DNA from: Phycisphaerae bacterium
GTDB taxonomy: Bacteria; Planctomycetota; Phycisphaerae; UBA1845
NCBI GenBank assembly: GCA_963666835.2
Contig: CAXXGO010000005.1
Location: forward strand, 160,001 to 224,000
Reading direction: 5' to 3'
DNA: 64,000 nucleotides
Numbering within the stretch: the stretch's first letter is position 1; each line of letters begins with the position of its first letter. Below are positions 1-64,000 of this stretch, one piece after another. The notes under the pieces are model-generated. The model made no database searches and was not told the origin of the DNA. It saw only the letters and a program-made list of their open reading frames with translations. The translations under genes were made by a program, and so were the position numbers.

Positions 1-699
1 ATCGACATTGCACGTGCCGGACTTGTCGCCTCCGACTTTGCCGAAACCGCGGTAGCCGACGTTGATTGAGGTCAGCTCGAGTCTGAGTTCATCTCGCACT
101 GCGGTAGGTATCGTGACTTCGATGACCACCTCGTCGACCGGAATAATCGGCGTCCAAAGCTCGCCGTGCTCCTCGTTGTCTGCTGGAGTGAACGGCCGGA
201 TGACTTTGCTGAAGTCCGAAGCGTAGATGAACATCTGCCCGCCTTCAGGCATGTGATACTGCGCGAAGCCGAGATTCAGCGATTTCGCTCCCGGCGAGGA
301 GACCTTCATCCGCCAAACGAGGGTGTCTGCAGCGACTTTCTCCCAGATACCGTTACGGTCCGGGGTCATGCTCACTGCGTTCGGGATAGCGAACCGCGGG
401 GCGAGCCCGGCCCGCTCGCGTTGCTCATCCTCAAGTGCTACCGCCTGGAGGTCTGCCGGCGATGCGTGCGCGACGGGCACCGAGTTCTGTTCGATCAAAA
501 CGTTAGCTTGAGTCAGTGCGGTGGGTTGGTTTCGGTCGATGATCGTCCGAACCGATGTCGCCGGATCCTGCTCTTGCCCGGCTGTCGCCACCGGCGGGCG
601 AGACAGCACAAGGAAGGCGGACGCTGCCAACCCGGTCACCAGCAGCGCAAGCCCGCGCGAACGGACTGTCCACCTCGATACTCTATTCCATCTTCCCAT
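1..699 (-). CDS. Secreted lysyl-endopeptidase-like serine protease (S1 family), N-terminal part only; runs off the window start
   Basis: Manual translation (absent from ORF track): MGRWNRVSRW...LALLVTGLAASAFLVL signal region, then ...DNEEHGELWTPIIPVDEVVIEV...INVGYRGFGKVGGDKSGTCNVD, matching the pro-domain/mature junction (SGxCNxDV) of Achromobacter protease I-like enzymes; AGGAGG upstream of ATG at 699. Confidence 0.7.
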   Translation of the reverse strand, partial: MGRWNRVSRWTVRSRGLALLVTGLAASAFLVLSRPPVATAGQEQDPATSVRTIIDRNQPTALTQANVLIEQNSVPVAHASPADLQAVALEDEQRERAGLAPRFAIPNAVSMTPDRNGIWEKVAADTLVWRMKVSSPGAKSLNLGFAQYHMPEGGQMFIYASDFSKVIRPFTPADNEEHGELWTPIIPVDEVVIEVTIPTAVRDELRLELTSINVGYRGFGKVGGDKSGTCNVD

Positions 700-1268
700 T
701 CCTCGATCCTCCTATGATTGGTGTGTCGCCTGACAACGTGACACGCTCGCAAAAGCGGCGCAGCCGAACGACTCGGCTCCGTCACACACAAAAAGGTCGG
801 TACTGCGCCGTAGCGAATCTCGGAGCAGCGAAGAAGCTGATGCCTGACCAGAAGAGGGTTCCACAACATCACCAAGGTAGCAGGGCTCGGAGGCGAATTC
901 AAGGTTGATTTCGCCGAGGATGAGTGGTGGGCGCAGCGTGGCGGTGCTTGCGAACCCGCCGTGTCGACGAGCATCCGCGAATGCCGCAGCCACATTGTGA
1001 CCTCGGATTCCCGCGCGCGAAGTCACATTGGCGATGCCGGATTCGCCCGGCGCCTTGCGTTTCTGCGTGACGTTCACCAATCGTGTAGACATCTGCCGCT
1101 TGCGGGTATTCCCGGACTTTGCTCAGCTCTGGTTACTTCTGACGTACGTGCCGTCGGGTTTCCGTACTCGGTCACACGCAAAGGTCGTTAAATCGGCATC
1201 GTCTGTACCGAGTTCTCTACGGTTGCGAATGGCTGTACTGATTGGTGCATCGGTGGCGTAGCGGTGTG

Positions 1269-2555
1269 CTAGGGTGGGGCGGAGCGCGTGGTGGACGCCG
1301 GGTTCGGCGGACGCCGGCTACCAGTTCCACCGGTCTGTCCGGCCACGATGGCGGATGGTACGGGAAACGGCGATAGCGCACGTTCCAGAATGCCCAGGCA
1401 GCGCGCGATCGTCAGACCGTAGTTCGTCATCGGTACGCCGGCCTGCCGGCATCGTTCGAGCCGGCTGAGCACGGAACGGCGATTGTGGACGCACGCTCCG
1501 CAATGAATGACCAGTTTGTAGGTGTCCAGGTCCGCCGGGAAGTCATGCCCTTGCACGTGGGTGATGTCGAGCTTGCCGCCGACGTACTGCGCGAGCCAGT
1601 GGGGGATCTTCTCGCGCCCGATGTCATCGGCAATCGGATGATGTGTGCAAGCCTCCGCGATTAATACGCGGTCGCCGCTTCGCAGATTGTCAATGGCCAG
1701 GGCTCCGTGAGTGAAGGACGCCAAATCACCCTTGAAACGCGCAAACAGAATGGAAAACGACGTCATGGGCACCTGGGGAGGGGTATCTTCGTGGACCTTC
1801 AGAAACGCCTGGGAGTCCGTTACCACCAAGTCCGGTGGCTGCTTCAGCCGGTTGAAGGCGTCGCGCAGCTCGTGCTCTTTCACAACCAGCGCGTACGCAT
1901 CGTTATCCAGTAGATTACGTATGGACTGCACTTGCGGTAGAATCAACCTACCCTTGGGCGCTTCCTTATCGATTGGGACGACAAGAACCACGAGTCCGCC
2001 GGCCGGCACGAGATCTCCCAGGATCGTAGGTGTGTTGATGAACTCGTCGGGCACGATGCCGATCAACGCTTGCCGTAAGTCGTCCACGCCGTGCCGAGTG
2101 TTGGCGTTGGTTTCCACGACCGCGACCCCCTCATCCTGAAGTCGTTGCCGCAGCGCTGCGTCCGGTGCTCCCAGGTCGGACTTGTTGAAGACCACTATTG
2201 TAGGCGTGGCACGCTCCTGCAACTCTGCAAGAAGCTGTTGCTCGAACGCGCTCCACGCACCGGCGGAGACGACGAGCAAGGCCACTTCCGTACGATCGAT
2301 GACTCGCCGCGAACGCTCTACGCGTTGGGTTCCTAATGCGCCGACGTCATCGATGCCGGCCGTGTCGATGAACAGCACCGGTCCGATCGGCAGTAGTTCC
2401 ATGGGCTTCTCGACGGGATCTGTGGTTGTACCGGCGACCTCGGAGACGATCGATACCGACTGCCGCGTCAGCGCGTTGAGCAACGACGACTTGCCGACGT
2501 TACGCCGTCCAAACAAAGCGATGTGGAGTCGCATTCCTTTTGGAGCCGGCTGCAT
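1269..2555 (-). CDS. hydF: [FeFe]-hydrogenase H-cluster maturation GTPase HydF
   Basis: GRRNVGKSS P-loop, DTAG, NKSD, and the Fe-S motifs EACTHH and HCGAC. Confidence 0.96.
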   Translation of the reverse strand: MQPAPKGMRLHIALFGRRNVGKSSLLNALTRQSVSIVSEVAGTTTDPVEKPMELLPIGPVLFIDTAGIDDVGALGTQRVERSRRVIDRTEVALLVVSAGAWSAFEQQLLAELQERATPTIVVFNKSDLGAPDAALRQRLQDEGVAVVETNANTRHGVDDLRQALIGIVPDEFINTPTILGDLVPAGGLVVLVVPIDKEAPKGRLILPQVQSIRNLLDNDAYALVVKEHELRDAFNRLKQPPDLVVTDSQAFLKVHEDTPPQVPMTSFSILFARFKGDLASFTHGALAIDNLRSGDRVLIAEACTHHPIADDIGREKIPHWLAQYVGGKLDITHVQGHDFPADLDTYKLVIHCGACVHNRRSVLSRLERCRQAGVPMTNYGLTIARCLGILERALSPFPVPSAIVAGQTGGTGSRRPPNPASTTRSAPP

Positions 2556-2624
2556 TATGTGTTTCTCCTAGGTGTTACGCCGCGCGCAAAGGTGCGGGGC
2601 CAATCCACGTTATTCGCCGTATCT

Positions 2625-2670
2625 GCACTGCTCAAGAGCAGTGGCACACCTGAAGACCTTGGTGTGACGT
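2625..2670. repeat. REP-like palindrome family 1 (GCACTGCTCRAGAGCAGTGGCRCACCTG), copy 1
   Basis: Near-identical copies at 36512-36539 and 38140-38185; core palindrome CACTGCTC-AA/GA-GAGCAGTG; intergenic. Confidence 0.75.
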
Positions 2671-2674
2671 AGCA

Positions 2675-4105
2675 TTAGAGGTACAGGTCCCGAGCGTCGG
2701 TCTCCTTGATCTGCCGCAGCCGGCTGGCCACGGCTACACGCTGCTTTTCGTCGTCGATTCCCGCCAGCTCTGCAGCGATTAGCCGATCGGCGGCCGCCTG
2801 GGTCTCTGGCGATGCGTAGTCCATCAGGTATTCCTGCAGCGTCGTCAGGGCATTGGGTGTGCAGAACTGTTGGATGAAACCGGGAATCGCATACTCCATA
2901 AAGTGCTCGCCGGTTCGGCCCAGTCGATAGCACGCGGTGCAGAAGCTCGGAATGTAGCCGTCCTCGAGCAACTCGCGCATGACTTCGTCCAGTGAGCGGA
3001 CGTCGGCGATTTGGAACTGGCTTCGCTCCGGTTTGGGGGGCTGTTGCATCGCCGTATACCCACCCAGCTCGATTCGCGTCCCGGCGTCGATCTGGGAGAC
3101 GCCGAATGCCAGCACTTCGCGCCGCAGTTCCGCTCTTTCACGTGCGGTCAGGATCAATCCGGTGTACGGAACCGCCAGCCGCAGCGTGGCTACAATACGT
3201 TTGAAGTCAAAATCACTCACCTCGTAACGCCGGTCGAACTCGACGCCCTGAGCGGGGCGGATGCGGGGGAAGCTGATCGTGTGCGGGCCCACACCGAACC
3301 GTGTGCCTAGGTGACGGGCATGCGTCACAAGACCGAGCACCTCGAATCGCCAATCGTACAAGCCGAACAGTACGCCGATGCCCACATCGTCAATCCCGGC
3401 CTCCTGAGCCCGATTCAATGCGTCCAGCCGGTAGAGGTAATCGCCTTTACGCGTGTCGGTGGGGTGGTAGTGCGTATACGTTTGCGGGTGATAGGTTTCT
3501 TGAAACACCTGGTAAGTGCCGATCCCGGCCTCGTGCACAATACGGTAGCCCTCGACATCGAGCGGAGCGGCGTTGATGTTCACCCGGCGGATCTCACCGT
3601 GCCCGACCTTGGTGTCGTAGACCGCACGGACACACTCAGCAATGCCCTGCGGGTTGTATCTGGGGTGCTCTCCAAAAACGAGGATCAACCGCTTGTGCCC
3701 TTGCTGTTCGAGAGCCCGCACCTGTTGGCGGACTTCATCCGGCTCCAGTGTGCGTCGGTCGACATCCGGGTTCGAACGCCTAAAGGCGCAGTACCGGCAA
3801 TCGTTGGCGCACAGATTGCCCACGTATAACGGGGCGAACAGCACGATACGATTACCGTAGACGTCCCGCTTCAGCCGGCGGGCCGCTTCGAAGGTCTCTT
3901 CGATCGATTCCGGATTCCGGATGCGAAGCAACGCCGCGGTTTCCTGTTCGTTTAAGGCCTCTTTGGACAGGCTCTTCGCGATAATCGCGCGTACTTCGGC
4001 CGCGTCCGGCGGTGCTAGGGTTAGCAGATGGCTGAGCCGCGCGGCGTCGATGAAGTTGGTTGCGCCTTCGCTGAGCGTCATATCGGGTAATTTTCTCATG
4101 GTCAT
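2675..4105 (-). CDS. hydG: [FeFe]-hydrogenase radical SAM maturase HydG
   Basis: CANDCRYC radical SAM motif, YQVFQETYH, C-terminal CTAC-x22-C auxiliary cluster motif; ATG at 4105 overlaps the hydE stop (ATGA). Confidence 0.96.
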   Translation of the reverse strand: MTMRKLPDMTLSEGATNFIDAARLSHLLTLAPPDAAEVRAIIAKSLSKEALNEQETAALLRIRNPESIEETFEAARRLKRDVYGNRIVLFAPLYVGNLCANDCRYCAFRRSNPDVDRRTLEPDEVRQQVRALEQQGHKRLILVFGEHPRYNPQGIAECVRAVYDTKVGHGEIRRVNINAAPLDVEGYRIVHEAGIGTYQVFQETYHPQTYTHYHPTDTRKGDYLYRLDALNRAQEAGIDDVGIGVLFGLYDWRFEVLGLVTHARHLGTRFGVGPHTISFPRIRPAQGVEFDRRYEVSDFDFKRIVATLRLAVPYTGLILTARERAELRREVLAFGVSQIDAGTRIELGGYTAMQQPPKPERSQFQIADVRSLDEVMRELLEDGYIPSFCTACYRLGRTGEHFMEYAIPGFIQQFCTPNALTTLQEYLMDYASPETQAAADRLIAAELAGIDDEKQRVAVASRLRQIKETDARDLYL

Positions 4106-5184
4106 GCCCACCTCGCTTTGGGTAACGCCGTATCATTGTGGGTGCGGCGGTGCATGTTGGGTGCGTCGCCTCGTCCGACTCCGACGGTTCGCCCCAGGGC
4201 TGCGATCCGCTCGCGGAGTAGAGCCAGGGTTGCCGGTGAGTCATCGTAATTGCAGGCCTTCTCCGGGTAGATCTGATACTGTTCGCGATACTCCTCCGGA
4301 GTCAGGTTTGGCATGATTACGTTTGCTCCGCGCTGTAACGCGAGCATCTGGCCATCGATGCCGTATAGCGTCGCCACGGCCGTCGTACTGGGGATGTTCG
4401 CCAGCGGGCATAAAAGCCGGGTGAGTGCCATTACGATGTAGGTGGTGCTCGCCGTATTGGGTACTTGTTCGGCCGGGGGGGGCGCATGTTCCCCAGCCGT
4501 GCCCAACGGAGTTTCGGGGTGCGGTACGAAAGGGCCGACCCCGATCATGTCCAAATCCAATTCGCGAAAGAGCGCGAGGTCCCGGGCGAGATCCGCGTAG
4601 GTCTGCCCGGGGATACCGATCATCACGCCGCTACCGGTTTCATACCCCAGCTCACGCAGGAGCCGCAGCAATGCCAAGCGATCATTAGGACCGCCCGGTC
4701 GCGGCGGATGGATGCGTTTCAGCAGTTGGCGGTTAGAGGTCTCAAAGCGCAGCAGGTACCGATCGGCACCTACGACGCGCCATGCCGCAAGTTCATCCGG
4801 TAGACGTTCCCCCAGACTCAGTGTAATCGCCAGAGTTGTCTCTGCTTTGATCCGCCGGATCACGTCCGCGACCCATTCGCGGTCGAGCACCGGATCTTCG
4901 CCGGCCTGCAGCACGACCGTGCCGAATCCCAGCGCAACTGTCCGGCGGGCGCAGGTGACGACCTCATCCGCGGTCATTCGGTAGCGGTTGACTTTGCGGT
5001 TCGGAGCCCTGAGACCGCAATACTCGCACAGCCGTGTGCACCAGTTGGAAACCTCGATCAACCCGCGCAGATGGACGGCCTCGCCGACATGCTCTCTGCG
5101 GACGGCTTCGGCCCGCTGCCAGAGCGTGCCCAGCCGCGAGGTGTCGGTTTCGTGCAGCCAATGGAGCAGCTCGCTATGCGTCAT
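4102..5184 (-). CDS. hydE: [FeFe]-hydrogenase radical SAM maturase HydE
   Basis: RGLIEVSNWCTRLCEYCGLR, ADRYLLRFET, GANVIMPNLTP, Y.IYP.K; start placed at MTHSELL. Confidence 0.94.
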   Translation of the reverse strand: MTHSELLHWLHETDTSRLGTLWQRAEAVRREHVGEAVHLRGLIEVSNWCTRLCEYCGLRAPNRKVNRYRMTADEVVTCARRTVALGFGTVVLQAGEDPVLDREWVADVIRRIKAETTLAITLSLGERLPDELAAWRVVGADRYLLRFETSNRQLLKRIHPPRPGGPNDRLALLRLLRELGYETGSGVMIGIPGQTYADLARDLALFRELDLDMIGVGPFVPHPETPLGTAGEHAPPPAEQVPNTASTTYIVMALTRLLCPLANIPSTTAVATLYGIDGQMLALQRGANVIMPNLTPEEYREQYQIYPEKACNYDDSPATLALLRERIAALGRTVGVGRGDAPNMHRRTHNDTALPKARWA

Positions 5185-6325
5185 TCTCAGACTCCGCCGG
5201 AGCCGTATGCCTATTAAGAAGCACTGTGAAGCTGCTGCCGACATCCGCCTCACTCTCGACCGACACACGCCCTCGATACAGCTCGGCGATCTTCTTCACA
5301 ATCGCCAGCCCAAGCCCACTGCCCGGGATGTCGCGTGTCTTCTCGTTCTTGATGCGCGAGAAGTCCTGGAATAGCCGGTCCGCTTCGTCGGGAGCCATAC
5401 CGATTCCGGTGTCCCTAACGACGATTGTGATCGTCTCGTCGTCGCTGTCGAGGGTGACGGTTACGGTGCCGTTGTCGCGATTGTACTTGACGGCATTCGA
5501 CACGAGGTTGTCCAGCACGATGTCGATCTCGCCCTGGTCGGCCTCCATCGTGATGGCGCCGGCGTGTTCAATTGCGAGCTTGATTCCGCGCTCGTCGGCC
5601 CGGGGCTTGACGCCTTCGACGGCAGCCAAAGCTGCGGCGTGTACGTCGACCGTGCTGAACTCGCGCTTTTTCTGGCCTGATTCTATGCGCGTCATATCGA
5701 GCAAGTCGGCAATGAGTTTGCGCATTCCCCCGGCGCGGATGAGCGAGCGTTTTATCATTTGGTCGTACGCCCCGATTTCGGCGCCGGCAACCCGCTCCTG
5801 CATCAGGTTAAGGTAGCTCTCGATCGCCCCGAGCGGGCTTTTCAACTCGTGTCCCAACACGCGAATGAAATCGAACCGCACGCGCCGCTTCTCTTCCGCC
5901 AGCTCGTGCGCCCGCCGCTTCACCATCAGGTGCGCCGCCGCCTTATCTACCGTTTCCTTCAGCTCTTCCGGAGTAAAGGGCTTGGTGAGAAAGTCAAAAG
6001 CTCCGGATTTCGTCGCCCGCACGGCGGTCTCGATCGTTGCGAAGGCGGTAATCATAATGACGAGCATGTCCGGCTCGCGCGGGCGGAGCTGATCGAGCAC
6101 GTCTACCCCCGTTATGCCGCCCAGTTTGTGGTCCAGTAGCATCAGATCAAACGTCTGCTCGGCGAGGATCTCAAGCGCCTTTTCTCCACTGTCGGCCTCG
6201 GTGAACTCGAAACCGACCTCGCTTTCGATTTCCGGCAGGCGTACGGTGTGATTAACGAGCCCGCGCTTGATGCTGTGCCGCATCCCCGGCTCGTCGTCCA
6301 CCACGAATACGCGCAGCTTGTTCAT
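5174..6325 (-). CDS. Hybrid receiver-histidine kinase (REC-HisKA-HATPase_c), cytoplasmic
   Basis: VVDDE...LLDHKL...KPF receiver; HELKSPL H-box; NAVKY, DTGIG and GSGLGL boxes. Confidence 0.92.
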   Translation of the reverse strand: MNKLRVFVVDDEPGMRHSIKRGLVNHTVRLPEIESEVGFEFTEADSGEKALEILAEQTFDLMLLDHKLGGITGVDVLDQLRPREPDMLVIMITAFATIETAVRATKSGAFDFLTKPFTPEELKETVDKAAAHLMVKRRAHELAEEKRRVRFDFIRVLGHELKSPLGAIESYLNLMQERVAGAEIGAYDQMIKRSLIRAGGMRKLIADLLDMTRIESGQKKREFSTVDVHAAALAAVEGVKPRADERGIKLAIEHAGAITMEADQGEIDIVLDNLVSNAVKYNRDNGTVTVTLDSDDETITIVVRDTGIGMAPDEADRLFQDFSRIKNEKTRDIPGSGLGLAIVKKIAELYRGRVSVESEADVGSSFTVLLNRHTAPAESENDA

Positions 6326-6329
6326 GCCG

Positions 6330-6716
6330 TTACTCCTTCAGGAGCCGGTCCAGCTCGCGCCACAACTGTTCGGAGCGCACCGGCTTGGCCAGCAAGGCAT
6401 CCGCCTTAATCCACGACCGATCGCCGCCGGACGCTCCGCCGAAATCCAGCCCGGTTTCGCTGGTGACGGCGGTCACCATTATCACCGGGATCGAGGCATC
6501 AAGCCTTTTGATGTGGTGGCATAGGGAGAATCCGCCGTCGACTTCTTCCATCATCAGGTCGATAACCGCGACGTCCGGTCGCCAATCGCTTAGCCTGGCC
6601 TTCGCCTCGGCGACGCCTTCGGCGGTCGTTACTTCGTACCCGGCGCTCTCGAGCAACGTCTGCGTGCTCAGCACAAAGTCCGGATCGTCATCGACCAGCA
6701 GTACGTGTTTGCTCAT
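6330..6716 (-). CDS. Stand-alone response regulator receiver domain
   Basis: LLVDDD...IDLMM...MVTA...KP; 128 aa with no output domain. Confidence 0.92.
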   Translation of the reverse strand: MSKHVLLVDDDPDFVLSTQTLLESAGYEVTTAEGVAEAKARLSDWRPDVAVIDLMMEEVDGGFSLCHHIKRLDASIPVIMVTAVTSETGLDFGGASGGDRSWIKADALLAKPVRSEQLWRELDRLLKE

Positions 6717-6806
6717 CCGTTCAAACCTCGCAAAACGGCCAACCGGCGACCTCGAGTGGTTTCACCGGGTTCTGTCCTTGTGGTGTCCATGCCATGTTTG
6801 AATCCA

Positions 6807-8822
6807 CTACTTCTCGTCCAACTGCACGCGACGGATTTGAGGTAGCGTTACATAGAACGTCGTTCCCGTCGGTCCCTGATTCGGATCAGTGTTTGACTCA
6901 AACCGAATGTCCCCATGATGCATCTTCACGATCCCGTAGATGACGGAGAGGCCCAAGCCCGTGCCCTCACCCGCCTTCTTGGTGGTGAAGAACGGCTCGA
7001 ATACCCTCGTCCGGTTCTTCTCCGGAATGCCCACGCCGGTGTCGGACACGCTAAACCATGCGTCGGGACCCTTCTTGCCGCAACGAAACGTCAACGTGCC
7101 CCCGCCCGGCATAGCTGCTACTGCGTTTGTTGCCAGGTTGGTTAGTACCTGCACGAGTTGATCGCTATCGACCTCGATCCGCACGTTCTTCTCGTCGTGC
7201 TCGATCTGAACGGCGACCCCCTCAGGCTTCTTGAGCGACCGCACGGCACGCTCGATCAGCTCCACGAGATCGCAGTCCCGCGCTTCCACCTTGTTCTTGC
7301 GGGCGAAGTGCAGCAGTCCCGCCACGATCTTCTTGCAGCGGTCCGCCTCACCGGCGATCATCGCCAGGTCTTCGCGCTGGGGGTCGTCTTGCTTGGTCTC
7401 GTCGAGCAGGATGTGCGACAACATCAAGACCGTGCCCAGCGGGTTATTAACTTCATGCGCGATGCCTGCCGCCAGTTGCCCCATACTCGCGAGCTTCTCC
7501 GACTGCATCAAGGCTTCCTGCGTCGATGCGAGCTGCTCGTTCGAGAAGGTCAGCTCACCACAGGTGCGTTTGAGCTCCTCTATGGTATACGGCAGGCACA
7601 TCTCACTCTCGGCTAGTCCGCGGTAGATCGCGATTGCGTGCTCGCGGCATGTTACATAACCGCAAGCACCGCAGTTCAATTCATCTTCCGGGGCGAATTT
7701 GCCCATTCGCCGCAGAATCCGCCGCACGCCTTCTTCGGATGGTTTATCAATGCGTTGGTCGTTTGCGATGTAGCGGCGGGTGAGGTCACAGCTCAGGCAA
7801 TCCGCCAGGTCGCGCTTCCAACGGGCGCGATCCAGCGTAGCCATGCGTTGTCGCACGAAACGGCTGACCAGGGCGCGCCGCCGGAATAGCGGAGCCTTCG
7901 AGCTGAAGCCCGGACCCATGATGCAGCCGTTGCAGCAAAGACATTCCAACAGTTGCACATCGAGGTCGCCGGACTCGAACTCGCGGATTGCCTCGACAAA
8001 CTCCTGGTGTCCGTCCGCCGCTACCACCTCGCCGGCCATGAGGTCTTCGCCGATCTCGGCCGCCTGCAACATCCCCCGGCTGATCGGAAACAGACCGCCG
8101 TGCGCACCGTGCGGGGGATCGAAATCAGAGGGCTCGACTTGATCGGGAGTGACGCCGGTCAGCTCGAACAACTGCCGCAACTCGATGAAGGTCATCACCG
8201 CGTTCACCTCACCGACGACCGGATCGCTGGAGGATTCACCCTTCTTCGCAATGCACGGCCCGATGAAGACAATCTGGAGCTCGTTACCGTGTCGCCGGTG
8301 GAGCGCCCGAGCGGTCGCGACCATGGGGGAGACGATCGGCGCTAACGCGTTAACCAGGCTGGGGTGATAGCGTTCGACATAACCAACGATGGCCGGGCAG
8401 CTTGTCGCGATGTAGCGCTGCTCGGGATCGCGCTCGAGAAGATGGCGGTACTCTACCGCCACCAGGTCCGCTCCGAAGGCCACCTCGTTTACCAGGTCAA
8501 AGCCCAGTTCCCGTAGCATCCCGACGAACACGCGAAAGTCCATGTCGACGAAATCGGCGGGGAAGCTCGGCGCGACGATGGCCGCCACGCGTGCCTCACT
8601 TTTCAAAAGAGCACGGATGTAGCCCAAATCGCTTGCGACGAGCTTGGCGTTCTGGCTGCATACCCGCACACAGTTGCCGCACCCGATGCAACGGTCCGGA
8701 ATGACCTCTGCCTGCTGATCTACGATGCGGATCGCCTTGGCAGGGCACTCGCGCACACACGTGTAGCAGACGCGGCAGCGTTCTTTGATCGTAGAAACCA
8801 GTGGTGCGTTGGCCGGCTTCAC
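6807..8822 (-). CDS. Sensory (group C-type) [FeFe]-hydrogenase domain fused to a histidine kinase
   Basis: N-terminal 2x[4Fe-4S] (CRVCYTCVRECP; CIGCGNCVRVC); variant H-cluster motifs ATSCPAI, GPCIAKKGE, ECLCCNGCIMGPG; LNCGACGYVTC Fe-S domain; AHEVNNPL H-box and DTGVG/GTGLGL. Confidence 0.9.
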   Translation of the reverse strand: MKPANAPLVSTIKERCRVCYTCVRECPAKAIRIVDQQAEVIPDRCIGCGNCVRVCSQNAKLVASDLGYIRALLKSEARVAAIVAPSFPADFVDMDFRVFVGMLRELGFDLVNEVAFGADLVAVEYRHLLERDPEQRYIATSCPAIVGYVERYHPSLVNALAPIVSPMVATARALHRRHGNELQIVFIGPCIAKKGESSSDPVVGEVNAVMTFIELRQLFELTGVTPDQVEPSDFDPPHGAHGGLFPISRGMLQAAEIGEDLMAGEVVAADGHQEFVEAIREFESGDLDVQLLECLCCNGCIMGPGFSSKAPLFRRRALVSRFVRQRMATLDRARWKRDLADCLSCDLTRRYIANDQRIDKPSEEGVRRILRRMGKFAPEDELNCGACGYVTCREHAIAIYRGLAESEMCLPYTIEELKRTCGELTFSNEQLASTQEALMQSEKLASMGQLAAGIAHEVNNPLGTVLMLSHILLDETKQDDPQREDLAMIAGEADRCKKIVAGLLHFARKNKVEARDCDLVELIERAVRSLKKPEGVAVQIEHDEKNVRIEVDSDQLVQVLTNLATNAVAAMPGGGTLTFRCGKKGPDAWFSVSDTGVGIPEKNRTRVFEPFFTTKKAGEGTGLGLSVIYGIVKMHHGDIRFESNTDPNQGPTGTTFYVTLPQIRRVQLDEK

Positions 8823-8875
8823 CGTCTGCTCTCCAACATTCCTGATCCGAGCTCCGTATCCCTGCGAGCCCGCCC

Positions 8876-10597
8876 CTAAGCCACGACCTCGCGGGCGGCG
8901 TAGCGTGTGTGCAACAGATGGTGACTCTTTTCGCCCAGCGGCTCCCCGAGGAAGTCAGCGTAAAGCTGTTGGATCTCGGGGTTCAAATGCGACGCGCGAA
9001 TCTCGTCGTCGCGGTCAATCTGGTACAAAGCCTTCATTCGCGCCCGCAGTACGTCTATGTCCGCTCCCAACGGTTGACCGCCGCCTCCGATACACCCGCC
9101 CGGACAAGTCATCACTTCAATGAAGTGCAGGTCGTCGCGGCCGTTACGGAGCTCGTCCAGTAATGCCGCTGCGTTTGCCAGACCGCTGACCACCGCTACG
9201 CCCAGTTCCAGTCCATCGATTTTGACCGTGGCGCGCTTAACCCCTTTGAGGCCGCGCAGTTGTTGGAGTCTCAGCTCCGGCAGTTCCGTTCCGGTGATAA
9301 GGAAGTGGGCCGAGCGGATTGCGGCTTCCATCACGCCGCCCGTGACTCCGAAGAGCTTGCCGGCGCTGCTGCGCTGTCCGAGTGGGGAATCCGCGGTGTC
9401 GGATTCCAGCGTGTTAAGGTCCAACCCCCGCATCTTGATGAGCCGGGCCAGCTCGCGCGTCGTCAATACTGCGTCGATATCCGGCAGCCCATCGCGAGCC
9501 ATCTCCGGTCGGGCGGCCTCGAACTTCTTGGCTGTGCAGGGCATGATCGAGACGCTGTAGATGTCCTTCGGATCGAGCCCCTGTTTCTGGGCATAGTGGG
9601 TTTTGATGACTGCTCCGAGCATCTGCTGAGGGCTCTTACAGCTCGACAGATTGGGGATGAAGTCCGGGTAGAGCTGCTCGACGAATTTGATCCACCCCGG
9701 TGAGCAGCTCGTCATCATCGGCAGCGTTCCACCTTTCTGAATACGCTGCACCAGTTCGGAGCCTTCTTCCATGATCGTCAGGTCCGCCGCGAAGGCCGTA
9801 TCGAACACGCGGTCGAATCCCAGTGTCCGCAGTGCCGCTACCATGACGCCGGCGACGTCTTTGCCCGGCTTCATGCCGAACTCCTCCGCCAGCGTTACCG
9901 ACACGGCCGGGGCGTGCTGCACTACAACGGTCTTACTCGAATCGGCCAAAGCCTCTATGACCTCGCCGAGGTTGTTCTGCTCGCGCAGTGCACCGGTTGG
10001 GCAGACCATCACGCACTGCCCACAGTTGATGCAGCTCGAGACGTTCATTCCCTGGTTAAAGGCCGTGCCGACCACCGCCTGGCTGCCGCGTCTGATAAAG
10101 TCGATAGCGGCCACCCCCTGAATTTCCTCACAGAAGCGAACGCACTTGCCGCAGAGGATGCACTTGGACGGGTCGCGCACCAGCGCCGGGCTCGATACGT
10201 CGAGTTGGTACTTGTTGCGGTCGCCGTGGTAACGCCGCTCGCGCACTCCCAACTCGTGCGCCAGGCTCTGCAGCTCGCATTCGTTGTTACGCACGCAATA
10301 CAAGCAGTCGTCCGGATGGCTCGCCAGCAGTAGCTCGATGATTGTCTGCCGGGCCCGCACGGCCCGCGGTGAATGGGTCTGCACTTTCATCCCGTCGACC
10401 GCCGGGTAGGCGCAGGACGGCACCAAGTTGTGCTGTCCCTCGACCTCGACCACGCACATACGGCACGCCCCGGTCGGCGTAAGGCCCTTCATATAGCATA
10501 ACGTCGGCACCTTCACCCCGGCGCGGCGGCACACATCCAGAATGGTCTCACCGTGCTCGGCTTTCACCGGTCGACCGTTAATCTCAACCGTAGTCAC
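8876..10597 (-). CDS. hydA: Group A [FeFe]-hydrogenase catalytic subunit (HydA/HndD-like)
   Basis: Canonical L1 TSCSPGW, L2 MPCTAKKFE, L3 EVMTCPGGCIGGGGQP; N-terminal 2Fe-2S, His-ligated 4Fe-4S and 2x4Fe-4S domains; GTG at 10597 after GGAG. Confidence 0.95.
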   Translation of the reverse strand: MTTVEINGRPVKAEHGETILDVCRRAGVKVPTLCYMKGLTPTGACRMCVVEVEGQHNLVPSCAYPAVDGMKVQTHSPRAVRARQTIIELLLASHPDDCLYCVRNNECELQSLAHELGVRERRYHGDRNKYQLDVSSPALVRDPSKCILCGKCVRFCEEIQGVAAIDFIRRGSQAVVGTAFNQGMNVSSCINCGQCVMVCPTGALREQNNLGEVIEALADSSKTVVVQHAPAVSVTLAEEFGMKPGKDVAGVMVAALRTLGFDRVFDTAFAADLTIMEEGSELVQRIQKGGTLPMMTSCSPGWIKFVEQLYPDFIPNLSSCKSPQQMLGAVIKTHYAQKQGLDPKDIYSVSIMPCTAKKFEAARPEMARDGLPDIDAVLTTRELARLIKMRGLDLNTLESDTADSPLGQRSSAGKLFGVTGGVMEAAIRSAHFLITGTELPELRLQQLRGLKGVKRATVKIDGLELGVAVVSGLANAAALLDELRNGRDDLHFIEVMTCPGGCIGGGGQPLGADIDVLRARMKALYQIDRDDEIRASHLNPEIQQLYADFLGEPLGEKSHHLLHTRYAAREVVA

Positions 10598-10641
10598 AAC
10601 CAACTCCACTTCTTGGATTGCACCGTTCCTGCTCGGCCGAG

Positions 10642-12624
10642 TTACTCCGCGATTACCGCACCCAACCGACACACGTCGTAGCATGCCCCGCACGCAATGC
10701 ACTTGTCTTCAACGATATAATGCGGGGCCTTTACCGTCCCGAAGATCGCCTCGGCCGGACAGTGCTTAGCACACAGCGCGCAGCCTTTGCAGGCGTCCGG
10801 ATCGATGCGATAACGCAGCAGCTCGCGGCACGCGCCCGCCGGGCATCTGCGCTCATACACATGCGCCTCATACTCATGCCGGAACCACCGCAAGGTCGAT
10901 AGCACGGGATTGACCGCCGATTGACCCAAACCGCATAAACTCGTGTCGCGGATCACCGCTGCCAGCCGCTCCAGGTTCATCACGCCCTTGAATCGCTCGA
11001 GAGCGTCGTGGCCGGTCTCATTTCGGCGAGCCCGGGTGATGCCCTGCAGGATCTCCAGCATCCGCTTCGTGCCTTCGCGGCATGGAATGCACTTGCCGCA
11101 GCTTTCACGCTGGATGAAGTCCATGAAGAACTTGGCCACGTCCACCATGCACGTGTCTTCGTCCATGACGACGAGTCCGCCCGAGCCCATCATCGCACCG
11201 ACTGTTTTTAGCGACTCGTAATCGATCTCGATGTCCAGGCGTTGCTCCGGTATGCACCCGCCGGAAGGCCCGCCGATCTGTACGGCCTTGAACTTCTTTC
11301 CATCGGGGATTCCGCCGCCGATATCGAAGACTATTTCGCGCACGGTGGTGCCCATCGCAACCTCGACGAGCCCGGTCAACGCGATCTTGCCCGACAGGGC
11401 GAAGACCTTCGTCCCCTTGCTTGTTTCCGTTCCGACCGCGGAGAACCACGCTGAACCGTTCTCCGCCAGGGCCGGCAAGTTTGCGAGCGTCTCGACGTTG
11501 TTGATCACGGTCGGCTTGCCAAACAGGCCATTGACCGCCGGGAAGGGGGGGCGCGGTCGCGGCATCCCGCGCTTGCCTTCGATACTGTGGATTAGTGCCG
11601 TCTCTTCACCGCAGACGAATGCGCCCGCACCCATCTTGATAAGGATGTGGAGGTCAAACCCGCTGCCGAGGATGTTCTCGCCCAGCAAGCCGTAGGCGTG
11701 AGCTCGATCTATCGCCTGGCGGAGCCGTTCGATTGCCAATGGATACTCGGCGCGAATGTAGACGTAGGCCTTTTTCGCACCGATTGCGTAAGCTGCGATG
11801 GCCATCCCCTCCACGAGACGATGCGGATCACCCTCAATAACCGCCCGATCCATGAACGCTCCGGGGTCACCCTCGTCCGCGTTACAGATCAGGTACTTCT
11901 GCTCGCTCGGCGTGTTCAGGGCGAACTTCCACTTCCGCCCGGTAGGGAATCCACCGCCCCCGCGACCGCGCAGCCCCGATTGTTCAACTTCATCGCACAC
12001 TTCCGCGGGTGTTTTCGCACGCAGGATGCGCGCGAGTGCCTGGTAGCCGCCCCGCGCCAGATACTCGTCAATACTGCCAGGATCGATAAGTCCGCAGTTG
12101 GCCAACACCCAGCGCGTTTGTGGGGCGAAGAACGGATGCTCATCGAGATACGGTACTCCGGGCCAGGGTTTGGCCTGGGTTGCTCCGTTCGTCGCCGGAC
12201 GGAACTGTCCCAGCGCTCCTTCAGCGGGAATCCCGCCGGCCAGCACTTCATCGAATAGCGCGTCGACCTTCTTCTCGGTCACGTGCTGAAAGCTGACTCT
12301 CAATCGATCGGGGAGTTGTACGTCGACCAACGGCTCGGCGGCACACAGGCCTATGCAGCCGACTTCGACAACGTCGGCGTCCAGTTCATGAGTATCGAGG
12401 TACCTGCGAATGGCCGTTAGGGTCTTTGCCGCGCCGGCGCCGAGCCCGCATGTGCCCGCTCCGACGAAAATCGTCGGCCGGGTAACGACATCGCGCCGTA
12501 AGTTGGTCAGGCGCTCCTCAGCCTGAGCTGCGCCGGGTTCTCCGCGCAACAGGTCGCGTACCCACGCTGGTTGCCTGGCGGCCGTGGTGTGACAATCGCA
12601 GGGCGTCGTCCTACTCGTTGCCAT
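10642..12624 (-). CDS. hydB: NuoF-like diaphorase subunit (HydB/HndC) with N-terminal thioredoxin-like 2Fe-2S and C-terminal 2x4Fe-4S domains
   Basis: GRGGGGFPTG, CNADEGDPGAFMDR, GAFVCGEETAL, ESCGKCIPCREG; start placed at MATSRTT. Confidence 0.93.
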   Translation of the reverse strand: MATSRTTPCDCHTTAARQPAWVRDLLRGEPGAAQAEERLTNLRRDVVTRPTIFVGAGTCGLGAGAAKTLTAIRRYLDTHELDADVVEVGCIGLCAAEPLVDVQLPDRLRVSFQHVTEKKVDALFDEVLAGGIPAEGALGQFRPATNGATQAKPWPGVPYLDEHPFFAPQTRWVLANCGLIDPGSIDEYLARGGYQALARILRAKTPAEVCDEVEQSGLRGRGGGGFPTGRKWKFALNTPSEQKYLICNADEGDPGAFMDRAVIEGDPHRLVEGMAIAAYAIGAKKAYVYIRAEYPLAIERLRQAIDRAHAYGLLGENILGSGFDLHILIKMGAGAFVCGEETALIHSIEGKRGMPRPRPPFPAVNGLFGKPTVINNVETLANLPALAENGSAWFSAVGTETSKGTKVFALSGKIALTGLVEVAMGTTVREIVFDIGGGIPDGKKFKAVQIGGPSGGCIPEQRLDIEIDYESLKTVGAMMGSGGLVVMDEDTCMVDVAKFFMDFIQRESCGKCIPCREGTKRMLEILQGITRARRNETGHDALERFKGVMNLERLAAVIRDTSLCGLGQSAVNPVLSTLRWFRHEYEAHVYERRCPAGACRELLRYRIDPDACKGCALCAKHCPAEAIFGTVKAPHYIVEDKCIACGACYDVCRLGAVIAE

Positions 12625-13099
12625 TGCTTGCGAGTTCCTTGTTGTATTGCCTAATGATCTTGCGGATCTTGTCCGGGGTGACTCCGGCGTGAAACTCGCC
12701 GTTGATTGCCACCACGGGGGCGAGCCCACACGCTCCGATGCACGCCACCACTTCGATACTGAACTTCCCGTCGCGCGTCGTCTGGCCCGGTTCGATCTTG
12801 AGCGCATGCCGCAACGCGTCGAGCACCGCGGCCGATCCCTTCACGTGACACGCGGTTCCGCGACATACCTGGCAGTGCACTTTGCCCTTGGGCTGAAAAC
12901 GAAACTGGTTGTAGAACGTCGCGACTCCGTAGACCTTACTGACCGGCAGCTTCAGCCATCTTCCGACGTCGACCATAGCTTTGCGCGACAGGTAACCGTA
13001 CCGCTCCTGCACGGCCTGTAGGATCGGGATGAGTTGCTCCCGCCTTGCATCCGGAAACGTGTTCAGAACGTCCGCCACATCTTCGTGTTGGGCAATCAC
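12611..13099 (-). CDS. hydC: NuoE-like 2Fe-2S subunit (HydC/HndA)
   Basis: VATFYNQF, CRGTACHVKG, CIGACGLAP; GTG start overlaps the rex stop. Confidence 0.92.
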   Translation of the reverse strand: MIAQHEDVADVLNTFPDARREQLIPILQAVQERYGYLSRKAMVDVGRWLKLPVSKVYGVATFYNQFRFQPKGKVHCQVCRGTACHVKGSAAVLDALRHALKIEPGQTTRDGKFSIEVVACIGACGLAPVVAINGEFHAGVTPDKIRKIIRQYNKELASNGNE

Positions 13100-13743
13100 A
13101 CCTTCTCCTCCGACCGACCCGCCCGGGCAAAAAACGCCACCTTTTCGAGCAGCAGGGCGATGTCCGCGTCTTCCACAAAGACCGAATCCGGCACGTGCAA
13201 ACGTACCGGCGCAAAGTTCAACAAGCCGCTCACCCCAGCGGCGATCAGACGTATTGCCGTATCCTGTGCGGCTTCGGCGGGGACCGCGATCACGCCGACG
13301 CGCATGGGGCACTCTGCGAGGACCCGCTCCAGTTCATCGATCATGTAGCAGCGGTACCCGTGCGTAATCCGGCCGGTTTTCTCTGGGTTGATGTCAAAGG
13401 CGGCGACTTGATATTCCGGGTGCTGCCGCGCGAGATAGTCCAGAATCGCCCGGCCCAGGTGCCCTGCGCCAACAAGGGCAAACCCTCCTATTGAGCGGGT
13501 GTCCAGTAATCCCGCGAGATGCTCGATGAGACCCTCAACGCCATAGCCTGTCGCCGGGCTACCGGTGTAGCCGATGGTCATCAGGTCCCGCCGCACCTGC
13601 GCCGGGGTGACCCGCTCAAGTCGGGCTAACTCGTGCGAGTAGATTTGAGTCCGTCCCTCTCCCAGGCATTGGCGCAGATGCCGCCTGTACGCCACTAGAC
13701 GCTCGACCATACGGTTCGGCAACGGCTCGACCCGATCAGGCAT
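13096..13743 (-). CDS. rex: Redox-sensing transcriptional repressor Rex
   Basis: wHTH SHELA...QVRRDL...GY; Rossmann GAGHLGRA; LNFAP motif. Confidence 0.93.
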   Translation of the reverse strand: MPDRVEPLPNRMVERLVAYRRHLRQCLGEGRTQIYSHELARLERVTPAQVRRDLMTIGYTGSPATGYGVEGLIEHLAGLLDTRSIGGFALVGAGHLGRAILDYLARQHPEYQVAAFDINPEKTGRITHGYRCYMIDELERVLAECPMRVGVIAVPAEAAQDTAIRLIAAGVSGLLNFAPVRLHVPDSVFVEDADIALLLEKVAFFARAGRSEEKV

Positions 13744-13802
13744 TTGCTCCCCTCGCCGACACCCCATATCAAAGACCGCCATCTCTCTTCGTGCGGGGCG
13801 TG

Positions 13803-13837
13803 CTGTGAACACAATCACACTGCTAACTCATTCACAG
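13803..13837. promoter_or_regulatory. Two tandem Rex operator boxes
   Basis: CTGTGAA-CACA-ATCACAC (13803-13820) and CTGCTAA-CTCA-TTCACAG (13820-13837) match the Rex consensus TTGTGAA-N4-TTCACAA; directly upstream of rex. Confidence 0.8.
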
Positions 13838-13864
13838 TATACAACACCGCGCGCCCGCGGTCAA
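13836..13864 (-). promoter_or_regulatory. Sigma70-type promoter of the rex-hyd operon
   Basis: Minus strand TTGACC (13864-13859) - 17 bp - TATACT (13841-13836). Confidence 0.8.
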
Positions 13865-13961
13865 GCGGATAACCGGATTCGGGTGTACCATTCATTCTGG
13901 TCGGTTGCGCGTTAAAGCGACAGCGGAGGCGCGGTGTGGATGCGCGGGTGATCGCGCGACC

Positions 13962-14777
13962 TCACGCAGCAGATGAGCCTCGCCTGCTGCACATCGGGTC
14001 GTAGACGGGCGATGGGGCGACCGGTTCATTATCGAACGTAAGCGGCCGGTCGGCTTCTGGAGATCGAGGGAATGCGGACATCCCGGGCGGATTAGACGAG
14101 CAAGGCAGGAACACGGTGAACGTCGATCCCTCGTTCTCGCGCGTCTCAAGAGTCAATCGACCGCCATGTCGTTCCACCAGGCTCTTGGCACCGGCGAGGC
14201 CCACGCCGCTACCTTCGATTCCGCTCGCTCTGGCGTTCGAAGCGCGGAAGAACTCCCCGAACAGCCTGGGAACGTCGGCATCCGGGATGCCCATTCCGGT
14301 GTCGGTCACGGCCAGCACCGCCGAGTCATCCTGCTGCTGCAACGAGACGGTAACTGAGCCCGATGGTGTGTACTTGACGGCGTTGGAGACCAGGTTGGAC
14401 AGCACCAGGCGGTACCCTTGCACGTCGAAGCGGGCGTGGACGGGGTTCGAGGGCAGGTCGACGCGAAGGGCGAGCCCTTTTTGTTCGGCCTGTTCGCAGT
14501 ATTGCATGCAGCCCCGCTCGGTCTCCGCCCGAAGGTCCATCAGTTCGGCCTCGCCGAGGGGGCCATCAGACTTTGCACGCGCCAGATCGAGCAAATCAGT
14601 GATCAGCTCGGTCAGACTCCCCATCCGACGCGAGATCCTCGCCACCACTGCCCCTACAGGCGTGTCCGCCACGCTCTCGCGGCAAAGGAGCGCGTCGGCC
14701 AGCATTTGGGTGTCAGCCACGGGAGCCTTCAGCTCATGGACCATCATGCGAATGAACTGGGCCTGTTCTGTTTCCAC
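13962..14777 (-). CDS. Histidine kinase core without a sensor domain (HisKA-HATPase_c)
   Basis: FIRMMVHELKAP at the very N-terminus; NAVKY, DTGMG, GSGVGL. Confidence 0.8.
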   Translation of the reverse strand: METEQAQFIRMMVHELKAPVADTQMLADALLCRESVADTPVGAVVARISRRMGSLTELITDLLDLARAKSDGPLGEAELMDLRAETERGCMQYCEQAEQKGLALRVDLPSNPVHARFDVQGYRLVLSNLVSNAVKYTPSGSVTVSLQQQDDSAVLAVTDTGMGIPDADVPRLFGEFFRASNARASGIEGSGVGLAGAKSLVERHGGRLTLETRENEGSTFTVFLPCSSNPPGMSAFPRSPEADRPLTFDNEPVAPSPVYDPMCSRRGSSAA

Positions 14778-15001
14778 TAGTCTCAGTCCTTTTTCTCTTC
14801 GGCCACATTCAGGGTCCGCCCGCGGCCCACTCCGCGGGCGTCACATAGGTGTTCGTGCGCGAAGCGAGAATCAGCCCTTCGAAAGAGGAAAAAAAAGCAG
14901 TTTGCCGTCGAAACCCCAAATGTGGTGACTCCAGGGCGCGAAAGAACAGGGCGGGCCGACCTTGGTTGACCCGCCCGTTGCGTTGTGCTCCTGGAAGGCG
15001 G

Positions 15002-18000
15002 TTAGTTCGGACCGCTGAACGCCTTCTGGAACAGGGCGAGGTCGGCCAAGTCCACGGTTCCGCTATCGTCCATATCGAAGCAGGTGCAGCCGTCTTGCAT
15101 CGCGATATCCGGACCGGCCAGGCACTCCGCCAGGATTCCGAAGTCATCCAGGTCGGCATCGTTATCCATGTCGCAATCGCCCGACATGTTCGCCACGGTC
15201 ACCAGGGTGACGTCGTTCTCACCGTAGATGATCTCGGAGCCGCCGGCGTTGTTGATCGTCTGGCCGTTCAGGAACTCAAACTCGCCCGTTCCGGATTTGA
15301 ATGTCATAATCGTGAACGAGTCGCCGGGTAGGGGCTTGAATCCGTCAACCAACTCGATGGACAGCTCGCCACCGAGGTTAGCCGTTCCCTTGTGGGTGAT
15401 CTGATCGTGCTTCGTTCCGGGAGTCAAGCCCCCGATCTGGATCTCGACCGTGCCCGCGTAGGTGACATTCCCGCGACTCACGCCGGCGGGGCCGGTGTAG
15501 CCGGGAGAATCGGTGCCGAGGATGGTCACGTTGTTCAATGTGCCTAATCCTCTTATGTATCCAGTCAGTTCGATCTGCTCGACAGCGGAGTTCCCGAGGA
15601 TCGCACCGTCGTTGGTCAGTGACTTCGTCGGGTCATCCAGTGTTTCGATGACGCCGTGGCCGGTAACATGATCGCTGGAGGTCAGCCCGAGGCCGTTGGG
15701 CACGGTTAGCGTACCGCCGGCAATGCTCGTCGAACTGCCCGTGAAGAGCAGTCCTTGGTGATTAAGCGTTACATGATGGGGACCGACGGTGAGGCCACTG
15801 CCTATCTGAACTCCGCTGCTGCTATTGAGATTGCCGACCGTAAGATCACCGGTCGCCGTGACGGTGCCGGCCGTCCAGAAATCGCCGTTGACCGTGCCGA
15901 AGTCGTGGAAGTTCGCAGCAAGCATATCGAATAGCTCGGCGTTGATCGTTCCGCCGTTCAGGGTCGTTGCGAGGATGTTGAGAACGGTCACGTCCTGCTC
16001 CACCGTCACGGTTGCACCGGGTGCCAGGGATAGCGCGTGGATGTGCCCGCTGCCGTAGTCGCCGGACCCGATCAGCAGCGATCCCGGCATGGTCCAGGTC
16101 GAGCCCGCATCGTAGAGCGCGACCGGCGTCCATCCGTCGCCGACGATTGCCCCGTTCAGGGTCCCGCTGTTCGATATATCCAGCGGGCCTCCAGACAAGT
16201 CCAGAATACCGGAGCCATGCACCGCGACGTCACCGGTAAGATCCAGGTGGGGTGTCTTGACGATTCCGTTGTCGATTTCGACGGCAAACCCGTCCCAGAT
16301 TTTCGTCGTTCCGCCGACGATGAGCTTCGCGCCGTTATCGACGTTGATCATGCCGGTGCCCCCGGCGGTAGCCGAGTCGCCTCCGGCGTACAACGAACCG
16401 CCGCATTTCCACTGGGTGCCGCTGCCGGAGAGTGCGACTTGTGCCGTCGTGCCCGCCTCGGCGGCTATGTAGGCATTGTTGTTGAACACCTTCGCCCCGT
16501 TGGCAACCGATAGCTGCGTGCCCTCGGCACCGCGCACCATCAGGGTGTTGGCCATTGTCCAATCCGTGTTTGCGCCGGTGAGGATCGCCGAGCCCACCCC
16601 GGATGCGTTGCCCACGACTCCGGCACCGCTTTCGACGGCGGCACCACTGCCTATGGTCAGGGTTCCATTCGTGGTCGGCCCCACGAAGAGAGTGTCGGAA
16701 ACCGACAGCGACTTGTGGCCGGTGATCTGCAGGTCGTCGCCGAACGGCTCGCCGCTATCGATACTCAGACTGTCGTTCGTGACGTTGATCGAGCCGGTGA
16801 CCCAATTCCAGGCCGTTTCGCAGCCCGTGAGCGTCCCGGCGTTGATGGTCCCGCTGCTTGTAAGGTTGATGTCGCAGCTCGAGTTATGATAGAGCTGGTT
16901 CGTTACTTCTAGCGTTCCCCCATCCACATCGATCGTGCCCGCGGCGTTTAAGTTGGCACAGGCGGTGACCCCGCCATTGGCGGTGAGTGTGCCGTTGTAG
17001 AAGACATCCAGTTCCGCGGCCTCGAACTCTCCGCCGTCAACTGCGATCTCGCCGCCGTTTCGGAGATCTACGTCGCCAAACTGGGCGGAACCGGTGAACA
17101 CGTTGATCAAGCCCGAGGACCAAACCGTCGTGTCTCTCCACACCCGGACGTGTCCCCCGCCCGTCCAGACCAGACCTTCGCCTCCGGGGCCCGTGTCGTC
17201 TCCACCGACGACCAAGTCGCCATGGCAGAACCAGTCTCCCGAGTAGGAGCCGTTCTTACTCACGAAGACGGTGCCCTCCGCTCCGGGCTCCGCACCAACA
17301 TACGCGTCACCGGTGTTGCTGAGCTCGCCGAGCACCGTAACCATCCCATATCCGTTCTTGCCGATGGTCAGTGAACCGTCGTTTGCCCAGGTGCCCCAGA
17401 TTTTCGCGTGCCCGGCCGATCCGAAGGTCACGCCCAGAATCCCGGAACCGTTGTTCAGTTCGCTTTCGTCGTGAACCTCCAGCCTGCCCACGCCGTTGGA
17501 TCCGACCCAGGTCGGGTAGGGACTGGTCCAGATGACCGGACCTTCGTAGTCATAGAACTGATCTCCAAGTTCGAGGGCGCCCTCACTGAGGTCGGCCTGG
17601 CCAAGCAGGACCATTCCGCCCGCGTTCACGTAGCCGGGCGGGGCACATTCGCTCGTGCCGCCAAACAGCTTCAACGAAGCCGTTTGCCCGGCGGTGGTCC
17701 CGACCCTGGCGGCCGTCTTTACGAAGCTGTCGGAGCCGAGAAGATCGTACGATACCGGAGCCATACACCCGGCGGATGCGGGTACTCCGAGCATAAGAGT
17801 GACGTCTCCCTCGGCCACCGTTAGATCCTTGGTTGTCGTCGCAAGTTCTCCGAAGTACACGCTGGTATAGCCGGACCGGTCGAATACTGCGGTATCCGAG
17901 CTTGCCGGTGGCCCGGTCGGCGTCCAGTTTGCGGGGATGTTGAAATAGCCGCCGGATGGCCCGGTGTACTCGTAGACGGCGGCGTACGCGGGCTGCAAGC

Positions 18001-18076
18001 ACGCGACGAGTGTCAAAGCTACGCCAATCAACCGCGGTAGGGGTATTACGTTCTTTCTCATGACAGTCACTTTCAT
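15002..18076 (-). CDS. Large secreted Gly-rich beta-strand-repeat protein (autotransporter-passenger/PEP-CTERM-associated-like repeats) with a C-terminal dockerin-like double EF-hand
   Basis: Signal peptide ending PAYA-A; repeated G.L.V/W...G.L.VG units; tail GDCDMDNDADLDDF...FDMDDSGTVDLADLALFQ. Confidence 0.75.
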   Translation of the reverse strand: MKVTVMRKNVIPLPRLIGVALTLVACLQPAYAAVYEYTGPSGGYFNIPANWTPTGPPASSDTAVFDRSGYTSVYFGELATTTKDLTVAEGDVTLMLGVPASAGCMAPVSYDLLGSDSFVKTAARVGTTAGQTASLKLFGGTSECAPPGYVNAGGMVLLGQADLSEGALELGDQFYDYEGPVIWTSPYPTWVGSNGVGRLEVHDESELNNGSGILGVTFGSAGHAKIWGTWANDGSLTIGKNGYGMVTVLGELSNTGDAYVGAEPGAEGTVFVSKNGSYSGDWFCHGDLVVGGDDTGPGGEGLVWTGGGHVRVWRDTTVWSSGLINVFTGSAQFGDVDLRNGGEIAVDGGEFEAAELDVFYNGTLTANGGVTACANLNAAGTIDVDGGTLEVTNQLYHNSSCDINLTSSGTINAGTLTGCETAWNWVTGSINVTNDSLSIDSGEPFGDDLQITGHKSLSVSDTLFVGPTTNGTLTIGSGAAVESGAGVVGNASGVGSAILTGANTDWTMANTLMVRGAEGTQLSVANGAKVFNNNAYIAAEAGTTAQVALSGSGTQWKCGGSLYAGGDSATAGGTGMINVDNGAKLIVGGTTKIWDGFAVEIDNGIVKTPHLDLTGDVAVHGSGILDLSGGPLDISNSGTLNGAIVGDGWTPVALYDAGSTWTMPGSLLIGSGDYGSGHIHALSLAPGATVTVEQDVTVLNILATTLNGGTINAELFDMLAANFHDFGTVNGDFWTAGTVTATGDLTVGNLNSSSGVQIGSGLTVGPHHVTLNHQGLLFTGSSTSIAGGTLTVPNGLGLTSSDHVTGHGVIETLDDPTKSLTNDGAILGNSAVEQIELTGYIRGLGTLNNVTILGTDSPGYTGPAGVSRGNVTYAGTVEIQIGGLTPGTKHDQITHKGTANLGGELSIELVDGFKPLPGDSFTIMTFKSGTGEFEFLNGQTINNAGGSEIIYGENDVTLVTVANMSGDCDMDNDADLDDFGILAECLAGPDIAMQDGCTCFDMDDSGTVDLADLALFQKAFSGPN

Positions 18077-18840
18077 TCTCTTTCTGCTTCTTCGCAATCA
18101 GAACCGAGGTGGTTCGCTCGATAAGGTCTTGTGGCCGATTCTTGTTCTTTCTGGTTTCAGTCGGAGGCAGCGTTTTTGTTCTCGCCCGGCATATCCGTCT
18201 GAGACTCATGCTCGCGGAACCTGTCCTCCAGATTCCAATCTCCAGGCCGCCGGCCGCTGCGGATAGCCATCTCGGCTTGAGCCTCGCGGATCCCCCAATC
18301 CTCGCTACGCCCGGTACTCCACTTGATCTTCGGTGTCACTCTCTTTCCTTCCTTTTCGTTGGTGCGGTCAGAACCGAGGTGATTCGCACCTCGGCATTTG
18401 CGGTTCGACTCAGGCCCACGCGGCGTCCCCAAGCCACTGATCGTTCAGGCTGTTTCGCCGGCCGGTCGCCGCCGTCCGGCGACCGCCTCACAAAAGGGTT
18501 CGCATGACGTGCTGGAATCAGCCCCGAAGAAGCAGAAAGATCTTTTGGACGCGGGGTCTGCAGGCCGCGACCGGCCTGGCCGGTTGTCAGAGCAGTTTGT
18601 TATCGGGTCTTCGGGTGCTGATTGAGGATTCTGGAAGCCCGTTCCGGCGCGCTGAAGCTGCACGCGGGTTTTGGTTTCGAACCGGCGTCGCGGGCTGCCG
18701 GACGATGCGTTTTGCAGAGAGTATCTGCCGGCTTCTTGAGGGCCGCGACCAATCCGAGGCTTCAGGCGGATTCCGAAAAGGCACGGGACGCCTTGATTAC
18801 TGCGGTAGGGCGGCGTCGCCCGCGATCGGCCCGACCCGGC

Positions 18841-19425
18841 TTATGCGCCCGGGGCGTCTTCGCATTCGAACTCCGCCATTTTGTTGCGTACTCGCCGTAG
18901 CATCCTGGCCTTGGCTTTGTAAACCTGATTGGGGTTCATGCCGAGTTCGTCACAGGCCTCGGTGACGGGGCGACCTTCAACGACCACGATCGAGAAGGCC
19001 TGGAAGGTCGCTCGAGAAACCTCGTTGCGAAGCTGTTCCACGCAGTGCTTGAGATGCTGGTTCTTCCACTCAATCTCCCAGACTTGCTCCGGGGATAGGT
19101 GGTCGTCTTGAATTTGACGCAGAGCGCCGGTGTTGGCCTGATGCTCGCGCCTCTTGCGGAACAGGTCTATGACGCGGCGATCGACCATCGTTCGTAGCCA
19201 GGCCTTGAATCCGCCCTTCGCTCGGTCGTAGTCAAAGGTCTGGATCTGCTGCACGATGGCCTTGTAGCACTCTGATCGAATATCGTCGGCGTCATCACGG
19301 TTCAAGCCGCGTTTGCGGGCGTATCGGTAGATGAGCGGCGCGTAGAGATCGTGAAACTCCGACCATGCTTCAGTGGAGTTGGCGTCCCTGATGCGGATGA
19401 GCAGACTGGCCCGTGTCGTGTTCAT
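18841..19425 (-). CDS. ECF RNA polymerase sigma factor (planctomycete-type)
   Basis: TTRASLLIRIRD...AWSEFHDLYAPLIYRYAR...FKAWL...VYKAKARML. Confidence 0.9.
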   Translation of the reverse strand: MNTTRASLLIRIRDANSTEAWSEFHDLYAPLIYRYARKRGLNRDDADDIRSECYKAIVQQIQTFDYDRAKGGFKAWLRTMVDRRVIDLFRKRREHQANTGALRQIQDDHLSPEQVWEIEWKNQHLKHCVEQLRNEVSRATFQAFSIVVVEGRPVTEACDELGMNPNQVYKAKARMLRRVRNKMAEFECEDAPGA

Positions 19426-19657
19426 AGGGCTGAATTCCTCGGCGACGTGCAGTCCGGATTCCTGGTAAGTTACGTTCCCGGTAGGGCGGATGGCCCGAGC
19501 GTTAACTCCGAATCGTCCTTAAGCTGAATCCCGCAGCACGGCAGCCCGTTTGCGCGGCCGACAGACATTTACGCGGCACTCCGGTTCTTCGGCCCACGGC
19601 AATAGACTCCATCACCTTGCGGGCATTCTATCGGTTTGCGGCTGGAACCGTCAATCA

Positions 19658-19806
19658 AATCGCCGCATCGGCCTGTTCTTTGCCCGCGAAACCGACCTTT
19701 ACTGTAACCGCGTCCGCTATTACGATCCGCTGTTGAACTGTATTCTGAAGGCGGATCCGAACGGGAAGGGGATGGTGCCGGTGGATGGACTGGCCATGAA
19801 TGGAGG
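19658..19806 (+). pseudogene. Degenerate Rhs repeat-associated core fragment
   Basis: NRRIGLFFARETDLYCNRVRYYDPLLNCILKADPNG resembles the Rhs core consensus G..D.ETGLYYNR.RYYDP.LGRFL..DP.G; no YD repeats upstream. Confidence 0.65.
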
Positions 19807-19842
19807 GACTCGGAGTCGGAATGAAGCGTCGGAGGCACGTAC

Positions 19843-20250
19843 ATGTCAGCACGAGATGTCGGACCACGTATTCGCTGTCCGTCATGTAGCTTCTCTCTTA
19901 CGGAGAAGGAGCAGGTCGCCCGCGTTTGCGACAATTGTGGCAGGGTATTGGATGAGGAGTATCTTCGGATCAGCCGAGAAGACCTGGGAAGAAAGGAGCT
20001 TCGTGAGAAGCGAGTGATTCTCCTGCAACATGCTGTCGGTGGGCTTGGTATGATTATGATTGTGCTGGGGGTAGCCGCGGTCATTGCGAACAGGTCAAAC
20101 TGGTCGTGGATGACGAGACGGGGCCTCGGTTTCATCGTCCTCACCGGGGTTGTTATTGCCTGGCGATGGCGTGAGCGTGAACCGATGTGGCCTGTTCTTC
20201 TTCTGCTCGGGATCTTCTGGCTTGTGATGGCGTTGTTGTGGGGATTCTGA
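19843..20250 (+). CDS. Small membrane protein with N-terminal CxxC...CxxC zinc ribbon and about 3 TM helices
   Basis: CPSC/CDNC followed by hydrophobic segments; GGAGG upstream. Confidence 0.6.
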   Translation: MSARDVGPRIRCPSCSFSLTEKEQVARVCDNCGRVLDEEYLRISREDLGRKELREKRVILLQHAVGGLGMIMIVLGVAAVIANRSNWSWMTRRGLGFIVLTGVVIAWRWREREPMWPVLLLLGIFWLVMALLWGF

Positions 20251-20429
20251 TGCGGTGGCACGACGGGGGGAAGAAGGAGGAGAGGGCCGGGATCTGTTTC
20301 GCGGCACGCGCCCGCCTTGTGTAGAACAACTTGCGTACAAACGTCGCAGGCTAAGACAGGGACAGAGGAGAATAGGAGAGAAAGACCTCCTTTTTGGGTC
20401 CCGACGATGCGAAAACCGCGCTACAAACG

Positions 20430-20804
20430 CTAACGAGTGCGTTTAGTATCTGTAAGCTGTACATACAAGGTCTCCAGTTCCCCGTCGCCAGTTAGCACGT
20501 ATGCGACGTGCATGTAGTGTGTCTTTCCGTTGCCGAGCGGGACCACCACTCGATAATCGCCCGGTCCTTCTTCCGTGATCAGACAATCCGTACGGGTCGA
20601 TGCTTCGAGGTACGGCTCCACTTCGATAAGAGACGCGGCGTAGCGCCCATTCTCGGCCTTATACGCCGCAACCGCGTCACGGATGATCCCGGTATGCCAA
20701 TGCCGGACATTGCTTTCAATGTCAGGCACCAGGATCCACGCAGCAACGCAAAGGAGCACGGCTGCGCAGGAGTGCATCGCAAGTCTCCGTCTTGGAGTTG
20801 TCAT
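20430..20804 (-). CDS. Hypothetical protein with N-terminal TM helix
   Basis: ATG overlaps the stop of the upstream ORF (ATGA); AAVLLCVAAWILVP hydrophobic stretch. Confidence 0.5.
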   Translation of the reverse strand: MTTPRRRLAMHSCAAVLLCVAAWILVPDIESNVRHWHTGIIRDAVAAYKAENGRYAASLIEVEPYLEASTRTDCLITEEGPGDYRVVVPLGNGKTHYMHVAYVLTGDGELETLYVQLTDTKRTR

Positions 20805-21205
20805 AGCTGTCTGCTTTCGGCATCGAAGGCCCCCTGATTCTGCTTCTCTTGCAAGCATACCGTCCGCCGGCGTAACCTCCGCTCGACGGGCAAGAGCAAG
20901 CAAGCCAGGATCCCCGACCCGAGCATGACGAGCAGCACGGGAAACTGCAAGCAGAATCGCCCATCATTCAACTCCAACCGAAAGCTGCTATCCACATTGT
21001 CCCAAGCAATACTCGACCCTTCACTAAGGCCTCCATAGAGCCGAAAGGCCATCCCGCTACATCCGACTTCCCAGCCTTCGGCCAGGTCGATGCTCCATCG
21101 TCCTCCCGTGGTCATGACGACAACAACGTGAAACAACAGCGCACCACTCACAATGGTCGCAAGCCACCTCATCCGGCGGACGAATCGTACACGCTTGAGC
21201 ACCAT
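20801..21205 (-). CDS. Hypothetical two-TM membrane protein
   Basis: ORF with two hydrophobic helices; purine-rich RBS; 12 bp downstream of the preceding gene. Confidence 0.5.
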   Translation of the reverse strand: MVLKRVRFVRRMRWLATIVSGALLFHVVVVMTTGGRWSIDLAEGWEVGCSGMAFRLYGGLSEGSSIAWDNVDSSFRLELNDGRFCLQFPVLLVMLGSGILACLLLPVERRLRRRTVCLQEKQNQGAFDAESRQL

Positions 21206-21217
21206 GCCGTCTCTCTC

Positions 21218-22234
21218 CTACGGTTTGTCAGGGGCCTTTTCAGTGGATGATTGCCGCTCCTTCTTCTCCTTTGCCCGGAAGAGCTGTTCGTCTATCTTGT
21301 AACGAAGTTCCGCAACCTCCTGTGACGAAACGTCGGTTTGCGGATAACGCGCGATCGCTGTTTCCAGCACCTCGCGGGCACGCTGTGCATCATCGAGGCG
21401 AGTCAGCGACTTCACCGCCTGGAACAGCAGATTGTCTGCCAGCGGAAACGACTCGTGCTCATTGGCGAACTTCAGGGCGCGTTCGACCGCCGGCGTCCCC
21501 TCTTCCACGTCCTTCGTTCTCATCGCATAGAACGTGTCCCAGTAATCGACCCACAGCGAGAAGACTGAGTTCGGGCATTCCTCCCTGATGTACCGGAGCT
21601 TCCGCCGCACCTCGTCCGGGTCGCCGCCGCACGCCCAGGTAGCATCCGGCCCGGGTGTGCGGGAGACACCCTGCGCGTAGTATGGCACCTTGGGCAGTAT
21701 TTCCAAGACGCGGGCATCCTCTCCTTGTGCCTCAGCCACCGTCAGCTCAAACGGCTCCGATTGGACCACCGGAGGACAACGCAGCGCCCCGTAGACCCGA
21801 TATCGCCCCGGTGGCAGGAAGTGCGGTCCATTGGTCACACCTTGCCCATCTCCGCCTGCGAGGCCCTGCAGACACATCACATGATCCGTCTCTAGGCGTG
21901 CCCCCGGAGGGAACGGAGCTCCTGGAGCTCGAGCGCCGTCACCAGCGAGAAGGCGCAAGGGTTTGAGAGTATGCTCCCGTCCTTGCGCGTCGACCGCATA
22001 GAGCGTGAACAGGTCATAGGCCTTCATGCTGCTCCCGCGCTTGAAGTACATATGCCGGGTTGCGTCGCCACGGTTCTCCAGAACGATCCGAAGAACAAGT
22101 GGGCCGCCTTGCACCACAGTGTTCTCATACGGGCGGACCGCGAGATTCAAACCTCCACTATCCCCGCCAATCGGCGGGGCACTCCACAGTGTTGCCGATA
22201 GCAGCGTAATCATTCCGTAACTTAACATCGCCAC
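21218..22234 (-). CDS. Secreted partner-family protein, paralog 5 (Ig-like + TPR-like); orphan without its own peptidase cassette
   Basis: Signal-like N-terminus; FLPPGRYRV and CPNSVF/YPQT motifs shared with the other four paralogs. Confidence 0.7.
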   Translation of the reverse strand: MAMLSYGMITLLSATLWSAPPIGGDSGGLNLAVRPYENTVVQGGPLVLRIVLENRGDATRHMYFKRGSSMKAYDLFTLYAVDAQGREHTLKPLRLLAGDGARAPGAPFPPGARLETDHVMCLQGLAGGDGQGVTNGPHFLPPGRYRVYGALRCPPVVQSEPFELTVAEAQGEDARVLEILPKVPYYAQGVSRTPGPDATWACGGDPDEVRRKLRYIREECPNSVFSLWVDYWDTFYAMRTKDVEEGTPAVERALKFANEHESFPLADNLLFQAVKSLTRLDDAQRAREVLETAIARYPQTDVSSQEVAELRYKIDEQLFRAKEKKERQSSTEKAPDKP

Positions 22235-22329
22235 GCGCCTGCCTTCCTACATCGCCGATGTTGATTCCTTACTCCTGCTGGGTCTCTCCGGCACTTAGCA
22301 TCTCCTGCGGACAATCCTGCAACACACCT

Positions 22330-22387
22330 CGCAAGATCCACCAGGCAGCACCGAACGGAATCACCCGCTCGGTGCCGCGGGGTGGCA
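22330..22387 (-). repeat. Cassette-junction hairpin element, copy C (diverged)
   Basis: GCACCGAACGGAATCACCCG..GTGCCGCGGGGTGGCA shared with 24996-25080 and 29032-29116. Confidence 0.85.
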
Positions 22388-22514
22388 TTGGATCAGCAAC
22401 CATGTCCAACAATAGCGGCGTACGTTCCTGCCGTATCCGAGCCGGCGGGCGAGGAAGTACCCGCTCGACGGCAGATCCCCTCAACAAATACTCCCGACCC
22501 ACTCCCCGCCTCGG

Positions 22515-23462
22515 TCATCCGCTGATACCCCACGTCTTCAGCGCGGAAGCAGCCCTTGGACCGTAGTCCAAGGAGTACGGAGACTGCTCGACTCGCTCCA
22601 GGAGGCCCTTCGCCTTTCGCCGAATGCTTGCCGCCTCGGAAGAGGGTTTGTCCTGCTGACGCTTCAGTAGGTCGAGCTCCACAAGGGCGAGCGTGTAAGC
22701 CGCATTGGCCTCGGATTGCGAACGGACCTCGCCGCCGCAGTACGGCTCGTAGTACCGCCGCGCTACCGCTACGCGCTCGCGTAGGAGGTCATCGATGTCC
22801 ACGCCGGGGCCGCCGCGCAGTGCCGCCAGCTTCACCGTACCGAGGAATACACTCAGGCGGGCGGTATAAGCGGTGTCTGGATGCCGCTGGAGCATCCGTT
22901 CCACCCGCGGAGCCAACTGCCTGGCTCGGTTGTCTGTCGGGTTGAGAATGCCAATCGCAAACTCGACGCCAAGTTCCCGAATCATCGCAAGCAGCTCCCG
23001 TTCATGATCCGTAGGCTGCTCAACGACAACGTCGACCTTTGCGCCTGGATACAGTTCCACACTATAGGCGCCTGGGGCTCCGAAGACGTATTGCCTATCC
23101 TCCGTATTCCAGTATAGCATTGCTACGACCTGGACCACGCTCGCGCCACTGTCTTCCCGCATGACGGATGATCTGTTCAAGGACGTCATGACTACCGGAT
23201 TGGCGTTGAAGCTCAAAAGGTACTCTCTCTCGTTTATCAGTATACGACTAAAGAGTTTTGTCAAAACGCTCTCCAACCCGACGTGATCCGAGTGGGATTC
23301 TATTTCCACATCCAGGACTACAAACGCGGGTTGACAGGGCTTAATGTGAACCGTCTGAGGGGATGATATGCGGACGGAACGGATCATGGACTCGCCATGA
23401 GCCACCGGTGACATCAGACAGTGTGTTACAATAATGTACGTTAGATACCGACTTCCTACCAT
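22515..23462 (-). CDS. Secreted partner-family protein, paralog 4 (cognate of cassette 23456-25006)
   Basis: Start overlaps the cassette stop (ATGGTAG); signal peptide ending VAHG; YVFGAPGAYSV and HPDTAY motifs. Confidence 0.72.
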   Translation of the reverse strand: MVGSRYLTYIIVTHCLMSPVAHGESMIRSVRISSPQTVHIKPCQPAFVVLDVEIESHSDHVGLESVLTKLFSRILINEREYLLSFNANPVVMTSLNRSSVMREDSGASVVQVVAMLYWNTEDRQYVFGAPGAYSVELYPGAKVDVVVEQPTDHERELLAMIRELGVEFAIGILNPTDNRARQLAPRVERMLQRHPDTAYTARLSVFLGTVKLAALRGGPGVDIDDLLRERVAVARRYYEPYCGGEVRSQSEANAAYTLALVELDLLKRQQDKPSSEAASIRRKAKGLLERVEQSPYSLDYGPRAASALKTWGISG

Positions 23463-25006
23463 TTCTCTACCTCCCGAAAACGCTTCAACGTTGGACTTGT
23501 GAATGTCGTATGCACCTCCTGCAGATTGGCGGACATCAAACCGCCTTCGGCATGATGCTCTGCTTCCGTACCGGTGTTGCCAGCCGAGTGTCCGATCTCA
23601 TGGGCCAACACTTGATCCTCGAAATAATCATACTGCGGCACATCGGCGATCGTGGCCCTAAAGACAATACTGTCCCAATCGCCAATACTCCCCATCCATC
23701 CGCTTTGCTCCGTCTCGTTATACTCGGCGCCAGGCCAGAATGGCCCGGAGGGATACGTAGAGTTGTCCACCAGCGGATCGGGGTCCATATCCCGGTGGCC
23801 AGCCGCAACAACATCGCCGCCCGCCTGATACCCTGCCATGACAAAGGTCGTCCAAAACTGATTGCTCGAAAAGCGATCTTCCCGGGAGTCATTCCACCCC
23901 CAACCACTCGTCATCTGAGTCCACGTAACATAGAGATCGAACGGTATAGTCCGAGTGAGATTGTATTGTTCATCGAGCTCGACGATGTCGACGTACGCCT
24001 GGGCGAACGCGTTGCGGATGAAATCGTCTACCGTGTAGAAGTGGGGCAGGAGTGGCTCGATGGGATCATCGTCCCTCTCCACCGCCCAATGGCCTACCAG
24101 GGCATTGATCTCAGCGGCTGTAAGAACAACGTCGATATCGACCGTCGAACGCGCGTTGTTCCACACGGAATACTCCAGGCCAAGGGCCTGAAAGATCAAT
24201 GATCCCCCTTCGTATTGATGTTCACTTGCCCCTTGTGAGAACACTCCAAGGTCCAGCGTAGTGGTTGTTGCATTAGCAGTTCCTCCCGTTACATACACGC
24301 CGAACCAGTCCGGCTCCCGCTCCATCGGGTCTGTCGGTTCGCTAGTCATCGAATCGAACTCCACATGCAGCTTCCGCCAGACGGTCAGCATCTCGCTCCA
24401 GACGAGTGGGACGCTGTAGAAGGAGCCGCCGTAGGGCCCTGGATAGAAGTCGGGCGGATCACCGTCGGGAAACGAGCTGAATTCATCCGCGTGGGTCTGA
24501 GTCACTTGGTCCTCGCCGATTGCATCCTCCAGGCACGAGGCCCCGGCACGGTAGTTGTTGCCCGGCTGCATGGATACCTCGATCGTCACCACGGCTCGCC
24601 GATTGTCATCGGTTTTCGCGGCGTACGTGCCCACGGCCGGGTCCGGTTGGCCCGACGGCATGCGATTATCCGGCCCCGACTCGTCGTTGTCGATAAGCTC
24701 GACCTCGCGGACGGTGTTGACTCCCTGTGGTCCGTAGATCTGATCGAACGGATCATCCACGTCCCAGACCCTGAAGTGTACACCAATCCCAGCCACAGGC
24801 GGATGAACCGTGGCCACGAGGTTCACCTTCCGCCTGTCCGCCGCGAAGTCACCGTCGCCCGGATTCGTCAACCCCGGAAAAATCCGGCGTCCGCCGTTGA
24901 TCGGGCATCCGTCCAACTCCGGATTACCCGCCGCGGCCACCTCCCACTCGAGCCGGGTGACTTCGAAGACGAGGATCTCGAAACCTGCCCACGGCCAAGA
25001 CCGCAC
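23456..25006 (-). CDS. Headless (orphan) C-terminal metallopeptidase cassette 2
   Basis: Homologous to the last ~490 aa of 31528-35166 (NGG.RIFPG, FRVWDVDDPF, QPGNNYRA, MLTVWRKLH); HEIGHSAG...HH...GGLM; no signal peptide or RBS, and an in-frame TAA just upstream of the GTG. Confidence 0.8.
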   Translation of the reverse strand: MRSWPWAGFEILVFEVTRLEWEVAAAGNPELDGCPINGGRRIFPGLTNPGDGDFAADRRKVNLVATVHPPVAGIGVHFRVWDVDDPFDQIYGPQGVNTVREVELIDNDESGPDNRMPSGQPDPAVGTYAAKTDDNRRAVVTIEVSMQPGNNYRAGASCLEDAIGEDQVTQTHADEFSSFPDGDPPDFYPGPYGGSFYSVPLVWSEMLTVWRKLHVEFDSMTSEPTDPMEREPDWFGVYVTGGTANATTTTLDLGVFSQGASEHQYEGGSLIFQALGLEYSVWNNARSTVDIDVVLTAAEINALVGHWAVERDDDPIEPLLPHFYTVDDFIRNAFAQAYVDIVELDEQYNLTRTIPFDLYVTWTQMTSGWGWNDSREDRFSSNQFWTTFVMAGYQAGGDVVAAGHRDMDPDPLVDNSTYPSGPFWPGAEYNETEQSGWMGSIGDWDSIVFRATIADVPQYDYFEDQVLAHEIGHSAGNTGTEAEHHAEGGLMSANLQEVHTTFTSPTLKRFREVEKW

Positions 25007-25080
25007 TGCCGCAAGTTATCGCAAACCACCCGCGGCACCGAACGGAATCACCCGCCCAGTGCCGCGGGGTGGCACTAATG
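24996..25080 (-). repeat. Cassette-junction hairpin element, copy A
   Basis: 85 bp with 2 mismatches to 29032-29116; folds into a 21-bp stem on the minus strand. Confidence 0.9.
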
Positions 25081-25986
25081 TAATGACTACGCCGGGCCGT
25101 CAAAACAACTCCCGATCCCGGTATTCGGCCCCTTTCTTCTTCGGTGCTTTTGTCTATATCTATGGACTTGACGCGCGGACCTTCTGACGCTCCGCATTCT
25201 CGAAGCGTTCCCTGACGACCGGGATCCCTTCGCGCGCCTCGTCAATGAGACCCTGAACGGTACCTTGTCCGGGAGCCGCGACCTTGGCCGCTGACAGCAA
25301 CCGCTGCGCCGCTTCGAAATCCAGAGCAATCATGCGCAAGTATCCGTGCTGATACAGCGCACGCGGTTTCAGATAATCATCCGCGTGCTCGGCAGCTAAC
25401 TCGAATGCTCGGAAAGCCCGTGCTGACTTGTCGCTCTGCATTATCAACTCGGCCCGGCGCGTTCCCTCTTCAAGGTCGTCTCGACGTTCTCCTTGCTTCC
25501 TCTCGTCCCGTAGCACATTCCTGGCATCGCCAAGGCATAACCCCGAATAACAACAGCCCGCAAAGTACGCGGCGTATGGCGCGTAACTGGATTCCGGAAA
25601 CTCCTGTGCCAAAGCCGCCAGAGAATCAGCCCAGCGCAACGCGGGTTCGAACCCGCCGCACTGCCCGACAATCGCGCCCGGCTCCCTCGCTCGTGTGGCC
25701 TCTAAGATCTCTCCGACCACCAGCAAGGCACGCCAGTCAGCACCGGCAGGACTTGCCGCCCAGGTTCGCCTTCTCTCATCGGGGAGGTTCGCGAGCGGAT
25801 CGCTCCCAAGCAAGTCTGCAAGGAAGTCCGACTCGCTAACACGTTCGATGAACGCTCGGTCCGGCTCACCGGCCGGCAGAACCGTAACGCTCCGCTCAAT
25901 TGTAAGAGGCTCGGTCTCATCGTCCTTGAATGCAACCTGCCAGCGCAGCCGGCATTCGCCCGGGTGTTCGAAAAGGAATCGCTCTT

Positions 25987-27028
25987 CCTGATTCTCTACT
26001 TGACTCCGGCGGCTAAGTACGGTATTTGTTAGGGCTTACGATTTCATGGTTCATGGAGGAGGTCGGCCATGTCTGACGAGATTCGCCCGAAGCATCCCGT
26101 GCCCAAGATCTTGGATGTAGCGTCGTTTATGCGTCGCTTCGGAGATGATGCGGCCTGTGCCGCGTATCTGCGTAAAGCTCGCTGGGGACCGAACCTGGAA
26201 CGGTTCGTCTGCCCGGACTGTGGGCATAGCCGCGGATGGTGGCTCCCGACCCGGGGGCTCGTCGAGTGCCGGGAGTGTCACCATCAGACCTCACCGACGG
26301 CCGGCACGGTGTTTCACGGTGCCCGCGTGCCGCTCTGGAAGTGGTTCTGGGCTATGTATCAAGAGGCTCACTCGAAGAAAGGCCTCGCGGCCACGGCGTT
26401 GGCCAAGCAGATCCAGGTCTGCTACCAGACTGCCTGGATGATGCTGCAGAAGCTCCGCGAGGCCATGCGTCAACGATGCCAACGTTATGTCCTGCAGGGA
26501 CTTGTGGAGGTCGACGAGACATACGTTGGCGGCCGGGAACCGGGTCGGCCGGGGCGTGGAGTGGAGAAGAAGGTCCCAGTGGGAGTGGCCGTCGAGCTTG
26601 ACGAGAACGACCGGCCTAAGCGAATCGCCATTCAGGGACTGAAAAGCGTCGACGCTCGAAGCCTGAGGGGTTTCACGACGAGACACGTAGCGAAGGGCTC
26701 ATGTCTCCGGACGGACGGATGGGGAAGTTACGTTTCAGTGGCCAAGGCCGGGTACGAGCACGAGGCAATCGTGACGGGCGGTGGGAAGAATGCGGTTCAA
26801 ATTTTCCCCTGGGTTCACACCTTCATCGGCAACCTGAAGCGGATGATTGTGGGCACATATCACAGCGTTTCGCCCAAACACCTCGACCGTTACCTGGCCG
26901 CGTTCACCTATCGGGCCAACCGTCGCTGGATGGAAGCAAAACTCTTCGATCGCCTTGTTATCGCGGCCGTAGCTGCCAAACCACTGACATTAAAGGAGTT
27001 AACCACCGGAGCGAGGTAGAGAATCAGG
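25987..27028 (+). mobile_element. IS1595-family insertion sequence, 1042 bp
   Basis: Imperfect ~30-bp TIRs (left CCTGATTCTCTACTTGACTCCGGCGGCTAA; right, reverse-complemented, CCTGATTCTCTACCTCGCTCCGGTGGTTAA); 8-bp direct repeat TCGCTCTT at 25979-25986 and 27029-27036. Confidence 0.95.
26069..27019 (+). CDS. IS1595-family (ISXO2-like) transposase, possibly ISSod11-type
   Basis: Zn ribbon CPDC/CREC, VEVDETYVGG, RTDG, WVHTFIGNLKR, YL..F.YR.NRR; GGAGGAGG RBS; stop codon lies inside the right TIR. Confidence 0.95.
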   Translation: MSDEIRPKHPVPKILDVASFMRRFGDDAACAAYLRKARWGPNLERFVCPDCGHSRGWWLPTRGLVECRECHHQTSPTAGTVFHGARVPLWKWFWAMYQEAHSKKGLAATALAKQIQVCYQTAWMMLQKLREAMRQRCQRYVLQGLVEVDETYVGGREPGRPGRGVEKKVPVGVAVELDENDRPKRIAIQGLKSVDARSLRGFTTRHVAKGSCLRTDGWGSYVSVAKAGYEHEAIVTGGGKNAVQIFPWVHTFIGNLKRMIVGTYHSVSPKHLDRYLAAFTYRANRRWMEAKLFDRLVIAAVAAKPLTLKELTTGAR

Positions 27029-27374
27029 TCGCTCTTTTCCTACACCCCAATGTGCCGCAAGCGGCGTCAAAACGATCGTCTTCTCCTCAGAGTACGCTAT
27101 TGATCCGAGAAACTCGCCCGTTCGGTCGGGATCGGTATCAGCGAATTCATACTTCTCCCCGTCGGTGCTTGTCCAAAGCGACACATTCCTGACTTCACCG
27201 CGGTTCGGGAAAGCCATCCTCTGTACGATACAGCTCTTCGAACCTACCGTATTCTCCACCTGTGCATTTGGCTCGGTGGCAGCGGCATTGTATGCCGGTG
27301 CAAACGTCAGAGAAACCACCACAGCCAAACACCGTACCGTAAGTTGTTTCGCGTGCATTATCATATCTCTCAGA

Positions 27375-29042
27375 TTAAGGTCCACAGTAGTTTCTAAGTC
27401 TGTTGAGGCTCTCGCCAGCGAAGGGCAAGTCCTGCCCTGGGCCCTTCGGGTCCATCAGTCCGACCGGCGGACCTTCGCCCTCGTAGGTGTGCGGAAGCCC
27501 AAGTGTATGCCCGACCTCGTGAGCCACGGTGAAACGCTCCTGGCGTTCTGATTCCGCAGGGCCCAGCGATATTGCCTTGAAGACGACGGCTAGCCCGGTG
27601 GCGGAATCCGGTAGCAGCACGTGCGCCTTTGTGTTACCGTCAGGGTGACTACAAATGCCGAGTGTTGTCCCAGGATCTGCCAGCTCTGAATCTGGGTCGC
27701 CATCCTGGTTTGCCTCAGCTTGCCATGCGGACACGACCATCACAGTCCAGTACGCAGAAGTAGACTTGGGTAAGTCTCTGACTCCCGGAGCCGTTACGTC
27801 ATCCCAGAGGTCCTTGCCATAGAAATCAGTGACCCCAAAGCCCTGGTTTCGCCGAAACGGAAGACTACCCAAAGCGCTCAAACCGCTCTCATGCACGGGA
27901 TGGATGAAGGCAGATCGATAGCGAACCTCGAGAGCACTCAGATCCGGAGGTTCAAGTGCGCCTGGCCCACCGGTGTACAGGCCGTCACATCCCCATACTT
28001 GGGCCGCGAATGTCCCCTCCTCCGACAGATCGTCATCACTGAGCACAGCCTTGCCGCTTTGCACACCTTGCAGACAAGCCAGGCCGCTTATACCGCCACC
28101 GCAGTCAGGGATATTGATAGTTACTTCGTCTTTGAAGTCCAGGTCGTCGATGATCCCCTCATCGGTGGTGTAGTCGACGATGCGCCCGACGACCAGTGGG
28201 TTTCCGGCCGAGTCGCTGACTTCGGCATAACCATGCAGAAACTGTTGGTCATCCGTATCCGAATCGTCCGCCGGCGGATCATCCACTTCGAATCGCACTT
28301 GCGTGGACACCGGTCCCTGCTCTGGCTCGCTCCAGTCCATTTCGAACGTATTCTGTCCGAACGTTGGTCGCATCATGCTATCCGTCTCCACGTGCAGCTT
28401 CCGCCAGACCGTCAGCATCTTGCTCCAATATAGTGGGGTCCGGTAGCTGAACGCGTTGCCGCCTCTGTGGAACTTCGGCGGATCGCCGTGGAGCGATGTG
28501 CAGAGTTCGTCGGCGTGGGTCTGGGTCACCTGGGGTTCGCCGATTGCATCCTCCAGGCACGAGGCCCCGGCACGGTAGTTGTTGCCCGGCTGCATGGATA
28601 CCTCAATCGTGACCACGGCACGCCCATTATCATCCGTTTGCGCGGCGTATCTGCCCACGGCCGGGTCCGGCTCGCCCGACGGCATGCGATTGTCCGGCCC
28701 CGACTCGTCGTTGTCGATAAGCTCGACGCCCGCAACCGGCTGCACACCGTCGCCGGGCGCACCGTTCGGGCCGTAGACCTGATCGAACGGATCATCCACG
28801 TCCCAGACCCTGAAGTATACCCAGATGTCTCGCTGCGGCGGCTCGACGTACGCCGCGAGCTTCACCTTCCTCCGGATCACCCCCAACTGGTCGCCCGGAT
28901 GCGTCAACCCCGGGAAGATCCGCTTGCCGTGGTTGATCGGACATCCGTCCAACTCCGGATTACCGGCCGCGGCTACCTCCGACTCTAGCCGGGTGACCTC
29001 GAAGACGAGGATCGGGACGCTTGCCGACCGGCAAGACCGCAC
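27375..29042 (-). CDS. Headless (orphan) C-terminal metzincin cassette 1
   Basis: Same homologous start point as cassette 2; MLTVWRKLHVETDSM; HEVGHTLGLPH plus GLMD Met-turn; no signal peptide or RBS, and an in-frame TAA just upstream of the GTG. Confidence 0.8.
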   Translation of the reverse strand: MRSCRSASVPILVFEVTRLESEVAAAGNPELDGCPINHGKRIFPGLTHPGDQLGVIRRKVKLAAYVEPPQRDIWVYFRVWDVDDPFDQVYGPNGAPGDGVQPVAGVELIDNDESGPDNRMPSGEPDPAVGRYAAQTDDNGRAVVTIEVSMQPGNNYRAGASCLEDAIGEPQVTQTHADELCTSLHGDPPKFHRGGNAFSYRTPLYWSKMLTVWRKLHVETDSMMRPTFGQNTFEMDWSEPEQGPVSTQVRFEVDDPPADDSDTDDQQFLHGYAEVSDSAGNPLVVGRIVDYTTDEGIIDDLDFKDEVTINIPDCGGGISGLACLQGVQSGKAVLSDDDLSEEGTFAAQVWGCDGLYTGGPGALEPPDLSALEVRYRSAFIHPVHESGLSALGSLPFRRNQGFGVTDFYGKDLWDDVTAPGVRDLPKSTSAYWTVMVVSAWQAEANQDGDPDSELADPGTTLGICSHPDGNTKAHVLLPDSATGLAVVFKAISLGPAESERQERFTVAHEVGHTLGLPHTYEGEGPPVGLMDPKGPGQDLPFAGESLNRLRNYCGP

Positions 29043-29116
29043 TGCCGCAAGTTACCGCAAACCACCCGCGGCACCGAACGGAATCACCCGTCCAGTGCCG
29101 CGGGGTGGCACTAATG
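29032..29116 (-). repeat. Cassette-junction hairpin element, copy B
   Basis: 85-bp near-identical copy of 24996-25080. Confidence 0.9.
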
Positions 29117-29190
29117 CCTTAAGTGTGGTCGGCCTTCAGGTATATCTCTTATTCAGCCAAACCGCCCGCGCAGTCATGCTTCGTGCAACA

Positions 29191-30123
29191 CTATCGTTCT
29201 TCTGTCTGGCGGGTCTCCTTCAGTAGTTGCGCCGCTTTCTGAGCAGACTTACTATTCGGAAATTCCGATATGAGAGTCTGCGCCACCCGGCGCGAGTCCG
29301 CAATATCGTCGGCGAGCGCATAAGCGACAGCCAGATCAAGGAGGGCTTTCTCTCGAAGCGGATGCCAGCCATCGAAAACAGATGCCGCCTTCCTCAGCTC
29401 CGTGGCAACTGGTGCCCATACCCGTGGATCGGCTCCGCTGTTATGCGCCGCAAAGGTGGTCTTGTATTGCATCAATGCAAGGGATACGATTGCGTACTCA
29501 CCGTATGGGGTGTCGGGGAACTCGCGAGCGAGATGATCAAAACGTCGAAGTGTCTCCTCGCTTCCCTCATGTTCGAGAATCGCAGTCAGCGCAACCGGAA
29601 AGCTGCTGCGAAAAAACTCCGCAGCCTCTCGCCGGGTCTTCCCCGGGTTGCGAACCGTGATCGCGATGGGGTTGGACTCGAGACCGTATTCGCGGTCGCG
29701 TACGAGCAAGGTGTACGCGCCCGTGTGCTCCGAGTGTACAAAATCCCCTCCACGATCACGCTCTTGGGGGAATGCAAGGCCCGATGTCGTGAATTCGCTG
29801 GCTGGTCCGTCAGTCGGCACGAACTCCGCGCCGCACAGCAGGCCTTTGCACACCATCTTGTTGTTTGGATCTTGAAGCACGATATCAAAACGTCGACGTA
29901 GCCTGCGCAGTTGCCTGGCGGCCTCGCGGGGATCATCTGCACCCGGACGGAACGGTTCCTCCAGATGTACAGTGACCTCAACGGCAAGTGGTTCGTATAG
30001 CAGGAAGCTCTCTTTACAGACGTTTGCCGTCAGCGAATCACCGTTGGCATGCGGTGCTATGAGCGTCAAACAGAAAACCAACGTGAGTCCGAAATTCAGT
30101 GGTCCAATCGACCTTACGCACAT
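29191..30123 (-). CDS. Secreted partner-family protein, paralog 2
   Basis: Signal peptide ending HANG; HTGAYTLLV, FPDTPYGEY and FPNSKSA motifs; ATG at 30123 after GGAG. Confidence 0.72.
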   Translation of the reverse strand: MCVRSIGPLNFGLTLVFCLTLIAPHANGDSLTANVCKESFLLYEPLAVEVTVHLEEPFRPGADDPREAARQLRRLRRRFDIVLQDPNNKMVCKGLLCGAEFVPTDGPASEFTTSGLAFPQERDRGGDFVHSEHTGAYTLLVRDREYGLESNPIAITVRNPGKTRREAAEFFRSSFPVALTAILEHEGSEETLRRFDHLAREFPDTPYGEYAIVSLALMQYKTTFAAHNSGADPRVWAPVATELRKAASVFDGWHPLREKALLDLAVAYALADDIADSRRVAQTLISEFPNSKSAQKAAQLLKETRQTEER

Positions 30124-30163
30124 AATGTTAAACTCCAAAAGGATGCTAATCGACTTCTGTAAT

Positions 30164-30280
30164 CTACCAGGTGGCCTCGCGCCGGAATATCACAATTGAC
30201 TCGGCGGCGAAGTCGGCCAGATCCACGTCGCCGTCGAGATCTGTGTCGAAAGCCATCAGACAGGCATGCAGTCGCCGGCC
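30164..30280 (-). pseudogene. Chimeric remnant: dockerin-like EF-hand fragment joined to a peptidase-cassette C-terminal tail
   Basis: Manual translation ACLMAFDTDLDGDVDLADFAAESIVIFRREATW*; the tail resembles FLAESLKTLREYVEP*, FAGESLNRLRNYCGP* and FTSPTLKRFREVEKW*. Confidence 0.5.
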
Positions 30281-30335
30281 TCGCCGCGTGAATAATTGCC
30301 CGACCCTCTTCAGCGAAATCGCCGGTCTCGCATAC

Positions 30336-31457
30336 CTATGGACTGGTTGCTTCCCTTGCCTTTCGGGCTTCTATCTTTTCGCGGAAACGTTGCATTTGCC
30401 CCTCAAGCTTGTCCGCGATTCCCGGCCCACCAATGTCCGGACACTGTTGGCGCAAGGCGCCCAGGTATTCGCTAGTCTTCTCCCATTCCTGCGCAAGACC
30501 GTGTAGCCAGACCAAGTTCTCCAGCGCCGCCGTGCGCGGCCAGACATTGGCGTCTTTCGCCATCGTGAGATAATGCAGTGCTTTCACGTAGGCGGGATGC
30601 GCTCGGGCTCTTTCGGGATCGCGCTCGAGCCAACCCGCCAAACTTGCTTCGTGTTCCAGGGTCTTGACGTATACCAATCCAAGGTACCGCGCGATGTAGC
30701 CCGAGTACACTGAATCCGGGTAACGCTCCAGCGTTTTCGCCAATGAATCGACCAGCTCCATTTCTCGCTTGTCATCGGGGTCGATAAGGTACGGCTTGGT
30801 CTCGCTGGTGATCTGTGCCAGAAGCAGAATTCCCTCCTGGTCCAGCCCCTTCTCCGCCTCCGGTGCGTTCAGGTCCAAATGGTCCGCATCGTCTCCGATG
30901 TGGTAACGCAGTGCGATCAGTTCAAGCTGCGCGAGGCATTCCTCGTTAACACGTGACATCGGAAGCACGGTCACCCGGGTCTCATTGCTGTAGACGAGCG
31001 CCTTTCCTAGGCCCGAATAGAAGTTCCATCGAAGATGGTACTCACCGGGGTTCGGAAATACGTAGTCGTTTCCAAAATCCAGTAACACCAGGACATCGCC
31101 CGTAGTTGTTTTGCGCGGCCCCAATTTTTTCTCGGTGCGTTGGGGGCCGCTACGTTCCAAGGAAAGCGAGTGCTCGCTATACGGTCCATTATCGCAGGAC
31201 GTTTCAAGGGCCATTCGCACCGGCGCACCGCCAGGCCGCACGAGCAGCGTAAGCGGCTCGTCCCGCAGATTCCTCACTCTGACGTGGGCGATGATCGGTT
31301 CCCGCGCCTCAAAGGTCGAACGTTCCAGGTTGACATCAAACGCCACGACCTGTGAAAACGCAAGTGCTTGCTCGCCGTTCGCCATCTGACCTAATGCTGC
31401 CGCGACGGTCACCCCTTGCAACAACAAGCCTTTCGTCAAGTTGGTAGTCAAAGTCAT
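30336..31457 (-). CDS. Secreted partner-family protein, paralog 1 (cognate of the full-length gene)
   Basis: AAGGAG RBS; signal-like N-terminus; YVFPNPGEYHLRW and YPDSVYS motifs; helical TPR-like C-terminus. Confidence 0.75.
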   Translation of the reverse strand: MTLTTNLTKGLLLQGVTVAAALGQMANGEQALAFSQVVAFDVNLERSTFEAREPIIAHVRVRNLRDEPLTLLVRPGGAPVRMALETSCDNGPYSEHSLSLERSGPQRTEKKLGPRKTTTGDVLVLLDFGNDYVFPNPGEYHLRWNFYSGLGKALVYSNETRVTVLPMSRVNEECLAQLELIALRYHIGDDADHLDLNAPEAEKGLDQEGILLLAQITSETKPYLIDPDDKREMELVDSLAKTLERYPDSVYSGYIARYLGLVYVKTLEHEASLAGWLERDPERARAHPAYVKALHYLTMAKDANVWPRTAALENLVWLHGLAQEWEKTSEYLGALRQQCPDIGGPGIADKLEGQMQRFREKIEARKAREATSP

Positions 31458-31527
31458 CTTCTCACTCCTTCGTGCTCGGTCAAGTTACCTTGATGTCCTA
31501 ACCGCAGCATACCGCTGCTTCTCAGAT

Positions 31528-34500
31528 CTATGGCTCAACATACTCGCGGAGCGTCTTAAGGCTCTCCGCAAGAAACGCCGGCCCCTGTTCAGTCTCGTCC
31601 ATTAAGCCACCGTCGCCGGGAATTGCATGAGCGCCCAAATGTGGTGCGCCTAGCGTGTGGGCAATCTCGTGCGCTACAACCCGCGGCGCCTGAACATCAG
31701 CGTAACCGTCTCGCAACGTCTCGCTGAAGACCGCCGCCATCCCGGTGTATGAGTCGCCCCAAAGCAACGGGGGCGAAGTACTTCCCTCGCGATGCGTCGT
31801 TGCCCCCTTCGTACCCGTGCCTTCTCCGTCACAATCGGCACTCGCCTCCGCCTGGAACGCAGAGAAGATATAAACGGTCCAGAAGGTAGCCCTCGAAACC
31901 GGCAGCCCGCGGAGCACCAAGCGCCCGGGATCCCAGTTCGCTTTGGTTTCGGGCCTGAAGTTCTTGTAGAAAGGATACGCCCCTTCGGAGGTGTACTGCG
32001 GCTCTACCACGGGAAGAATATAGGCAGGCTCATACACCTCCTGGAGCTGAGATGTGTCAGGAAGCAATAGGAAACCGTTTGGAGGTGCGCCCACGCCAAT
32101 GATACTGCCGACGACGCCGGCGGTGAAGAGGGCCTCGTTGCCCAAGTCGTCGTCGCTAGCCACGAAGTTTCCTGAACTGGGGCGCGCTCCCCAAGTGGCC
32201 TCCTTGATATCCGTACGAATTGGGTCGGCCCCGGCCGAGGACTCGTGGTCGATGATCCTGCTGATCAGATCAGGGAATCCCGCAGCTTGGATGCGTATGT
32301 ACCCATTCTCGAGATCGTCGTAGAAGGGCTGATCCGATATGTCGACCCAGAGTTGGTTGCCTATGAAACGCGGCTCGTTCCATTGCCCGGTAACAGTGTT
32401 CTCGGCGAATGTGGGGCGGGCCATGCTGTCGGTCTCGGCGTGCAACTTCCGCCAGACCGTCAACATTTCGCTCCAGACCACCGGGGTTTTGTAGCCGGAC
32501 CAATCCCTGCCGAGGGTGTTGATTGCGTCCGCGTCCGCCTGATCCACCTGCTTCACGTGGACCGGACCGTCCGTGAGCACTCCGTCCAGGCAGGTCGCGG
32601 CCGCCCGGAAGTTGTCGCCCGGTTGTCGCGAAACCGTAAACGTCATTCGAGCCCGCCCGCTGGAGTCTGTCGTGGCAGAGCCGGTCTTATTACCCGATGC
32701 ACCTCGATTGTCGCAGCCAATGGCATCGTTGTCGATCACGTCAACGTCCGGCATGTTCGGATGAGACTCATTGAACGGATCGTCCACGTCCCAGATCCGG
32801 AAGTTGACGCCTACCCCGGAGATCGGCGGCTCGATGATGGCCTCCAACGCTACACTCCGCCGGGCGTTCGTGAACAGATCGTCCTTGTCCAACTTGCCCG
32901 GGAAGATGCGCTTGCCGCCGTTGTTCCGACACTTGTCCAGCGGCAGATTGTCGCCTGCCCCCTGAACCTCGGATTCCCTCGCCGTGTCCCATCTTAATGA
33001 CGACACCTTCACCACCGGGATCGGTTCAGATCGCCCGTAACAATGCACCGGAGGATCGTGTACCGGGTTACAGAGCCGGTAATCGCACACAAGCACGCCA
33101 CAGGCCGTAGAAGCCACAATACCCTCGGCGAAGGCCGTAGTCGGCACCGGCCAATCGGAACCGCCGGGCCATCGCGAGGACTTGTTTGCCTGCTTGTACA
33201 TGTTCACGCCCTCCGCGAGAATGTGGATATGAACACCGTCCGAAGGCGGATCGGGGCAGTGATCTCCTTCTTCCGTCGGACAGCCGGCCGTGTATACGTG
33301 AAGCTCCCGAAGATCGTCCTCGTTGTTGACGGGACCGAACTCTTCACAGTCCGGCACGCCGTTGCGATTGTCGTCGTCATTATTGACGTGCAGAAACGGG
33401 GGGAGGTCGCGGAAGAGCTCACAACCGTTCGGACCACAACCCGTCTCCGGATCTTCCGGCGGCCAGCGCTCCGTGTAGAAGCACTCCTCATACTCATCGC
33501 CACAGGACACGTCCGTGCACGGATCCGGTCTCTCGCAGCAGAAGGTCTCCCAGTCGTCATCCTCGTCGGGTTCACAACATACGCCGTTACAGCAGTCTTC
33601 GTTGCAGCATTCACTGTCCGTCGGACAGCACTCGCCCTCGCAGCATTCTCCGTTCTTGGGGCAGCAATAGTAATCGGGCTGTCCGCCTTGGTCTCGCTCG
33701 CAGCATTGCTCCCCCGGAAAACAGTACGAATCGCCGCAGCAAACGACCCAGTAAGGACGGCAAATCGTCCCGCCATCCGGCAGGTCACAGCACTGTCCGT
33801 CGCAGCACTCGTCGTCGCAGCAGTCCCAGCCGGGCTCGCAACACTCCCCATCACAGCAACGTTCGTTAGGCTCGCAGCATTCATCAACACAGCATTCCTG
33901 GTGAAGTCCGCAGCACCCGCCCGGACAGCACCGCTCCCGCTCACAACACGACTGGCGAGCGCAGCAGATAGTCCCGAGGCGACAACTACCCTCGATACAG
34001 CCCGGAGTGTAGCAGTCTGTAAGATCGTCGAAACCGGGCGGAAGATTCGGCGTCCCACCACCGATGCCAACGGGAAGGCAGTCAATATACGGAGCATCGT
34101 TCGGGATCAGTATGACTTCCCGGGTCGGATCGGGCTGACCGGATGAGTCGAACGCCAGCAGGTACTCAATCATCTCCACGCTGGCTCGTTCCCACGTGGT
34201 GGCGTCTTCGTCTTGCGACCAGGCCGCGTCTATCGCGTTGGAGACCACCGCGACCTCGGCGGCCAGGCTCTGCGCGTCGATTCCGAGATCGCGCTCGAGG
34301 TTTACGACCGCATGGCCGACGTCCAACAGATCGAAAATCGGGCGTTCGAACACGAAGAGCCGATGGCTCTCGAAATCGTGCCAGAGCGCGACGTACGTGC
34401 CGCTCGTCCCGTCGACCGCCTCGGGGCCGGATGCTGCGTCAACGTCATCTTGGTCGGCCGGTCGTTGCTCGGGTTCGAAAGCGACTGACTCGTCGGCCCA

Positions 34501-35166
34501 TCTTTCGGATTCCGCAACGCTCGGCTCGGCAGGCCATTCCTCATCCTCCCAAGCAGTCGGATCACTGGCCCACTCCTCGGAATCCGTAGCGGTCGGTTCG
34601 TCGGCCCATTCCTCCGATTCTAACGCAGTCGCGTCATCGGGGTCTTGCCATTGACCCGCGTACTCCGGCGGCGCGCCCGGGTAGTCGAGCGGATCCGCAG
34701 ATCCGTGCGGGCCCGGGTCGTCAAGCTCCTGCCACTGATCCGCATACTCCGCCGGTGGGCCGGGATTCTCCGCGGTGCCGCCGCCGTCGTGGATCAAGAG
34801 GATTCCGACGTCGGTAACCACCCGAATCCGCAGCACACCCCGCACGGGCTCGTCCGGGTCGGGGCCGTCCCGCGGATCGACCACCGCAACGTACGGCTCT
34901 TCCCCGGTAAGCTCGGGGCCTTCCGACGTGCGGGCCTCGACCTGCGGGAAGAACGCCAGCGCGATCAGCATCCCCAACCCCACGGCCAGGGCTATCCCGC
35001 CTGCAATAGGTCGGAGTACCCCCCACGGTCGCCCAGTCAAACGCGGAGGCCGCGCAGACTGCCCATGCTCGAAAGAGCCCGCAAGCCCCGGTCGCCCCCG
35101 CGAGCACGGAGGCCGCGGCACGCGCCTCAGGCGGCTTCGATCTCGTCCGTGATACGTCCTTTTCAT
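31528..35166 (-). CDS. Full-length membrane-anchored/secreted multidomain protein: TM, acidic Trp repeats, Cys-rich repeats, conserved linker domain, C-terminal metzincin
   Basis: GIALAVGLGMLIALAFF helix; SEEWADEPTA-like repeats; CC-x-CC run; NNDDDNRNGVPD; HEIAHTLGAPH...GGLMD; start placed at MKRTYH. Confidence 0.82.
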   Translation of the reverse strand: MKRTYHGRDRSRLRRVPRPPCSRGRPGLAGSFEHGQSARPPRLTGRPWGVLRPIAGGIALAVGLGMLIALAFFPQVEARTSEGPELTGEEPYVAVVDPRDGPDPDEPVRGVLRIRVVTDVGILLIHDGGGTAENPGPPAEYADQWQELDDPGPHGSADPLDYPGAPPEYAGQWQDPDDATALESEEWADEPTATDSEEWASDPTAWEDEEWPAEPSVAESERWADESVAFEPEQRPADQDDVDAASGPEAVDGTSGTYVALWHDFESHRLFVFERPIFDLLDVGHAVVNLERDLGIDAQSLAAEVAVVSNAIDAAWSQDEDATTWERASVEMIEYLLAFDSSGQPDPTREVILIPNDAPYIDCLPVGIGGGTPNLPPGFDDLTDCYTPGCIEGSCRLGTICCARQSCCERERCCPGGCCGLHQECCVDECCEPNERCCDGECCEPGWDCCDDECCDGQCCDLPDGGTICRPYWVVCCGDSYCFPGEQCCERDQGGQPDYYCCPKNGECCEGECCPTDSECCNEDCCNGVCCEPDEDDDWETFCCERPDPCTDVSCGDEYEECFYTERWPPEDPETGCGPNGCELFRDLPPFLHVNNDDDNRNGVPDCEEFGPVNNEDDLRELHVYTAGCPTEEGDHCPDPPSDGVHIHILAEGVNMYKQANKSSRWPGGSDWPVPTTAFAEGIVASTACGVLVCDYRLCNPVHDPPVHCYGRSEPIPVVKVSSLRWDTARESEVQGAGDNLPLDKCRNNGGKRIFPGKLDKDDLFTNARRSVALEAIIEPPISGVGVNFRIWDVDDPFNESHPNMPDVDVIDNDAIGCDNRGASGNKTGSATTDSSGRARMTFTVSRQPGDNFRAAATCLDGVLTDGPVHVKQVDQADADAINTLGRDWSGYKTPVVWSEMLTVWRKLHAETDSMARPTFAENTVTGQWNEPRFIGNQLWVDISDQPFYDDLENGYIRIQAAGFPDLISRIIDHESSAGADPIRTDIKEATWGARPSSGNFVASDDDLGNEALFTAGVVGSIIGVGAPPNGFLLLPDTSQLQEVYEPAYILPVVEPQYTSEGAYPFYKNFRPETKANWDPGRLVLRGLPVSRATFWTVYIFSAFQAEASADCDGEGTGTKGATTHREGSTSPPLLWGDSYTGMAAVFSETLRDGYADVQAPRVVAHEIAHTLGAPHLGAHAIPGDGGLMDETEQGPAFLAESLKTLREYVEP

Positions 35167-35313
35167 GATTCTGAGTCTCCGAAAGTGAGTCCGGCCCGCG
35201 ATCGAGTGAGCGCGAACCTCAAGCCCAAAGACCGCCGAATCCCGGGGAGGCAGTCGACGTGAATACTGCGAACCGACCCATGGGACGCTCGCTTCAAACG
35301 TCCTCATATTCTG

Positions 35314-35342
35314 ATCCTATCACACTGGAATTGTTGAATCAA
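35314..35342 (-). promoter_or_regulatory. Candidate sigma70 promoter of the cassette locus
   Basis: Minus strand TTGATT - 17 bp - TAGGAT in an AT-richer patch about 150 bp upstream of the ATG. Confidence 0.4.
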
Positions 35343-35606
35343 GCAAAACCAACATCTTCCCGGAGGATTTCTCACCCGGTCGGCGGCCAGCCTGCTCTCC
35401 CGGGAAAACCCTCGTTGTGGACTGGTGCGGGGGTGTCTAGGATCGAATTGTGCGTGGCGAGTTCACTGGGTGGGCGTAACAAGTCGAAGGGGAATATAGG
35501 GACTGGGGTCGCGGGGCGGCTCTAAGGTCCGGTTGTTGTCCCGACCGCCGTCGGGGGCGACGCAATTCACCCGCGGTGGCGGCTCATTCCATGCAGGAGG
35601 AAGTCG

Positions 35607-36062
35607 ATGACTACGGCTCAAATTGTTCTCGATGAGAAGGGCAGCGAGGTTACTTCAATCGACCGAAATGCGATGGTCGGAGAGGCCGCGGAGGCGATGG
35701 CGGAACAGGGGATCGGGGCGCTGGTGGTCACGGACGGCGACCAGGCCGTGGGGATCTTTACCGAACGCGACGTAGTCAATCGCGTGGTGGCGGCTCGGCG
35801 CGATCCCGCTACGACGAGAGTAGGGGATGTCATGACCGCGCAGGTTGCATGCTGTCGCAGGGATACGTTGTTGACCGAGTGCGAGGCGGTAATGGCCGAC
35901 CGGTGTATTCGGCACCTGCCCGTGGTGGAGGACGGCCGTCTCTTCGGGTTGATTTCGTCGCGGGATATTATGGCCAACGAGGTGGCTGAAGCGCAGGGGA
36001 CGATTGACTATCTCGAGAGCACGATCGACGACATGAACGCGTATATGTACACGAAGACGTGA
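35607..36062 (+). CDS. CBS domain pair protein
   Basis: IGALVV..VGIFTERDV; IRHLPVV..GLISSRDI; AGGAGG RBS. Confidence 0.9.
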   Translation: MTTAQIVLDEKGSEVTSIDRNAMVGEAAEAMAEQGIGALVVTDGDQAVGIFTERDVVNRVVAARRDPATTRVGDVMTAQVACCRRDTLLTECEAVMADRCIRHLPVVEDGRLFGLISSRDIMANEVAEAQGTIDYLESTIDDMNAYMYTKT

Positions 36063-36280
36063 CGGTCGCGCGGCCGGTAGGGCGGCGGCGTGTGACGGGT
36101 TGGGTATGTTGAATTCGGATCTCGGCTTCTGACTGAATGCGCGCGATCCGGATGTATCGAAATCGGCGGGACCGGAGTGTGTTTCCGAAGAGGCGGCAGG
36201 TGTGGAGCGAGGCACGCGGCCGTAATCCTCTTGGACGGAGATGCGTTCCGGTCCCGCTCTGCATTGTAGCCGGAGAGCGT

Positions 36281-36501
36281 CCGAAGCATACGCCGGGGAA
36301 TCCACTCTCCGGGGATTGCGGAGGGGCTCGGCGACGTTCGTCACTCTGGTGGAATAGACCCCGGTCGGAACACCCCCTTGGTAAGGGGGAAGGGAAGCTG
36401 AACGATCTTCCCGGAAGCGGCAGAAGTGTTCGGTCAACCATGAGCCTGTGGGTTCGTGTGCCAACGCTATCGAGCAGTGATCGACGATTCCGGCATGTTC
36501 G
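36281..36501 (+). ncRNA. Candidate 6S-like structured RNA
   Basis: Nested end-to-end pairing (CGAAGCAT..GCCGG..GAATC with GATTCCGGCATGTTCG; GCTCGG..CGTT with AACG..TCGAGC; GAACAC with GTGTTC), central bubble, and a TGAGCC-TGT-GGGTTC hairpin like the 6S TGAACC..GGGTTC element. Confidence 0.45.
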
Positions 36502-36511
36502 AAGCAGTCTC

Positions 36512-36539
36512 GCACTGCTCAAGAGCAGTGGCGCACCTG
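36512..36539. repeat. REP-like palindrome family 1, copy 2
   Basis: GCACTGCTCAAGAGCAGTGGCGCACCTG. Confidence 0.75.
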
Positions 36540-36685
36540 CAAAGTGGGGTGTCGTGTGGTGCACTGGTGTTGCCGGGGGCGACCGCCCGGATACGATACG
36601 GTCCTCGACGGTGCGGATGGTCGCGCCACGTAAGGCGATGGACGGACGTCAGGCAAGGCGTTTCGGGGGTAGAGAATCGGTTCAG

Positions 36686-38053
36686 ATGAACAAGCCACCC
36701 AGTTACTACAGCACGAATCGTGAAGCCGCAGTGGTTTCGTTCCGTGAAGCATTGCTTCAGGGGCAAGCCCCCGATCGCGGCCTGTACATGCCGGACCATA
36801 TGCCCTGCTTGGAGATGGCGGACCTGCTGGACCTGGCTGACAGGAGTTATCCGCAGATTGCCCACCGCGTGCTGAGACAGTTCACGGCCGGGGCGATTGA
36901 CGACGACGCCCTGGCGGCGCTGTGCGAAGATGCCTACAGCTTCGCGGTGCCGCTGGAACGAGTGACGGGTCGGCGTCACGTTATGCGGTTGGATCGTGGG
37001 CCGACGGCTTCTTTCAAGGACTTTGCGGCGCGGATGATGGCGCGGTGGATGGGCGAGTTCGTCGCTGCGGGGGACGCCGAGCTGGTGATTCTAACGGCGA
37101 CTTCGGGGGATACGGGCAGCGCGGTGGCGCATGCTTACCACAGGGTGAAGGGTGTTCGAGTTCTGGTGCTGTTCCCGATCGACGAGGTATCGGATCGGCA
37201 ACGCAAGCAGATGACGACTCTGGGCGGCAACGTTACGACCGTCGCGATCGATGGCAAGTTCGACGACTGCCAGGCGATGGTCAAACAGGCGTTTTCTGAT
37301 CCTGATCTTGCGGGCATTCGTTTGACTTCGGCCAACTCGATCAACATCGGCCGGTTGCTGCCGCAGAGCGTTTACTACGTGTACGCGTACGTCAAGACGG
37401 CGGACGTCGGTGCGGGCGAACCAATTGTTGTTTGTGTGCCGTCGGGCAACTTCGGGAACATGATGGGGGCGGTGTTGGCACGGCGCATGGGGCTGCCGGT
37501 TGAGCGACTGGTGATCGCGACGAACGCCAATGACGAAGTGCCGGAGTTCATGCGTACGGGCCGTTATGAGAAGATCGTTCCGTCGCGCGTGTGTATCTCG
37601 AACGCGATGAACGTGGGGCATCCTTCGAATCTTGCGCGGCTCGTTGATGTCTATGGTGGGCGGATGGACGAGGTCGGAGTTCTTCATGAGATGCCGGATC
37701 TCGACAGGCTGCGCCGCGATCTGCACACGGTGAGCATCACCGACGACGAGACCCGGGCGACCATCGAGAGGGCGTATCAACACTACGAGGTCATGTTGGA
37801 GCCGCACGGGGCAGTCGGCTGGGCGGGTCTGGATAGGTACTTCCGCGACGATCCCGGGCAGGCCGATGGTCTGTCCGTTTCGATCGAAACGGCCCACCCG
37901 GCCAAGTTCCCCGAGGAGATCAGAGCGATTCTGGGGGTAGACCCGCAGGTGCCCCCGGCGCTCACCGGGCTGGAGGAGCGGCCTGAGACGTACGACTCGA
38001 TGTCCACCGACTACGAGCCTTTCCGGGGTTTCCTGCTGAAGAACTACCGCTAG
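36686..38053 (+). CDS. thrC: Threonine synthase
   Basis: YYSTN, GPTASFKDFA (PLP lysine), ATSGDTG, FDDCQ, SANSINIGR, VPSGNFGN, ETAHPAKF. Confidence 0.95.
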   Translation: MNKPPSYYSTNREAAVVSFREALLQGQAPDRGLYMPDHMPCLEMADLLDLADRSYPQIAHRVLRQFTAGAIDDDALAALCEDAYSFAVPLERVTGRRHVMRLDRGPTASFKDFAARMMARWMGEFVAAGDAELVILTATSGDTGSAVAHAYHRVKGVRVLVLFPIDEVSDRQRKQMTTLGGNVTTVAIDGKFDDCQAMVKQAFSDPDLAGIRLTSANSINIGRLLPQSVYYVYAYVKTADVGAGEPIVVCVPSGNFGNMMGAVLARRMGLPVERLVIATNANDEVPEFMRTGRYEKIVPSRVCISNAMNVGHPSNLARLVDVYGGRMDEVGVLHEMPDLDRLRRDLHTVSITDDETRATIERAYQHYEVMLEPHGAVGWAGLDRYFRDDPGQADGLSVSIETAHPAKFPEEIRAILGVDPQVPPALTGLEERPETYDSMSTDYEPFRGFLLKNYR

Positions 38054-38139
38054 CGCTTTGTCACACGCAGAGGTTCGGGTTCAATCCGCACCGTGTCGCG
38101 TCCCCGCGCTGCTCCAGGGCATTGGCTGGAGTCTGGCAA

Positions 38140-38185
38140 GCACTGCTCGAGAGCAGTGGCACACCTGAGAACCCAGGTGTGACGT
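38140..38185. repeat. REP-like palindrome family 1, copy 3
   Basis: GCACTGCTCGAGAGCAGTGGCACACCTG...GGTGTGACGT, same extended second stem as 2625-2670. Confidence 0.75.
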
Positions 38186-38356
38186 GCTGCTACGACGCAG
38201 ACCTGTTCCGGGGCAGTCTCCGTGTTTGCACGACATTCTGTGTGGGGGTCCGGCGGTTCCTTCTTACTATAAACAGCCCCCTGGGCGACCGATAAACCAG
38301 AGTGCTTAGGCTGCAGGTGCGTATTCTGCGGTGGTTTTCCATCGACGGGTTCTCGT

Positions 38357-40078
38357 ATGGGCGGATTGCCTGGACAGGTCAACGAATCGCCACCCCGGGG
38401 GCGGATTACGCGGGACGCGCTGCAACTTCGGGGAGAGGACGATTGCCACGCCAATGACACGTCAGCTGCGGGGCACGGCGTGCTTGGAGTGCTGGTCGTT
38501 GTCGGAGTGGCTGCGGTTCTTGTCGAGGGATTCGTGTTCTCGGCGTCTCGCCTGTGGTTCATGCCCGATTCGGCTTGGTATATCTCGTTGGCGACCGGGC
38601 TGGCAGAACGTTGGGACTTCAGTCAGAATCTCTTTCAGTTCCGCACTCCGGGGTATCCGCTTTTTCTGGCGGCGCTCTTTCTTCTGTTCGGCCACAGTGC
38701 CGGCGTAGCGCTGCTGGTCGTGCAACACGCGATGGTGGTGGGTTGTTCACTGTTGAGTGCGATGATCGCGTGGACCCTCTGGCCGCGCCGGAGTCTGGCC
38801 ATCATTACGGGGCTGTTCGGTGCAGTGGGTTTTCATCTCAGCGGTTACGCAAGTGCCGTCCTTACCGAAGTTCCGTACGCGTTCATGCTGACTGTCTGCG
38901 TGTACCTGCTGGTGCGGTATTGCGTGCAGGGTGGGTTGCGAGTGTTGCTTGCTGCTTCCGTGGTCGCCGGGCTCGCGGCTCTGATTCGCCCGATCGGGTT
39001 CCCGCTGGTTGGGATATGTGCGATCGCGGCGTTTATGCGAACCCGGTACGATGCGAGGGCGTTGCGCGGCGATGGTGAGCGAGCCGGCCTGCAGAGCAAC
39101 CTGGGCGGCCTGCGCCGTGTCGGAGTGGCGACGGCCGCGGCGATTCTACCGGCGGTACTGCTGTTGCTGCCGGTGATGATTAACAACCACCGCGCGCACG
39201 GACACTTCAAGCTGACCTGCATGAGAGGGTTCGCTTTGTACTCCCGGACCGCCTTTGTGGATCGCGTGGATTCCACCACCAGCGAGTCCGTCGAGCGAAT
39301 CCGGCAGGCCGTCGAGACCGCGCGGGATCGAGGCTGGATTAAACGGAATGCCACACATCATGACTTCTGGCCGTCCGTTCGGGCGTGTCAGCTCGTCTAC
39401 GACGCATCACTGGCGGACGTGTCCGACTTAATGCAGAACGCCGGGTTGGATCTGATGTGGGAGCACCCGTGGGAGATCCTGCGCAACACGGCCGTCCACT
39501 GTCATAGAACGTACGTAATGCCGGACGAGGCGTATCGAATGCTTCCGGGTGGAACTCCGGGGGTGGGCGATCGTTGGGCGAAGAAAGCGGAATTATACGC
39601 GGTGGATACGTTTACCAGTCCGGTGGCGCGGCGGGTGGGGAGCGACACGCTGGCGGAGTTTTTCCCCGCCAGTCAGGAACCGACGGCGACCACGCCGGCT
39701 TGGTCGGCTTTCTGCAAGTGGTATCACGCTCGAATCGAAGAAGGAACTCCGGTAACGGGGCTGCTGGACACACCCTACGAGGAGTTCGCCATGTTCTCGG
39801 TGGTGGGGATGGTCTTGGCGCTCGGACGCCGCCGCCGATTGGTTTGGCTGCTCGTCGCCGCGGTCATCATGTACCAGGTTGTCCTCGGCGCGTTCCTGGC
39901 CGGTGCCTTGCCGCGTTATACGGTGGCGTTGCATCCGTTGATGCACGTGTTCGCAGCGCTGTTTATCGTTGGAGTGTTCGACTGCGTCACGATGGTGACC
40001 CGCCTTATCAGCGGCCGGCTCCGAACGGAAGTGGAGAGCGCGCCGCGGTACGGGCGGACTATGGAGCAGGGACGGTGA
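38357..40078 (+). CDS. GT-C fold (ArnT/PMT-like) integral membrane glycosyltransferase
   Basis: PDSAWY, RTPGYPLFLA, VLTEVPY, LIRP and PRY motifs; many TM helices; start uncertain. Confidence 0.75.
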   Translation: MGGLPGQVNESPPRGRITRDALQLRGEDDCHANDTSAAGHGVLGVLVVVGVAAVLVEGFVFSASRLWFMPDSAWYISLATGLAERWDFSQNLFQFRTPGYPLFLAALFLLFGHSAGVALLVVQHAMVVGCSLLSAMIAWTLWPRRSLAIITGLFGAVGFHLSGYASAVLTEVPYAFMLTVCVYLLVRYCVQGGLRVLLAASVVAGLAALIRPIGFPLVGICAIAAFMRTRYDARALRGDGERAGLQSNLGGLRRVGVATAAAILPAVLLLLPVMINNHRAHGHFKLTCMRGFALYSRTAFVDRVDSTTSESVERIRQAVETARDRGWIKRNATHHDFWPSVRACQLVYDASLADVSDLMQNAGLDLMWEHPWEILRNTAVHCHRTYVMPDEAYRMLPGGTPGVGDRWAKKAELYAVDTFTSPVARRVGSDTLAEFFPASQEPTATTPAWSAFCKWYHARIEEGTPVTGLLDTPYEEFAMFSVVGMVLALGRRRRLVWLLVAAVIMYQVVLGAFLAGALPRYTVALHPLMHVFAALFIVGVFDCVTMVTRLISGRLRTEVESAPRYGRTMEQGR

Positions 40079-40146
40079 ATCGCCTGATGAGAACGCCGGC
40101 GGTTGTCGCAGACGCACTTCGCCGGGAGATTACCTGGGAGTAACGG

Positions 40147-40959
40147 ATGACTACGGCTGTTCTACCGGTGCAGGATGTTGCCCACGAGGCGGCGGTTTTC
40201 GACGGCTTGGCCGCGCGCGGGACGCACGGGGGTCTTTCTGCTCGCGAGTACAGCCAGTTCTTTCGGATGGTCGGGCTGGTGCATTTGCCCGGCGATACGC
40301 GCATTGTGGATTTCGGCTGCGGTGACGGGCTAATGGCATGTCAACTGGCGGAGCTGGGTTTCAAGAACGTGGTCGGCGTCGACATATCGCCCGGGAACAT
40401 CGCGGTGGCTCGGAGGCGAGCGAAGCAGCGCAAGGTGGCCGTGGACTTCCACGTGGGCGATATTTCCGATCTGCCGTGGATCGGTTCACACAGTTGTGAC
40501 GTCGTGCTGTCTTCGGGGGTCGTTCATCATTTCCCAACGTTCGAGACGAAACGGTCCGCCGTGGCCGAGGCGAAGCGCGTGTTGCGTCCGGGAGGGCTGT
40601 TCGCGGGCATAGAGCCCAACCGGTGGAACCCGTATTGGTACTTGCCGATGCTAATGATGAAGTTGACCTGGTCACGGCTGCCGATCTCCTTCCATTATGT
40701 GCGCTGCCATTGCACTGAGAACGAGCAGAACCAGCTTTCGCCGCGGGAGCTGGGCAGGGTTTTTCGTACTCTTGGTATTTTACACGTGTCGTACCAAGCG
40801 TTTCCGTATATCAAGCCTCAACCGGGAGAGTATCGGTACCATAAAGGGGTGGCAGCGGCCTACCGCGGTGTTGTGGAGCGACTCTCGTCGTTCCTGCTGC
40901 CCGGGTCGTACGGGGCGAGTTACTTTGTGTTCAAGGCGGAGGTTCCCGCGCTGAATTGA
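40147..40959 (+). CDS. Class I SAM-dependent methyltransferase
   Basis: VDFGCGDG, GVDIS, RVLRPGG, EPN. Confidence 0.88.
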   Translation: MTTAVLPVQDVAHEAAVFDGLAARGTHGGLSAREYSQFFRMVGLVHLPGDTRIVDFGCGDGLMACQLAELGFKNVVGVDISPGNIAVARRRAKQRKVAVDFHVGDISDLPWIGSHSCDVVLSSGVVHHFPTFETKRSAVAEAKRVLRPGGLFAGIEPNRWNPYWYLPMLMMKLTWSRLPISFHYVRCHCTENEQNQLSPRELGRVFRTLGILHVSYQAFPYIKPQPGEYRYHKGVAAAYRGVVERLSSFLLPGSYGASYFVFKAEVPALN

Positions 40960-40986
40960 CGCGGGCAGGTGGGGTGGAGACCACGG

Positions 40987-41715
40987 ATGCAGGTTCTTGA
41001 AACTGACGATGAGTCCGAGACGCTTGCCGGGCAAGCTGGCGCCCGAGACGCCCTTCCGCGTTTCTCTCGATCGGTAGCAGGGGATGCCGAGTGCGCAGGG
41101 ACTGCGGTTACATACCGGGAGTTGACGGATTCGGTCGGTGATCGGGCGAAGCGAGAGCGAGTCGCCGAGCTTCACACCGCGATGTTTCGTCGTGGTCTGG
41201 GGGGATCCTTGGGGATCGAGTTCGCGCGGGCGTTCTATGACGATGTTATTGGCTGCCCCGATTGCTTCTTGATTGTCGCCGAGATTGACGGAACCCTGGC
41301 GGGGTACATCTCTGGGGCGTTTGACAACCGAGTATTCCCCACCAGCGTCTTCCGGAAACGGATTCGGCGGTTGATCCTCCGGCGGATGCTGACTTTCCGG
41401 CTGAGCTACACCGGGCTGTGGCGTGCCATACGCAACCACCGTCTCGGGCGTAGTGCCGAAGGCATGGCCGAGCTTCTGTCGATTCAAGTATGCTCCGATT
41501 TCGGCGGAAAGGGCATCGGGCGCGGGCTGGTCGCCCGGATGGAGGAGCGTTTTCGCAATCGGGCGGTGCCTGCGTTCTGTGTCTATACGGATGACTGCGA
41601 GGGGATCAGATTCTACGAGCGTATCGGCATGCGGCCGATCTTTAAGACCGAGTGGTGCGGCGTGCCGTCGGCCTGTTACGTGAAGGAGCTTTCTTCAATC
41701 CCGTCGTCGCAGTGA
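40987..41715 (+). CDS. GNAT family N-acetyltransferase
   Basis: ELLSIQV...GGKGIGRGL...FYERIG. Confidence 0.8.
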   Translation: MQVLETDDESETLAGQAGARDALPRFSRSVAGDAECAGTAVTYRELTDSVGDRAKRERVAELHTAMFRRGLGGSLGIEFARAFYDDVIGCPDCFLIVAEIDGTLAGYISGAFDNRVFPTSVFRKRIRRLILRRMLTFRLSYTGLWRAIRNHRLGRSAEGMAELLSIQVCSDFGGKGIGRGLVARMEERFRNRAVPAFCVYTDDCEGIRFYERIGMRPIFKTEWCGVPSACYVKELSSIPSSQ

Positions 41716-41769
41716 CGTGCCTGTTCCTGGCGGGTGGTTTAACTTGTTGACCCATGGAGTGCCACAATA

Positions 41770-41939
41770 GCGGCATGTCTTTGCACGTCGCGCGCCATTG
41801 CGGCAGGTCTCGTGCCTCGACCGTACCCTACGGACCCGTGGGATGCGCGTGTGGTATGGGTGGAGGGACACGATGGCGGCATGTCTTCGCGCGTCGTGTG
41901 CCATTGCGGCAGGTCTCGTGCCTCGACCGTGCCCTACGG
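41770..41939. repeat. Two ~63-bp direct repeats (REP-like, GTAG-type on the minus strand) between convergent genes
   Basis: GCGGCATGTCTT...GCCATTGCGGCAGGTCTCGTGCCTCGACCGTRCCCTACGG at ~41770-41832 and ~41876-41939. Confidence 0.8.
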
Positions 41940-41940
41940 C

Positions 41941-43443
41941 CTAGGTACACTTGAACCGCAGTACCGCCCGCCAGGCGATCCGGGCCAACTGCCAGCCGTG
42001 TCGGAAGAAGTGTGTCTTGGGCCGCCCATAGACGCGAGGGGCGTACTTCGTGGGTATCTCGCAAATCCGCAATCCGAGCCTATGCACCCCGAACAGCAAC
42101 TCGAAGTCCCCGAACGGATCGAAGATGTTCAAGAACCCCCATTGACGATGCACGCGCTGATACTGGCGGCGGTCGATTCCCTTGATGCCGCACAGCACAT
42201 CGGATGTGCGTTGCCCGAGAAACCAACTGAACCACAGGGCGAAGAGAATGTTGCCGATTACGTTTCGCAACGGCATGGAGTGCTTTTCCTTCGGGTAGAC
42301 GAACCGCGTGCCGTTAACATACTCGGCGTGGCCGGTCGCGATTAGCTCGAATACCTTCGTCACATCCTGGGGCGGCGAGGTTTGGTCTGCCTCGAGGATT
42401 ATAATGACGTCCCCGGTGGCGGCCCCGAAACCTCTCTGGGTAGCGTCACCCTGACCGATACCGTCTTGCTTGAGCAGCTTGATGTCCCTTTCCGGGTACG
42501 CCGCGATAACGCGCCGGATTTCTTCAGGAGTTCCGTCGGTGGAATGGCCTTCGACGAAGATGATCTCCGTATGCCGGCCGACGTCGGGGATGGCCTTGAC
42601 CAGCGGCTCGATGTTGCCGCGTTCGTCTCGGACGGTCAGGACGATCGTGCAGGTCTTGTTTTCCCAATCCGCTTCTTGGGGCCTTCGCCGCGCGATCAGC
42701 AACTCGGTGCCGGCCAGTCGGCTCGCCCCGGGGACCAACCCGCAGATTGCATTAACGAGCGGACCGAGCCCAAGGAAGTTTCGCGGGGCGAGCAACTTGC
42801 GTCGAATCTGGATGTTCTCGAAGCCGGCCGCGTTGAGACACACCTGGACGTTGTGGGCGCTGAGCCAGTTGGGCTGGCAGTGGGGGCGTACCAGTCGGAG
42901 CCGGGCGGCCAGCCTAATCAACGGCCACCACAGGTAGTTGTGTTGGAGCACCACGATCCGAGTGGTTGGAGTGCAGAGGCGGCTGATTCGTTTGAAGAAG
43001 GCGGGCAGATCATCCATCATGCTCGCCGTTCCGTTGAGCACGATGTACTCGAACGGTCCTTCGACCTCGAGGCGATCGTAACGGCTTCGAATGTAGGTGT
43101 GCTCGCCGTGCCGGCGGCGGGCAGCGTCGATCATCTCGGAGCACTCGTCGATCCCGACCCCACGGGTCGGGGCGAGAGCATCCAACAGCCGTCCGTCCTC
43201 GCATCCGATCAGCAGAACCGATTCACCTTCCGGAACGATGAAACGAAGATACTCGACGATCTTGCGATGATAGTAGCTGTTACGCCGCCGCCACTTGTCC
43301 AGGGTCCCGGCAACGGCTGCTCGGACCGCCGGCGCCTCTCGCCGCGGCAGGGCGGCCGAACTCCGGACCGGCGGAGTGTCCGTGGGCGTGTTCGACACGG
43401 CTGCGGGGTCGGCTGGTGTTGTCGACGTGAGTATCCCCATCAA
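41941..43443 (-). CDS. Methyltransferase-like domain fused to a GT2 glycosyltransferase (polyprenol-phosphate GT-like)
   Basis: N-terminal LLIGCEDG/GID; C-terminal FVEGHSTDGT, ILEADQTSPP, DVLCGIKG, DPFGDFELLFG. Confidence 0.85.
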   Translation of the reverse strand: MMGILTSTTPADPAAVSNTPTDTPPVRSSAALPRREAPAVRAAVAGTLDKWRRRNSYYHRKIVEYLRFIVPEGESVLLIGCEDGRLLDALAPTRGVGIDECSEMIDAARRRHGEHTYIRSRYDRLEVEGPFEYIVLNGTASMMDDLPAFFKRISRLCTPTTRIVVLQHNYLWWPLIRLAARLRLVRPHCQPNWLSAHNVQVCLNAAGFENIQIRRKLLAPRNFLGLGPLVNAICGLVPGASRLAGTELLIARRRPQEADWENKTCTIVLTVRDERGNIEPLVKAIPDVGRHTEIIFVEGHSTDGTPEEIRRVIAAYPERDIKLLKQDGIGQGDATQRGFGAATGDVIIILEADQTSPPQDVTKVFELIATGHAEYVNGTRFVYPKEKHSMPLRNVIGNILFALWFSWFLGQRTSDVLCGIKGIDRRQYQRVHRQWGFLNIFDPFGDFELLFGVHRLGLRICEIPTKYAPRVYGRPKTHFFRHGWQLARIAWRAVLRFKCT

Positions 43444-43524
43444 AGCGACTCTCTGAGACTCAGTAGCGTGTTTGTGGTAATGACATCCGAGGTTGTCACC
43501 CGAGGGGTGAAACGTGGTATCTCG

Positions 43525-44664
43525 TTACCGGTAGTGCGCCGGTTCCGCGGTTGCACAGACCTCGCCGATTCGGCTTCTCTGGTACATTTCGATAGACTCG
43601 CAGACTAACTCGACCTGCAACTCCGTCAGGTCTAATCCACTGGGCAACATCAGGCCCGATTCGAACAACTTGACGGATTGGGTCGGCTTGTAACGAACGA
43701 TCGAGTTCTGCGAGTTGAGACTCGGCTGCAGGTGCAGGGGGTAGAAGAAACGTCTGGTCGCGATGCCTGCTGCGTTCAGGTAGTCGGCCAGCCCTGCCGG
43801 GTCGTCCACAAGGATGTTGACCCGGAAGGGGACTACCTCGCCGAAGCCGTTGTCCGTGGGGAACCGGACTCCGGGGCAGTCGCGGAGCATGTTAAAGTAG
43901 GTTTCCCGCAAAGCCAGCTTGCGACGGATGGTGTCGTCGAGCTGATGGAATTGGGCCACGCCGATTGCAGCCTGCAAGTCCGTAATACGGAAGTTGTAGC
44001 CCATGTGCTCGTGTACGAAGGTCCCGCGGTGGAGGCGTCCCTGGTTTTTGAAGTATAGGCATTGTTCGGCCAGATCATCGTCGTTCAACAGAAGGGCGCC
44101 CCCTTCGCCGGTTGTCATGGTCTTGTCAGCGAAGAACGAGATGCACCCGATATCGCCGAACGTGCCGACGTGCCGGTCGCCGCAGGTTACGCCCATTCCC
44201 TGGGCGGCATCTTCCACGACCAGCAGTCCATGTCGTCGGGCGATGTCCATTATGACCGGCATGTCGCAGGTCTGCCCGTAAATATGCACCGGCATGATGG
44301 CTTTGGTGCGCGGAGTGATGCTCGCCTCGATTGCCTCTACCGAGATGTTGCCGTCGTACTCGTCCACATCAACCAGCACCGGCATGGCCCCGGTAAGGAC
44401 CACCGCGGAGGCGGTTCCGAAGAACGTGAAGTCCGGGACGATGACCTCGTCCCCGGGGCCGACCCCGAGCACCTTCAGCGCGGCAAACAGCGCCAGGGTG
44501 CCATTGGGGACCATGATGGCATGCCGGCAGCCGCAATAGTCCGCCAGCAACCTCTGGAGCTGCCGAGTATTCTTGCCCTCGGTGATCCAGTTCTCGTCCA
44601 AGGTCTCGAGGACGCGAGCGATCTCGGCCTTTCCGATCTGAGGACTGTACTCGTTAATTCGCAT
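43525..44664 (-). CDS. DegT/DnrJ/EryC1/StrS aminotransferase (perosamine synthase-like)
   Basis: NGTLAL, PVHIYG, EDAAQ, SFFADKTMTTGEGG (PLP lysine), GYNFRITDLQAAIG. Confidence 0.92.
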   Translation of the reverse strand: MRINEYSPQIGKAEIARVLETLDENWITEGKNTRQLQRLLADYCGCRHAIMVPNGTLALFAALKVLGVGPGDEVIVPDFTFFGTASAVVLTGAMPVLVDVDEYDGNISVEAIEASITPRTKAIMPVHIYGQTCDMPVIMDIARRHGLLVVEDAAQGMGVTCGDRHVGTFGDIGCISFFADKTMTTGEGGALLLNDDDLAEQCLYFKNQGRLHRGTFVHEHMGYNFRITDLQAAIGVAQFHQLDDTIRRKLALRETYFNMLRDCPGVRFPTDNGFGEVVPFRVNILVDDPAGLADYLNAAGIATRRFFYPLHLQPSLNSQNSIVRYKPTQSVKLFESGLMLPSGLDLTELQVELVCESIEMYQRSRIGEVCATAEPAHYR

Positions 44665-45622
44665 GAGATAGTTCTCGTTCAACGGATGACAAGTAGTCTT
44701 GTACGGTCTTGGCAATGCCGGTTCGTAGCGAAACCGCGGGAGCCCAACCGGTAAGATCGTGGAATCGACTCCCGTCCAGCAGTTTCTGCACGGCGCCGTC
44801 AGGACGGCTCGGATCAACCGTGAAGGACCCGTTCCAGCCGACGGCCTCGCGGATCAGTTCGGCCAGACCCAGAATCGAAATCCCCTCGGCGATTCCCACG
44901 TTGTAGATGCGGTGGTTGTTCAACAACGCTTCGTTTTCGCCGAATACCTGGATGAAGCGCACGATTGCCGCGGAGGCGTCGGTTACGTACATCCATTCGC
45001 GGACCGGGCGGCCGCTACCCCACAGCACGACGTGAGGCGCCTGCGTGCGTCCGGCCTCGACGACTTTGGCGATCAGGGCTCCGAGAGCGTGGCTACGCTG
45101 GGGCTCGAAGTGGTCCCCGGGGCCGTACATGTTTGGGAAGATCAGGTGGGCGGACCGCAAACCGGTCACGTTGCCGTAGGTTCGGCAGAGCCCCCACAGG
45201 GTCTTTCGCGGCAACCCATACATCAGAACGCTGTCATGGATTGGGCCGTCCCACCACTCGTCCTCGCGGTAGGTGTCTTTGTCGCCGGGGTAGGTGCAGT
45301 TTGGCATGACGGTGATCAAGTTCTTGACCCCCGATGCACGCAGTCCCTGCATCAACCCGGACGAGATGCGCAGGTTGTCCTCGAATACCTCGATGGCGTG
45401 TTCGCCGACGTAGCCGATTCCGCCCACGTGGGCGGCGCAATGGACCACCAAGTCGGGAGCGAGCTTGCGGATAGACCGGGTGGCCGCGACGCCGTCCCGA
45501 AGGTCGACTCCTTCGGATCGGCTGCAAGAGCAGGTGTCGTAGTCGGCGTCGCGGCAGGCTTGGACTACCTTGGAGCCGACGAATCCGGTTCCACCGGTAA
45601 CGAGTATTCTGTTGATCGCCAT
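44654..45622 (-). CDS. GDP-L-fucose synthase-like NAD(P)-dependent epimerase/reductase
   Basis: TGGTGFVG, AAHVGGI, CTYP, YGLPRK, NMYGPGDHF...SH, WGSGRPVREWMY, PDG..QK. Confidence 0.85.
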   Translation of the reverse strand: MAINRILVTGGTGFVGSKVVQACRDADYDTCSCSRSEGVDLRDGVAATRSIRKLAPDLVVHCAAHVGGIGYVGEHAIEVFEDNLRISSGLMQGLRASGVKNLITVMPNCTYPGDKDTYREDEWWDGPIHDSVLMYGLPRKTLWGLCRTYGNVTGLRSAHLIFPNMYGPGDHFEPQRSHALGALIAKVVEAGRTQAPHVVLWGSGRPVREWMYVTDASAAIVRFIQVFGENEALLNNHRIYNVGIAEGISILGLAELIREAVGWNGSFTVDPSRPDGAVQKLLDGSRFHDLTGWAPAVSLRTGIAKTVQDYLSSVERELSHAN

Positions 45623-45752
45623 TCCGTTGCCGATCCGCGTCGGGGCCGGGGCGGCGCCGCCTTCGTCGGCGGACAAACCTCCACCTTCTCGTGTTATCGG
45701 TACTTCCAAGGGGCGTCTGAATTGACTGGATGGCGTCTTCTTGAGCGGGGCC

Positions 45753-45916
45753 GCAGCGCAGGCTTCCAGCCTGCTGGACATGTCGACAGCGTCCATAATC
45801 GCGATGGAATGCCCCGGTGGCCCCGTAGCGCAGGTGCCGGACGTGGGGCAGGCCAACAGCGGATCTGAAGATGCAGACAGGATGTCTGCGTTACGTAGCG
45901 CAGGCTTCCAGCCTGC
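45753..45916. repeat. REP-like family 2 (GYAGCGCAGGCTTCCAGCCTGC), cluster of 2-3 copies
   Basis: Copies at 45753-45774 and 45895-45916, partial copy at ~45825; related copy at 61979-62000. Confidence 0.75.
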
Positions 45917-46176
45917 CTAGGCGGTCAACGTGGTGGTGGGGAGCGCGAAAGACGTGTGATCGCGGTCCTGACGAGCGTCCTGCGAACGGAATGATCCGAG
46001 GTTTCGGATCATTTCGTTTTTGACTTAAGCTCGCTAATCCGATAAGCTCGCTGGTTGGAGTGGGATTGGGGAGCGTTTCGCCAATCAACGATCGACAACG
46101 GGCCGGTCCGCCCGCGAAGAGCACTATTAAGCGCCTAGGTTGTCCACGGGACTTGAATCCGATTGGGAGTACAGCA

Positions 46177-49100
46177 ATGGAACGGCACGGTTTGCGTATC
46201 CGGCAAGCGATCTTGGTTTTCATGGTTGCCTCGTGCGCGGTTTGCAGCCAGGTGAGCGCCGCGGGATCAGAGGTGGGGCGGGCTCAGGCGTTTGCCCTTA
46301 CGGTCCAGGTCGACTCGACCGGAACATCTCTTGGTATTGCGGATGGCGAGCAGTTCCACCGAACCGCCCGCGAAGTGGTCAATCAGCGCGCTATCGAAGT
46401 GCCGGGTTCGTCTGCTTGCGTAGTCCTTTGGGATGAGGTCGTCGACGCGGAGTCGAAGGCGACGGCGCCATTCTACGCCATCAGCCGTGACGGCCGGAGC
46501 ATGGCCGCGATCAGAGAGACCTCGTACGTTCTCAAACTAAGATACGGCGATTTCGATCCGAGCGTGTTCGTGCCGCGGGTGGAATACTCGTTGGCAACTG
46601 AAGATGACGCGGGCATGTACATCGTCCAGTTCGTCACGCAGCCTCTGGCGGAGTACCGAGCGGCGATTGAGGAATTGGGTGGTGAAGTTCATCAGTTTCT
46701 GGCAAACCACGCCCATTTCGTACGGATGGATCCGGCCGTGCGGGACGCGGTGGCAGATCTTCCGTTTGTGCGGTGGGTCGGCCCGGTACATGCCGCATAC
46801 AAGCTTGAGGAGGAGATCTACGGGCAGTTGCTGACCGGGGCGAAGGTGGAGCCGCGGCGCTACTCGATAATGCTGTATGAGCGCGGTCCGGTTGCACAGG
46901 ATCGGGTAGCGGCCCATATTTTGGAGCTGGGCGCCAAGATCCATGGAACGACGCCGCAGGGCTTCCGAATCGAAGCTACGATGACCTTGGACCAGGTTCT
47001 GCAGATCGCCCAGCTTGACGACGTGATGTTCATCGATCGCAAGGGGAGGCTCGAGGTCGATATGGACATCGTGCGGAACATCGGCGGGGCCAACTACGTA
47101 GAGGGCGTTCTGGGTTTCACCGGGCAGGGGGTCCGCGCGGAGGTAGCCGATAGTGAGTTGGACGTGAGTCATACGGAGTGGTCGCAACCTCCGATCATTC
47201 ACGTATCCGGCAGCGATTTGGATCATGGTACATCGGTCTACGGCATACTCTTCGCCCGCGGTGCGGCACCGCAAGCCAGGGGGCTGATTCCGGATGCCGT
47301 GGGTATTTTCGCCTACAGCGACGGGCTGCTCGGGGGCGGGACCACGCGGTACACGCATACCGCCGAGTTGGTCGACCCGGTGGGGCCGTATCGAACCGTC
47401 TTTCAAACCAACAGTACCGGAGACCCGCGTACTCTGTATTACACGACCATCTCGGCCGAGATGGATGATCTCCTCTTCGTCTATGACTTGGCCCTGACCC
47501 AGTCGCAGAGCAACGCCGGCACTCGGGATTCCCGCCCGCAGGCCTGGGCGAAGAACGTCATCTCCGGTGGGGCGATCGAGCACTACAACACATTGACCCG
47601 CGACGACGACTGCTGGTGCAGCCAGGCCAGCATCGGCCCGGCCGAGGACGGCCGGATCAAGCCGGACCTGTGCTTCTTCTACGACGACACGTATACGACC
47701 ACTGCCGGCGGCGGGTATACCGAGTTCGGCGGCACGAGCGGTGCGACTCCCAGTATCGCCGGGCACGTTGGGCTGTTCTTTCAGATGTGGTCCGAGGGTA
47801 TCTTCGATAATGAGGTCCCGGTGCCCGGAGGGACCGTGTTCGAGAACCGTTCGCACATGACTACCGCCAAGGCGGTGCTGATCAATACCGCCAACCAATA
47901 CCCGTTCAGCGGCACCAGCCATGATCTGACTCGGGTCCATCAAGGCTGGGGGATGCCTGATCTGCGCTACCTGTACGACATGCGGAACGATATGTCGATC
48001 ATTGACGAAACGGAACTGCTCGGAAACATGGAGAGTATGGAGTACTCGGCCTATGTTGCTGTTGGTACCCCGGAGTTGAGGGCCACACTGGTGTACGCCG
48101 ATCCGATGGGCGTGGTATCGTCGTCGCAGGACCGTATCAACGATTTGACTCTCAAGGTGACGTCGCCTTCGGAGGTTGTTTACTGGGGCAACAACGGGCT
48201 TCTGGAGGGAAACTGGTCGGTAGCGGGTGGCTCGCCCAATACGATCGACACGGTTGAGAACGTCTTCGTTGAAAACCCGGAGGAAGGCATCTGGCTGGTG
48301 GAGGTTATCGCCAGCGAAGTCAATCAGGACGGCCACGTGGAAACACCCGAGTTGGATGTGGATTACGCGCTGGTGACATCCGGAGCGCTTTTGGCGACCT
48401 GTACGTCCGACGGCCGGATCAGACTGCCGAGGGATCGCTTCGCGTGTGAGGACGAGCTGGCCATCCGCGTGGTGGATTGCGATCTGAACGGTGATGACGG
48501 GATGGTGGAGACCGCGACGGTAGTTGTTCAATCCACCACCGAGCCCGGCGGGGAGACGATAGTCCTGACGGAGACCGGACCCCTGACGGCGGACTTCCGC
48601 GGTACGGTGATGTTGAGCGTGACCGATGGAGTCGGAGTCGTGCAGGTCTCGGACGGGGATGCGGTTACTATCACCTATATTGACGAGGATGACGGGCAGG
48701 GGGGCGTCGATGTACCCGTGGTCTTTGATGGCGAGGTGGACTGCGTACCGCCGACGATCTTCGACGTTCAAGCCGTTAACATCCAGCCGCGCAGCGCGAC
48801 TATTACTTTTTCGACCGATGAGCCCGCCACCGGTGCGGTGCGTTACGGGCTAAGCTGCGGGGCTCTGACGGAAGAGGTTTCGGTTGCGGGGTACGGGATG
48901 GCGCACGAGTTGAGCCTGCTCCAATTGGATGACCAGACCGCGTACTACTACGTTGTAGACGCCGAAGATGAGGCCGGCAATCTCCAGACCGACGACAACG
49001 GTGGTAACTGCTATGCATTTGTCACTCCGGACGTACCGGACTTCTTCACCGAGCTGTTTTCGGGAGGCCGTGATCTGGCGAATGTACGTATGGGGTTCAG

Positions 49101-50382
49101 CCCCAACGCCACCGTTGATTTCTACGCGGGCTGCATCGAGCCGATCGACGAGTTGCCGACCGATCCCACGGGCGGAAGCTCTCTTTCGTTCACTCCGAGT
49201 GCCGATGACGGTTCCGCGGTCGTTACGTTGACGGGTGGGGCGACGGTGTCATTGTACGGGGAGTCCTACAATGAGTTTCATGTGGGCACCAATGGGTACA
49301 TCACCTTTGGCGTTGGTGACTCCGACTTCGACGAAACGCTGGCTGAGCACTTCGCGCTGCCGCGAATCGCGGCGTGGTATGACGATCTGAATCCCGGTTC
49401 AAGTGGTTCGGTTACATGGCGGCAGCTTGACGATCGAGTCGCGGTTACCTGGCTTGGCGTTCCGGAGTGGAATACGTCGAACTCTAATACGTTTCAGATC
49501 GAAATATTCTTCGACGGGACGATCATGGTTAGCTACCTTGCGATGGCGGCCGATGACGGATTGGCGGGCTTGTCGGCGGGAGCCGGGTTGGACCCGGAAT
49601 ACGTTGCAACAGATTTGTCGGAGATGGGTGACTGCATACCACCGGACTGCAACGAAAACGGGATTCCCGACGACGAAGATATTGCCGCGGGGACCAGTGC
49701 GGACTGTAACGTGAATACCATTCCGGATGAGTGCGATATTAGCGGGGGTATTTCTCAGGACACTAACGGAAACGGTGTGCCCGATGAGTGCGTCGAGGTA
49801 CCCATGCCGCCGCCGGCGCCGCACGACGTCAAGAAGAACCGTTACATCTCCTTCGTTCCAAACAACACCGAGCCGGTGGCGTTTCAGATCGAGATGACCA
49901 AATGTACGCTTTTCCCGGATTCCACCGGAGTGGTCGGTTGGGTTGATATCCCGGATGAGGACGGGATGGCGGAAGTCGCGGACGACGCGGTTTTCAGCAC
50001 GGCGTGGCCTGAGGTGGTGCATGTCGGTGGTTGCGGAATTGTCCCAACGGCCCAGTTCGGAGTACGGGCGACGGCCAACGGCGCTCTGTTCACAGATTCT
50101 CTGGGGCTGGGCACCGTCTCAAAGCCTGCGCCGAAGAACTGGGCCGACTGTGTCGGTGATTACTCGACGACATGGTCGGCACCGAATGGCGTGGTCAACA
50201 TCAGCGATGTTATGGCTATCCTGCAGGCGTTCCAGTTTGCCCCCAGTGCTCCGCCGATTCCGTGGGTGGACCTCGACCCCGAAGTTCCCAACGGCATAGT
50301 GAACATGACGGACGTCCAACAGGCCGTGAGTGCCTTCAAAGGGATGGCCTACCCGTTCAGCTCGCCGGCCGATTGTCCGTAG
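46177..50382 (+). CDS. Secreted S8 (subtilisin-like) serine protease with accessory beta domains (FN3-like, nidogen-like), DCN.NG.PD repeats and a C-terminal dockerin-like module
   Basis: Triad VADSELD / DHGTSV / GGTSGATP; GRIKPD; QGWG; signal peptide. Confidence 0.9.
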   Translation: MERHGLRIRQAILVFMVASCAVCSQVSAAGSEVGRAQAFALTVQVDSTGTSLGIADGEQFHRTAREVVNQRAIEVPGSSACVVLWDEVVDAESKATAPFYAISRDGRSMAAIRETSYVLKLRYGDFDPSVFVPRVEYSLATEDDAGMYIVQFVTQPLAEYRAAIEELGGEVHQFLANHAHFVRMDPAVRDAVADLPFVRWVGPVHAAYKLEEEIYGQLLTGAKVEPRRYSIMLYERGPVAQDRVAAHILELGAKIHGTTPQGFRIEATMTLDQVLQIAQLDDVMFIDRKGRLEVDMDIVRNIGGANYVEGVLGFTGQGVRAEVADSELDVSHTEWSQPPIIHVSGSDLDHGTSVYGILFARGAAPQARGLIPDAVGIFAYSDGLLGGGTTRYTHTAELVDPVGPYRTVFQTNSTGDPRTLYYTTISAEMDDLLFVYDLALTQSQSNAGTRDSRPQAWAKNVISGGAIEHYNTLTRDDDCWCSQASIGPAEDGRIKPDLCFFYDDTYTTTAGGGYTEFGGTSGATPSIAGHVGLFFQMWSEGIFDNEVPVPGGTVFENRSHMTTAKAVLINTANQYPFSGTSHDLTRVHQGWGMPDLRYLYDMRNDMSIIDETELLGNMESMEYSAYVAVGTPELRATLVYADPMGVVSSSQDRINDLTLKVTSPSEVVYWGNNGLLEGNWSVAGGSPNTIDTVENVFVENPEEGIWLVEVIASEVNQDGHVETPELDVDYALVTSGALLATCTSDGRIRLPRDRFACEDELAIRVVDCDLNGDDGMVETATVVVQSTTEPGGETIVLTETGPLTADFRGTVMLSVTDGVGVVQVSDGDAVTITYIDEDDGQGGVDVPVVFDGEVDCVPPTIFDVQAVNIQPRSATITFSTDEPATGAVRYGLSCGALTEEVSVAGYGMAHELSLLQLDDQTAYYYVVDAEDEAGNLQTDDNGGNCYAFVTPDVPDFFTELFSGGRDLANVRMGFSPNATVDFYAGCIEPIDELPTDPTGGSSLSFTPSADDGSAVVTLTGGATVSLYGESYNEFHVGTNGYITFGVGDSDFDETLAEHFALPRIAAWYDDLNPGSSGSVTWRQLDDRVAVTWLGVPEWNTSNSNTFQIEIFFDGTIMVSYLAMAADDGLAGLSAGAGLDPEYVATDLSEMGDCIPPDCNENGIPDDEDIAAGTSADCNVNTIPDECDISGGISQDTNGNGVPDECVEVPMPPPAPHDVKKNRYISFVPNNTEPVAFQIEMTKCTLFPDSTGVVGWVDIPDEDGMAEVADDAVFSTAWPEVVHVGGCGIVPTAQFGVRATANGALFTDSLGLGTVSKPAPKNWADCVGDYSTTWSAPNGVVNISDVMAILQAFQFAPSAPPIPWVDLDPEVPNGIVNMTDVQQAVSAFKGMAYPFSSPADCP

Positions 50383-50404
50383 TCGGCGGCTCCGCGGTTA
50401 ATGA

Positions 50405-51682
50405 CTAATGTGCGATGTTCAGGGTATATGCCCCCAGGCTGTTCGAATTTCGAATGAACAGCTTGGCGTTTACCAAAGCAGCTCTTGCCCAAGTGTGGGG
50501 TGCGGCGAGAAGAACTTGCGAATAAACGGTCAGGCCCTTGGGCGAGAGTCCCGCCGACGTCAGTAACCCGGCCTTATCGTAGATTACGACCGCGTTGTCG
50601 TGGAGGAAGCAACTGGCCTCGGGGAAAGCATCGTCGCGCCAGGCAATACCTCCGTCTCGAATGTCGATTGCGGCGAAGAACGAAGACGACTGGCCCGCAA
50701 GACTGCCGTACAGATAGTTGCCCATGCGAATGATGCTGGCGAAGTAGAACCGTATCTTCTGATCATGCCACAACTCGTGGTGCTCGGTTCTGTCGTTCTT
50801 GCTGGTCACCCGGAGGGCACGCCCGCCATCCCCAATCGAGCCGACGTACAGCAGACCGTCGGGCCATCCCATCAGCGAGGCCCGTTGCGTGCCTTCATCA
50901 GTCACGTGCGGATGGCGCCAGAGGGTTCGACCGGTGTCCGCGTCGAGTCCGACTATCTCTCGGGCAGTCAGGAAAACGACGTGGGTCTGATCGCCTATGT
51001 TCATCAGGATGGGCGATGCGTAGCGCGTCTCGAACGGTTCGCTCTTCCACCGTACCGAGCCATCGGCCACTTCCAGCGAGACGACTCCGTGTTCTGCGCT
51101 ACCAATTACGGCGATTACCGAGTCTCGGTGTATCGCACCTATCTCGGAGTATCCGTGGGGCCGCGCGGTTCCGGGGAAGTCGCCGGCCAGATTCCGGCTC
51201 CAGACAATCTCCCCGGTGTACGTGTTGAAGCAGTGGGTATATCCAGCATAACCGATGCTGATCAGGTGTTTGCCGGCGACTAGCAAGGTTGTTCCGGCGT
51301 GGTCTCCTGAGGTCGTCGAGATATGGTTGGCTACCGGTGTCGAATAGCGGTGAGCCCACTTAGTGGTGCCGGTAAGGTCTCCCACGGCAACGACCACATC
51401 TGCATTGTTTTCGTGGTGCATGGTATAGGCGTTGAGCCGGTCCGCGACAATCGCCGACCTATCCCCAGGGAGCGCGCGCCTCCACAGGGGCAGTGGTCCT
51501 TTAGGAGCCCATCGATCGACGGGGATCTTGGCGGCCGGTTCGGAACTCGGTGTTGCGTCATCCGGGGCCCCTTGCTGCGCGAAAGCAAGTGAAATACTAG
51601 TAGATATTGCCAAGAGGATAGCGGTAGCGGTCAGACAGGAGTGTCCGGCCCGACTCTGCATGAGAATATGGGATGACGTCAT
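50405..51682 (-). CDS. Secreted PQQ-binding-like beta-propeller protein
   Basis: Signal peptide ending AFA-Q; repeated D..TG...W blades; YASP; AAGGAG RBS. Confidence 0.8.
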   Translation of the reverse strand: MTSSHILMQSRAGHSCLTATAILLAISTSISLAFAQQGAPDDATPSSEPAAKIPVDRWAPKGPLPLWRRALPGDRSAIVADRLNAYTMHHENNADVVVAVGDLTGTTKWAHRYSTPVANHISTTSGDHAGTTLLVAGKHLISIGYAGYTHCFNTYTGEIVWSRNLAGDFPGTARPHGYSEIGAIHRDSVIAVIGSAEHGVVSLEVADGSVRWKSEPFETRYASPILMNIGDQTHVVFLTAREIVGLDADTGRTLWRHPHVTDEGTQRASLMGWPDGLLYVGSIGDGGRALRVTSKNDRTEHHELWHDQKIRFYFASIIRMGNYLYGSLAGQSSSFFAAIDIRDGGIAWRDDAFPEASCFLHDNAVVIYDKAGLLTSAGLSPKGLTVYSQVLLAAPHTWARAALVNAKLFIRNSNSLGAYTLNIAH

Positions 51683-51892
51683 CGCGATGCTCCTTTTGTC
51701 TACCATCGACGGCTAGGCTTCCGGAGGGTACATCGCCTCCGAGTCTTCGTCGATTACAGGTCGCAGAGTATAAACGCCGTGGGTCGTCGCTGCCAGAGCG
51801 GTTCAATGTGCGGAAGAAGCGTAGCGGTAAGTGATCCGCGATTGCTTCATTGCAGCCGACTGGACGAACCGGTGCGGGAAAGCAGTGACGGT

Positions 51893-54004
51893 TCAGCGAG
51901 GTCTCTTGGCGCCGGCGGGCTTGCCGTCACCGTCGCGCCGGTGCCGGGTGACGACTTCCTCTTGGATAGCCGCCGGTGTACGTCGGTAGCATGAGAACTC
52001 CATTGAGAACGCGGCGCGCCCCTGGCTGAGCGAGCGCAGATCAGTCGAGTATCCGAACATGTTGGCCAGAGGTACATCGGCCGCGATTAGCACGGCATGG
52101 GCCTTCATCTCGGTTCCGGTGATTACGCCGCGTCGCGCGCCGAGGTCGCCGGTGACGCTGCCGTGGAAGTCGTGGGGGACCTCGATTTCGACGCGCATGA
52201 TCGGCTCCAACAGCACGGGTTTGGCGTCGCGCATCGCCTGGCGAAAGGCCGACCGGGCGCAAACCTGGAACGCCAAATCGGACGAGTCCACCGCATGGGC
52301 TGAACCGTCTTCCAGGATCATTCTCGCTCCGACAACCTCGAATCCGGCAAGAGGTCCCCGAGCTCGGGCCATCTGAAAGCCCTTGTCTACGGACGGAATA
52401 TACTCGGTCGGAATCCGGCCGCCGGTCACCTTGCTCTCGAACAGGTAGTCCTCATCCGAATCAGGGCCAAGCGGTACGAGTTTCCCGACAACATGCGCAT
52501 ATTGGCCCGCTCCTCCGGTTTGCTTGCGGTGTCGGTAGTTGAACGCGGACTCGACCGAGGGGGCCTCACGGTATTGGACCTTCGGCTGCCCTACGGTGAC
52601 GCTCGCTCCATACTCTCGCCGAATCCGCTCGACGTACACGTCGAGGTGCAGCTCACCCATCCCGGAGATGATCGTCTCACCGGTTTCCTCGTCGAATCTC
52701 GTGTGGAACGTAGGATCCTCTTTGACGAACCGGTTCAGGGCCTTGGATACCGGATCACGATCGGCCTGCCGCTCCGGTTTGATGGAAATCGAGATTACCG
52801 GCTCCGGGCAGTGCATGCTCTCGAGGGAGAGATTGATGTTCGACGCACAGAGCGTGTCACCGGAAACGCAGTCGAGCCCCATCAGGCCCACAATGTCGCC
52901 GGCGCGGGCGATTTCCAGATTCTCTCGTTTGTTCGCGTGCAACCGGCAGATCCGCCCGACGCGCTGTGAGTGACCCGTGCGACTGACGCGATAGACTCCG
53001 CCTTTGCGAATCTCTCCCTGATATACTCGGGCGTACGTTACCTGGCCGAACGGTTCATCGCATATCTTGAAGGCCATAGCCACGGCCGGTCCGGCAGGAT
53101 CGGCGGTGATCGTTACCTCCGCTCCGTCGTTGTCGTTGTCGGAGGCGAACGCGACGCGATCGATGGGCGAGGGGAGATAGCGGGCAACCGCATGGATGAG
53201 GTCTTGGACCCCCTTGTTGCGGAACGCGGTGCCTACGAATACCGGGGTGATCTCTCGGGATATCGTGCTGCGTCGAACCGCCCGGTGAATCAGATCCTGG
53301 TCGGGCTCGCCACCTTCCAGCAGGATCTCGAGCAACTCGTCATCGTAGAGGCTCAACGCGTCGAGCATACCTTGCCGGGCGCGATCGGCTGCTTCGTGCA
53401 GTTCCTGCGGTATCTCCGTTCGGCGGACCTTCTCGCCGTTGGGCCCTTCGTAGTACACCGCCTCCATGGCGACCAGATCCACGATTCCGACGAAGTCTGG
53501 TCCTTCGCCCATGGGAATCTGCATTTGGACGGCCACGTGTCCGAGCTTGGTTTCCAGCTCGGATACTGTTCGTTGCACGTCCGCACCGACCCGGTCCATC
53601 TTGTTGATGAAGGCAATCCGCGGGACGCGGTACCGTCGCATTTGTCGATCGACGGTAATCGACTGTGATTGCACTCCCCCCACTGCGCAAAGGACCAATA
53701 CCGCCCCGTCCAACACCCGAAGGGAACGCTCGACTTCCACCGTGAAATCAACGTGCCCCGGTGTGTCGATGATGTTGATTTCCGTGCCGGACCAATCGAT
53801 GGTCGTCACCGCGGACGTGATCGTAATACCGCGTTCCTGTTCCAGCTCCATGAAGTCCATCGTGGGCCCGCCATCGTCCCCCCGCACCTCTTGGATGCGG
53901 TGGATGCGGCCGGCGTAATACAGGATCCGCTCCGTCAGCGTCGTTTTGCCGGAGTCGATATGGGCGGAAATCCCGATGTTTCGGATGTTATTGAGACGTT
54001 CCAT
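51893..54004 (-). CDS. fusA: Elongation factor G (stand-alone copy)
   Basis: NIGISAHIDSGKTT, RGITITSA, DTPGHVDF, NKMD, GMGELHL, KQTGGAGQY. Confidence 0.96.
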   Translation of the reverse strand: MERLNNIRNIGISAHIDSGKTTLTERILYYAGRIHRIQEVRGDDGGPTMDFMELEQERGITITSAVTTIDWSGTEINIIDTPGHVDFTVEVERSLRVLDGAVLVLCAVGGVQSQSITVDRQMRRYRVPRIAFINKMDRVGADVQRTVSELETKLGHVAVQMQIPMGEGPDFVGIVDLVAMEAVYYEGPNGEKVRRTEIPQELHEAADRARQGMLDALSLYDDELLEILLEGGEPDQDLIHRAVRRSTISREITPVFVGTAFRNKGVQDLIHAVARYLPSPIDRVAFASDNDNDGAEVTITADPAGPAVAMAFKICDEPFGQVTYARVYQGEIRKGGVYRVSRTGHSQRVGRICRLHANKRENLEIARAGDIVGLMGLDCVSGDTLCASNINLSLESMHCPEPVISISIKPERQADRDPVSKALNRFVKEDPTFHTRFDEETGETIISGMGELHLDVYVERIRREYGASVTVGQPKVQYREAPSVESAFNYRHRKQTGGAGQYAHVVGKLVPLGPDSDEDYLFESKVTGGRIPTEYIPSVDKGFQMARARGPLAGFEVVGARMILEDGSAHAVDSSDLAFQVCARSAFRQAMRDAKPVLLEPIMRVEIEVPHDFHGSVTGDLGARRGVITGTEMKAHAVLIAADVPLANMFGYSTDLRSLSQGRAAFSMEFSCYRRTPAAIQEEVVTRHRRDGDGKPAGAKRPR

Positions 54005-54295
54005 TGTACTGATGCCACAACCGCGATCCGGACTGATCCCGTCGACGCCCGACCGGATCGCCGCAGAACACGGGTAGATTCATCCCGGCAACCCGGCCAC
54101 CACCCGTCCGGCTGCTTGGGTGTCTTCCTGTAAACTTCTTTGAATAAAAACGTTACGCGCCCGAGCGCCGTACCTCTAGGATAGGTTCTGCTCTAGCAGC
54201 GGATACTGAGCGTAGCGATTCCGCGAGCAAGAATCAACCTGCTCTCGCGAATAATCGTGAGTTGCCTGGTGCCGACGTTTCGGTCTCAGGGCCTG

Positions 54296-54652
54296 TTATC
54301 TGGAGCCCCGCTCGATTAGGACGCCTTCCCGCGTGCTGCTGTCTGTCTCGTCAGGCTGGGTGTCGTCCCAAGTGGCCGTCATCGCGTCGATCCACTGTTT
54401 GCGAGAAACGTATCCGCTATCGTTGAAGTCTATAAGGACGGTGAGGTGCTTTTTCGGTCGCTCATAGAACCACCGATCGGCGAACATATCGGTCGGTTGC
54501 CCGATCAGTCCTTCCACGATTGGCTGCGTGGAAACGTCAACGCGAATCTGCGAGAAGTTCTCGTGCGTCAGTTTGTCCTGGCATCCGGTCAACACGGCTG
54601 TGAGGACCAAAGCCAGGCTCGCCTGGATCCAATATGTGCGGGTACGTAGCAT
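54296..54652 (-). CDS. Small lipoprotein (SmpA/BamE-like fold possible)
   Basis: Lipobox LTGC; V..LIG.P...W.Y pattern. Confidence 0.65.
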   Translation of the reverse strand: MLRTRTYWIQASLALVLTAVLTGCQDKLTHENFSQIRVDVSTQPIVEGLIGQPTDMFADRWFYERPKKHLTVLIDFNDSGYVSRKQWIDAMTATWDDTQPDETDSSTREGVLIERGSR

Positions 54653-54866
54653 AGGTTTCTCTCTATAAAACAGGGTGGAACACGTTCCACCGGACCTTCG
54701 GAATCGGGCAGCGCAACAGAACGAATGGTCTCGAAACACGATCCGTTCATCGTCCGCCGGTCAGGGCGGATTGAAAGAAGCCGCGCGACGCATTCGTTAT
54801 CGAACATTTCCTCATTGAGTTAGGACACCGACCGGGCGCCCTGGTTGGCGGTGGTCACGATTTCGT

Positions 54867-55406
54867 TCACGCGGCCCCCCGCGCCCCGGTTGGCAGGCGA
54901 TAGTCGAGGACGCACTCCGTCTGCAGATGCTCACCCAAAGGCGAGTTGTACGTTACCGCAAGGATGAACTTCCTACCCGTGGGAACGACCGACAGGTCGG
55001 CTCCGAGCTGGAATTCGTACATCTGAGTGATCTCGTTCCAGTGGGCTCGCTGGTGTTCTTCGGTCGAAAGTTCTATCTCCCAGACCTCCAGCCGCCGGCC
55101 CTTTGAGTTTCCGCTGGCCGGCACGTAGTCGAAGAGCTCGACTCGCAAGTCGCCGACAATCATCAGCCCGGTATTGCCCAGGGAATTGACAGCTTGCAGC
55201 AAAAGCTCGATACCATCCGGCGGCTTGGTGTTGTCGAAGCTCTTGATTCGAGTGAATGACTCGACGATCTCGATACCCGTGGGCATGAGCAAGGAGCACA
55301 TTCGCTGTTGCCCGGCGGTATCCCGGACCGCGGGGGTCGGCGCGCACGCGACAGCCCCCAGAGCGACTACAGAGATCAAACAGGTGTGACGAAGATGCGT
55401 TCTCAA
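54867..55406 (-). CDS. Hypothetical lipoprotein
   Basis: Lipobox-like AVAC after a hydrophobic stretch; TTG start inferred. Confidence 0.6.
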   Translation of the reverse strand: MRTHLRHTCLISVVALGAVACAPTPAVRDTAGQQRMCSLLMPTGIEIVESFTRIKSFDNTKPPDGIELLLQAVNSLGNTGLMIVGDLRVELFDYVPASGNSKGRRLEVWEIELSTEEHQRAHWNEITQMYEFQLGADLSVVPTGRKFILAVTYNSPLGEHLQTECVLDYRLPTGARGAA

Positions 55407-56585
55407 CGGTGTCAGCCCTTCAAAGTGGTTGATAGTGAACCGGCGCCGCAAACCGGAGTGTATCTGCGCTCTCCGGGGGGAGTCAACCGGGGTCGACGGG
55501 GCAAAGGTTGGGCGGCTTGGGCCATTCCGGTTGTGATGATCGCTTTGGGCGGGGCGGGTTGCGCGACCGTATCGCCCGTTCCGAGCACTCCGACGTACGC
55601 CATCGCGGTGCGACACGACATAGAGCCGGCGATCGTGAGCGAAGGGCGGGCCGGGGCTTTTGAGAGGTTTCGCCGAGATTTTGCAGAGTCAGCCAAGCTC
55701 GGGTTCAACACGATCGTGGCGCGGTACCTGGATGAGTCGGACTGGTCGGAGACCGCGGAGGTTGCCCGCAGCAATGGTATGAGTCTGGCCGGCTCGAACA
55801 GTAAGTTGGAGCACTTCGTGTTAACAGGAGTCCTGCCCAACGGAGGAGAAAGAGCGGAAGCGCTCGCCCGCGGGCAGAGAGACGGCTCCCCCGGTGCGCC
55901 GACACGATTCAACCTCGTGTTGGATTCCGGCCGTAGCGGCCAACAATCGGAACGTGCCACCGCAACCTGTGTGCAACACATTGCGCGGGGGGATTCGTGT
56001 TGTACGGTGGGGGGCAGCTCGGTTCCGCCTGACGTGCCGGTGCTGGCCGTGGTAGAGCTGGGGGCGGTATCCGATGGTCCGGGCTTCTCGATGTTGGAGC
56101 ACTGGCTTGCGCAATACCATTGCGGGCTGCTGGAAGGGCGGACGGGCGGGCTCCTGGTTGACAGATACCGGAGGGTAGTGGGAGATCCTCCGGGACTGGT
56201 TCCGGCAGATCGACCTGCCGGTCCGAGCCGCTTGGCCGCAGTCCGTGCCTTGGTGGCGCGGGCTCGAGAGTGGGGGAGCAGGATTCGCGGTTTGGCGGCC
56301 AGGCCGGTGGCGGTTACGTTATCCCGCGGGCTTAACGTGAAGGTGGCGGCTCTGGTTCGGGGGGGGCGACGCTGCGTACTGGTGTACAACCCCTCACCGG
56401 GGCAGTATGCCCGCGGGGAGGTGCTGCTCCCGGAGACGATCAATGGGGCGGGACTGACCCGGGCTGTTGAAGTCCCCGCCGGTGAGGCGAAGCCGGCGGG
56501 CAACGTATACAATCCGCGGCGCGGACGGATTGCCCTGCCGGTGACGTTGCGTCCCGGCGACGCGGCGTTGTTTGAGCTGTTCTAG
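55395..56585 (+). CDS. Hypothetical lipoprotein (glycoside-hydrolase-like TIM barrel possible)
   Basis: Lipobox-like GAGC; DF...AKLGFNTI; start uncertain. Confidence 0.55.
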   Translation: MRSQRCQPFKVVDSEPAPQTGVYLRSPGGVNRGRRGKGWAAWAIPVVMIALGGAGCATVSPVPSTPTYAIAVRHDIEPAIVSEGRAGAFERFRRDFAESAKLGFNTIVARYLDESDWSETAEVARSNGMSLAGSNSKLEHFVLTGVLPNGGERAEALARGQRDGSPGAPTRFNLVLDSGRSGQQSERATATCVQHIARGDSCCTVGGSSVPPDVPVLAVVELGAVSDGPGFSMLEHWLAQYHCGLLEGRTGGLLVDRYRRVVGDPPGLVPADRPAGPSRLAAVRALVARAREWGSRIRGLAARPVAVTLSRGLNVKVAALVRGGRRCVLVYNPSPGQYARGEVLLPETINGAGLTRAVEVPAGEAKPAGNVYNPRRGRIALPVTLRPGDAALFELF

Positions 56586-56646
56586 ACGTGGGTGCGGTTG
56601 CCCGTGGTGGATCGATTCGCCTGGGGCTATGCAAGGAGCGTGGATT

Positions 56647-57582
56647 ATGGCGAATGTAATGGTGACCGGCGGGGCCGGGTTCATCGGATCTCATCTGGCG
56701 ACGAAGTTCGTGGAGCTGGGGCACCGGGTACGCGTGTTCGATAACTTCTCCACCGGGCATCGAGAGAACCTCAGTCATCTGGGGGATTCCGTGGAGATCA
56801 TGGAGGCTGATCTGCGTAATCCGGCCGAATGCGCTGCGGCTTGCGCCGATATGGAATTCGTGTTCCACGAGGCGGCGATTCCCTCCGTCCCGAAATCGGT
56901 GGAGGATCCCCAGGCCAGCCATGATGCCAACGTCACCGGCACGTTCAACATGCTTCGCGCCGCCCAGCAGAGCGGAGTGCGCCGGTTCATCTATGCTGCG
57001 AGCAGCTCAGCTTACGGTGACACGGAAGAGTCACCCAAGCACGAAGACATCACCCCGGCGCCGCTGAGTCCCTATGCCGTCCAGAAGCTGGCCGGAGAGC
57101 ATTACGCCCGGGCGTTTTTCGAGTGCTATGGCTTGGAGACCGTTTCGCTAAGGTATTTCAACGTTTTCGGCGCGCGGCAAGATCCGAATAGTCAGTACGC
57201 GGCCGTTATCCCGGCCTTCATTACGGCGATTCTGCGTGGGACGCCGCTTACCGTATACGGTGATGGTGAGCAGACTCGCGATTTTTCGTTCATCGAGAAC
57301 GTCGTACACGGCAACGTTCTGGCCATGCAGGCCGAGCGGACCGCGGGCGAATCCGTTAACGTGGCCTGCGGAGACCGGATTAGTGTCAATACGGTTGTCC
57401 GGGAAATCAACCGGTTGTTGGGTACGTCTGTGGAGCCCTGCTATGTTGACCCCCGCCCGGGCGATGTAAAACACTCCTGCGCCGATATTCGGCGGGCCGG
57501 GGAGCTTCTGGGGTACAAGCCGTTAGTGTCGTTCGATGACGGGTTGCGGCAAGTTGTCGACCACTACCGATCGATCACCTAA
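56647..57582 (+). CDS. NAD-dependent nucleotide-sugar epimerase (UDP-GlcNAc/Glc 4-epimerase-like SDR)
   Basis: TGGAGFIGSH, SVPKSVEDP, SSSAYG, SPYAVQK, LRYFNVFG, GDGEQTRDF. Confidence 0.92.
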   Translation: MANVMVTGGAGFIGSHLATKFVELGHRVRVFDNFSTGHRENLSHLGDSVEIMEADLRNPAECAAACADMEFVFHEAAIPSVPKSVEDPQASHDANVTGTFNMLRAAQQSGVRRFIYAASSSAYGDTEESPKHEDITPAPLSPYAVQKLAGEHYARAFFECYGLETVSLRYFNVFGARQDPNSQYAAVIPAFITAILRGTPLTVYGDGEQTRDFSFIENVVHGNVLAMQAERTAGESVNVACGDRISVNTVVREINRLLGTSVEPCYVDPRPGDVKHSCADIRRAGELLGYKPLVSFDDGLRQVVDHYRSIT

Positions 57583-57650
57583 CCGAAGACGCGGGTACCG
57601 TAGTATGACGTAGGCCTGCCGGTTCCGACCATCCGCCGGATCATGATCCC

Positions 57651-58883
57651 ATGTTCTCACTTCTGCTGACCGAAGCTGTACTGTTCCCTGAGCTGCCCGT
57701 GGTGACGCACCCGGCCGGCATTCTGGCCGTTCTTATGACGGTCCTGGCGGTCATCTTCTGGCTGGCGCAACACCCGGTCACGGGGCGTTTCTTCAAGATC
57801 GTTCCATCGCTGGTGTTTTGCTATTTCGTGCCCACGTTGTTGACGACGACCGGGGTCATTCCCGAGAAGTCGGAGCTGTACACGTGGATCAAGGACTTTT
57901 TGCTGCCGGCGAGTTTGCTTCTGCTGATTCTCGCTCTGGACGTACCGGGGATTCTGCGGCTGGGGCCTAAGGCGGTAGTTATGCTGCTGGCGGGTACGGT
58001 GGGGGTGGTGATCGGCGGCCCGATCTCGCTGCTGATCTGCAAGGGAGTTCTGCCGGACGACGCATGGCAGGGGATGGCGGCGTTGGCGGGTAGTTGGATC
58101 GGCGGCGGGGCCAACTTCGTCGCTCTCGGGCAGATTGCCGGGACCAGTGACGAGATGATGGGTCTGATGGTGATCCCGGATGTGTTTGTGGCCAACATCT
58201 GGATGGGGTTGCTGCTTTACCTTTCAGCGCACCAGACGGTGATTGACCGGGCTACGGGGGCGAACGCCGAGGCCATCCGAGATCTCGAACGGCGGATGGC
58301 GGATTTCCAACAGCGCACCAACCGGGTCAGTACGCTTCCCGATCTGATTATGATCCTGGCGCTGGGGTTAACGGGAAGTTGGCTGAGCTTCAAGGCGGGT
58401 CTTATTCTGCCGGAACTCGGAACGGAGAGCAGCGGAACGATCATCTCACATACGACGTGGAAGTACATCTTGATAACCACCGCAGGTATAGTCCTGTCGT
58501 TCACCAGGGCTCGCAACCTGGAAGGGGCGGGGGCGTCCAAGATCGGCTCCGTGATGATCTACCTGCTGGTCGCGTGTATCGGAGCCGGAGCGAACTTCCA
58601 TAAGATCGTGGATGCGCCGTGGTTTCTCGTTATGGGGTTCATTTGGATTGCGATACACATTCTTGTATTGCTCGGGGTGGGCTGGCTCATTCGGGCGCCG
58701 CTGTTCTTCGTGGCCGTGGGTTCCCAAGCCAACATCGGCGGAGCGGCCAGCGCTCCAATTGTCGCCGCCGCGTTCCACCCCGCCCTGGCGCCGGTAGGAG
58801 TCCTCCTGGCCGTGGCGGGCTATGTACTGGGCACCTACGCCGGACTGGTCTGCATGCGGTTACTGATGGCGGTCGCAGGGTAG
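57651..58883 (+). CDS. DUF819 family integral membrane protein
   Basis: GSWIGGGANF and GSQANIGGAASAP signature motifs; multiple TM helices. Confidence 0.85.
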   Translation: MFSLLLTEAVLFPELPVVTHPAGILAVLMTVLAVIFWLAQHPVTGRFFKIVPSLVFCYFVPTLLTTTGVIPEKSELYTWIKDFLLPASLLLLILALDVPGILRLGPKAVVMLLAGTVGVVIGGPISLLICKGVLPDDAWQGMAALAGSWIGGGANFVALGQIAGTSDEMMGLMVIPDVFVANIWMGLLLYLSAHQTVIDRATGANAEAIRDLERRMADFQQRTNRVSTLPDLIMILALGLTGSWLSFKAGLILPELGTESSGTIISHTTWKYILITTAGIVLSFTRARNLEGAGASKIGSVMIYLLVACIGAGANFHKIVDAPWFLVMGFIWIAIHILVLLGVGWLIRAPLFFVAVGSQANIGGAASAPIVAAAFHPALAPVGVLLAVAGYVLGTYAGLVCMRLLMAVAG

Positions 58884-58918
58884 GCGGGCGGCAAAGTAAC
58901 GACGGGGTGCGTGCGTTA

Positions 58919-58970
58919 CGATAGGGGTAGGGAAGACCGGTTGATTACCCGGTCTCCCCTACCCCTATCG
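58919..58970. terminator. Long inverted repeat between convergent genes (terminator- or REP-like)
   Basis: CGATAGGGGTAGGGAAGACCGG ... CCGGTCTCCCCTACCCCTATCG, about 22-bp stem with one mismatch; no U-tract. Confidence 0.55.
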
Positions 58971-59121
58971 CACTGGGATGCCTGCGTTAGATGCAGGATG
59001 TCGGCTCCTTGACCCGGCCAACGGAGTCGGACGAATGCGCTCGGTTTGCACGGCGAAGATGCGCAGAACGATGAGGGCTTAAGCCGACCGGCAGCCGCTT
59101 CGTGCGTTGCGGACTGCGGTG

Positions 59122-60561
59122 CTATTTCTTGCGGCCGCGTCGCTTCTTGCGGCGGTCTTTTTTGCTGACGGTACGGCGGGTGGCGGTGGTTTTGCCTTTC
59201 AGTTTGGGCATGCCGCCGCCTTCCGTCATCATCTTTGTTAGCCGGCTGCCCATGCGCATTCGTTGCATGAGGGATTGGCCCGACATGGCCTTCATCATGT
59301 TGCGCATGGGCTCGAACTGCTTGACGAGCTGGCTGACGTCGGACGGATCGCACCCGGCGCCGCGGGCGATGCGCCGGCGGCGGGACGTATCAATAATCTT
59401 CGGATTGGCCCGCTCTTTGGGCGTCATGGAGAGGATGGCCGCCTCCATCCGGTCGAACTCGCTCTCGTCCACTTCCATGTCGCCGGCCATCTCACCCATG
59501 CCCGGCATCTTCTTGAGCAGGTCCTTCATGGAGCCCATCTTGCGGACTTTGCGGATCTGCTCGAGGAAGTCGTCGAGGGTGAACCGGCCTTTGGCCATCT
59601 TGGCCTCGAGCTTGGCGGCCTCGTTCTGGTCGAACTGCTTCTGAGCCTGTTCGACGAGGGTGAGGACGTCGCCCATCCCGAGGATTCGCCCGGCGATGCG
59701 ATCGGGGTGGAATTCCTCGATAGCGTCCATCTTCTCGCCGACGCCGATGAACTTAATGGGCTTCTGCGTAACGTGTTTGACCGATAGCGCCGCACCACCG
59801 CGAGTGTCGCTGTCGAACTTGGTGAGAATGCACCCGTCCAGCTCGAGCCGCTCGTTGAACGACTTGGCGGTGTTTACGGCGTCCTGCCCGGTCATCGCGT
59901 CGAGTACGAGGTAGATCTGATGGGGGCTGGTCGTACTGGCGATCTTGGCGATCTCTTGCATCAACTCGTCGTCAATCGCCAGGCGACCGGCGGTGTCAAG
60001 GATGACAACGTCCCGATCGCTCTTACGGGCCGACTTGATGCCGTTGCGACAGACGCGGACGGCGTTCTGATGGTCGCGCTCGGTGTAGACCGGACAGCCG
60101 ATCTCCTTGCCGAGCACTTCGAGCTGATCGATGGCCGCCGGACGTTTCAGGTCGGCCGCGACCATCAACGGCCGCTTGGCCCGGCCCATCAGCATCTTGG
60201 CCATCTTGGCGCAGGTAGTCGTCTTACCGGAACCCTGCAGACCGGCCATGAGCAGGACGGTCGGACCGGGAGAAACGAAGGGGATCTTCGGATCGACCGG
60301 GCCCATGAGCCGCACGAGCTCGTCATGGACGATCTTGACCATGACGTCGGCGGGCTTGAGGGTGTTAATGACCTCGGCCCCGACGGCTTTCTTGTGGATT
60401 TCGTCGCAGAACTGGCGGGCGACCGGGAGGCTGACGTCTGCTTCCAAGAGGGCGGTGCGGATTTCCCGCATGACCTCGGCAACGTTTTCCTCGGTGATCT
60501 TGCCCCGGCCTCGCAGGCCCTGGAAGATTCCGCCCAATCTACTGGTAAGCGTGTCGAACAT
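59122..60561 (-). CDS. ffh: Signal recognition particle protein Ffh
   Basis: ALLEADV, GLQGSGKTT, DTAGR, TKFD.D.RGG, Met-rich M domain, SRRRRIARG. Confidence 0.97.
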   Translation of the reverse strand: MFDTLTSRLGGIFQGLRGRGKITEENVAEVMREIRTALLEADVSLPVARQFCDEIHKKAVGAEVINTLKPADVMVKIVHDELVRLMGPVDPKIPFVSPGPTVLLMAGLQGSGKTTTCAKMAKMLMGRAKRPLMVAADLKRPAAIDQLEVLGKEIGCPVYTERDHQNAVRVCRNGIKSARKSDRDVVILDTAGRLAIDDELMQEIAKIASTTSPHQIYLVLDAMTGQDAVNTAKSFNERLELDGCILTKFDSDTRGGAALSVKHVTQKPIKFIGVGEKMDAIEEFHPDRIAGRILGMGDVLTLVEQAQKQFDQNEAAKLEAKMAKGRFTLDDFLEQIRKVRKMGSMKDLLKKMPGMGEMAGDMEVDESEFDRMEAAILSMTPKERANPKIIDTSRRRRIARGAGCDPSDVSQLVKQFEPMRNMMKAMSGQSLMQRMRMGSRLTKMMTEGGGMPKLKGKTTATRRTVSKKDRRKKRRGRKK

Positions 60562-60789
60562 AGGAGTATCGTTTTATTGGCGCAGAGCCCGTCGGTCAAG
60601 CGGCGGCGCTTTGGCGGCGAGGGCTACGGGGAGCCGGAACAGGCGGTAGTTTCGTGTCGGTTGGACGCGAAACGTGGTATTCTAGGTGAAAGAGTTTCAA
60701 CCGGAGGCTTATGGAGCCCCGCGGGGCGGCCAAGTGACGGGTGGGGACTCGGATCTTGCGTGGACCCCGGAAAAGTAAGGGAGGCTCGC

Positions 60790-61935
60790 ATGCGTGCTGT
60801 GTTGTTGGGGGCGTGGTTGGTGCTACTCGCGGTGCCGGGGTCTGCAGCCGCTCAGCTTAAGACCTACGAGAGTCCCTATTACGTGATTCACTCCGATTTG
60901 GATGAGGACTCGATCCGCGAGGCGCGTTTGCGCCTCACCGGAATGGCCGAGGAGTACGCCGCGCGGTGCAAGTCGTTTTCCCGCAAGATCACGACTCGAC
61001 TGCCTTTTTACCTGTTCAGCGATCCGGCGGAGTACTATGCCGCCGGGGCTCCGCGGGGTTCCGCGGGCGTGTATACCGGTGACAGGCTCATGGCAATTGT
61101 GAATGGCGATTCGACCAGGATGTGGAGAACGGTTCAGCATGAAGGCTTCCACCAGTACGTACACGCGGTCATTGGCGGAGACATCCCCGTGTGGGTGGAC
61201 GAGGGGCTGGCCGAGTACTTCGAAGAGGCGGTCTTCACCGGTGATGCGATGATCTCCGGTTTGATCCCGCAGCATCGTCTGGCTCGGGTGCGCCGGATGA
61301 TTCAGAGCGGGCAGTGCAAAAGCGTACCGGAGATGATGCTGTTGCATCGCGATGTCTGGAATCGGGAGATTAGCTACGTCAACTACGACCAAGCCTGGTC
61401 GATGATTCACTTTCTGGCCCATGCCGGCGGCGGCAAGTATCAGAAACGACTCGACGATTTCATTCGCGACGTCGGCCATAAAGGGCTGACGTGGGAGCAG
61501 GCGTGGTTGCGGAGTTTCGGCGCGGACACTGCGGCGTTCGAGCGAGCTTGGCGCGAGTATTGGCTTGGTCTGCCGGAGCACCCTACGGCTCGGCGATATG
61601 CGCGGGCCGAAGTCGCTGTTCTGAACAGTTTTCTGGCGCGAGCGCACAGTCAGGGGCAGTCGTTCAAGGACTTTGATGACTTCATCTCCGCCGCGGAGGC
61701 GGATAATCTCAAGGCTCATCGCGAAGACTGGCTGCCGTTTTCGCTTCTGCACCCTCTCTTGGGCAAGATCCGGACGCTGGGGCAGTGGTCTCTTGATGCC
61801 GAGGGCCGTAAGCCGCCGCGGTTGATCCGCGTATTGCCGGATGGAACGCGGCTGACCGGATCATCCGTCGTCAAAAAGGGACGGGTGTTGAAAGCTGAGG
61901 TCAGAGTTCACCCCGGCAACGTCCGCCGACGGTAG
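60790..61935 (+). CDS. Secreted DUF1570-like HExxH protein
   Basis: Signal peptide MRAVLLG...AAA; QHEGFHQ; PVWVDEGLAEYFE; YDQAWSMIHFL; GGGAGG RBS. Confidence 0.8.
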   Translation: MRAVLLGAWLVLLAVPGSAAAQLKTYESPYYVIHSDLDEDSIREARLRLTGMAEEYAARCKSFSRKITTRLPFYLFSDPAEYYAAGAPRGSAGVYTGDRLMAIVNGDSTRMWRTVQHEGFHQYVHAVIGGDIPVWVDEGLAEYFEEAVFTGDAMISGLIPQHRLARVRRMIQSGQCKSVPEMMLLHRDVWNREISYVNYDQAWSMIHFLAHAGGGKYQKRLDDFIRDVGHKGLTWEQAWLRSFGADTAAFERAWREYWLGLPEHPTARRYARAEVAVLNSFLARAHSQGQSFKDFDDFISAAEADNLKAHREDWLPFSLLHPLLGKIRTLGQWSLDAEGRKPPRLIRVLPDGTRLTGSSVVKKGRVLKAEVRVHPGNVRRR

Positions 61936-61978
61936 CACGCATGCGTGCGACGGACGTAAGCGGCTCTGATGGCCGCAC

Positions 61979-62000
61979 GTAACGCAGGCTTCCAGCCTAC
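61979..62000. repeat. REP-like family 2 copy
   Basis: GTAACGCAGGCTTCCAGCCTAC between convergent genes. Confidence 0.65.
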
Positions 62001-62046
62001 CTCCTTGCGAGAGAAGAGGTTTCGAACGCCCTTTCCAGAAACGGCA

Positions 62047-64000
62047 CTATGGGCAGGCTGCGGGGTCGCTGAACGAATACGCGAGCCCCTTGAAGCCGTT
62101 TACGACCTGCATAACGTCGCTCATATTGACAACTTGGTTGGGAATCTCGGGATCAATGTCCACCCAGAAGAGCGGTGGAGCAGTCGGAGCGGCTTTGAAG
62201 TACTGAATAACACCCATGATGTCGTCCATGCTCACCACTCCATTGGGAACGTCCCACTCGGTTCCCGTGAAGGGCCCGGCAACGTCGGCCCATTTCTTGG
62301 GAGTAGGCTCCTCGACGGTGGTTAGCTCTGCAGGATCGCTGAAGAACACGGCGTCTATGGTAGATCGAATGGAGTACGTTGCGGCCGGGACCACTTCGCA
62401 ATCGGCGACGTGGACCAGGGCGGGCCAATCATCTGCGTATCGTGGTTCTGAGACTATCGGGGCGATGTTGTCGGCGTCCGGTTCGCCGATCCAACCGACC
62501 ACCCCGGTGGATCCCGGAAAGTGTGTGCTGGAGGTCATCTCCACCTGGAACGCCACATAGTCGTTATTGTTGGGCAGGAACGACAGGTAGCGGTTGCACG
62601 GTACATCATACGGGGCTTCGGCCGGCAGGGGGGCGTTCAGTTCGAGAGGAACCTCGACTACCGAGGTCCGCAGAATCCACTCGTCCGGATCCAACTCCAG
62701 CTCAGTTACCTCGCCGGTGACGGGGACGGAGAACCCCTGGTCACGCTGGTCATTCCAGACGGTAATGGTCTGGGGGCTGCCGTCGATGGTTGCAGCGAAT
62801 TCTATCGGGGATACAAAGACCTCGGGGTAGCTGGGGTCTTGTACCTGGCGGACCTGGATGAGAAGAGCTTGCCGGTCGTCTGTCGTGGAAGTTGTCCAAC
62901 CGAATTCATACGCCGGGGCTCCGATCTGGTACACCCATTGGTCGAAGAACCAGGTAAGGTCCGAGCCGTAGGCGGCCGAAGCCACTGCAACGAAGTCGTC
63001 AGTGGTAGCGGCCGAGAAGGCGTAGGCGGCACGGTAGTCCGCGAGAATGTCGAAGAACACGCCGTCTCCCACAAGGTGACGCAGTTGATGCAAGACCCAA
63101 GCTGCTTTGTTGTAGCTGAAGTTGGTGTTCAGGATGCGCGCAAAGGCGAGCTGCTCTTCAGGGATGTACACGGATCCGTTCACATTAGTAGGCTTGCGAG
63201 CCTGAATCCTGGCGAAATACGCCGCCGGATCTGACGTGCCGCTTTCGAATTCCTTCCAAAGGCACTCGCTGTACGAAGCGAAGCCCTCATTCAGCCAAAT
63301 GTCGCTCCACGTCTTGCACGTAATCATGTCTCCCCACCATTGGTGGGACAACTCGTGCGCGGTGAGGATCTCGTCGAACGACCCTTGTCCGGTCATGGTT
63401 TGATGCTCCATGCCGCCGCCGTATGGGAAGAAGTAGATTCCGTATTTCTCGTCGATGAAGGGGTATTCCCCGTACAGAGAGGTGTAGACGTCGAGCATGT
63501 CCGTAACCCGTTCCCACGCCGCACGGTTCGCCGGAGTGTCGTTCCACTGATAGATAAAGAACTGAACGGGCATGGTGCCGCCCGGGTGGGTGTAGTCGAT
63601 TGTCCACGTGTTGTACTCGGTGGCCGCGAAACTCACGAGATAGCTGGCGATGGGGTAGTCCGTAGCCCAGTTGAATCGGGCCCGGCCGCCCGAGAGGGCG
63701 TCCACGCTTTGGAGCAGCCCGTTCGAGGGAACGGTCAGGTTACCCGGTACGGTGATTGAGAACTCCAGAGTGGCCTTGTCGGACTTGTCGCCCGGGGTGT
63801 TGACGTCGTCATCCTTGGAAGGCCACCAAGTGTATGCGTAATACGGTTGGCTGAGTGACGAGACTACCGGAGCACCGCCGATTTGAGTGGTTACGTCGAT
63901 CGAGCCGAAGCCCATCGACACGGTAGTGCCGGTGTACTCGATAGTCAGAGTGAACTCCTCGCCGATTCCGTACGCCCGATCCAGAGTCGCGACCCGCGTG
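62047..64000 (-). CDS. M1 family zinc aminopeptidase with a C-terminal dockerin-like module; 5' end lies beyond the window
   Basis: GGMEH exopeptidase motif, HELSHQWWG...WLNEGFA; frame stays open to the window edge. Confidence 0.92.
   Translation of the reverse strand, partial: TRVATLDRAYGIGEEFTLTIEYTGTTVSMGFGSIDVTTQIGGAPVVSSLSQPYYAYTWWPSKDDDVNTPGDKSDKATLEFSITVPGNLTVPSNGLLQSVDALSGGRARFNWATDYPIASYLVSFAATEYNTWTIDYTHPGGTMPVQFFIYQWNDTPANRAAWERVTDMLDVYTSLYGEYPFIDEKYGIYFFPYGGGMEHQTMTGQGSFDEILTAHELSHQWWGDMITCKTWSDIWLNEGFASYSECLWKEFESGTSDPAAYFARIQARKPTNVNGSVYIPEEQLAFARILNTNFSYNKAAWVLHQLRHLVGDGVFFDILADYRAAYAFSAATTDDFVAVASAAYGSDLTWFFDQWVYQIGAPAYEFGWTTSTTDDRQALLIQVRQVQDPSYPEVFVSPIEFAATIDGSPQTITVWNDQRDQGFSVPVTGEVTELELDPDEWILRTSVVEVPLELNAPLPAEAPYDVPCNRYLSFLPNNNDYVAFQVEMTSSTHFPGSTGVVGWIGEPDADNIAPIVSEPRYADDWPALVHVADCEVVPAATYSIRSTIDAVFFSDPAELTTVEEPTPKKWADVAGPFTGTEWDVPNGVVSMDDIMGVIQYFKAAPTAPPLFWVDIDPEIPNQVVNMSDVMQVVNGFKGLAYSFSDPAACP

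Follow-up and report, generated by a model that had tools for sequence, protein, structure and literature searches.

Most of the polymorphic toxin systems known come from Proteobacteria, Firmicutes and Bacteroidota, and their trafficking domains form a fixed list. Secreted metzincins encoded beside the gene of a periplasmic or secreted inhibitor include serralysin/AprA with AprI/Inh and snapalysin with sermetstatin. We took the definition of polymorphic toxins from an excerpt of Jamet & Nassif 2015 (PMC4436062) and the description of toxin domains from part of the tables of Zhang et al. 2012 (PMC3482391). These tables give Tox-MPTase1-5, HopH1-like and ALF-MPTase as metallopeptidase toxin domains, some families being listed for planctomycetes. 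RHS repeats are the sole companions listed for Tox-MPTase1, 2, 4 and 5 (four of the seven rows of HExxH peptidase toxins shown), and none of the Tox-MPTase rows shown gives an immunity family (PMC3482391).

Here we analyse a protease array in a 64,000-nt stretch of DNA from a Phycisphaerae bacterium (GCA_963666835.2, contig CAXXGO010000005.1, positions 160,001-224,000), hereafter the window; all coordinates are positions in this stretch. We consider, with a probability of roughly 60%, that the locus is a polymorphic effector/immunity system which belongs to the Rhs/CdiA/MafB type and uses a scaffold restricted to its lineage. A full-text literature search, judged by titles and the starts of abstracts and leaving most subscription journals outside, returned no description of this scaffold or of a hairpin bounding orphan modules.

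Organisation of the protease array

The array is encoded on the minus strand, and housekeeping genes flank it. The full-length effector gene (31528-35307) has 1259 codons by its longest open reading frame. A previous interpretation made from the sequence alone (the sequence-only reading) had given the gene as 31528-35166, with ~1210 aa; the gene itself stands and its start is revised, since 35166 corresponds to Met48, an alternative start, and the frame opens at 35307. The product begins with a basic N-terminus and a hydrophobic segment (~aa 97-120), behind which lie acidic Trp-rich repeats. After these come a conserved head domain (~aa 293-393), a Cys-rich stalk of CC repeats (~aa 430-610), an Ig-like pre-tip domain (~aa 761-945) and the metzincin tip, which takes up the rest of the protein from aa 946, the domain limits being taken from a structure model of cassette 1. 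The zinc-binding motif HEIAHTLGAPH (31642-31674) was located by its sequence and by invariant H, E, H and G columns.

Behind this gene lie two partner genes of one family. Partner 1 (30336-31457, 373 aa) encodes, in this order, an N-terminal hydrophobic helix, a beta-sandwich and a helical-repeat domain, and partner 2 (29191-30138, 315 aa) has no tip of its own in front. The first copy of a hairpin element (29053-29130, with a 21-bp stem) ends 10 nt 5' of the GTG of headless cassette 1 (27375-29042, 555 aa), which comprises an Ig-like pre-tip domain and a metzincin with the motif HEVGHTLGLPH. Partner 3 (25160-27385) is split into two ORF pieces (26999-27385 and 25160-25813) by an IS1595-family insertion on the plus strand (25979-27028, transposase ORF 26069-27019). 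The second hairpin copy (25017-25094) lies immediately 5' of headless cassette 2 (23456-25006, 516 aa), which carries the variant zinc motif HEIGHSAGNTG..HH and is followed by partner 4 (22515-23462, 315 aa), a member of the same profile family. After the third hairpin copy (22330-22407) comes partner 5 alone, without a tip (21218-22234, 338 aa); it is the last gene of the array and has no hairpin behind it. By longest-ORF starts there are two overlaps between tip and partner genes (27375-27385 and 23456-23462), one more than previously counted.

Both headless ORFs match just the C-terminal ~500 residues of the long gene, in agreement with the ~490 aa proposed from the sequence alone, and the genome holds three copies of the tip, i.e., the full gene and the two cassettes (E 3e-99 and 3e-76). 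In the alignment they start at the same homologous position (P/E-I-L-V-F-E-V versus P-I-P-V-V-K-V). An in-frame TAA lies four codons 5' of the GTG in both, the 20 nt preceding the GTG contain no GGAG-like motif, and neither cassette has a signal peptide; the common start, the upstream stop and the missing ribosome-binding site had already been pointed out and are confirmed. The start is common to both cassettes because the shared hairpin element and leader set it. The two cassettes have 72% identity in their first ~237 aa and diverge after that, and the dN/dS of 0.42 between their pre-tip regions is uninformative on present selection on them as orphans.

Part of the array differs between near-identical strains. 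Run X3, from a second study, matches 29087-34198 except for 2 differences and lacks the IS, with a joint from 25978 to 27029. Once the IS is removed in this way, partner 3 becomes an open frame of 414 aa that the partner profile matches end to end. The same run has a different join or sequence between the third hairpin (22396) and position 24003 inside cassette 2. A joint from 20580 to 31929 in run X5 was disregarded, as one of its sides had only 26 letters. Neither the IS1595 insertion nor the shared upstream hairpin figured in the sequence-only reading.

Head, tip and partner families

The scaffold had been called unfamiliar, and this is borne out: neither the scaffold nor the partner proteins matched any Pfam or NCBIfam family above cut-off. 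We saw no known marker of polymorphic-toxin trafficking (RHS, PAAR, TPS, LXG and similar) in the proteins scanned, and RHS_repeat matched no window protein, whereas it does match the separate Rhs array of the genome. Within the same family, 3 of the 12 other genomes have the head domain, against none of 288 genomes from other families of the class; it also occurs on metagenomic proteins that bear the tip. A head search of a 90%-clustered database returned, besides the protein of the window itself, a single one with 82% identity, probably because the acidic repeats swamped the word index. The scaffold seems to be lineage-restricted, and its putative trafficking part is made of an uncatalogued head, the Cys-rich stalk and the Ig-like pre-tip domain.

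The head is joined to different C-terminal domains. A sister gene (contig C6, 2236241-2239570) shares 87% DNA identity with the window gene over the first ~1300 nt and diverges beyond, and its array contains orphans with other tips, one of the PAD type, and HEAT-repeat partners. In two of the three head-bearing relatives, a single ORF whose product has a hydrophobic N-terminus comes behind the head gene; the locus of the third is too short to judge what comes there. The tip of one relative ends in an HCGTN motif, which we take to be arginine-deiminase-like. The view that all tips share one protease fold thus holds within the window locus and fails elsewhere, where the same head carries tips of arginine-deiminase and other types.

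Conversely, the same tip sits on different N-terminal regions. The tip module has 904 relatives among representative proteins (E<=1e-3), placed behind N-termini of 18 to >1500 residues, and the stalks of tip-bearing proteins vary (Dicty_CTDC Cys repeats, MBG/fn3, TSP3/Calx-beta, cadherin-like). The zinc and downstream motifs read HEIAHTLGAPH...GGLMD in the full gene and HEVGHTLGLPH...GLMD in cassette 1. In cassette 2 (HEIGHSAGNTG) the third canonical His is missing and HH follows 6-7 residues further on, a variant common to the relatives P0017 and P0018. The G-L-M conserved 3' of the zinc motif in the alignment presumably provides the methionine of the Met-turn. In the cassette-1 model (pLDDT 88.8), residues 211-555 align to snake-venom and ADAM metzincins by VIA-align (3k7n, Z 13.0, rmsd 3.5 over 174 residues). 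ADAM-8, adamalysin, TACE, ulilysin, archaemetzincin and fragilysin score Z 11-13, the snapalysin-sermetstatin complex (4hx3) is among the fold matches, and the Ig-like domains of intimin align with residues 14-213 (Z 8.7). The tip is a full metzincin (HExxHxxGxxH and a putative Met-turn) with an inserted beta domain. The best match to the reprolysin-type M12B family of Pfam reached 21.9 bits against a cut-off of 27 and covered only the HExxH stretch. Foldseek on the whole tip model gave only antibody/TCR-like beta-sandwiches (TM <=0.13), the metzincin match coming from VIA-align, and Protein Atlas scores were all <0.9 and serve as leads only.

The five partner genes of the window form one very divergent family of putatively secreted proteins, as had been proposed. 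A single-sequence search connects only two of them; an iterated profile unites all five, leaves the other window ORFs unmatched (93 searched, each of at least 150 aa) and also joins ORFs downstream of metagenomic tip genes to the family. Identity to partner 1 is 13-20% in 38 of the 40 other rows of the alignment. The beta-sandwich of partner 1 has generic structural matches only: Foldseek returned MG/CARDB/Fn3-like sandwiches and a low-quality match to the AsaP1 pro-enzyme, from which no functional assignment follows. The partners carry an N-terminal hydrophobic helix that resembles a signal peptide, and any neutralisation would therefore be extracytoplasmic.

The proposed linkage of tip and partner is kept in metagenomes, where a partner-type ORF lies directly downstream of 53 of 57 tip genes (counting tip genes with at least 1200 nt downstream, and same-strand ORFs of at least 200 aa that start between -80 and +250 nt of the stop). 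We predicted the complex of the tip with partner 1, the one pair run, and obtained a median ipSAE of 0.36 (runs 0.00, 0.51 and 0.36; best control 0.00), with a run agreement of at least 0% and a partner pLDDT of at least 74. Of 157 solved complexes, 116 reach this mark, as do 2 of 215 mismatched pairs; at scores <=0.60, only 18 of the solved complexes and both mismatches do so. This prediction weakly supports a model in which the partner would bind the tip.

Orphan modules and the hairpin element

Truncated tips also occur downstream in other organisms, with or without partners. Among 28 metagenome contigs with at least 600 nt past the first partner, 12 have a further tip-like ORF downstream, truncated in 11 cases; about nine of the 12 are independent, because three pairs are near-duplicates. 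Many of these downstream fragments are short (130-260 aa), and the metagenomic gene calls P0006 and P0018 are headless forms with the same start position. The layout that the sequence-only reading had likened to Rhs, CdiA and MafB is recovered, with a conserved head on different tips and truncated tips downstream in other organisms.

The two cassettes of the window are orphan modules, without an N-terminal trafficking part and each with its own partner. It had been proposed that they are swapped in by recombination with the resident gene, which is not supported in the window. At best, the full gene and the cassettes have in common a stretch of 70 nt at 80% and one of 177 nt at 67% identity. 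With exact runs no longer than 17 and 13 nt, an exchange of tips with the resident gene is unlikely here. Homology of recombination length is instead found in the sister locus, where the full gene shares 449-460 nt at 95% identity with each of its four orphans (exact runs of 91-112 nt). In other organisms, stretches of 64-518 nt with 75-88% identity link 6 of the 8 metagenomic orphans tested to their own full genes. Given that there are at most 17 identical bases in a row, the window cassettes look more likely to be displaced relics or immunity reserves than ready swap-ins.

Directly 5' of each window cassette lies a strand-specific hairpin element of ~78-120 nt. The genome has 16 strong copies (16-17 in all), scoring 68-96 bits and only 20-38 bits on the reverse strand, a specificity for the sense strand due to G-U pairs, as in RNA. 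All strong copies except one (15 of 16) lie within three orphan arrays, one of which is the RHS-repeat array, and 5 of 7 Rhs orphans tested have their starting nucleotide, relative to the full Rhs gene, in common, immediately behind the element. By eye, the 5' half of many copies has a conserved TTGACG and, 17 nt later, an A/T-rich hexamer; a consensus promoter scan made no call at the elements. The hairpin is followed by TTT only. In the sister locus an ATG lies 6-8 nt past the element in all four orphans, whereas the leaders of the window cassettes have lost it and contain the in-frame TAA.

The element was not traced to a known class. A consensus scan for canonical intrinsic terminators called none of the three window elements, terminator-like sites numbering 11 against 11.9 expected by chance. 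A search of 134 kb for known RNA families gave nothing at gathering scores, two copies having generic hairpin matches far below cut-offs. Concerning integrons, the best match to IntI (TIGR02249) had 89 bits against a cut-off of 265 in this 92%-complete genome, and the core sites of attC (RYYYAAC/GTTRRRY) were not seen by eye in the copies. The group II intron of the Rhs array does not adjoin any element, and none of the nine Y1_Tnp matches in the genome lies beside the arrays. The hairpin gave three marginal matches (25-27 bits) in 60 genomes of the same family. An exact 20-mer had six single chance matches in unrelated high-GC bacteria among species-representative genomes, an exact 24-mer had none in JGI metagenomes, and no comparable hairpin stood out in the seven orphan junctions read in metagenome contigs.

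Most likely, the element would either insulate the orphan, as a terminator-like RNA hairpin, or mark or create the recombination joint. It is unlikely, in our estimation, that it acts as a cassette-boundary site (in ssDNA or RNA) by which orphan toxin-immunity units of unrelated families (Rhs and the Cys-stalk family) are captured, duplicated or moved between arrays of one genome; if so, it would represent a 'toxin cassette' system resembling integrons or RAYT elements but lacking a classical integron integrase.

Explanations and comparison with known systems

If the locus is a polymorphic effector/immunity system, the product of the full gene would be exported or anchored in the membrane. Its variable enzymatic part would be the tip, in this locus an adamalysin-like metzincin, carried on the conserved head, the Cys-rich stalk and the Ig-like pre-tip domain. 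The partner encoded behind each tip would be a secreted protein (beta-sandwich and helical repeats) that most likely acts as an inhibitor or immunity protein, binding and neutralising the cognate protease extracytoplasmically. The headless ORFs would be orphan modules, i.e., former or foreign tips that kept the pre-tip domain and the partner genes and lost the trafficking part. Those of the window seem too diverged from the resident gene for ready recombination and probably constitute a store of immunity genes together with relics, and the sister locus appears to retain recombination-competent orphans. Each orphan unit would open with the strand-specific hairpin, the element that also bounds the Rhs orphans of the genome.

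Alternatively, these could be surface or secreted proteases with a housekeeping function and an extracytoplasmic inhibitor or chaperone dedicated to them, in an array produced by tandem duplication and decay whose headless ORFs are pseudogene remnants with no role in competition. The partner would then protect the envelope of the producer or help folding, much as periplasmic inhibitors do for secreted serralysins, and the linkage between tip and partner suits an enzyme-inhibitor pair as well as a toxin-immunity pair. Window cassettes that recombine poorly with the full gene, a partner broken by an IS, the many short tip fragments downstream elsewhere and the lack of a secretion-system or toxin-trafficking marker in the proteins scanned all accord with this explanation; simple decay also fits the disrupted partner and the short fragments. 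Yet housekeeping proteases hardly account for one head that occurs on unrelated tips, the partner family changing with the tip, or for partners as extremely diverged as an arms race would make them. The cassette ORFs are moreover intact over 516 and 555 codons, the hairpin that precedes them bounds genuine Rhs orphans, and a block of tip and partner appears to differ between near-identical strains (22396-24003). We regard this explanation as rather unlikely.

It is far less probable still that the headless ORFs are independently expressed, the ~120-nt element providing a promoter-like TTGACG box and a structured 5' leader, and the headless protein being released by lysis or vesicles or used intracellularly. 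The conserved box and its hexamer, the ATG behind the element in the sister orphans, the RNA-like G-U pairing and the headless gene calls P0006 and P0018 with their shared start would be expected under such expression. However, the leaders of the window cassettes have a TAA in frame and no ATG, these cassettes lack both a signal peptide and a Shine-Dalgarno-like motif, and the promoter scan is silent at the elements. A disulfide-poor metzincin of extracytoplasmic type devoid of an export signal would also have no obvious route to a secreted partner.

As a candidate effector/immunity system, the locus adds an uncatalogued trafficking scaffold, a large family of metzincin tips and a hyper-divergent family of tip-linked partners, all from a planctomycete lineage in which cell-cell antagonism is little studied. 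In one genome, the hairpin bounds orphans from two unrelated toxin families, which provides a concrete starting point for asking how such arrays form and stay silent. If the partners are true extracytoplasmic protease inhibitors, they would be a natural library of specific metzincin binders.

The locus resembles several described arrangements in part. It shares with AprA-AprI/Inh and snapalysin-sermetstatin a metzincin gene beside the gene of a putative extracytoplasmic binder, but AprI/Inh and sermetstatin are small single-domain proteins whose loci have no modularity of head and tip, no orphans and no hyper-divergent partners. As in the attC/VCR arrays of integrons and in REP/RAYT repeats, a species-specific, strand-specific and imperfect hairpin of ~60-120 nt lies between same-strand units; unlike in integrons, the units are 2-5 kb long and open with 5'-truncated genes, and unlike REPs, the element has 16-17 copies only, nearly all in toxin arrays.

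The tip is comparable to the Tox-MPTase families, as described in the tables, in being an HExxH zincin at the C-terminus of a modular, putatively secreted protein, where it would serve as the toxin, and differs from these descriptions in being a full metzincin with an inserted beta domain (PMC3482391). Set against Rhs, CdiA and MafB, as characterised in the excerpts cited above (PMC4436062, PMC3482391), the window locus has no RHS, FHA/TPS, MafB-N, PAAR or LXG region, a hairpin element opens each orphan unit, and the partners carry a signal-peptide-like helix. The conserved stretch by which orphans could recombine is kept in the sister locus and in other organisms and is eroded in the window. 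It is nevertheless to these systems that the locus compares in most of its organisation: a conserved N-terminal part with variable C-terminal tips, an adjoining downstream partner, headless modules of tip and partner further downstream, extra partners without tips, and probable differences between strains.

Array organisation and strain variation

The array lies on the minus strand between housekeeping genes for threonine synthase (upstream) and an ECF-type sigma factor (downstream). In transcription order it opens with the full gene (31528-35307), a 1259-codon ORF encoding a head, a Cys-rich stalk, an Ig-like pre-tip domain and a metzincin tip, and continues with partner-type genes 1 and 2 (30336-31457 and 29191-30138) and, third in order, cassette 1 (27375-29042; 555 codons). 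Partner-type gene 3, interrupted by an IS1595-family element, separates cassette 1 from cassette 2 (23456-25006; 516 codons), and partner-type genes 4 and 5 (22515-23462 and 21218-22234) come last. When aligned with the full gene, both cassettes match only its last ~500 residues and begin at an identical homologous position; each has an in-frame TAA four codons ahead of its GTG, and neither GTG is preceded by a GGAG-like motif. This bears out the core of the sequence-only reading, namely a full gene and two C-terminal-only ORFs with a common start, an upstream TAA and no ribosome-binding site. Its set of ORFs also stands, but its start codon for the full gene does not, two overlaps are found rather than one, and it did not mention the insertion sequence. 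A six-frame search of the whole genome found exactly three copies of the tip, the cassettes being matched at E = 3e-99 and 3e-76.

Between partner genes 1 and 2, a stretch of ~32 nt (30204-30236) encodes D-L-D-G-D-V-D-L-A-D-F-A-A, which we take to be a dockerin/EF-hand-like motif. The stretch is multi-copy, with contigs from three runs continuing into unrelated sequence on either side, and is possibly the remnant of a displaced coding end.

Contigs of X3, a sequencing run of a second study that represents a near-identical strain, show two differences across 29087-34198. In them 25978 is joined to 27029 (8 letters fit both sides), and the 1050-nt IS1595-family element that splits partner gene 3 (25979-27028; transposase 26069-27019, plus strand) is therefore absent from that strain. 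Removing it in silico leaves partner 3 (within 25160-27385) with an open frame of 414 aa that matches positions 6-333 of the 348 in the partner profile. In a further X3 contig, the third copy of a hairpin element (up to 22396; 66 letters) is joined, with unknown letters between, to 24003 within cassette 2, and the remaining ~1.7 kb is not on the window. In that strain the 3' half of cassette 2, together with partner 4, would thus be either replaced or rearranged. Divergence is uneven along the array: 26 of 1598 positions differ at 20742-22339, which covers the last partner gene, whereas the full-gene region shows about 1 difference in 4000. Within the acidic Trp-rich repeats of the full gene (34479-34605), the second strain skips 125 nt, has 17 other letters instead, and carries many substitutions.

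The metzincin tip and its partner family

The motif HExxHxxGxxH, with G-L-M after it, is present in the full gene and in cassette 1. In cassette 2 the zinc motif reads HEIGHSAGNTG, with HH 6-7 residues further on, and because this variant is conserved in the metagenomic relatives P0017 and P0018 we regard it as a subfamily trait rather than decay. Sequence-family libraries matched the tip over the HExxH stretch only, under every curated cut-off. Cassette 1 was modelled with AlphaFold from an alignment of 76 sequences, at a mean pLDDT of 88.8 and a pTM of 0.90. Foldseek with the whole model returned Ig-like sandwich matches only; VIA-align against 48,161 representative chains aligned residues ~211-555 to metzincins, namely the snake-venom metalloprotease 3k7n (Z 13.0, rmsd 3.5 over 174 residues), ADAM-8 (12.8), adamalysin (12.5), TACE (12.4), archaemetzincin (11.8), ulilysin (11.6) and fragilysin (11.1), and residues 14-213 to Ig-like domains of intimin and invasin (Z 8.7 to 7.6). 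From these fold matches, the tip module is predicted to be an Ig-like pre-tip domain followed by a metzincin that carries an inserted beta domain.

In pairwise searches, partners 1 and 4 are the only pair to detect each other (E about 1e-6). A profile seeded with partner 1 converged after four rounds and gathered the five window partners, the split one with both its halves, together with about 45 metagenomic ORFs downstream of tips, the scores of these members being inflated by their presence in the model. Run against 93 window ORFs of 150 aa or more as background, it matches the five partner ORFs only. Of the other 40 alignment rows, 38 are 13-20% identical to partner 1. We also inspected the ORFs right behind tip homologues in 75 metagenome loci: where 1200 nt or more were available downstream, 53 of 57 tip genes are followed by an ORF on the same strand that is 200 aa or longer and starts -80 to +250 nt from the tip stop. 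The five partners form one family, which is linked to the tip.

The model of partner 1 (pLDDT 87.1) has an N-terminal hydrophobic helix, probably a signal peptide, a beta-sandwich (38-165) whose fold matches are generic MG/CARDB-type sandwiches, and a helical-repeat domain (169-371), with which weak TPR/YbgF/BamD-like sequence matches agree. Complex prediction was run for one pair, residues 758-1259 of the full gene with residues 31-373 of partner 1, with alignments for both. The median ipSAE was 0.36 (runs 0.00, 0.51 and 0.36; best of three controls 0.00). In the benchmark, 116 of 157 solved complexes and 2 of 215 mismatched pairs attained this mark; at scores of at most 0.60, only 18 of the solved complexes and both mismatches did. 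The runs agreed by at least 0%, and the pLDDT of the partner was no lower than 74. The prediction hints that the tip may bind partner 1.

Exchange of modules and the hairpin element

A second head gene of this genome (contig C6, 2236241-2239570) is 87% identical in DNA to the full gene from 75 nt upstream of its longest ORF to about residue 395, and diverges beyond. It heads a sister array with HEAT-repeat partners, one ORF with a protein-arginine-deiminase domain, and four orphans starting in the Cys-rich stalk. That array extends over C6 2236241-2263480; its orphans are hairpin-preceded, and three near-identical partner paralogues stand in tandem at 2254891-2258982. Of 12 other genomes of the same family, 3 have the head domain (about aa 293-393); it was not found in a class-wide sample of 288 genomes from other families. 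In two of the three relatives, a single ORF whose N-terminus is hydrophobic stands behind the head gene, and their head loci showed no orphans, the third locus being too short to tell. The tip of one relative ends in an HCGTN motif, presumably arginine-deiminase-like. The head profile also finds metagenomic proteins bearing the metzincin tip, which it matches at their N-termini. Representative relatives of the tip module number 904 at E<=1e-3, 280 at 1e-10 and 44 at 1e-30, and the stalks before the tip vary (Dicty_CTDC-type Cys repeats, MBG/fn3, TSP3/Calx-beta, cadherin-like); a phylum-wide sample of 400 other genomes showed the pre-tip domain in only 5.

A further same-strand tip-like ORF is present in 12 of the 28 metagenome contigs with at least 600 nt past the first partner (three near-duplicate pairs leave about nine independent contigs), and four more have an extra partner only. 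Eleven of these 12 ORFs are truncated, at points ranging over profile positions 22 to 375, and P0006 and P0018 are headless gene calls beginning at the start position of the window cassettes. In the metagenome contigs, 6 of 8 orphans tested retain 64-518 nt at 75-88% identity with the resident full gene. At the sister locus all four share 449-460 nt at 95% with the full gene, including exact runs of 91-112 nt; such long near-identical stretches are the classical substrate of recombination. The two window cassettes share 737 nt at 81% with each other (68-nt exact run), and their best stretches with the full gene measure 70 nt (80%) and 177 nt (67%). The earlier proposal that the cassettes swap into the full gene is improbable with the present resident gene, the longest exact matches being just 17 and 13 nt, and the cassettes are probably unable to do so. 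Given this scant identity, we read them as putative displaced or imported modules that would now chiefly preserve partner genes. The dN/dS of 0.42 between their pre-tip regions leaves present selection on them undecided.

Upstream of cassettes 1 and 2 the DNA is near-identical for ~95 nt past the ORF and folds into a 21-bp hairpin (-58 kcal/mol, z = -4.7), part of a full element of ~120 nt that includes a smaller 5' hairpin. BLAST and a covariance model found 16 strong copies (68-96 bits) and a weak one in the 6.0-Mb genome, with only 20-38 bits on their reverse strand. Three strong copies are in the window (29053-29130, 25017-25094 and 22330-22407), four in the sister array, eight in an array at C6 1062-1080 kb whose proteins carry RHS repeats, and one elsewhere. 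The lone copy (contig C1, 1059940-1060016) follows a 1053-aa lipoprotein-like gene that has Laminin_B and PKD domains, and nothing toxin-like was seen downstream of it. In the Rhs array region (C6 1057000-1081000), headless Rhs units are each preceded by the same element. Of 7 Rhs orphans tested, 5 start at an identical nucleotide of the full Rhs gene immediately 3' of the element, and a sixth join falls within a 9-nt stretch common to the element's 3' arm and the Rhs gene. This array also contains a complete group II intron (positions 13094-15035 of the extracted stretch L018; Rfam RF02005 at 146.6 bits, and RF00029), which includes a reverse-transcriptase/maturase ORF and has no hairpin element next to it.

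Each array ends in a unit with no element behind it, and there are as many elements as orphan units, which indicates that the element belongs to the 5' edge of these units. What it does there is a matter of rival readings. The hairpin varies mostly in its 5' arm (19 changed cells against 2 on the 3' arm in a hand count of cells that are not independent events), the changes being transitions that preserve G-U or U-G pairs, which argues that selection acts on the sense-strand structure, be it RNA or single-stranded DNA, while the 3' arm is constrained in sequence. An insulator or terminator-like RNA hairpin is our leading, tentative reading (probability about 0.4).

A recombination-associated role, as a hot spot or a REP/RAYT-like or att-like site, is possible, if somewhat doubtful. 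The nine Y1-transposase matches in the genome adjoin none of the arrays. An integron was rejected, the search of the 92%-complete genome having turned up no integron integrase. The remaining probability goes to other roles, promoter-leader included, which are unlikely.

Comparison with known systems

The hairpin gave three marginal matches in 60 genomes of the same family, chance single matches only in species-representative genomes, and none in JGI metagenomes or Rfam. A full-text literature search, judged on titles and the start of abstracts, found no description of the scaffold or of a hairpin bounding orphan modules. The element is a possibly novel boundary of orphan units. Several HExxH toxin families are tabulated by Zhang et al. 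2012 (PMC3482391); in the portion of that source used here, four of seven such families have RHS repeats as sole companions and none of the Tox-MPTase rows has an immunity family. Polymorphic toxins are defined, in the part of PMC4436062 drawn on here, by two exchanges, a head with varying tips and a tip on varying N-termini. Both exchanges are also seen for the head and tip of this array, and the view that the locus is a real new variant of polymorphic-toxin design is well supported.

Follow-up and report, generated by a model that had tools for sequence, protein, structure and literature searches.

A hairpin element at toxin-cassette junctions of a Phycisphaerae genome, possibly an RNA brake built in part from a TIRYT transposon end

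The window analysed here spans 64,000 nucleotides of a Phycisphaerae bacterium (GenBank assembly GCA_963666835.2, contig CAXXGO010000005.1, positions 160,001 to 224,000) and contains a gene array on the minus strand. Its full-length main gene of 1259 aa (31528..35307) has a membrane/signal stretch, Cys-rich repeats, a conserved middle domain and a C-terminal HEXXH, and over 1.3 kb its 5' part shares 87% identity with the main gene of another array (C6:2.24 Mb). Next come its likely immunity partner (30336..31457), linked in the same way in relative G180, and a second, TPR-like partner gene (29191..30138) ending 82 nt ahead of hairpin copy W29. Headless cassette 1 (27375..29042) is homologous to main-gene residues 756-1259 (38% aa identity) with a C-terminal metallopeptidase-like HEXXH; its partner gene (25160..27385) is interrupted by an IS1595-family insertion on the plus strand (25979..27028, transposase 26069-27019). 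Headless cassette 2 (23456..25006) is homologous to residues 763-963 (42% aa) and has a different C-terminus with HEXXH, and its partner gene (22515..23462) ends 129 nt ahead of hairpin copy W22. Beyond it lies an orphan partner gene (21218..22234), homologues of which follow cassettes of the same family in relatives G018, G124 and G042.

Two other arrays of the genome share this layout, in which a main gene is accompanied by headless cassettes that differ at their C-termini and each have a partner gene behind them. Among the three arrays two are paralogues of each other, the main gene at C6:1.06 Mb has an Rhs core above cut-off, and cassette heads have been homogenised by recombination. Judged from sequence, all three are likely polymorphic-toxin arrays; the labels toxin and immunity are given because of gene order and domains (HEXXH, Rhs, PAD) only.

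Directly 5' of headless cassettes 1 and 2 lie hairpin copies W29 (29061..29109; 83 bits with model R1) and W25 (25025..25073; 84 bits), both on the minus strand, as is W22 (22338..22386; 63 bits), which has a diverged outer stem and precedes the orphan partner gene. W29 has a stem of 21-22 bp with one bulged base and a loop of 4-6 nt. An earlier note on this DNA had described two near-identical 85-nt stretches, and 24996-25080 and 29032-29116 indeed differ at 2 of 85 positions. The diverged third copy it reported is also real, with a 43-nt core (22345-22387) 91-93% identical to the other two. As it further stated, the repeats come shortly after partner stop codons (their ends lie 75, 80 and 128 nt past the ORF ends 29191, 25160 and 22515) and fold on the minus strand, where the energy is -46 to -51 kcal/mol compared with -35 to -40 kcal/mol on the plus strand. 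None of 200 shuffles of the window copies matched the minus-strand fold, and about 0.1% of 3000 random genomic 61-mers reached -37.5. The hairpin is real and not a product of chance. What did not hold is the 85-bp stretch as a discrete unit: ~30 nt of it simply belong to the beginning of a duplicated cassette head, which runs on for ~640 bp at 82% identity. The discrete unit is the 49-nt hairpin, joined in most copies to ~55 nt upstream.

These upstream parts vary. The left flank of W29 (29114..29160, minus strand) is a decayed form of the shared upstream part, homologous to the core copies (p<=0.003) and 47-56% identical to the Rhs-array and C1 copies against 33% to R7. In W25 the left part (25078..25132, minus strand) holds a degenerate TIRYT-type terminal repeat (25108-25119) and a TTGACG hexamer (25098-25103); its identity to most Rhs-array copies is 60-73%, whereas W29 shares just 44% with it. 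The left flank of W22 resembles those of copies B2 and B4 in the third array.

Genome-wide we found 17 hairpin copies at five loci: three in the window, eight in the Rhs array, four in the third array and two elsewhere. With 15 of 17 copies inside three toxin-type arrays, the supposed restriction to cassette borders is borne out, and the element does not behave as a genome-wide REP or MITE. It precedes all 13 headless cassettes homologous to the main gene of their own array, and the first copy in each array follows the partner gene(s) of the main gene. No main gene, that of the window included, contains the hairpin or a half-site. The distance from stop codon to hairpin is 7-246 nt (14 copies measured), and 16 of 17 copies have the orientation of the flanking genes; the copy at C6:2312.9k is antisense to its immediate neighbours. 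At R2 and R4 the hairpin survives deletions that removed the adjoining head. No preference for a replication strand is apparent: three loci are on the G-rich strand, while the remaining two, at which the skew is weak, are likely on the opposite one. Coding constraint was considered and ruled out, since reading frames through the hairpin differ between arrays.

Between copies the stems are 87-99% identical, the homologous flank 58-75% and the loop 36-61%. On the transcribed strand, changes from Watson-Crick to G-T outnumber those from Watson-Crick to A-C by 18 to 4 cells; the cells are not independent, and the same bias counted by site (9/18 against 4/18) is not significant (p=0.16). The sense-strand RNA fold is stronger than the antisense fold in all 17 copies. 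The proposal that selection acts on a single-stranded structure thus gains support from stems far more conserved than loop and flank and from the wobble bias by cells. Less of the proposed structure-preserving substitution pattern could be retained. The inner-arm variants UGGGCGG, UGGACGG and CGAGCGG each pair with CCGUUCG as claimed, but the outer stem of W22 also has two stem-breaking changes. Regarded as compensation, the changes are of the wobble type and all one-sided, none being compensatory on both sides. Across the 17 copies none of the 22 pairs has changed on both sides, and the covariation score is the same as after shuffling, so the lack of covariation that the earlier note would have held against its own reading is partly present. 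Columns 1-4 vary among copies, and a shorter alternative hairpin (columns 3-19) is perfect in copy X only. Rfam gave no match at the gathering threshold in the window.

A new observation concerns the left part: sequence comparison shows homology between the 5' flank of 12 of the 17 copies and the terminal inverted repeat that borders a TIRYT (Y1/HUH) transposase gene at another place in the genome. The left parts of these 12 copies and the TIRtron left end outscore all 300 shuffles. The gene (C1:1181367-1182146) matches PF01797 above cut-off, has NHWH and YVEQN motifs and scores 64 bits against NF047646, below its cut-off of 80. It is intact and bracketed on both sides by inverted copies of the terminal repeat that shares the element's left end. 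The plain repeat also forms short gene-less doublets, and for 10 of the 42 exact repeats a long-ORF stop codon falls in the interval from -20 to +30 nt around the repeat start, where 1.1 would be expected by chance. Since the exact 12-nt terminal repeat is retained in three copies only, and the hairpin is still kept in five copies with an unrecognisable left part, what has been preserved is the hairpin rather than the transposase end. No closing (paired inverted) repeat accompanies the element in the arrays, and the hairpin is absent from the flanks of all eight Y1 genes inspected. A linked recombinase, which the earlier note proposed to look for, was not found: no tyrosine recombinase or Y1 gene adjoins any array and no integron integrase exceeds its cut-off. 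The TIRYT-type HUH gene that shares the left end lies elsewhere in the genome.

Among the genomes searched the hairpin is, by similarity, confined to the source genome, with no convincing copy in relatives. BLAST detected it in none of 40 relatives. Covariance-model searches, which scored 36-53 candidates per genome on overlapping genome samples, gave only four weak matches (25-30 bits, unrelated context) in 149 genomes of the order, none in 149 of the phylum and only two weak ones in 100 of the family. Pattern scans returned 91 stretches in genome_contigs and 33 in metagenome_contigs, where own-genome or near-own records may be absent. We rejected these as true copies: the palindromic pattern had caught generic hairpins (124 loci re-scored, best 25 bits, no flanks in common). 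At 28 toxin loci of relatives a single match appeared (E=0.32, opposite orientation) and was not counted. Other Rhs arrays of the source genome and 20 Rhs loci of relatives are without the element, so it is unnecessary for Rhs arrays. In relatives, headless cassettes of the window family begin immediately behind a TIRtron in G220, a REP-like doublet in G124 and a repeat with the GGGGTCAG motif in G042; the G104 and G239 loci have no such junction repeat. Contigs of five sequencing runs, which break at repeats, gave no clear joint at the hairpin foot; one joint in run X3, which starts at 22396 and so lies 10 nt away from the 5' foot of W22 with undefined sequence in between, was not counted. 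No description of such an element was found in the full-text literature, covered by titles and abstract openings, with supplements and most subscription journals outside that scope.

Our preferred explanation, which we put forward tentatively, concerns a junction element of ~110 bp before the headless cassettes of three likely polymorphic-toxin arrays. It would consist of a left part derived from a TIRYT end and a right-hand stem-loop, likely selected as an RNA hairpin that limits read-through into silent cassettes. The TIRYT enzyme, or an earlier similar one, may have placed the element behind immunity-type stop codons, in parallel with the apparent behaviour of its plain terminal repeats. 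The arrays would then have grown and swapped modules via ordinary homologous recombination across hairpin and cassette head. Acting on the transcript as a U-poor terminator, a pause site or a 3' nuclease block, the hairpin could protect the upstream toxin-immunity message and leave downstream heads weakly expressed. In 16 of 17 copies the G+C-rich hairpin indeed stands after a gene on the transcribed strand. Termination in the strict sense is opposed by the poor U-tract of most copies (a terminator would have five or more U in the eight bases past the stem; here five T occur in 4/17 copies, four in 6/17 and at most three in 7/17; range 1-5) and by a terminator scan in which the window copies are not listed; a stem of 21-22 bp is also long for an intrinsic terminator. 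Against the RNA brake in general count the lack of two-sided compensation, the non-significant site-level wobble test, the antisense copy and the Rhs arrays without the element. An RNA role also leaves many right-hand junctions at the 3' foot of the stem unexplained.

A somewhat unlikely rival takes the hairpin for a cut-and-join site in single-stranded DNA, on which the TIRYT of this genome, or some other HUH enzyme, would act in trans. By cleaving at the 3' foot it would link the element to the middle of toxin genes and thereby create, capture or reshuffle headless cassettes. The right boundary is sharp: similarity between arrays, 99% in the right arm, has dropped to 24% at 5 nt beyond the stem, and R2, R4, R7, W22, C1 and X each join a different sequence at columns 50-57, though the R4 junction can be explained by 7-nt microhomology and needs no enzyme. 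The left part is a TIRYT-type end, albeit one whose terminal repeat has decayed in most copies. Left flanks are mosaic across arrays (W25 Rhs-like, W22 B2/B4-like), hairpin B3 is 98% identical to R8 and 86% to B1/B2, and the repeat-bordered cassettes of G220, G124 and G042 fit the same scheme; DNA, too, tolerates G-T pairs. On the other side stand the eight Y1 genes without a hairpin, main genes without a half-site, five sequencing runs (contigs only) with no joint mapped to the foot, the G104 and G239 loci and the apparently mixed replication strand; moreover, the G/T composition of the outer right arm accounts for its invariance. Rather unlikely in our view is an integron-like system without integrase, in which a domesticated TIRYT (HUH) cuts a TIR-plus-hairpin site at the 3' foot of the stem and joins toxin-gene fragments behind immunity genes. 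If true, one pool would stock several unrelated polymorphic-toxin arrays, the origin of orphan cassettes would be explained and TIRYTs would gain a first host function.

We consider it improbable that the hairpin has no function and is just a low-copy miniature repeat, inserted passively into variable islands on one or a few occasions and duplicated together with the cassette heads. Its occurrence in the source genome only (among those searched), the paralogy of two arrays and head homogenisation, which would carry an adjacent hairpin along, all suit that reading. Between arrays with unrelated heads, however, the stems remain 99% (right) and 87% (left) identical against 58-71% for equally old flank, the hairpin outlasts the head behind it in R2 and R4, and there is the wobble bias. 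More improbable still is a left part serving as an internal promoter from the TIRtron, with the hairpin as a 5' stem-loop stabilising orphan immunity messages. TTGACG or a near match stands at a fixed distance in about nine copies, and the TIRYT genes of this genome combine the terminal repeat with TTGACR-17-TAGG.. promoter-like ends; yet the element has no -10-like hexamer at 16-18 nt, a promoter scan lists none at the window copies, and the hexamer is missing in the five copies without a recognisable left part. An integron attC site in a cassette array without nearby integrase would match the strand-asymmetric hairpin with a bulged base, after each gene and in a single orientation, but it fails the defining tests and is very improbable: the RYYYAAC/GTTRRRY pair frames the stem in 0/17 copies, no integron integrase exceeds its cut-off (TIGR02249 best 89 bits against 265; genome 92% complete), and the cassettes are gene fragments with long common heads.

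Known systems resemble the element in part. In common with TIRtrons and their TIR repeat families (Di Nocera et al. 2013, PMC3733652; Quentin et al. 2018, PMC6006769, subclass 2.1), the element has at its left end a GGGGTC-type terminal repeat, which in this genome flanks an intact Y1/HUH gene in inverted orientation and also forms gene-less doublets; Di Nocera et al. report Pseudomonas terminal repeats fused to unrelated stem-loops. Unlike a TIRtron, the element has one decayed terminal repeat without a closing one and a G where the published consensus GGGGWSAS has A; its hairpin was not found at the TIRtron, and its copies are limited to toxin/immunity islands, all facing the cassette. In the portions consulted of the work on orphan Rhs-CT/immunity modules (Koskiniemi et al. 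2014, PMC3967940; Zhang et al. 2012, PMC3482391), a main gene and partner are likewise followed by headless C-terminal cassettes with partners, heads are held in common and suited to homologous recombination, and HEXXH peptidases are among the listed toxin tips; those portions describe no conserved non-coding junction element. Here, in contrast, one hairpin serves Rhs and non-Rhs arrays, and the window heads, at 38-42% protein identity to the present main gene, are too far diverged for easy recombination with it. With REP/REPIN/BIME elements and their RAYTs the hairpin shares an intergenic, imperfect and strand-asymmetric fold soon after stop codons in a genome with many Y1 genes and REP families, but it has 17 copies rather than hundreds, is undispersed, never forms doublets, lacks the invariant GTAG/CGTC foot and adjoins no Y1 (RAYT) gene. 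As far as the available parts of the sources go, rAID-1 of Bacteroidales (Ross et al., 10.1101/471110) and integron attC arrays (PMC8876359) are also repeated intergenic motifs in immunity-type gene arrays of one orientation; the arrays described here differ in having no recombinase gene at the head, no attC core sites, and toxin fragments besides immunity-type genes. RAYT and Rhs are dealt with separately in the part seen of 10.1101/2024.07.17.603846.

In the accessible portions of the relevant literature, the origin of the 5' junctions of orphan toxin cassettes and their silencing are unsettled. Here one conserved site marks Rhs and non-Rhs cassette junctions and carries on its left side the terminal sequence of an intact TIRYT from this genome, and so offers a candidate enzyme-substrate pair as well as a concrete terminator candidate. 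We know of no function demonstrated for TIRYT transposases. If the element is an RNA hairpin only, it would be a modest case of a transposon end co-opted as toxin-array punctuation in one lineage.

Two further mobile elements lie within the arrays. A group II intron in the Rhs array was considered as hairpin-linked and rejected, since it sits inside an immunity-type gene ~160 nt before the nearest hairpin. The IS1595-family insertion of the window is missing in the strain of sequencing runs X3 and X4, where position 25978 is joined to 27029 with 8 letters fitting both sides.

The hairpin element at the cassette junctions is real, lineage-restricted and selected, and is a novel variation on known parts. 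The window locus in which it occurs is laid out as a polymorphic toxin array, with the same gene layout as such arrays in the accessible parts of two papers (PMC3482391, PMC3967940); toxicity is presumed from gene order and domains. The main gene (31528-35307, minus strand; 1259 aa, C-terminal HEXXH motif) is followed in minus-strand order by two partner genes (the first a likely immunity gene), hairpin copy W29, headless cassette 1 (a C-terminal piece of a likely toxin gene, without the main-gene N-terminus), its partner split by an IS1595-family element (25979-27028), copy W25, headless cassette 2 with its partner, copy W22 and an orphan partner. Both cassettes align with the main gene from residue ~756 on (38-42% identity), and in relatives partner homologues follow homologues of the toxin tips.

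Most of what the earlier note had described in the window holds. The long stretches of W29 and W25 mismatch at 2/85 bases, W22 is a diverged third copy with a 43-nt core in common (91-93% identity) and two stem-breaking changes, and the stem folds as described on the minus strand, the coding strand of the locus. This fold is 10-11 kcal/mol better than on the plus strand and was matched by none of 200 shuffles; Rfam has no match for it. The 85-bp element stands as a sequence repeat but is misleading as a unit, since identity extends through the duplicated cassette head for ~640 bp.

Profile HMM and covariance model agree on 17 hairpin sites in the genome (60-85 bits), and neither yields another at E<=1. 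The window holds three; eight belong to an Rhs array (R1-R8; contig C6:1.06-1.08 Mb) and four to a third array (B1-B4; C6:2.24-2.26 Mb) whose main gene has its 5' part in common with that of the window (87% over 1.3 kb); two are solitary. A dispersed REP is rejected, as there are just 17 sites, 15 of them in three arrays. The proposed restriction to cassette borders is borne out: the hairpin lies directly ahead of all 13 headless cassettes homologous to their main gene, and none was found within main genes. A fourteenth headless fragment, in the third array (C6:2252969-2254912), has neither a hairpin in front nor main-gene homology; it carries a protein-arginine deiminase (PAD) domain (PF03068, 209 bits) and is followed by three near-tandem partner genes. 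In the Rhs and third arrays main-gene DNA homology begins 10-70 nt past the hairpin; the element is missing from the genome's other Rhs arrays. One solitary copy lies amid small membrane genes, with an Rhs remnant 5 kb away. The other (C6:2312898-2312958) is the most diverged of the 17 and antisense to its neighbours; a two-sided change has perfected a short inverted repeat within its left arm, and its long stem is decayed.

Selection on a single-stranded structure, as claimed earlier, is supported by conservation and wobble bias, not by covariation: two-sided pair changes in the stem are absent and the covariation score equals the shuffle control. Among ten copies aligning without gaps, pairwise identity within/between arrays is 0.93/0.87 for the left and 0.99/0.99 for the right arm, against 0.63/0.58 and 0.75/0.71 for the upstream 40 nt, 0.61/0.36 for the loop and 0.76/0.24 past alignment column 57. 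The stems have thus been preserved as neighbouring sequence of equal age diverged. Changes of Watson-Crick pairs to G-T fill 18 cells, against 4 for A-C (p=0.004, the cells not being independent); by distinct sites the count is 9/18 against 4/18 (p=0.16), weaker without the diverged copy. In four copies the junction falls within the 3' foot, and the foot columns of these copies were excluded from the counts.

BLAST of 40 relatives yielded no hairpin copies, the covariance model gave four weak matches in 149 genomes, none in 149 and two weak ones in 100 in three samples of relatives, none convincing, and two pattern scans of sequence collections returned generic palindromes only. The window protein family is present in 12/300 genomes of the class. 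Three of nine relative loci with upstream DNA examined have a transposase-type repeat at the cassette start, an anecdotal count without background control; the remaining six have none. In G220 (contig C190, minus strand) a headless toxin-family fragment begins within a few bases of a complete TIRtron, as if the TIRtron had been inserted mid-gene; G124 has a REP-like doublet and G042 a GGGGTCAG-bearing repeat. Among 20 relative loci with headless Rhs frames, a common non-coding element was seen in G427 only, again anecdotal and without background control: ~200 nt with its own hairpin ahead of the cassette heads, unrelated in sequence to the window hairpin. One relative (G104, contig C27) has two window-family cassettes with a 745-bp head 99.6% identical and the same in-frame TGA.

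In 12/17 copies ~55 nt upstream of the hairpin are retained, opening with a degenerate version of a 12-nt repeat that occurs 42 times in the genome. Inverted copies of this repeat bracket an intact Y1/HUH gene (C1:1181.4-1182.1 kb), the left one being followed by a promoter-like TTGACA-17-TAGGAA; gene-less doublets also occur. Gene and bracketing repeat fit the TIRtron/TIRYT as described in the available parts of PMC3733652 and PMC6006769, the repeat differing from the published consensus there at one position. The TIRtron left end aligns with the left part of the element above all 300 shuffles. Plain repeats lie near a same-strand stop codon in 10/42 cases against 1.1 by chance; at most a few bases lie between the upstream stop and the start of the element in R1, R3 and R8, and the upstream reading frame continues into the element in R5 and R7. 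Homology of the left part to the core group does not reach significance in W22 or in any of the four B copies (p 0.05-0.38), though the W22 left flank resembles B2/B4 (47-49% against ~30% background).

Flanks and hairpins are mosaic. The left flank of W25 shares 60-73% identity with most Rhs-array copies against 44% with its same-head neighbour W29, and hairpin B3 matches R8 at 98% against 86% for B1 and B2. Six copies have their right-hand junction at columns 50-57, one with 7-nt microhomology; R5 and R8 lose head sequence ~100 nt further on. This suggests that the element was repeatedly moved or exchanged between arrays, with the 3' foot a possible hot spot, but much of the pattern could also come from ordinary recombination combined with selection for an intact stem. 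Contigs of five strain runs show no clear joint at any hairpin foot. In those of runs X3/X4 the IS1595 site is empty, with 8 letters at the joint compatible with either side, which makes the insertion polymorphic, and the cassette head immediately behind the W25 position is a different one; in run X5 a single contig connects 19503 with 23130 and thereby lacks W22 and the orphan partner.

How the element arose and what it does can be weighed from these patterns. An integron attC site is rejected, with no core sites framing the stem in 17 copies and no integrase over the cut-off. We tentatively favour, with slightly less than even confidence, an origin in which TIRYT activity would have created and placed the element, arrays would have grown by homologous recombination, and the hairpin would have been kept to serve in RNA as a brake or 3' block. 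It is preferred because hairpin orientation agrees with transcription in 16/17 copies and apparently does not follow replication (weak at two loci), and because the hairpin outlasts the terminal repeat. That the hairpin is a cut-and-join site for an HUH enzyme is less likely, yet a serious rival given the sharp right boundary and the lack of a proper U-tract after the hairpin (1-5 T in 8 bases); it is compatible with an RNA role, and this bolder reading is directly testable. The RNA-brake reading calls for caution, since attC hairpins, formerly taken for terminators, were shown not to be (PMC8876359, accessible part). Our literature search, mostly outside subscription journals, found no account of such a junction element; the nearest analogues, in the parts of the sources available, are TIR repeats fused to stem-loops, orphan Rhs modules and rAID-1 arrays.

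Several further observations concern the same genome. Inward-facing TIRYT terminal repeat pairs at C6:16413-20396 and 38347-41398 enclose stretches of 3-4 kb with accessory genes, among them a zinc-ribbon membrane gene that resembles the Rhs partners; these blocks are possible TIRYT-mobilised cargo. The main genes at 31528-35307 and C6:2236232-2239570, without match in Pfam or NCBIfam, have a common acidic, Cys-rich secreted-type N-terminal part (59-62% aa) and unrelated C-terminal halves, and are possibly an undescribed polymorphic toxin carrier. In the Rhs array a group II intron (C6:1065006-1067032; partial copies at C6:567 kb and C7:26 kb) lies within a zinc-ribbon immunity-type gene. The window also holds a different REP-like palindrome (2625-2670, 36512-36557, 38140-38185), of a family found beside a Y1 gene at C6:345.7 kb, and a [FeFe]-hydrogenase and maturation cluster (1269-12807; HydF, radical SAM) with a hydrogenase-domain histidine kinase.
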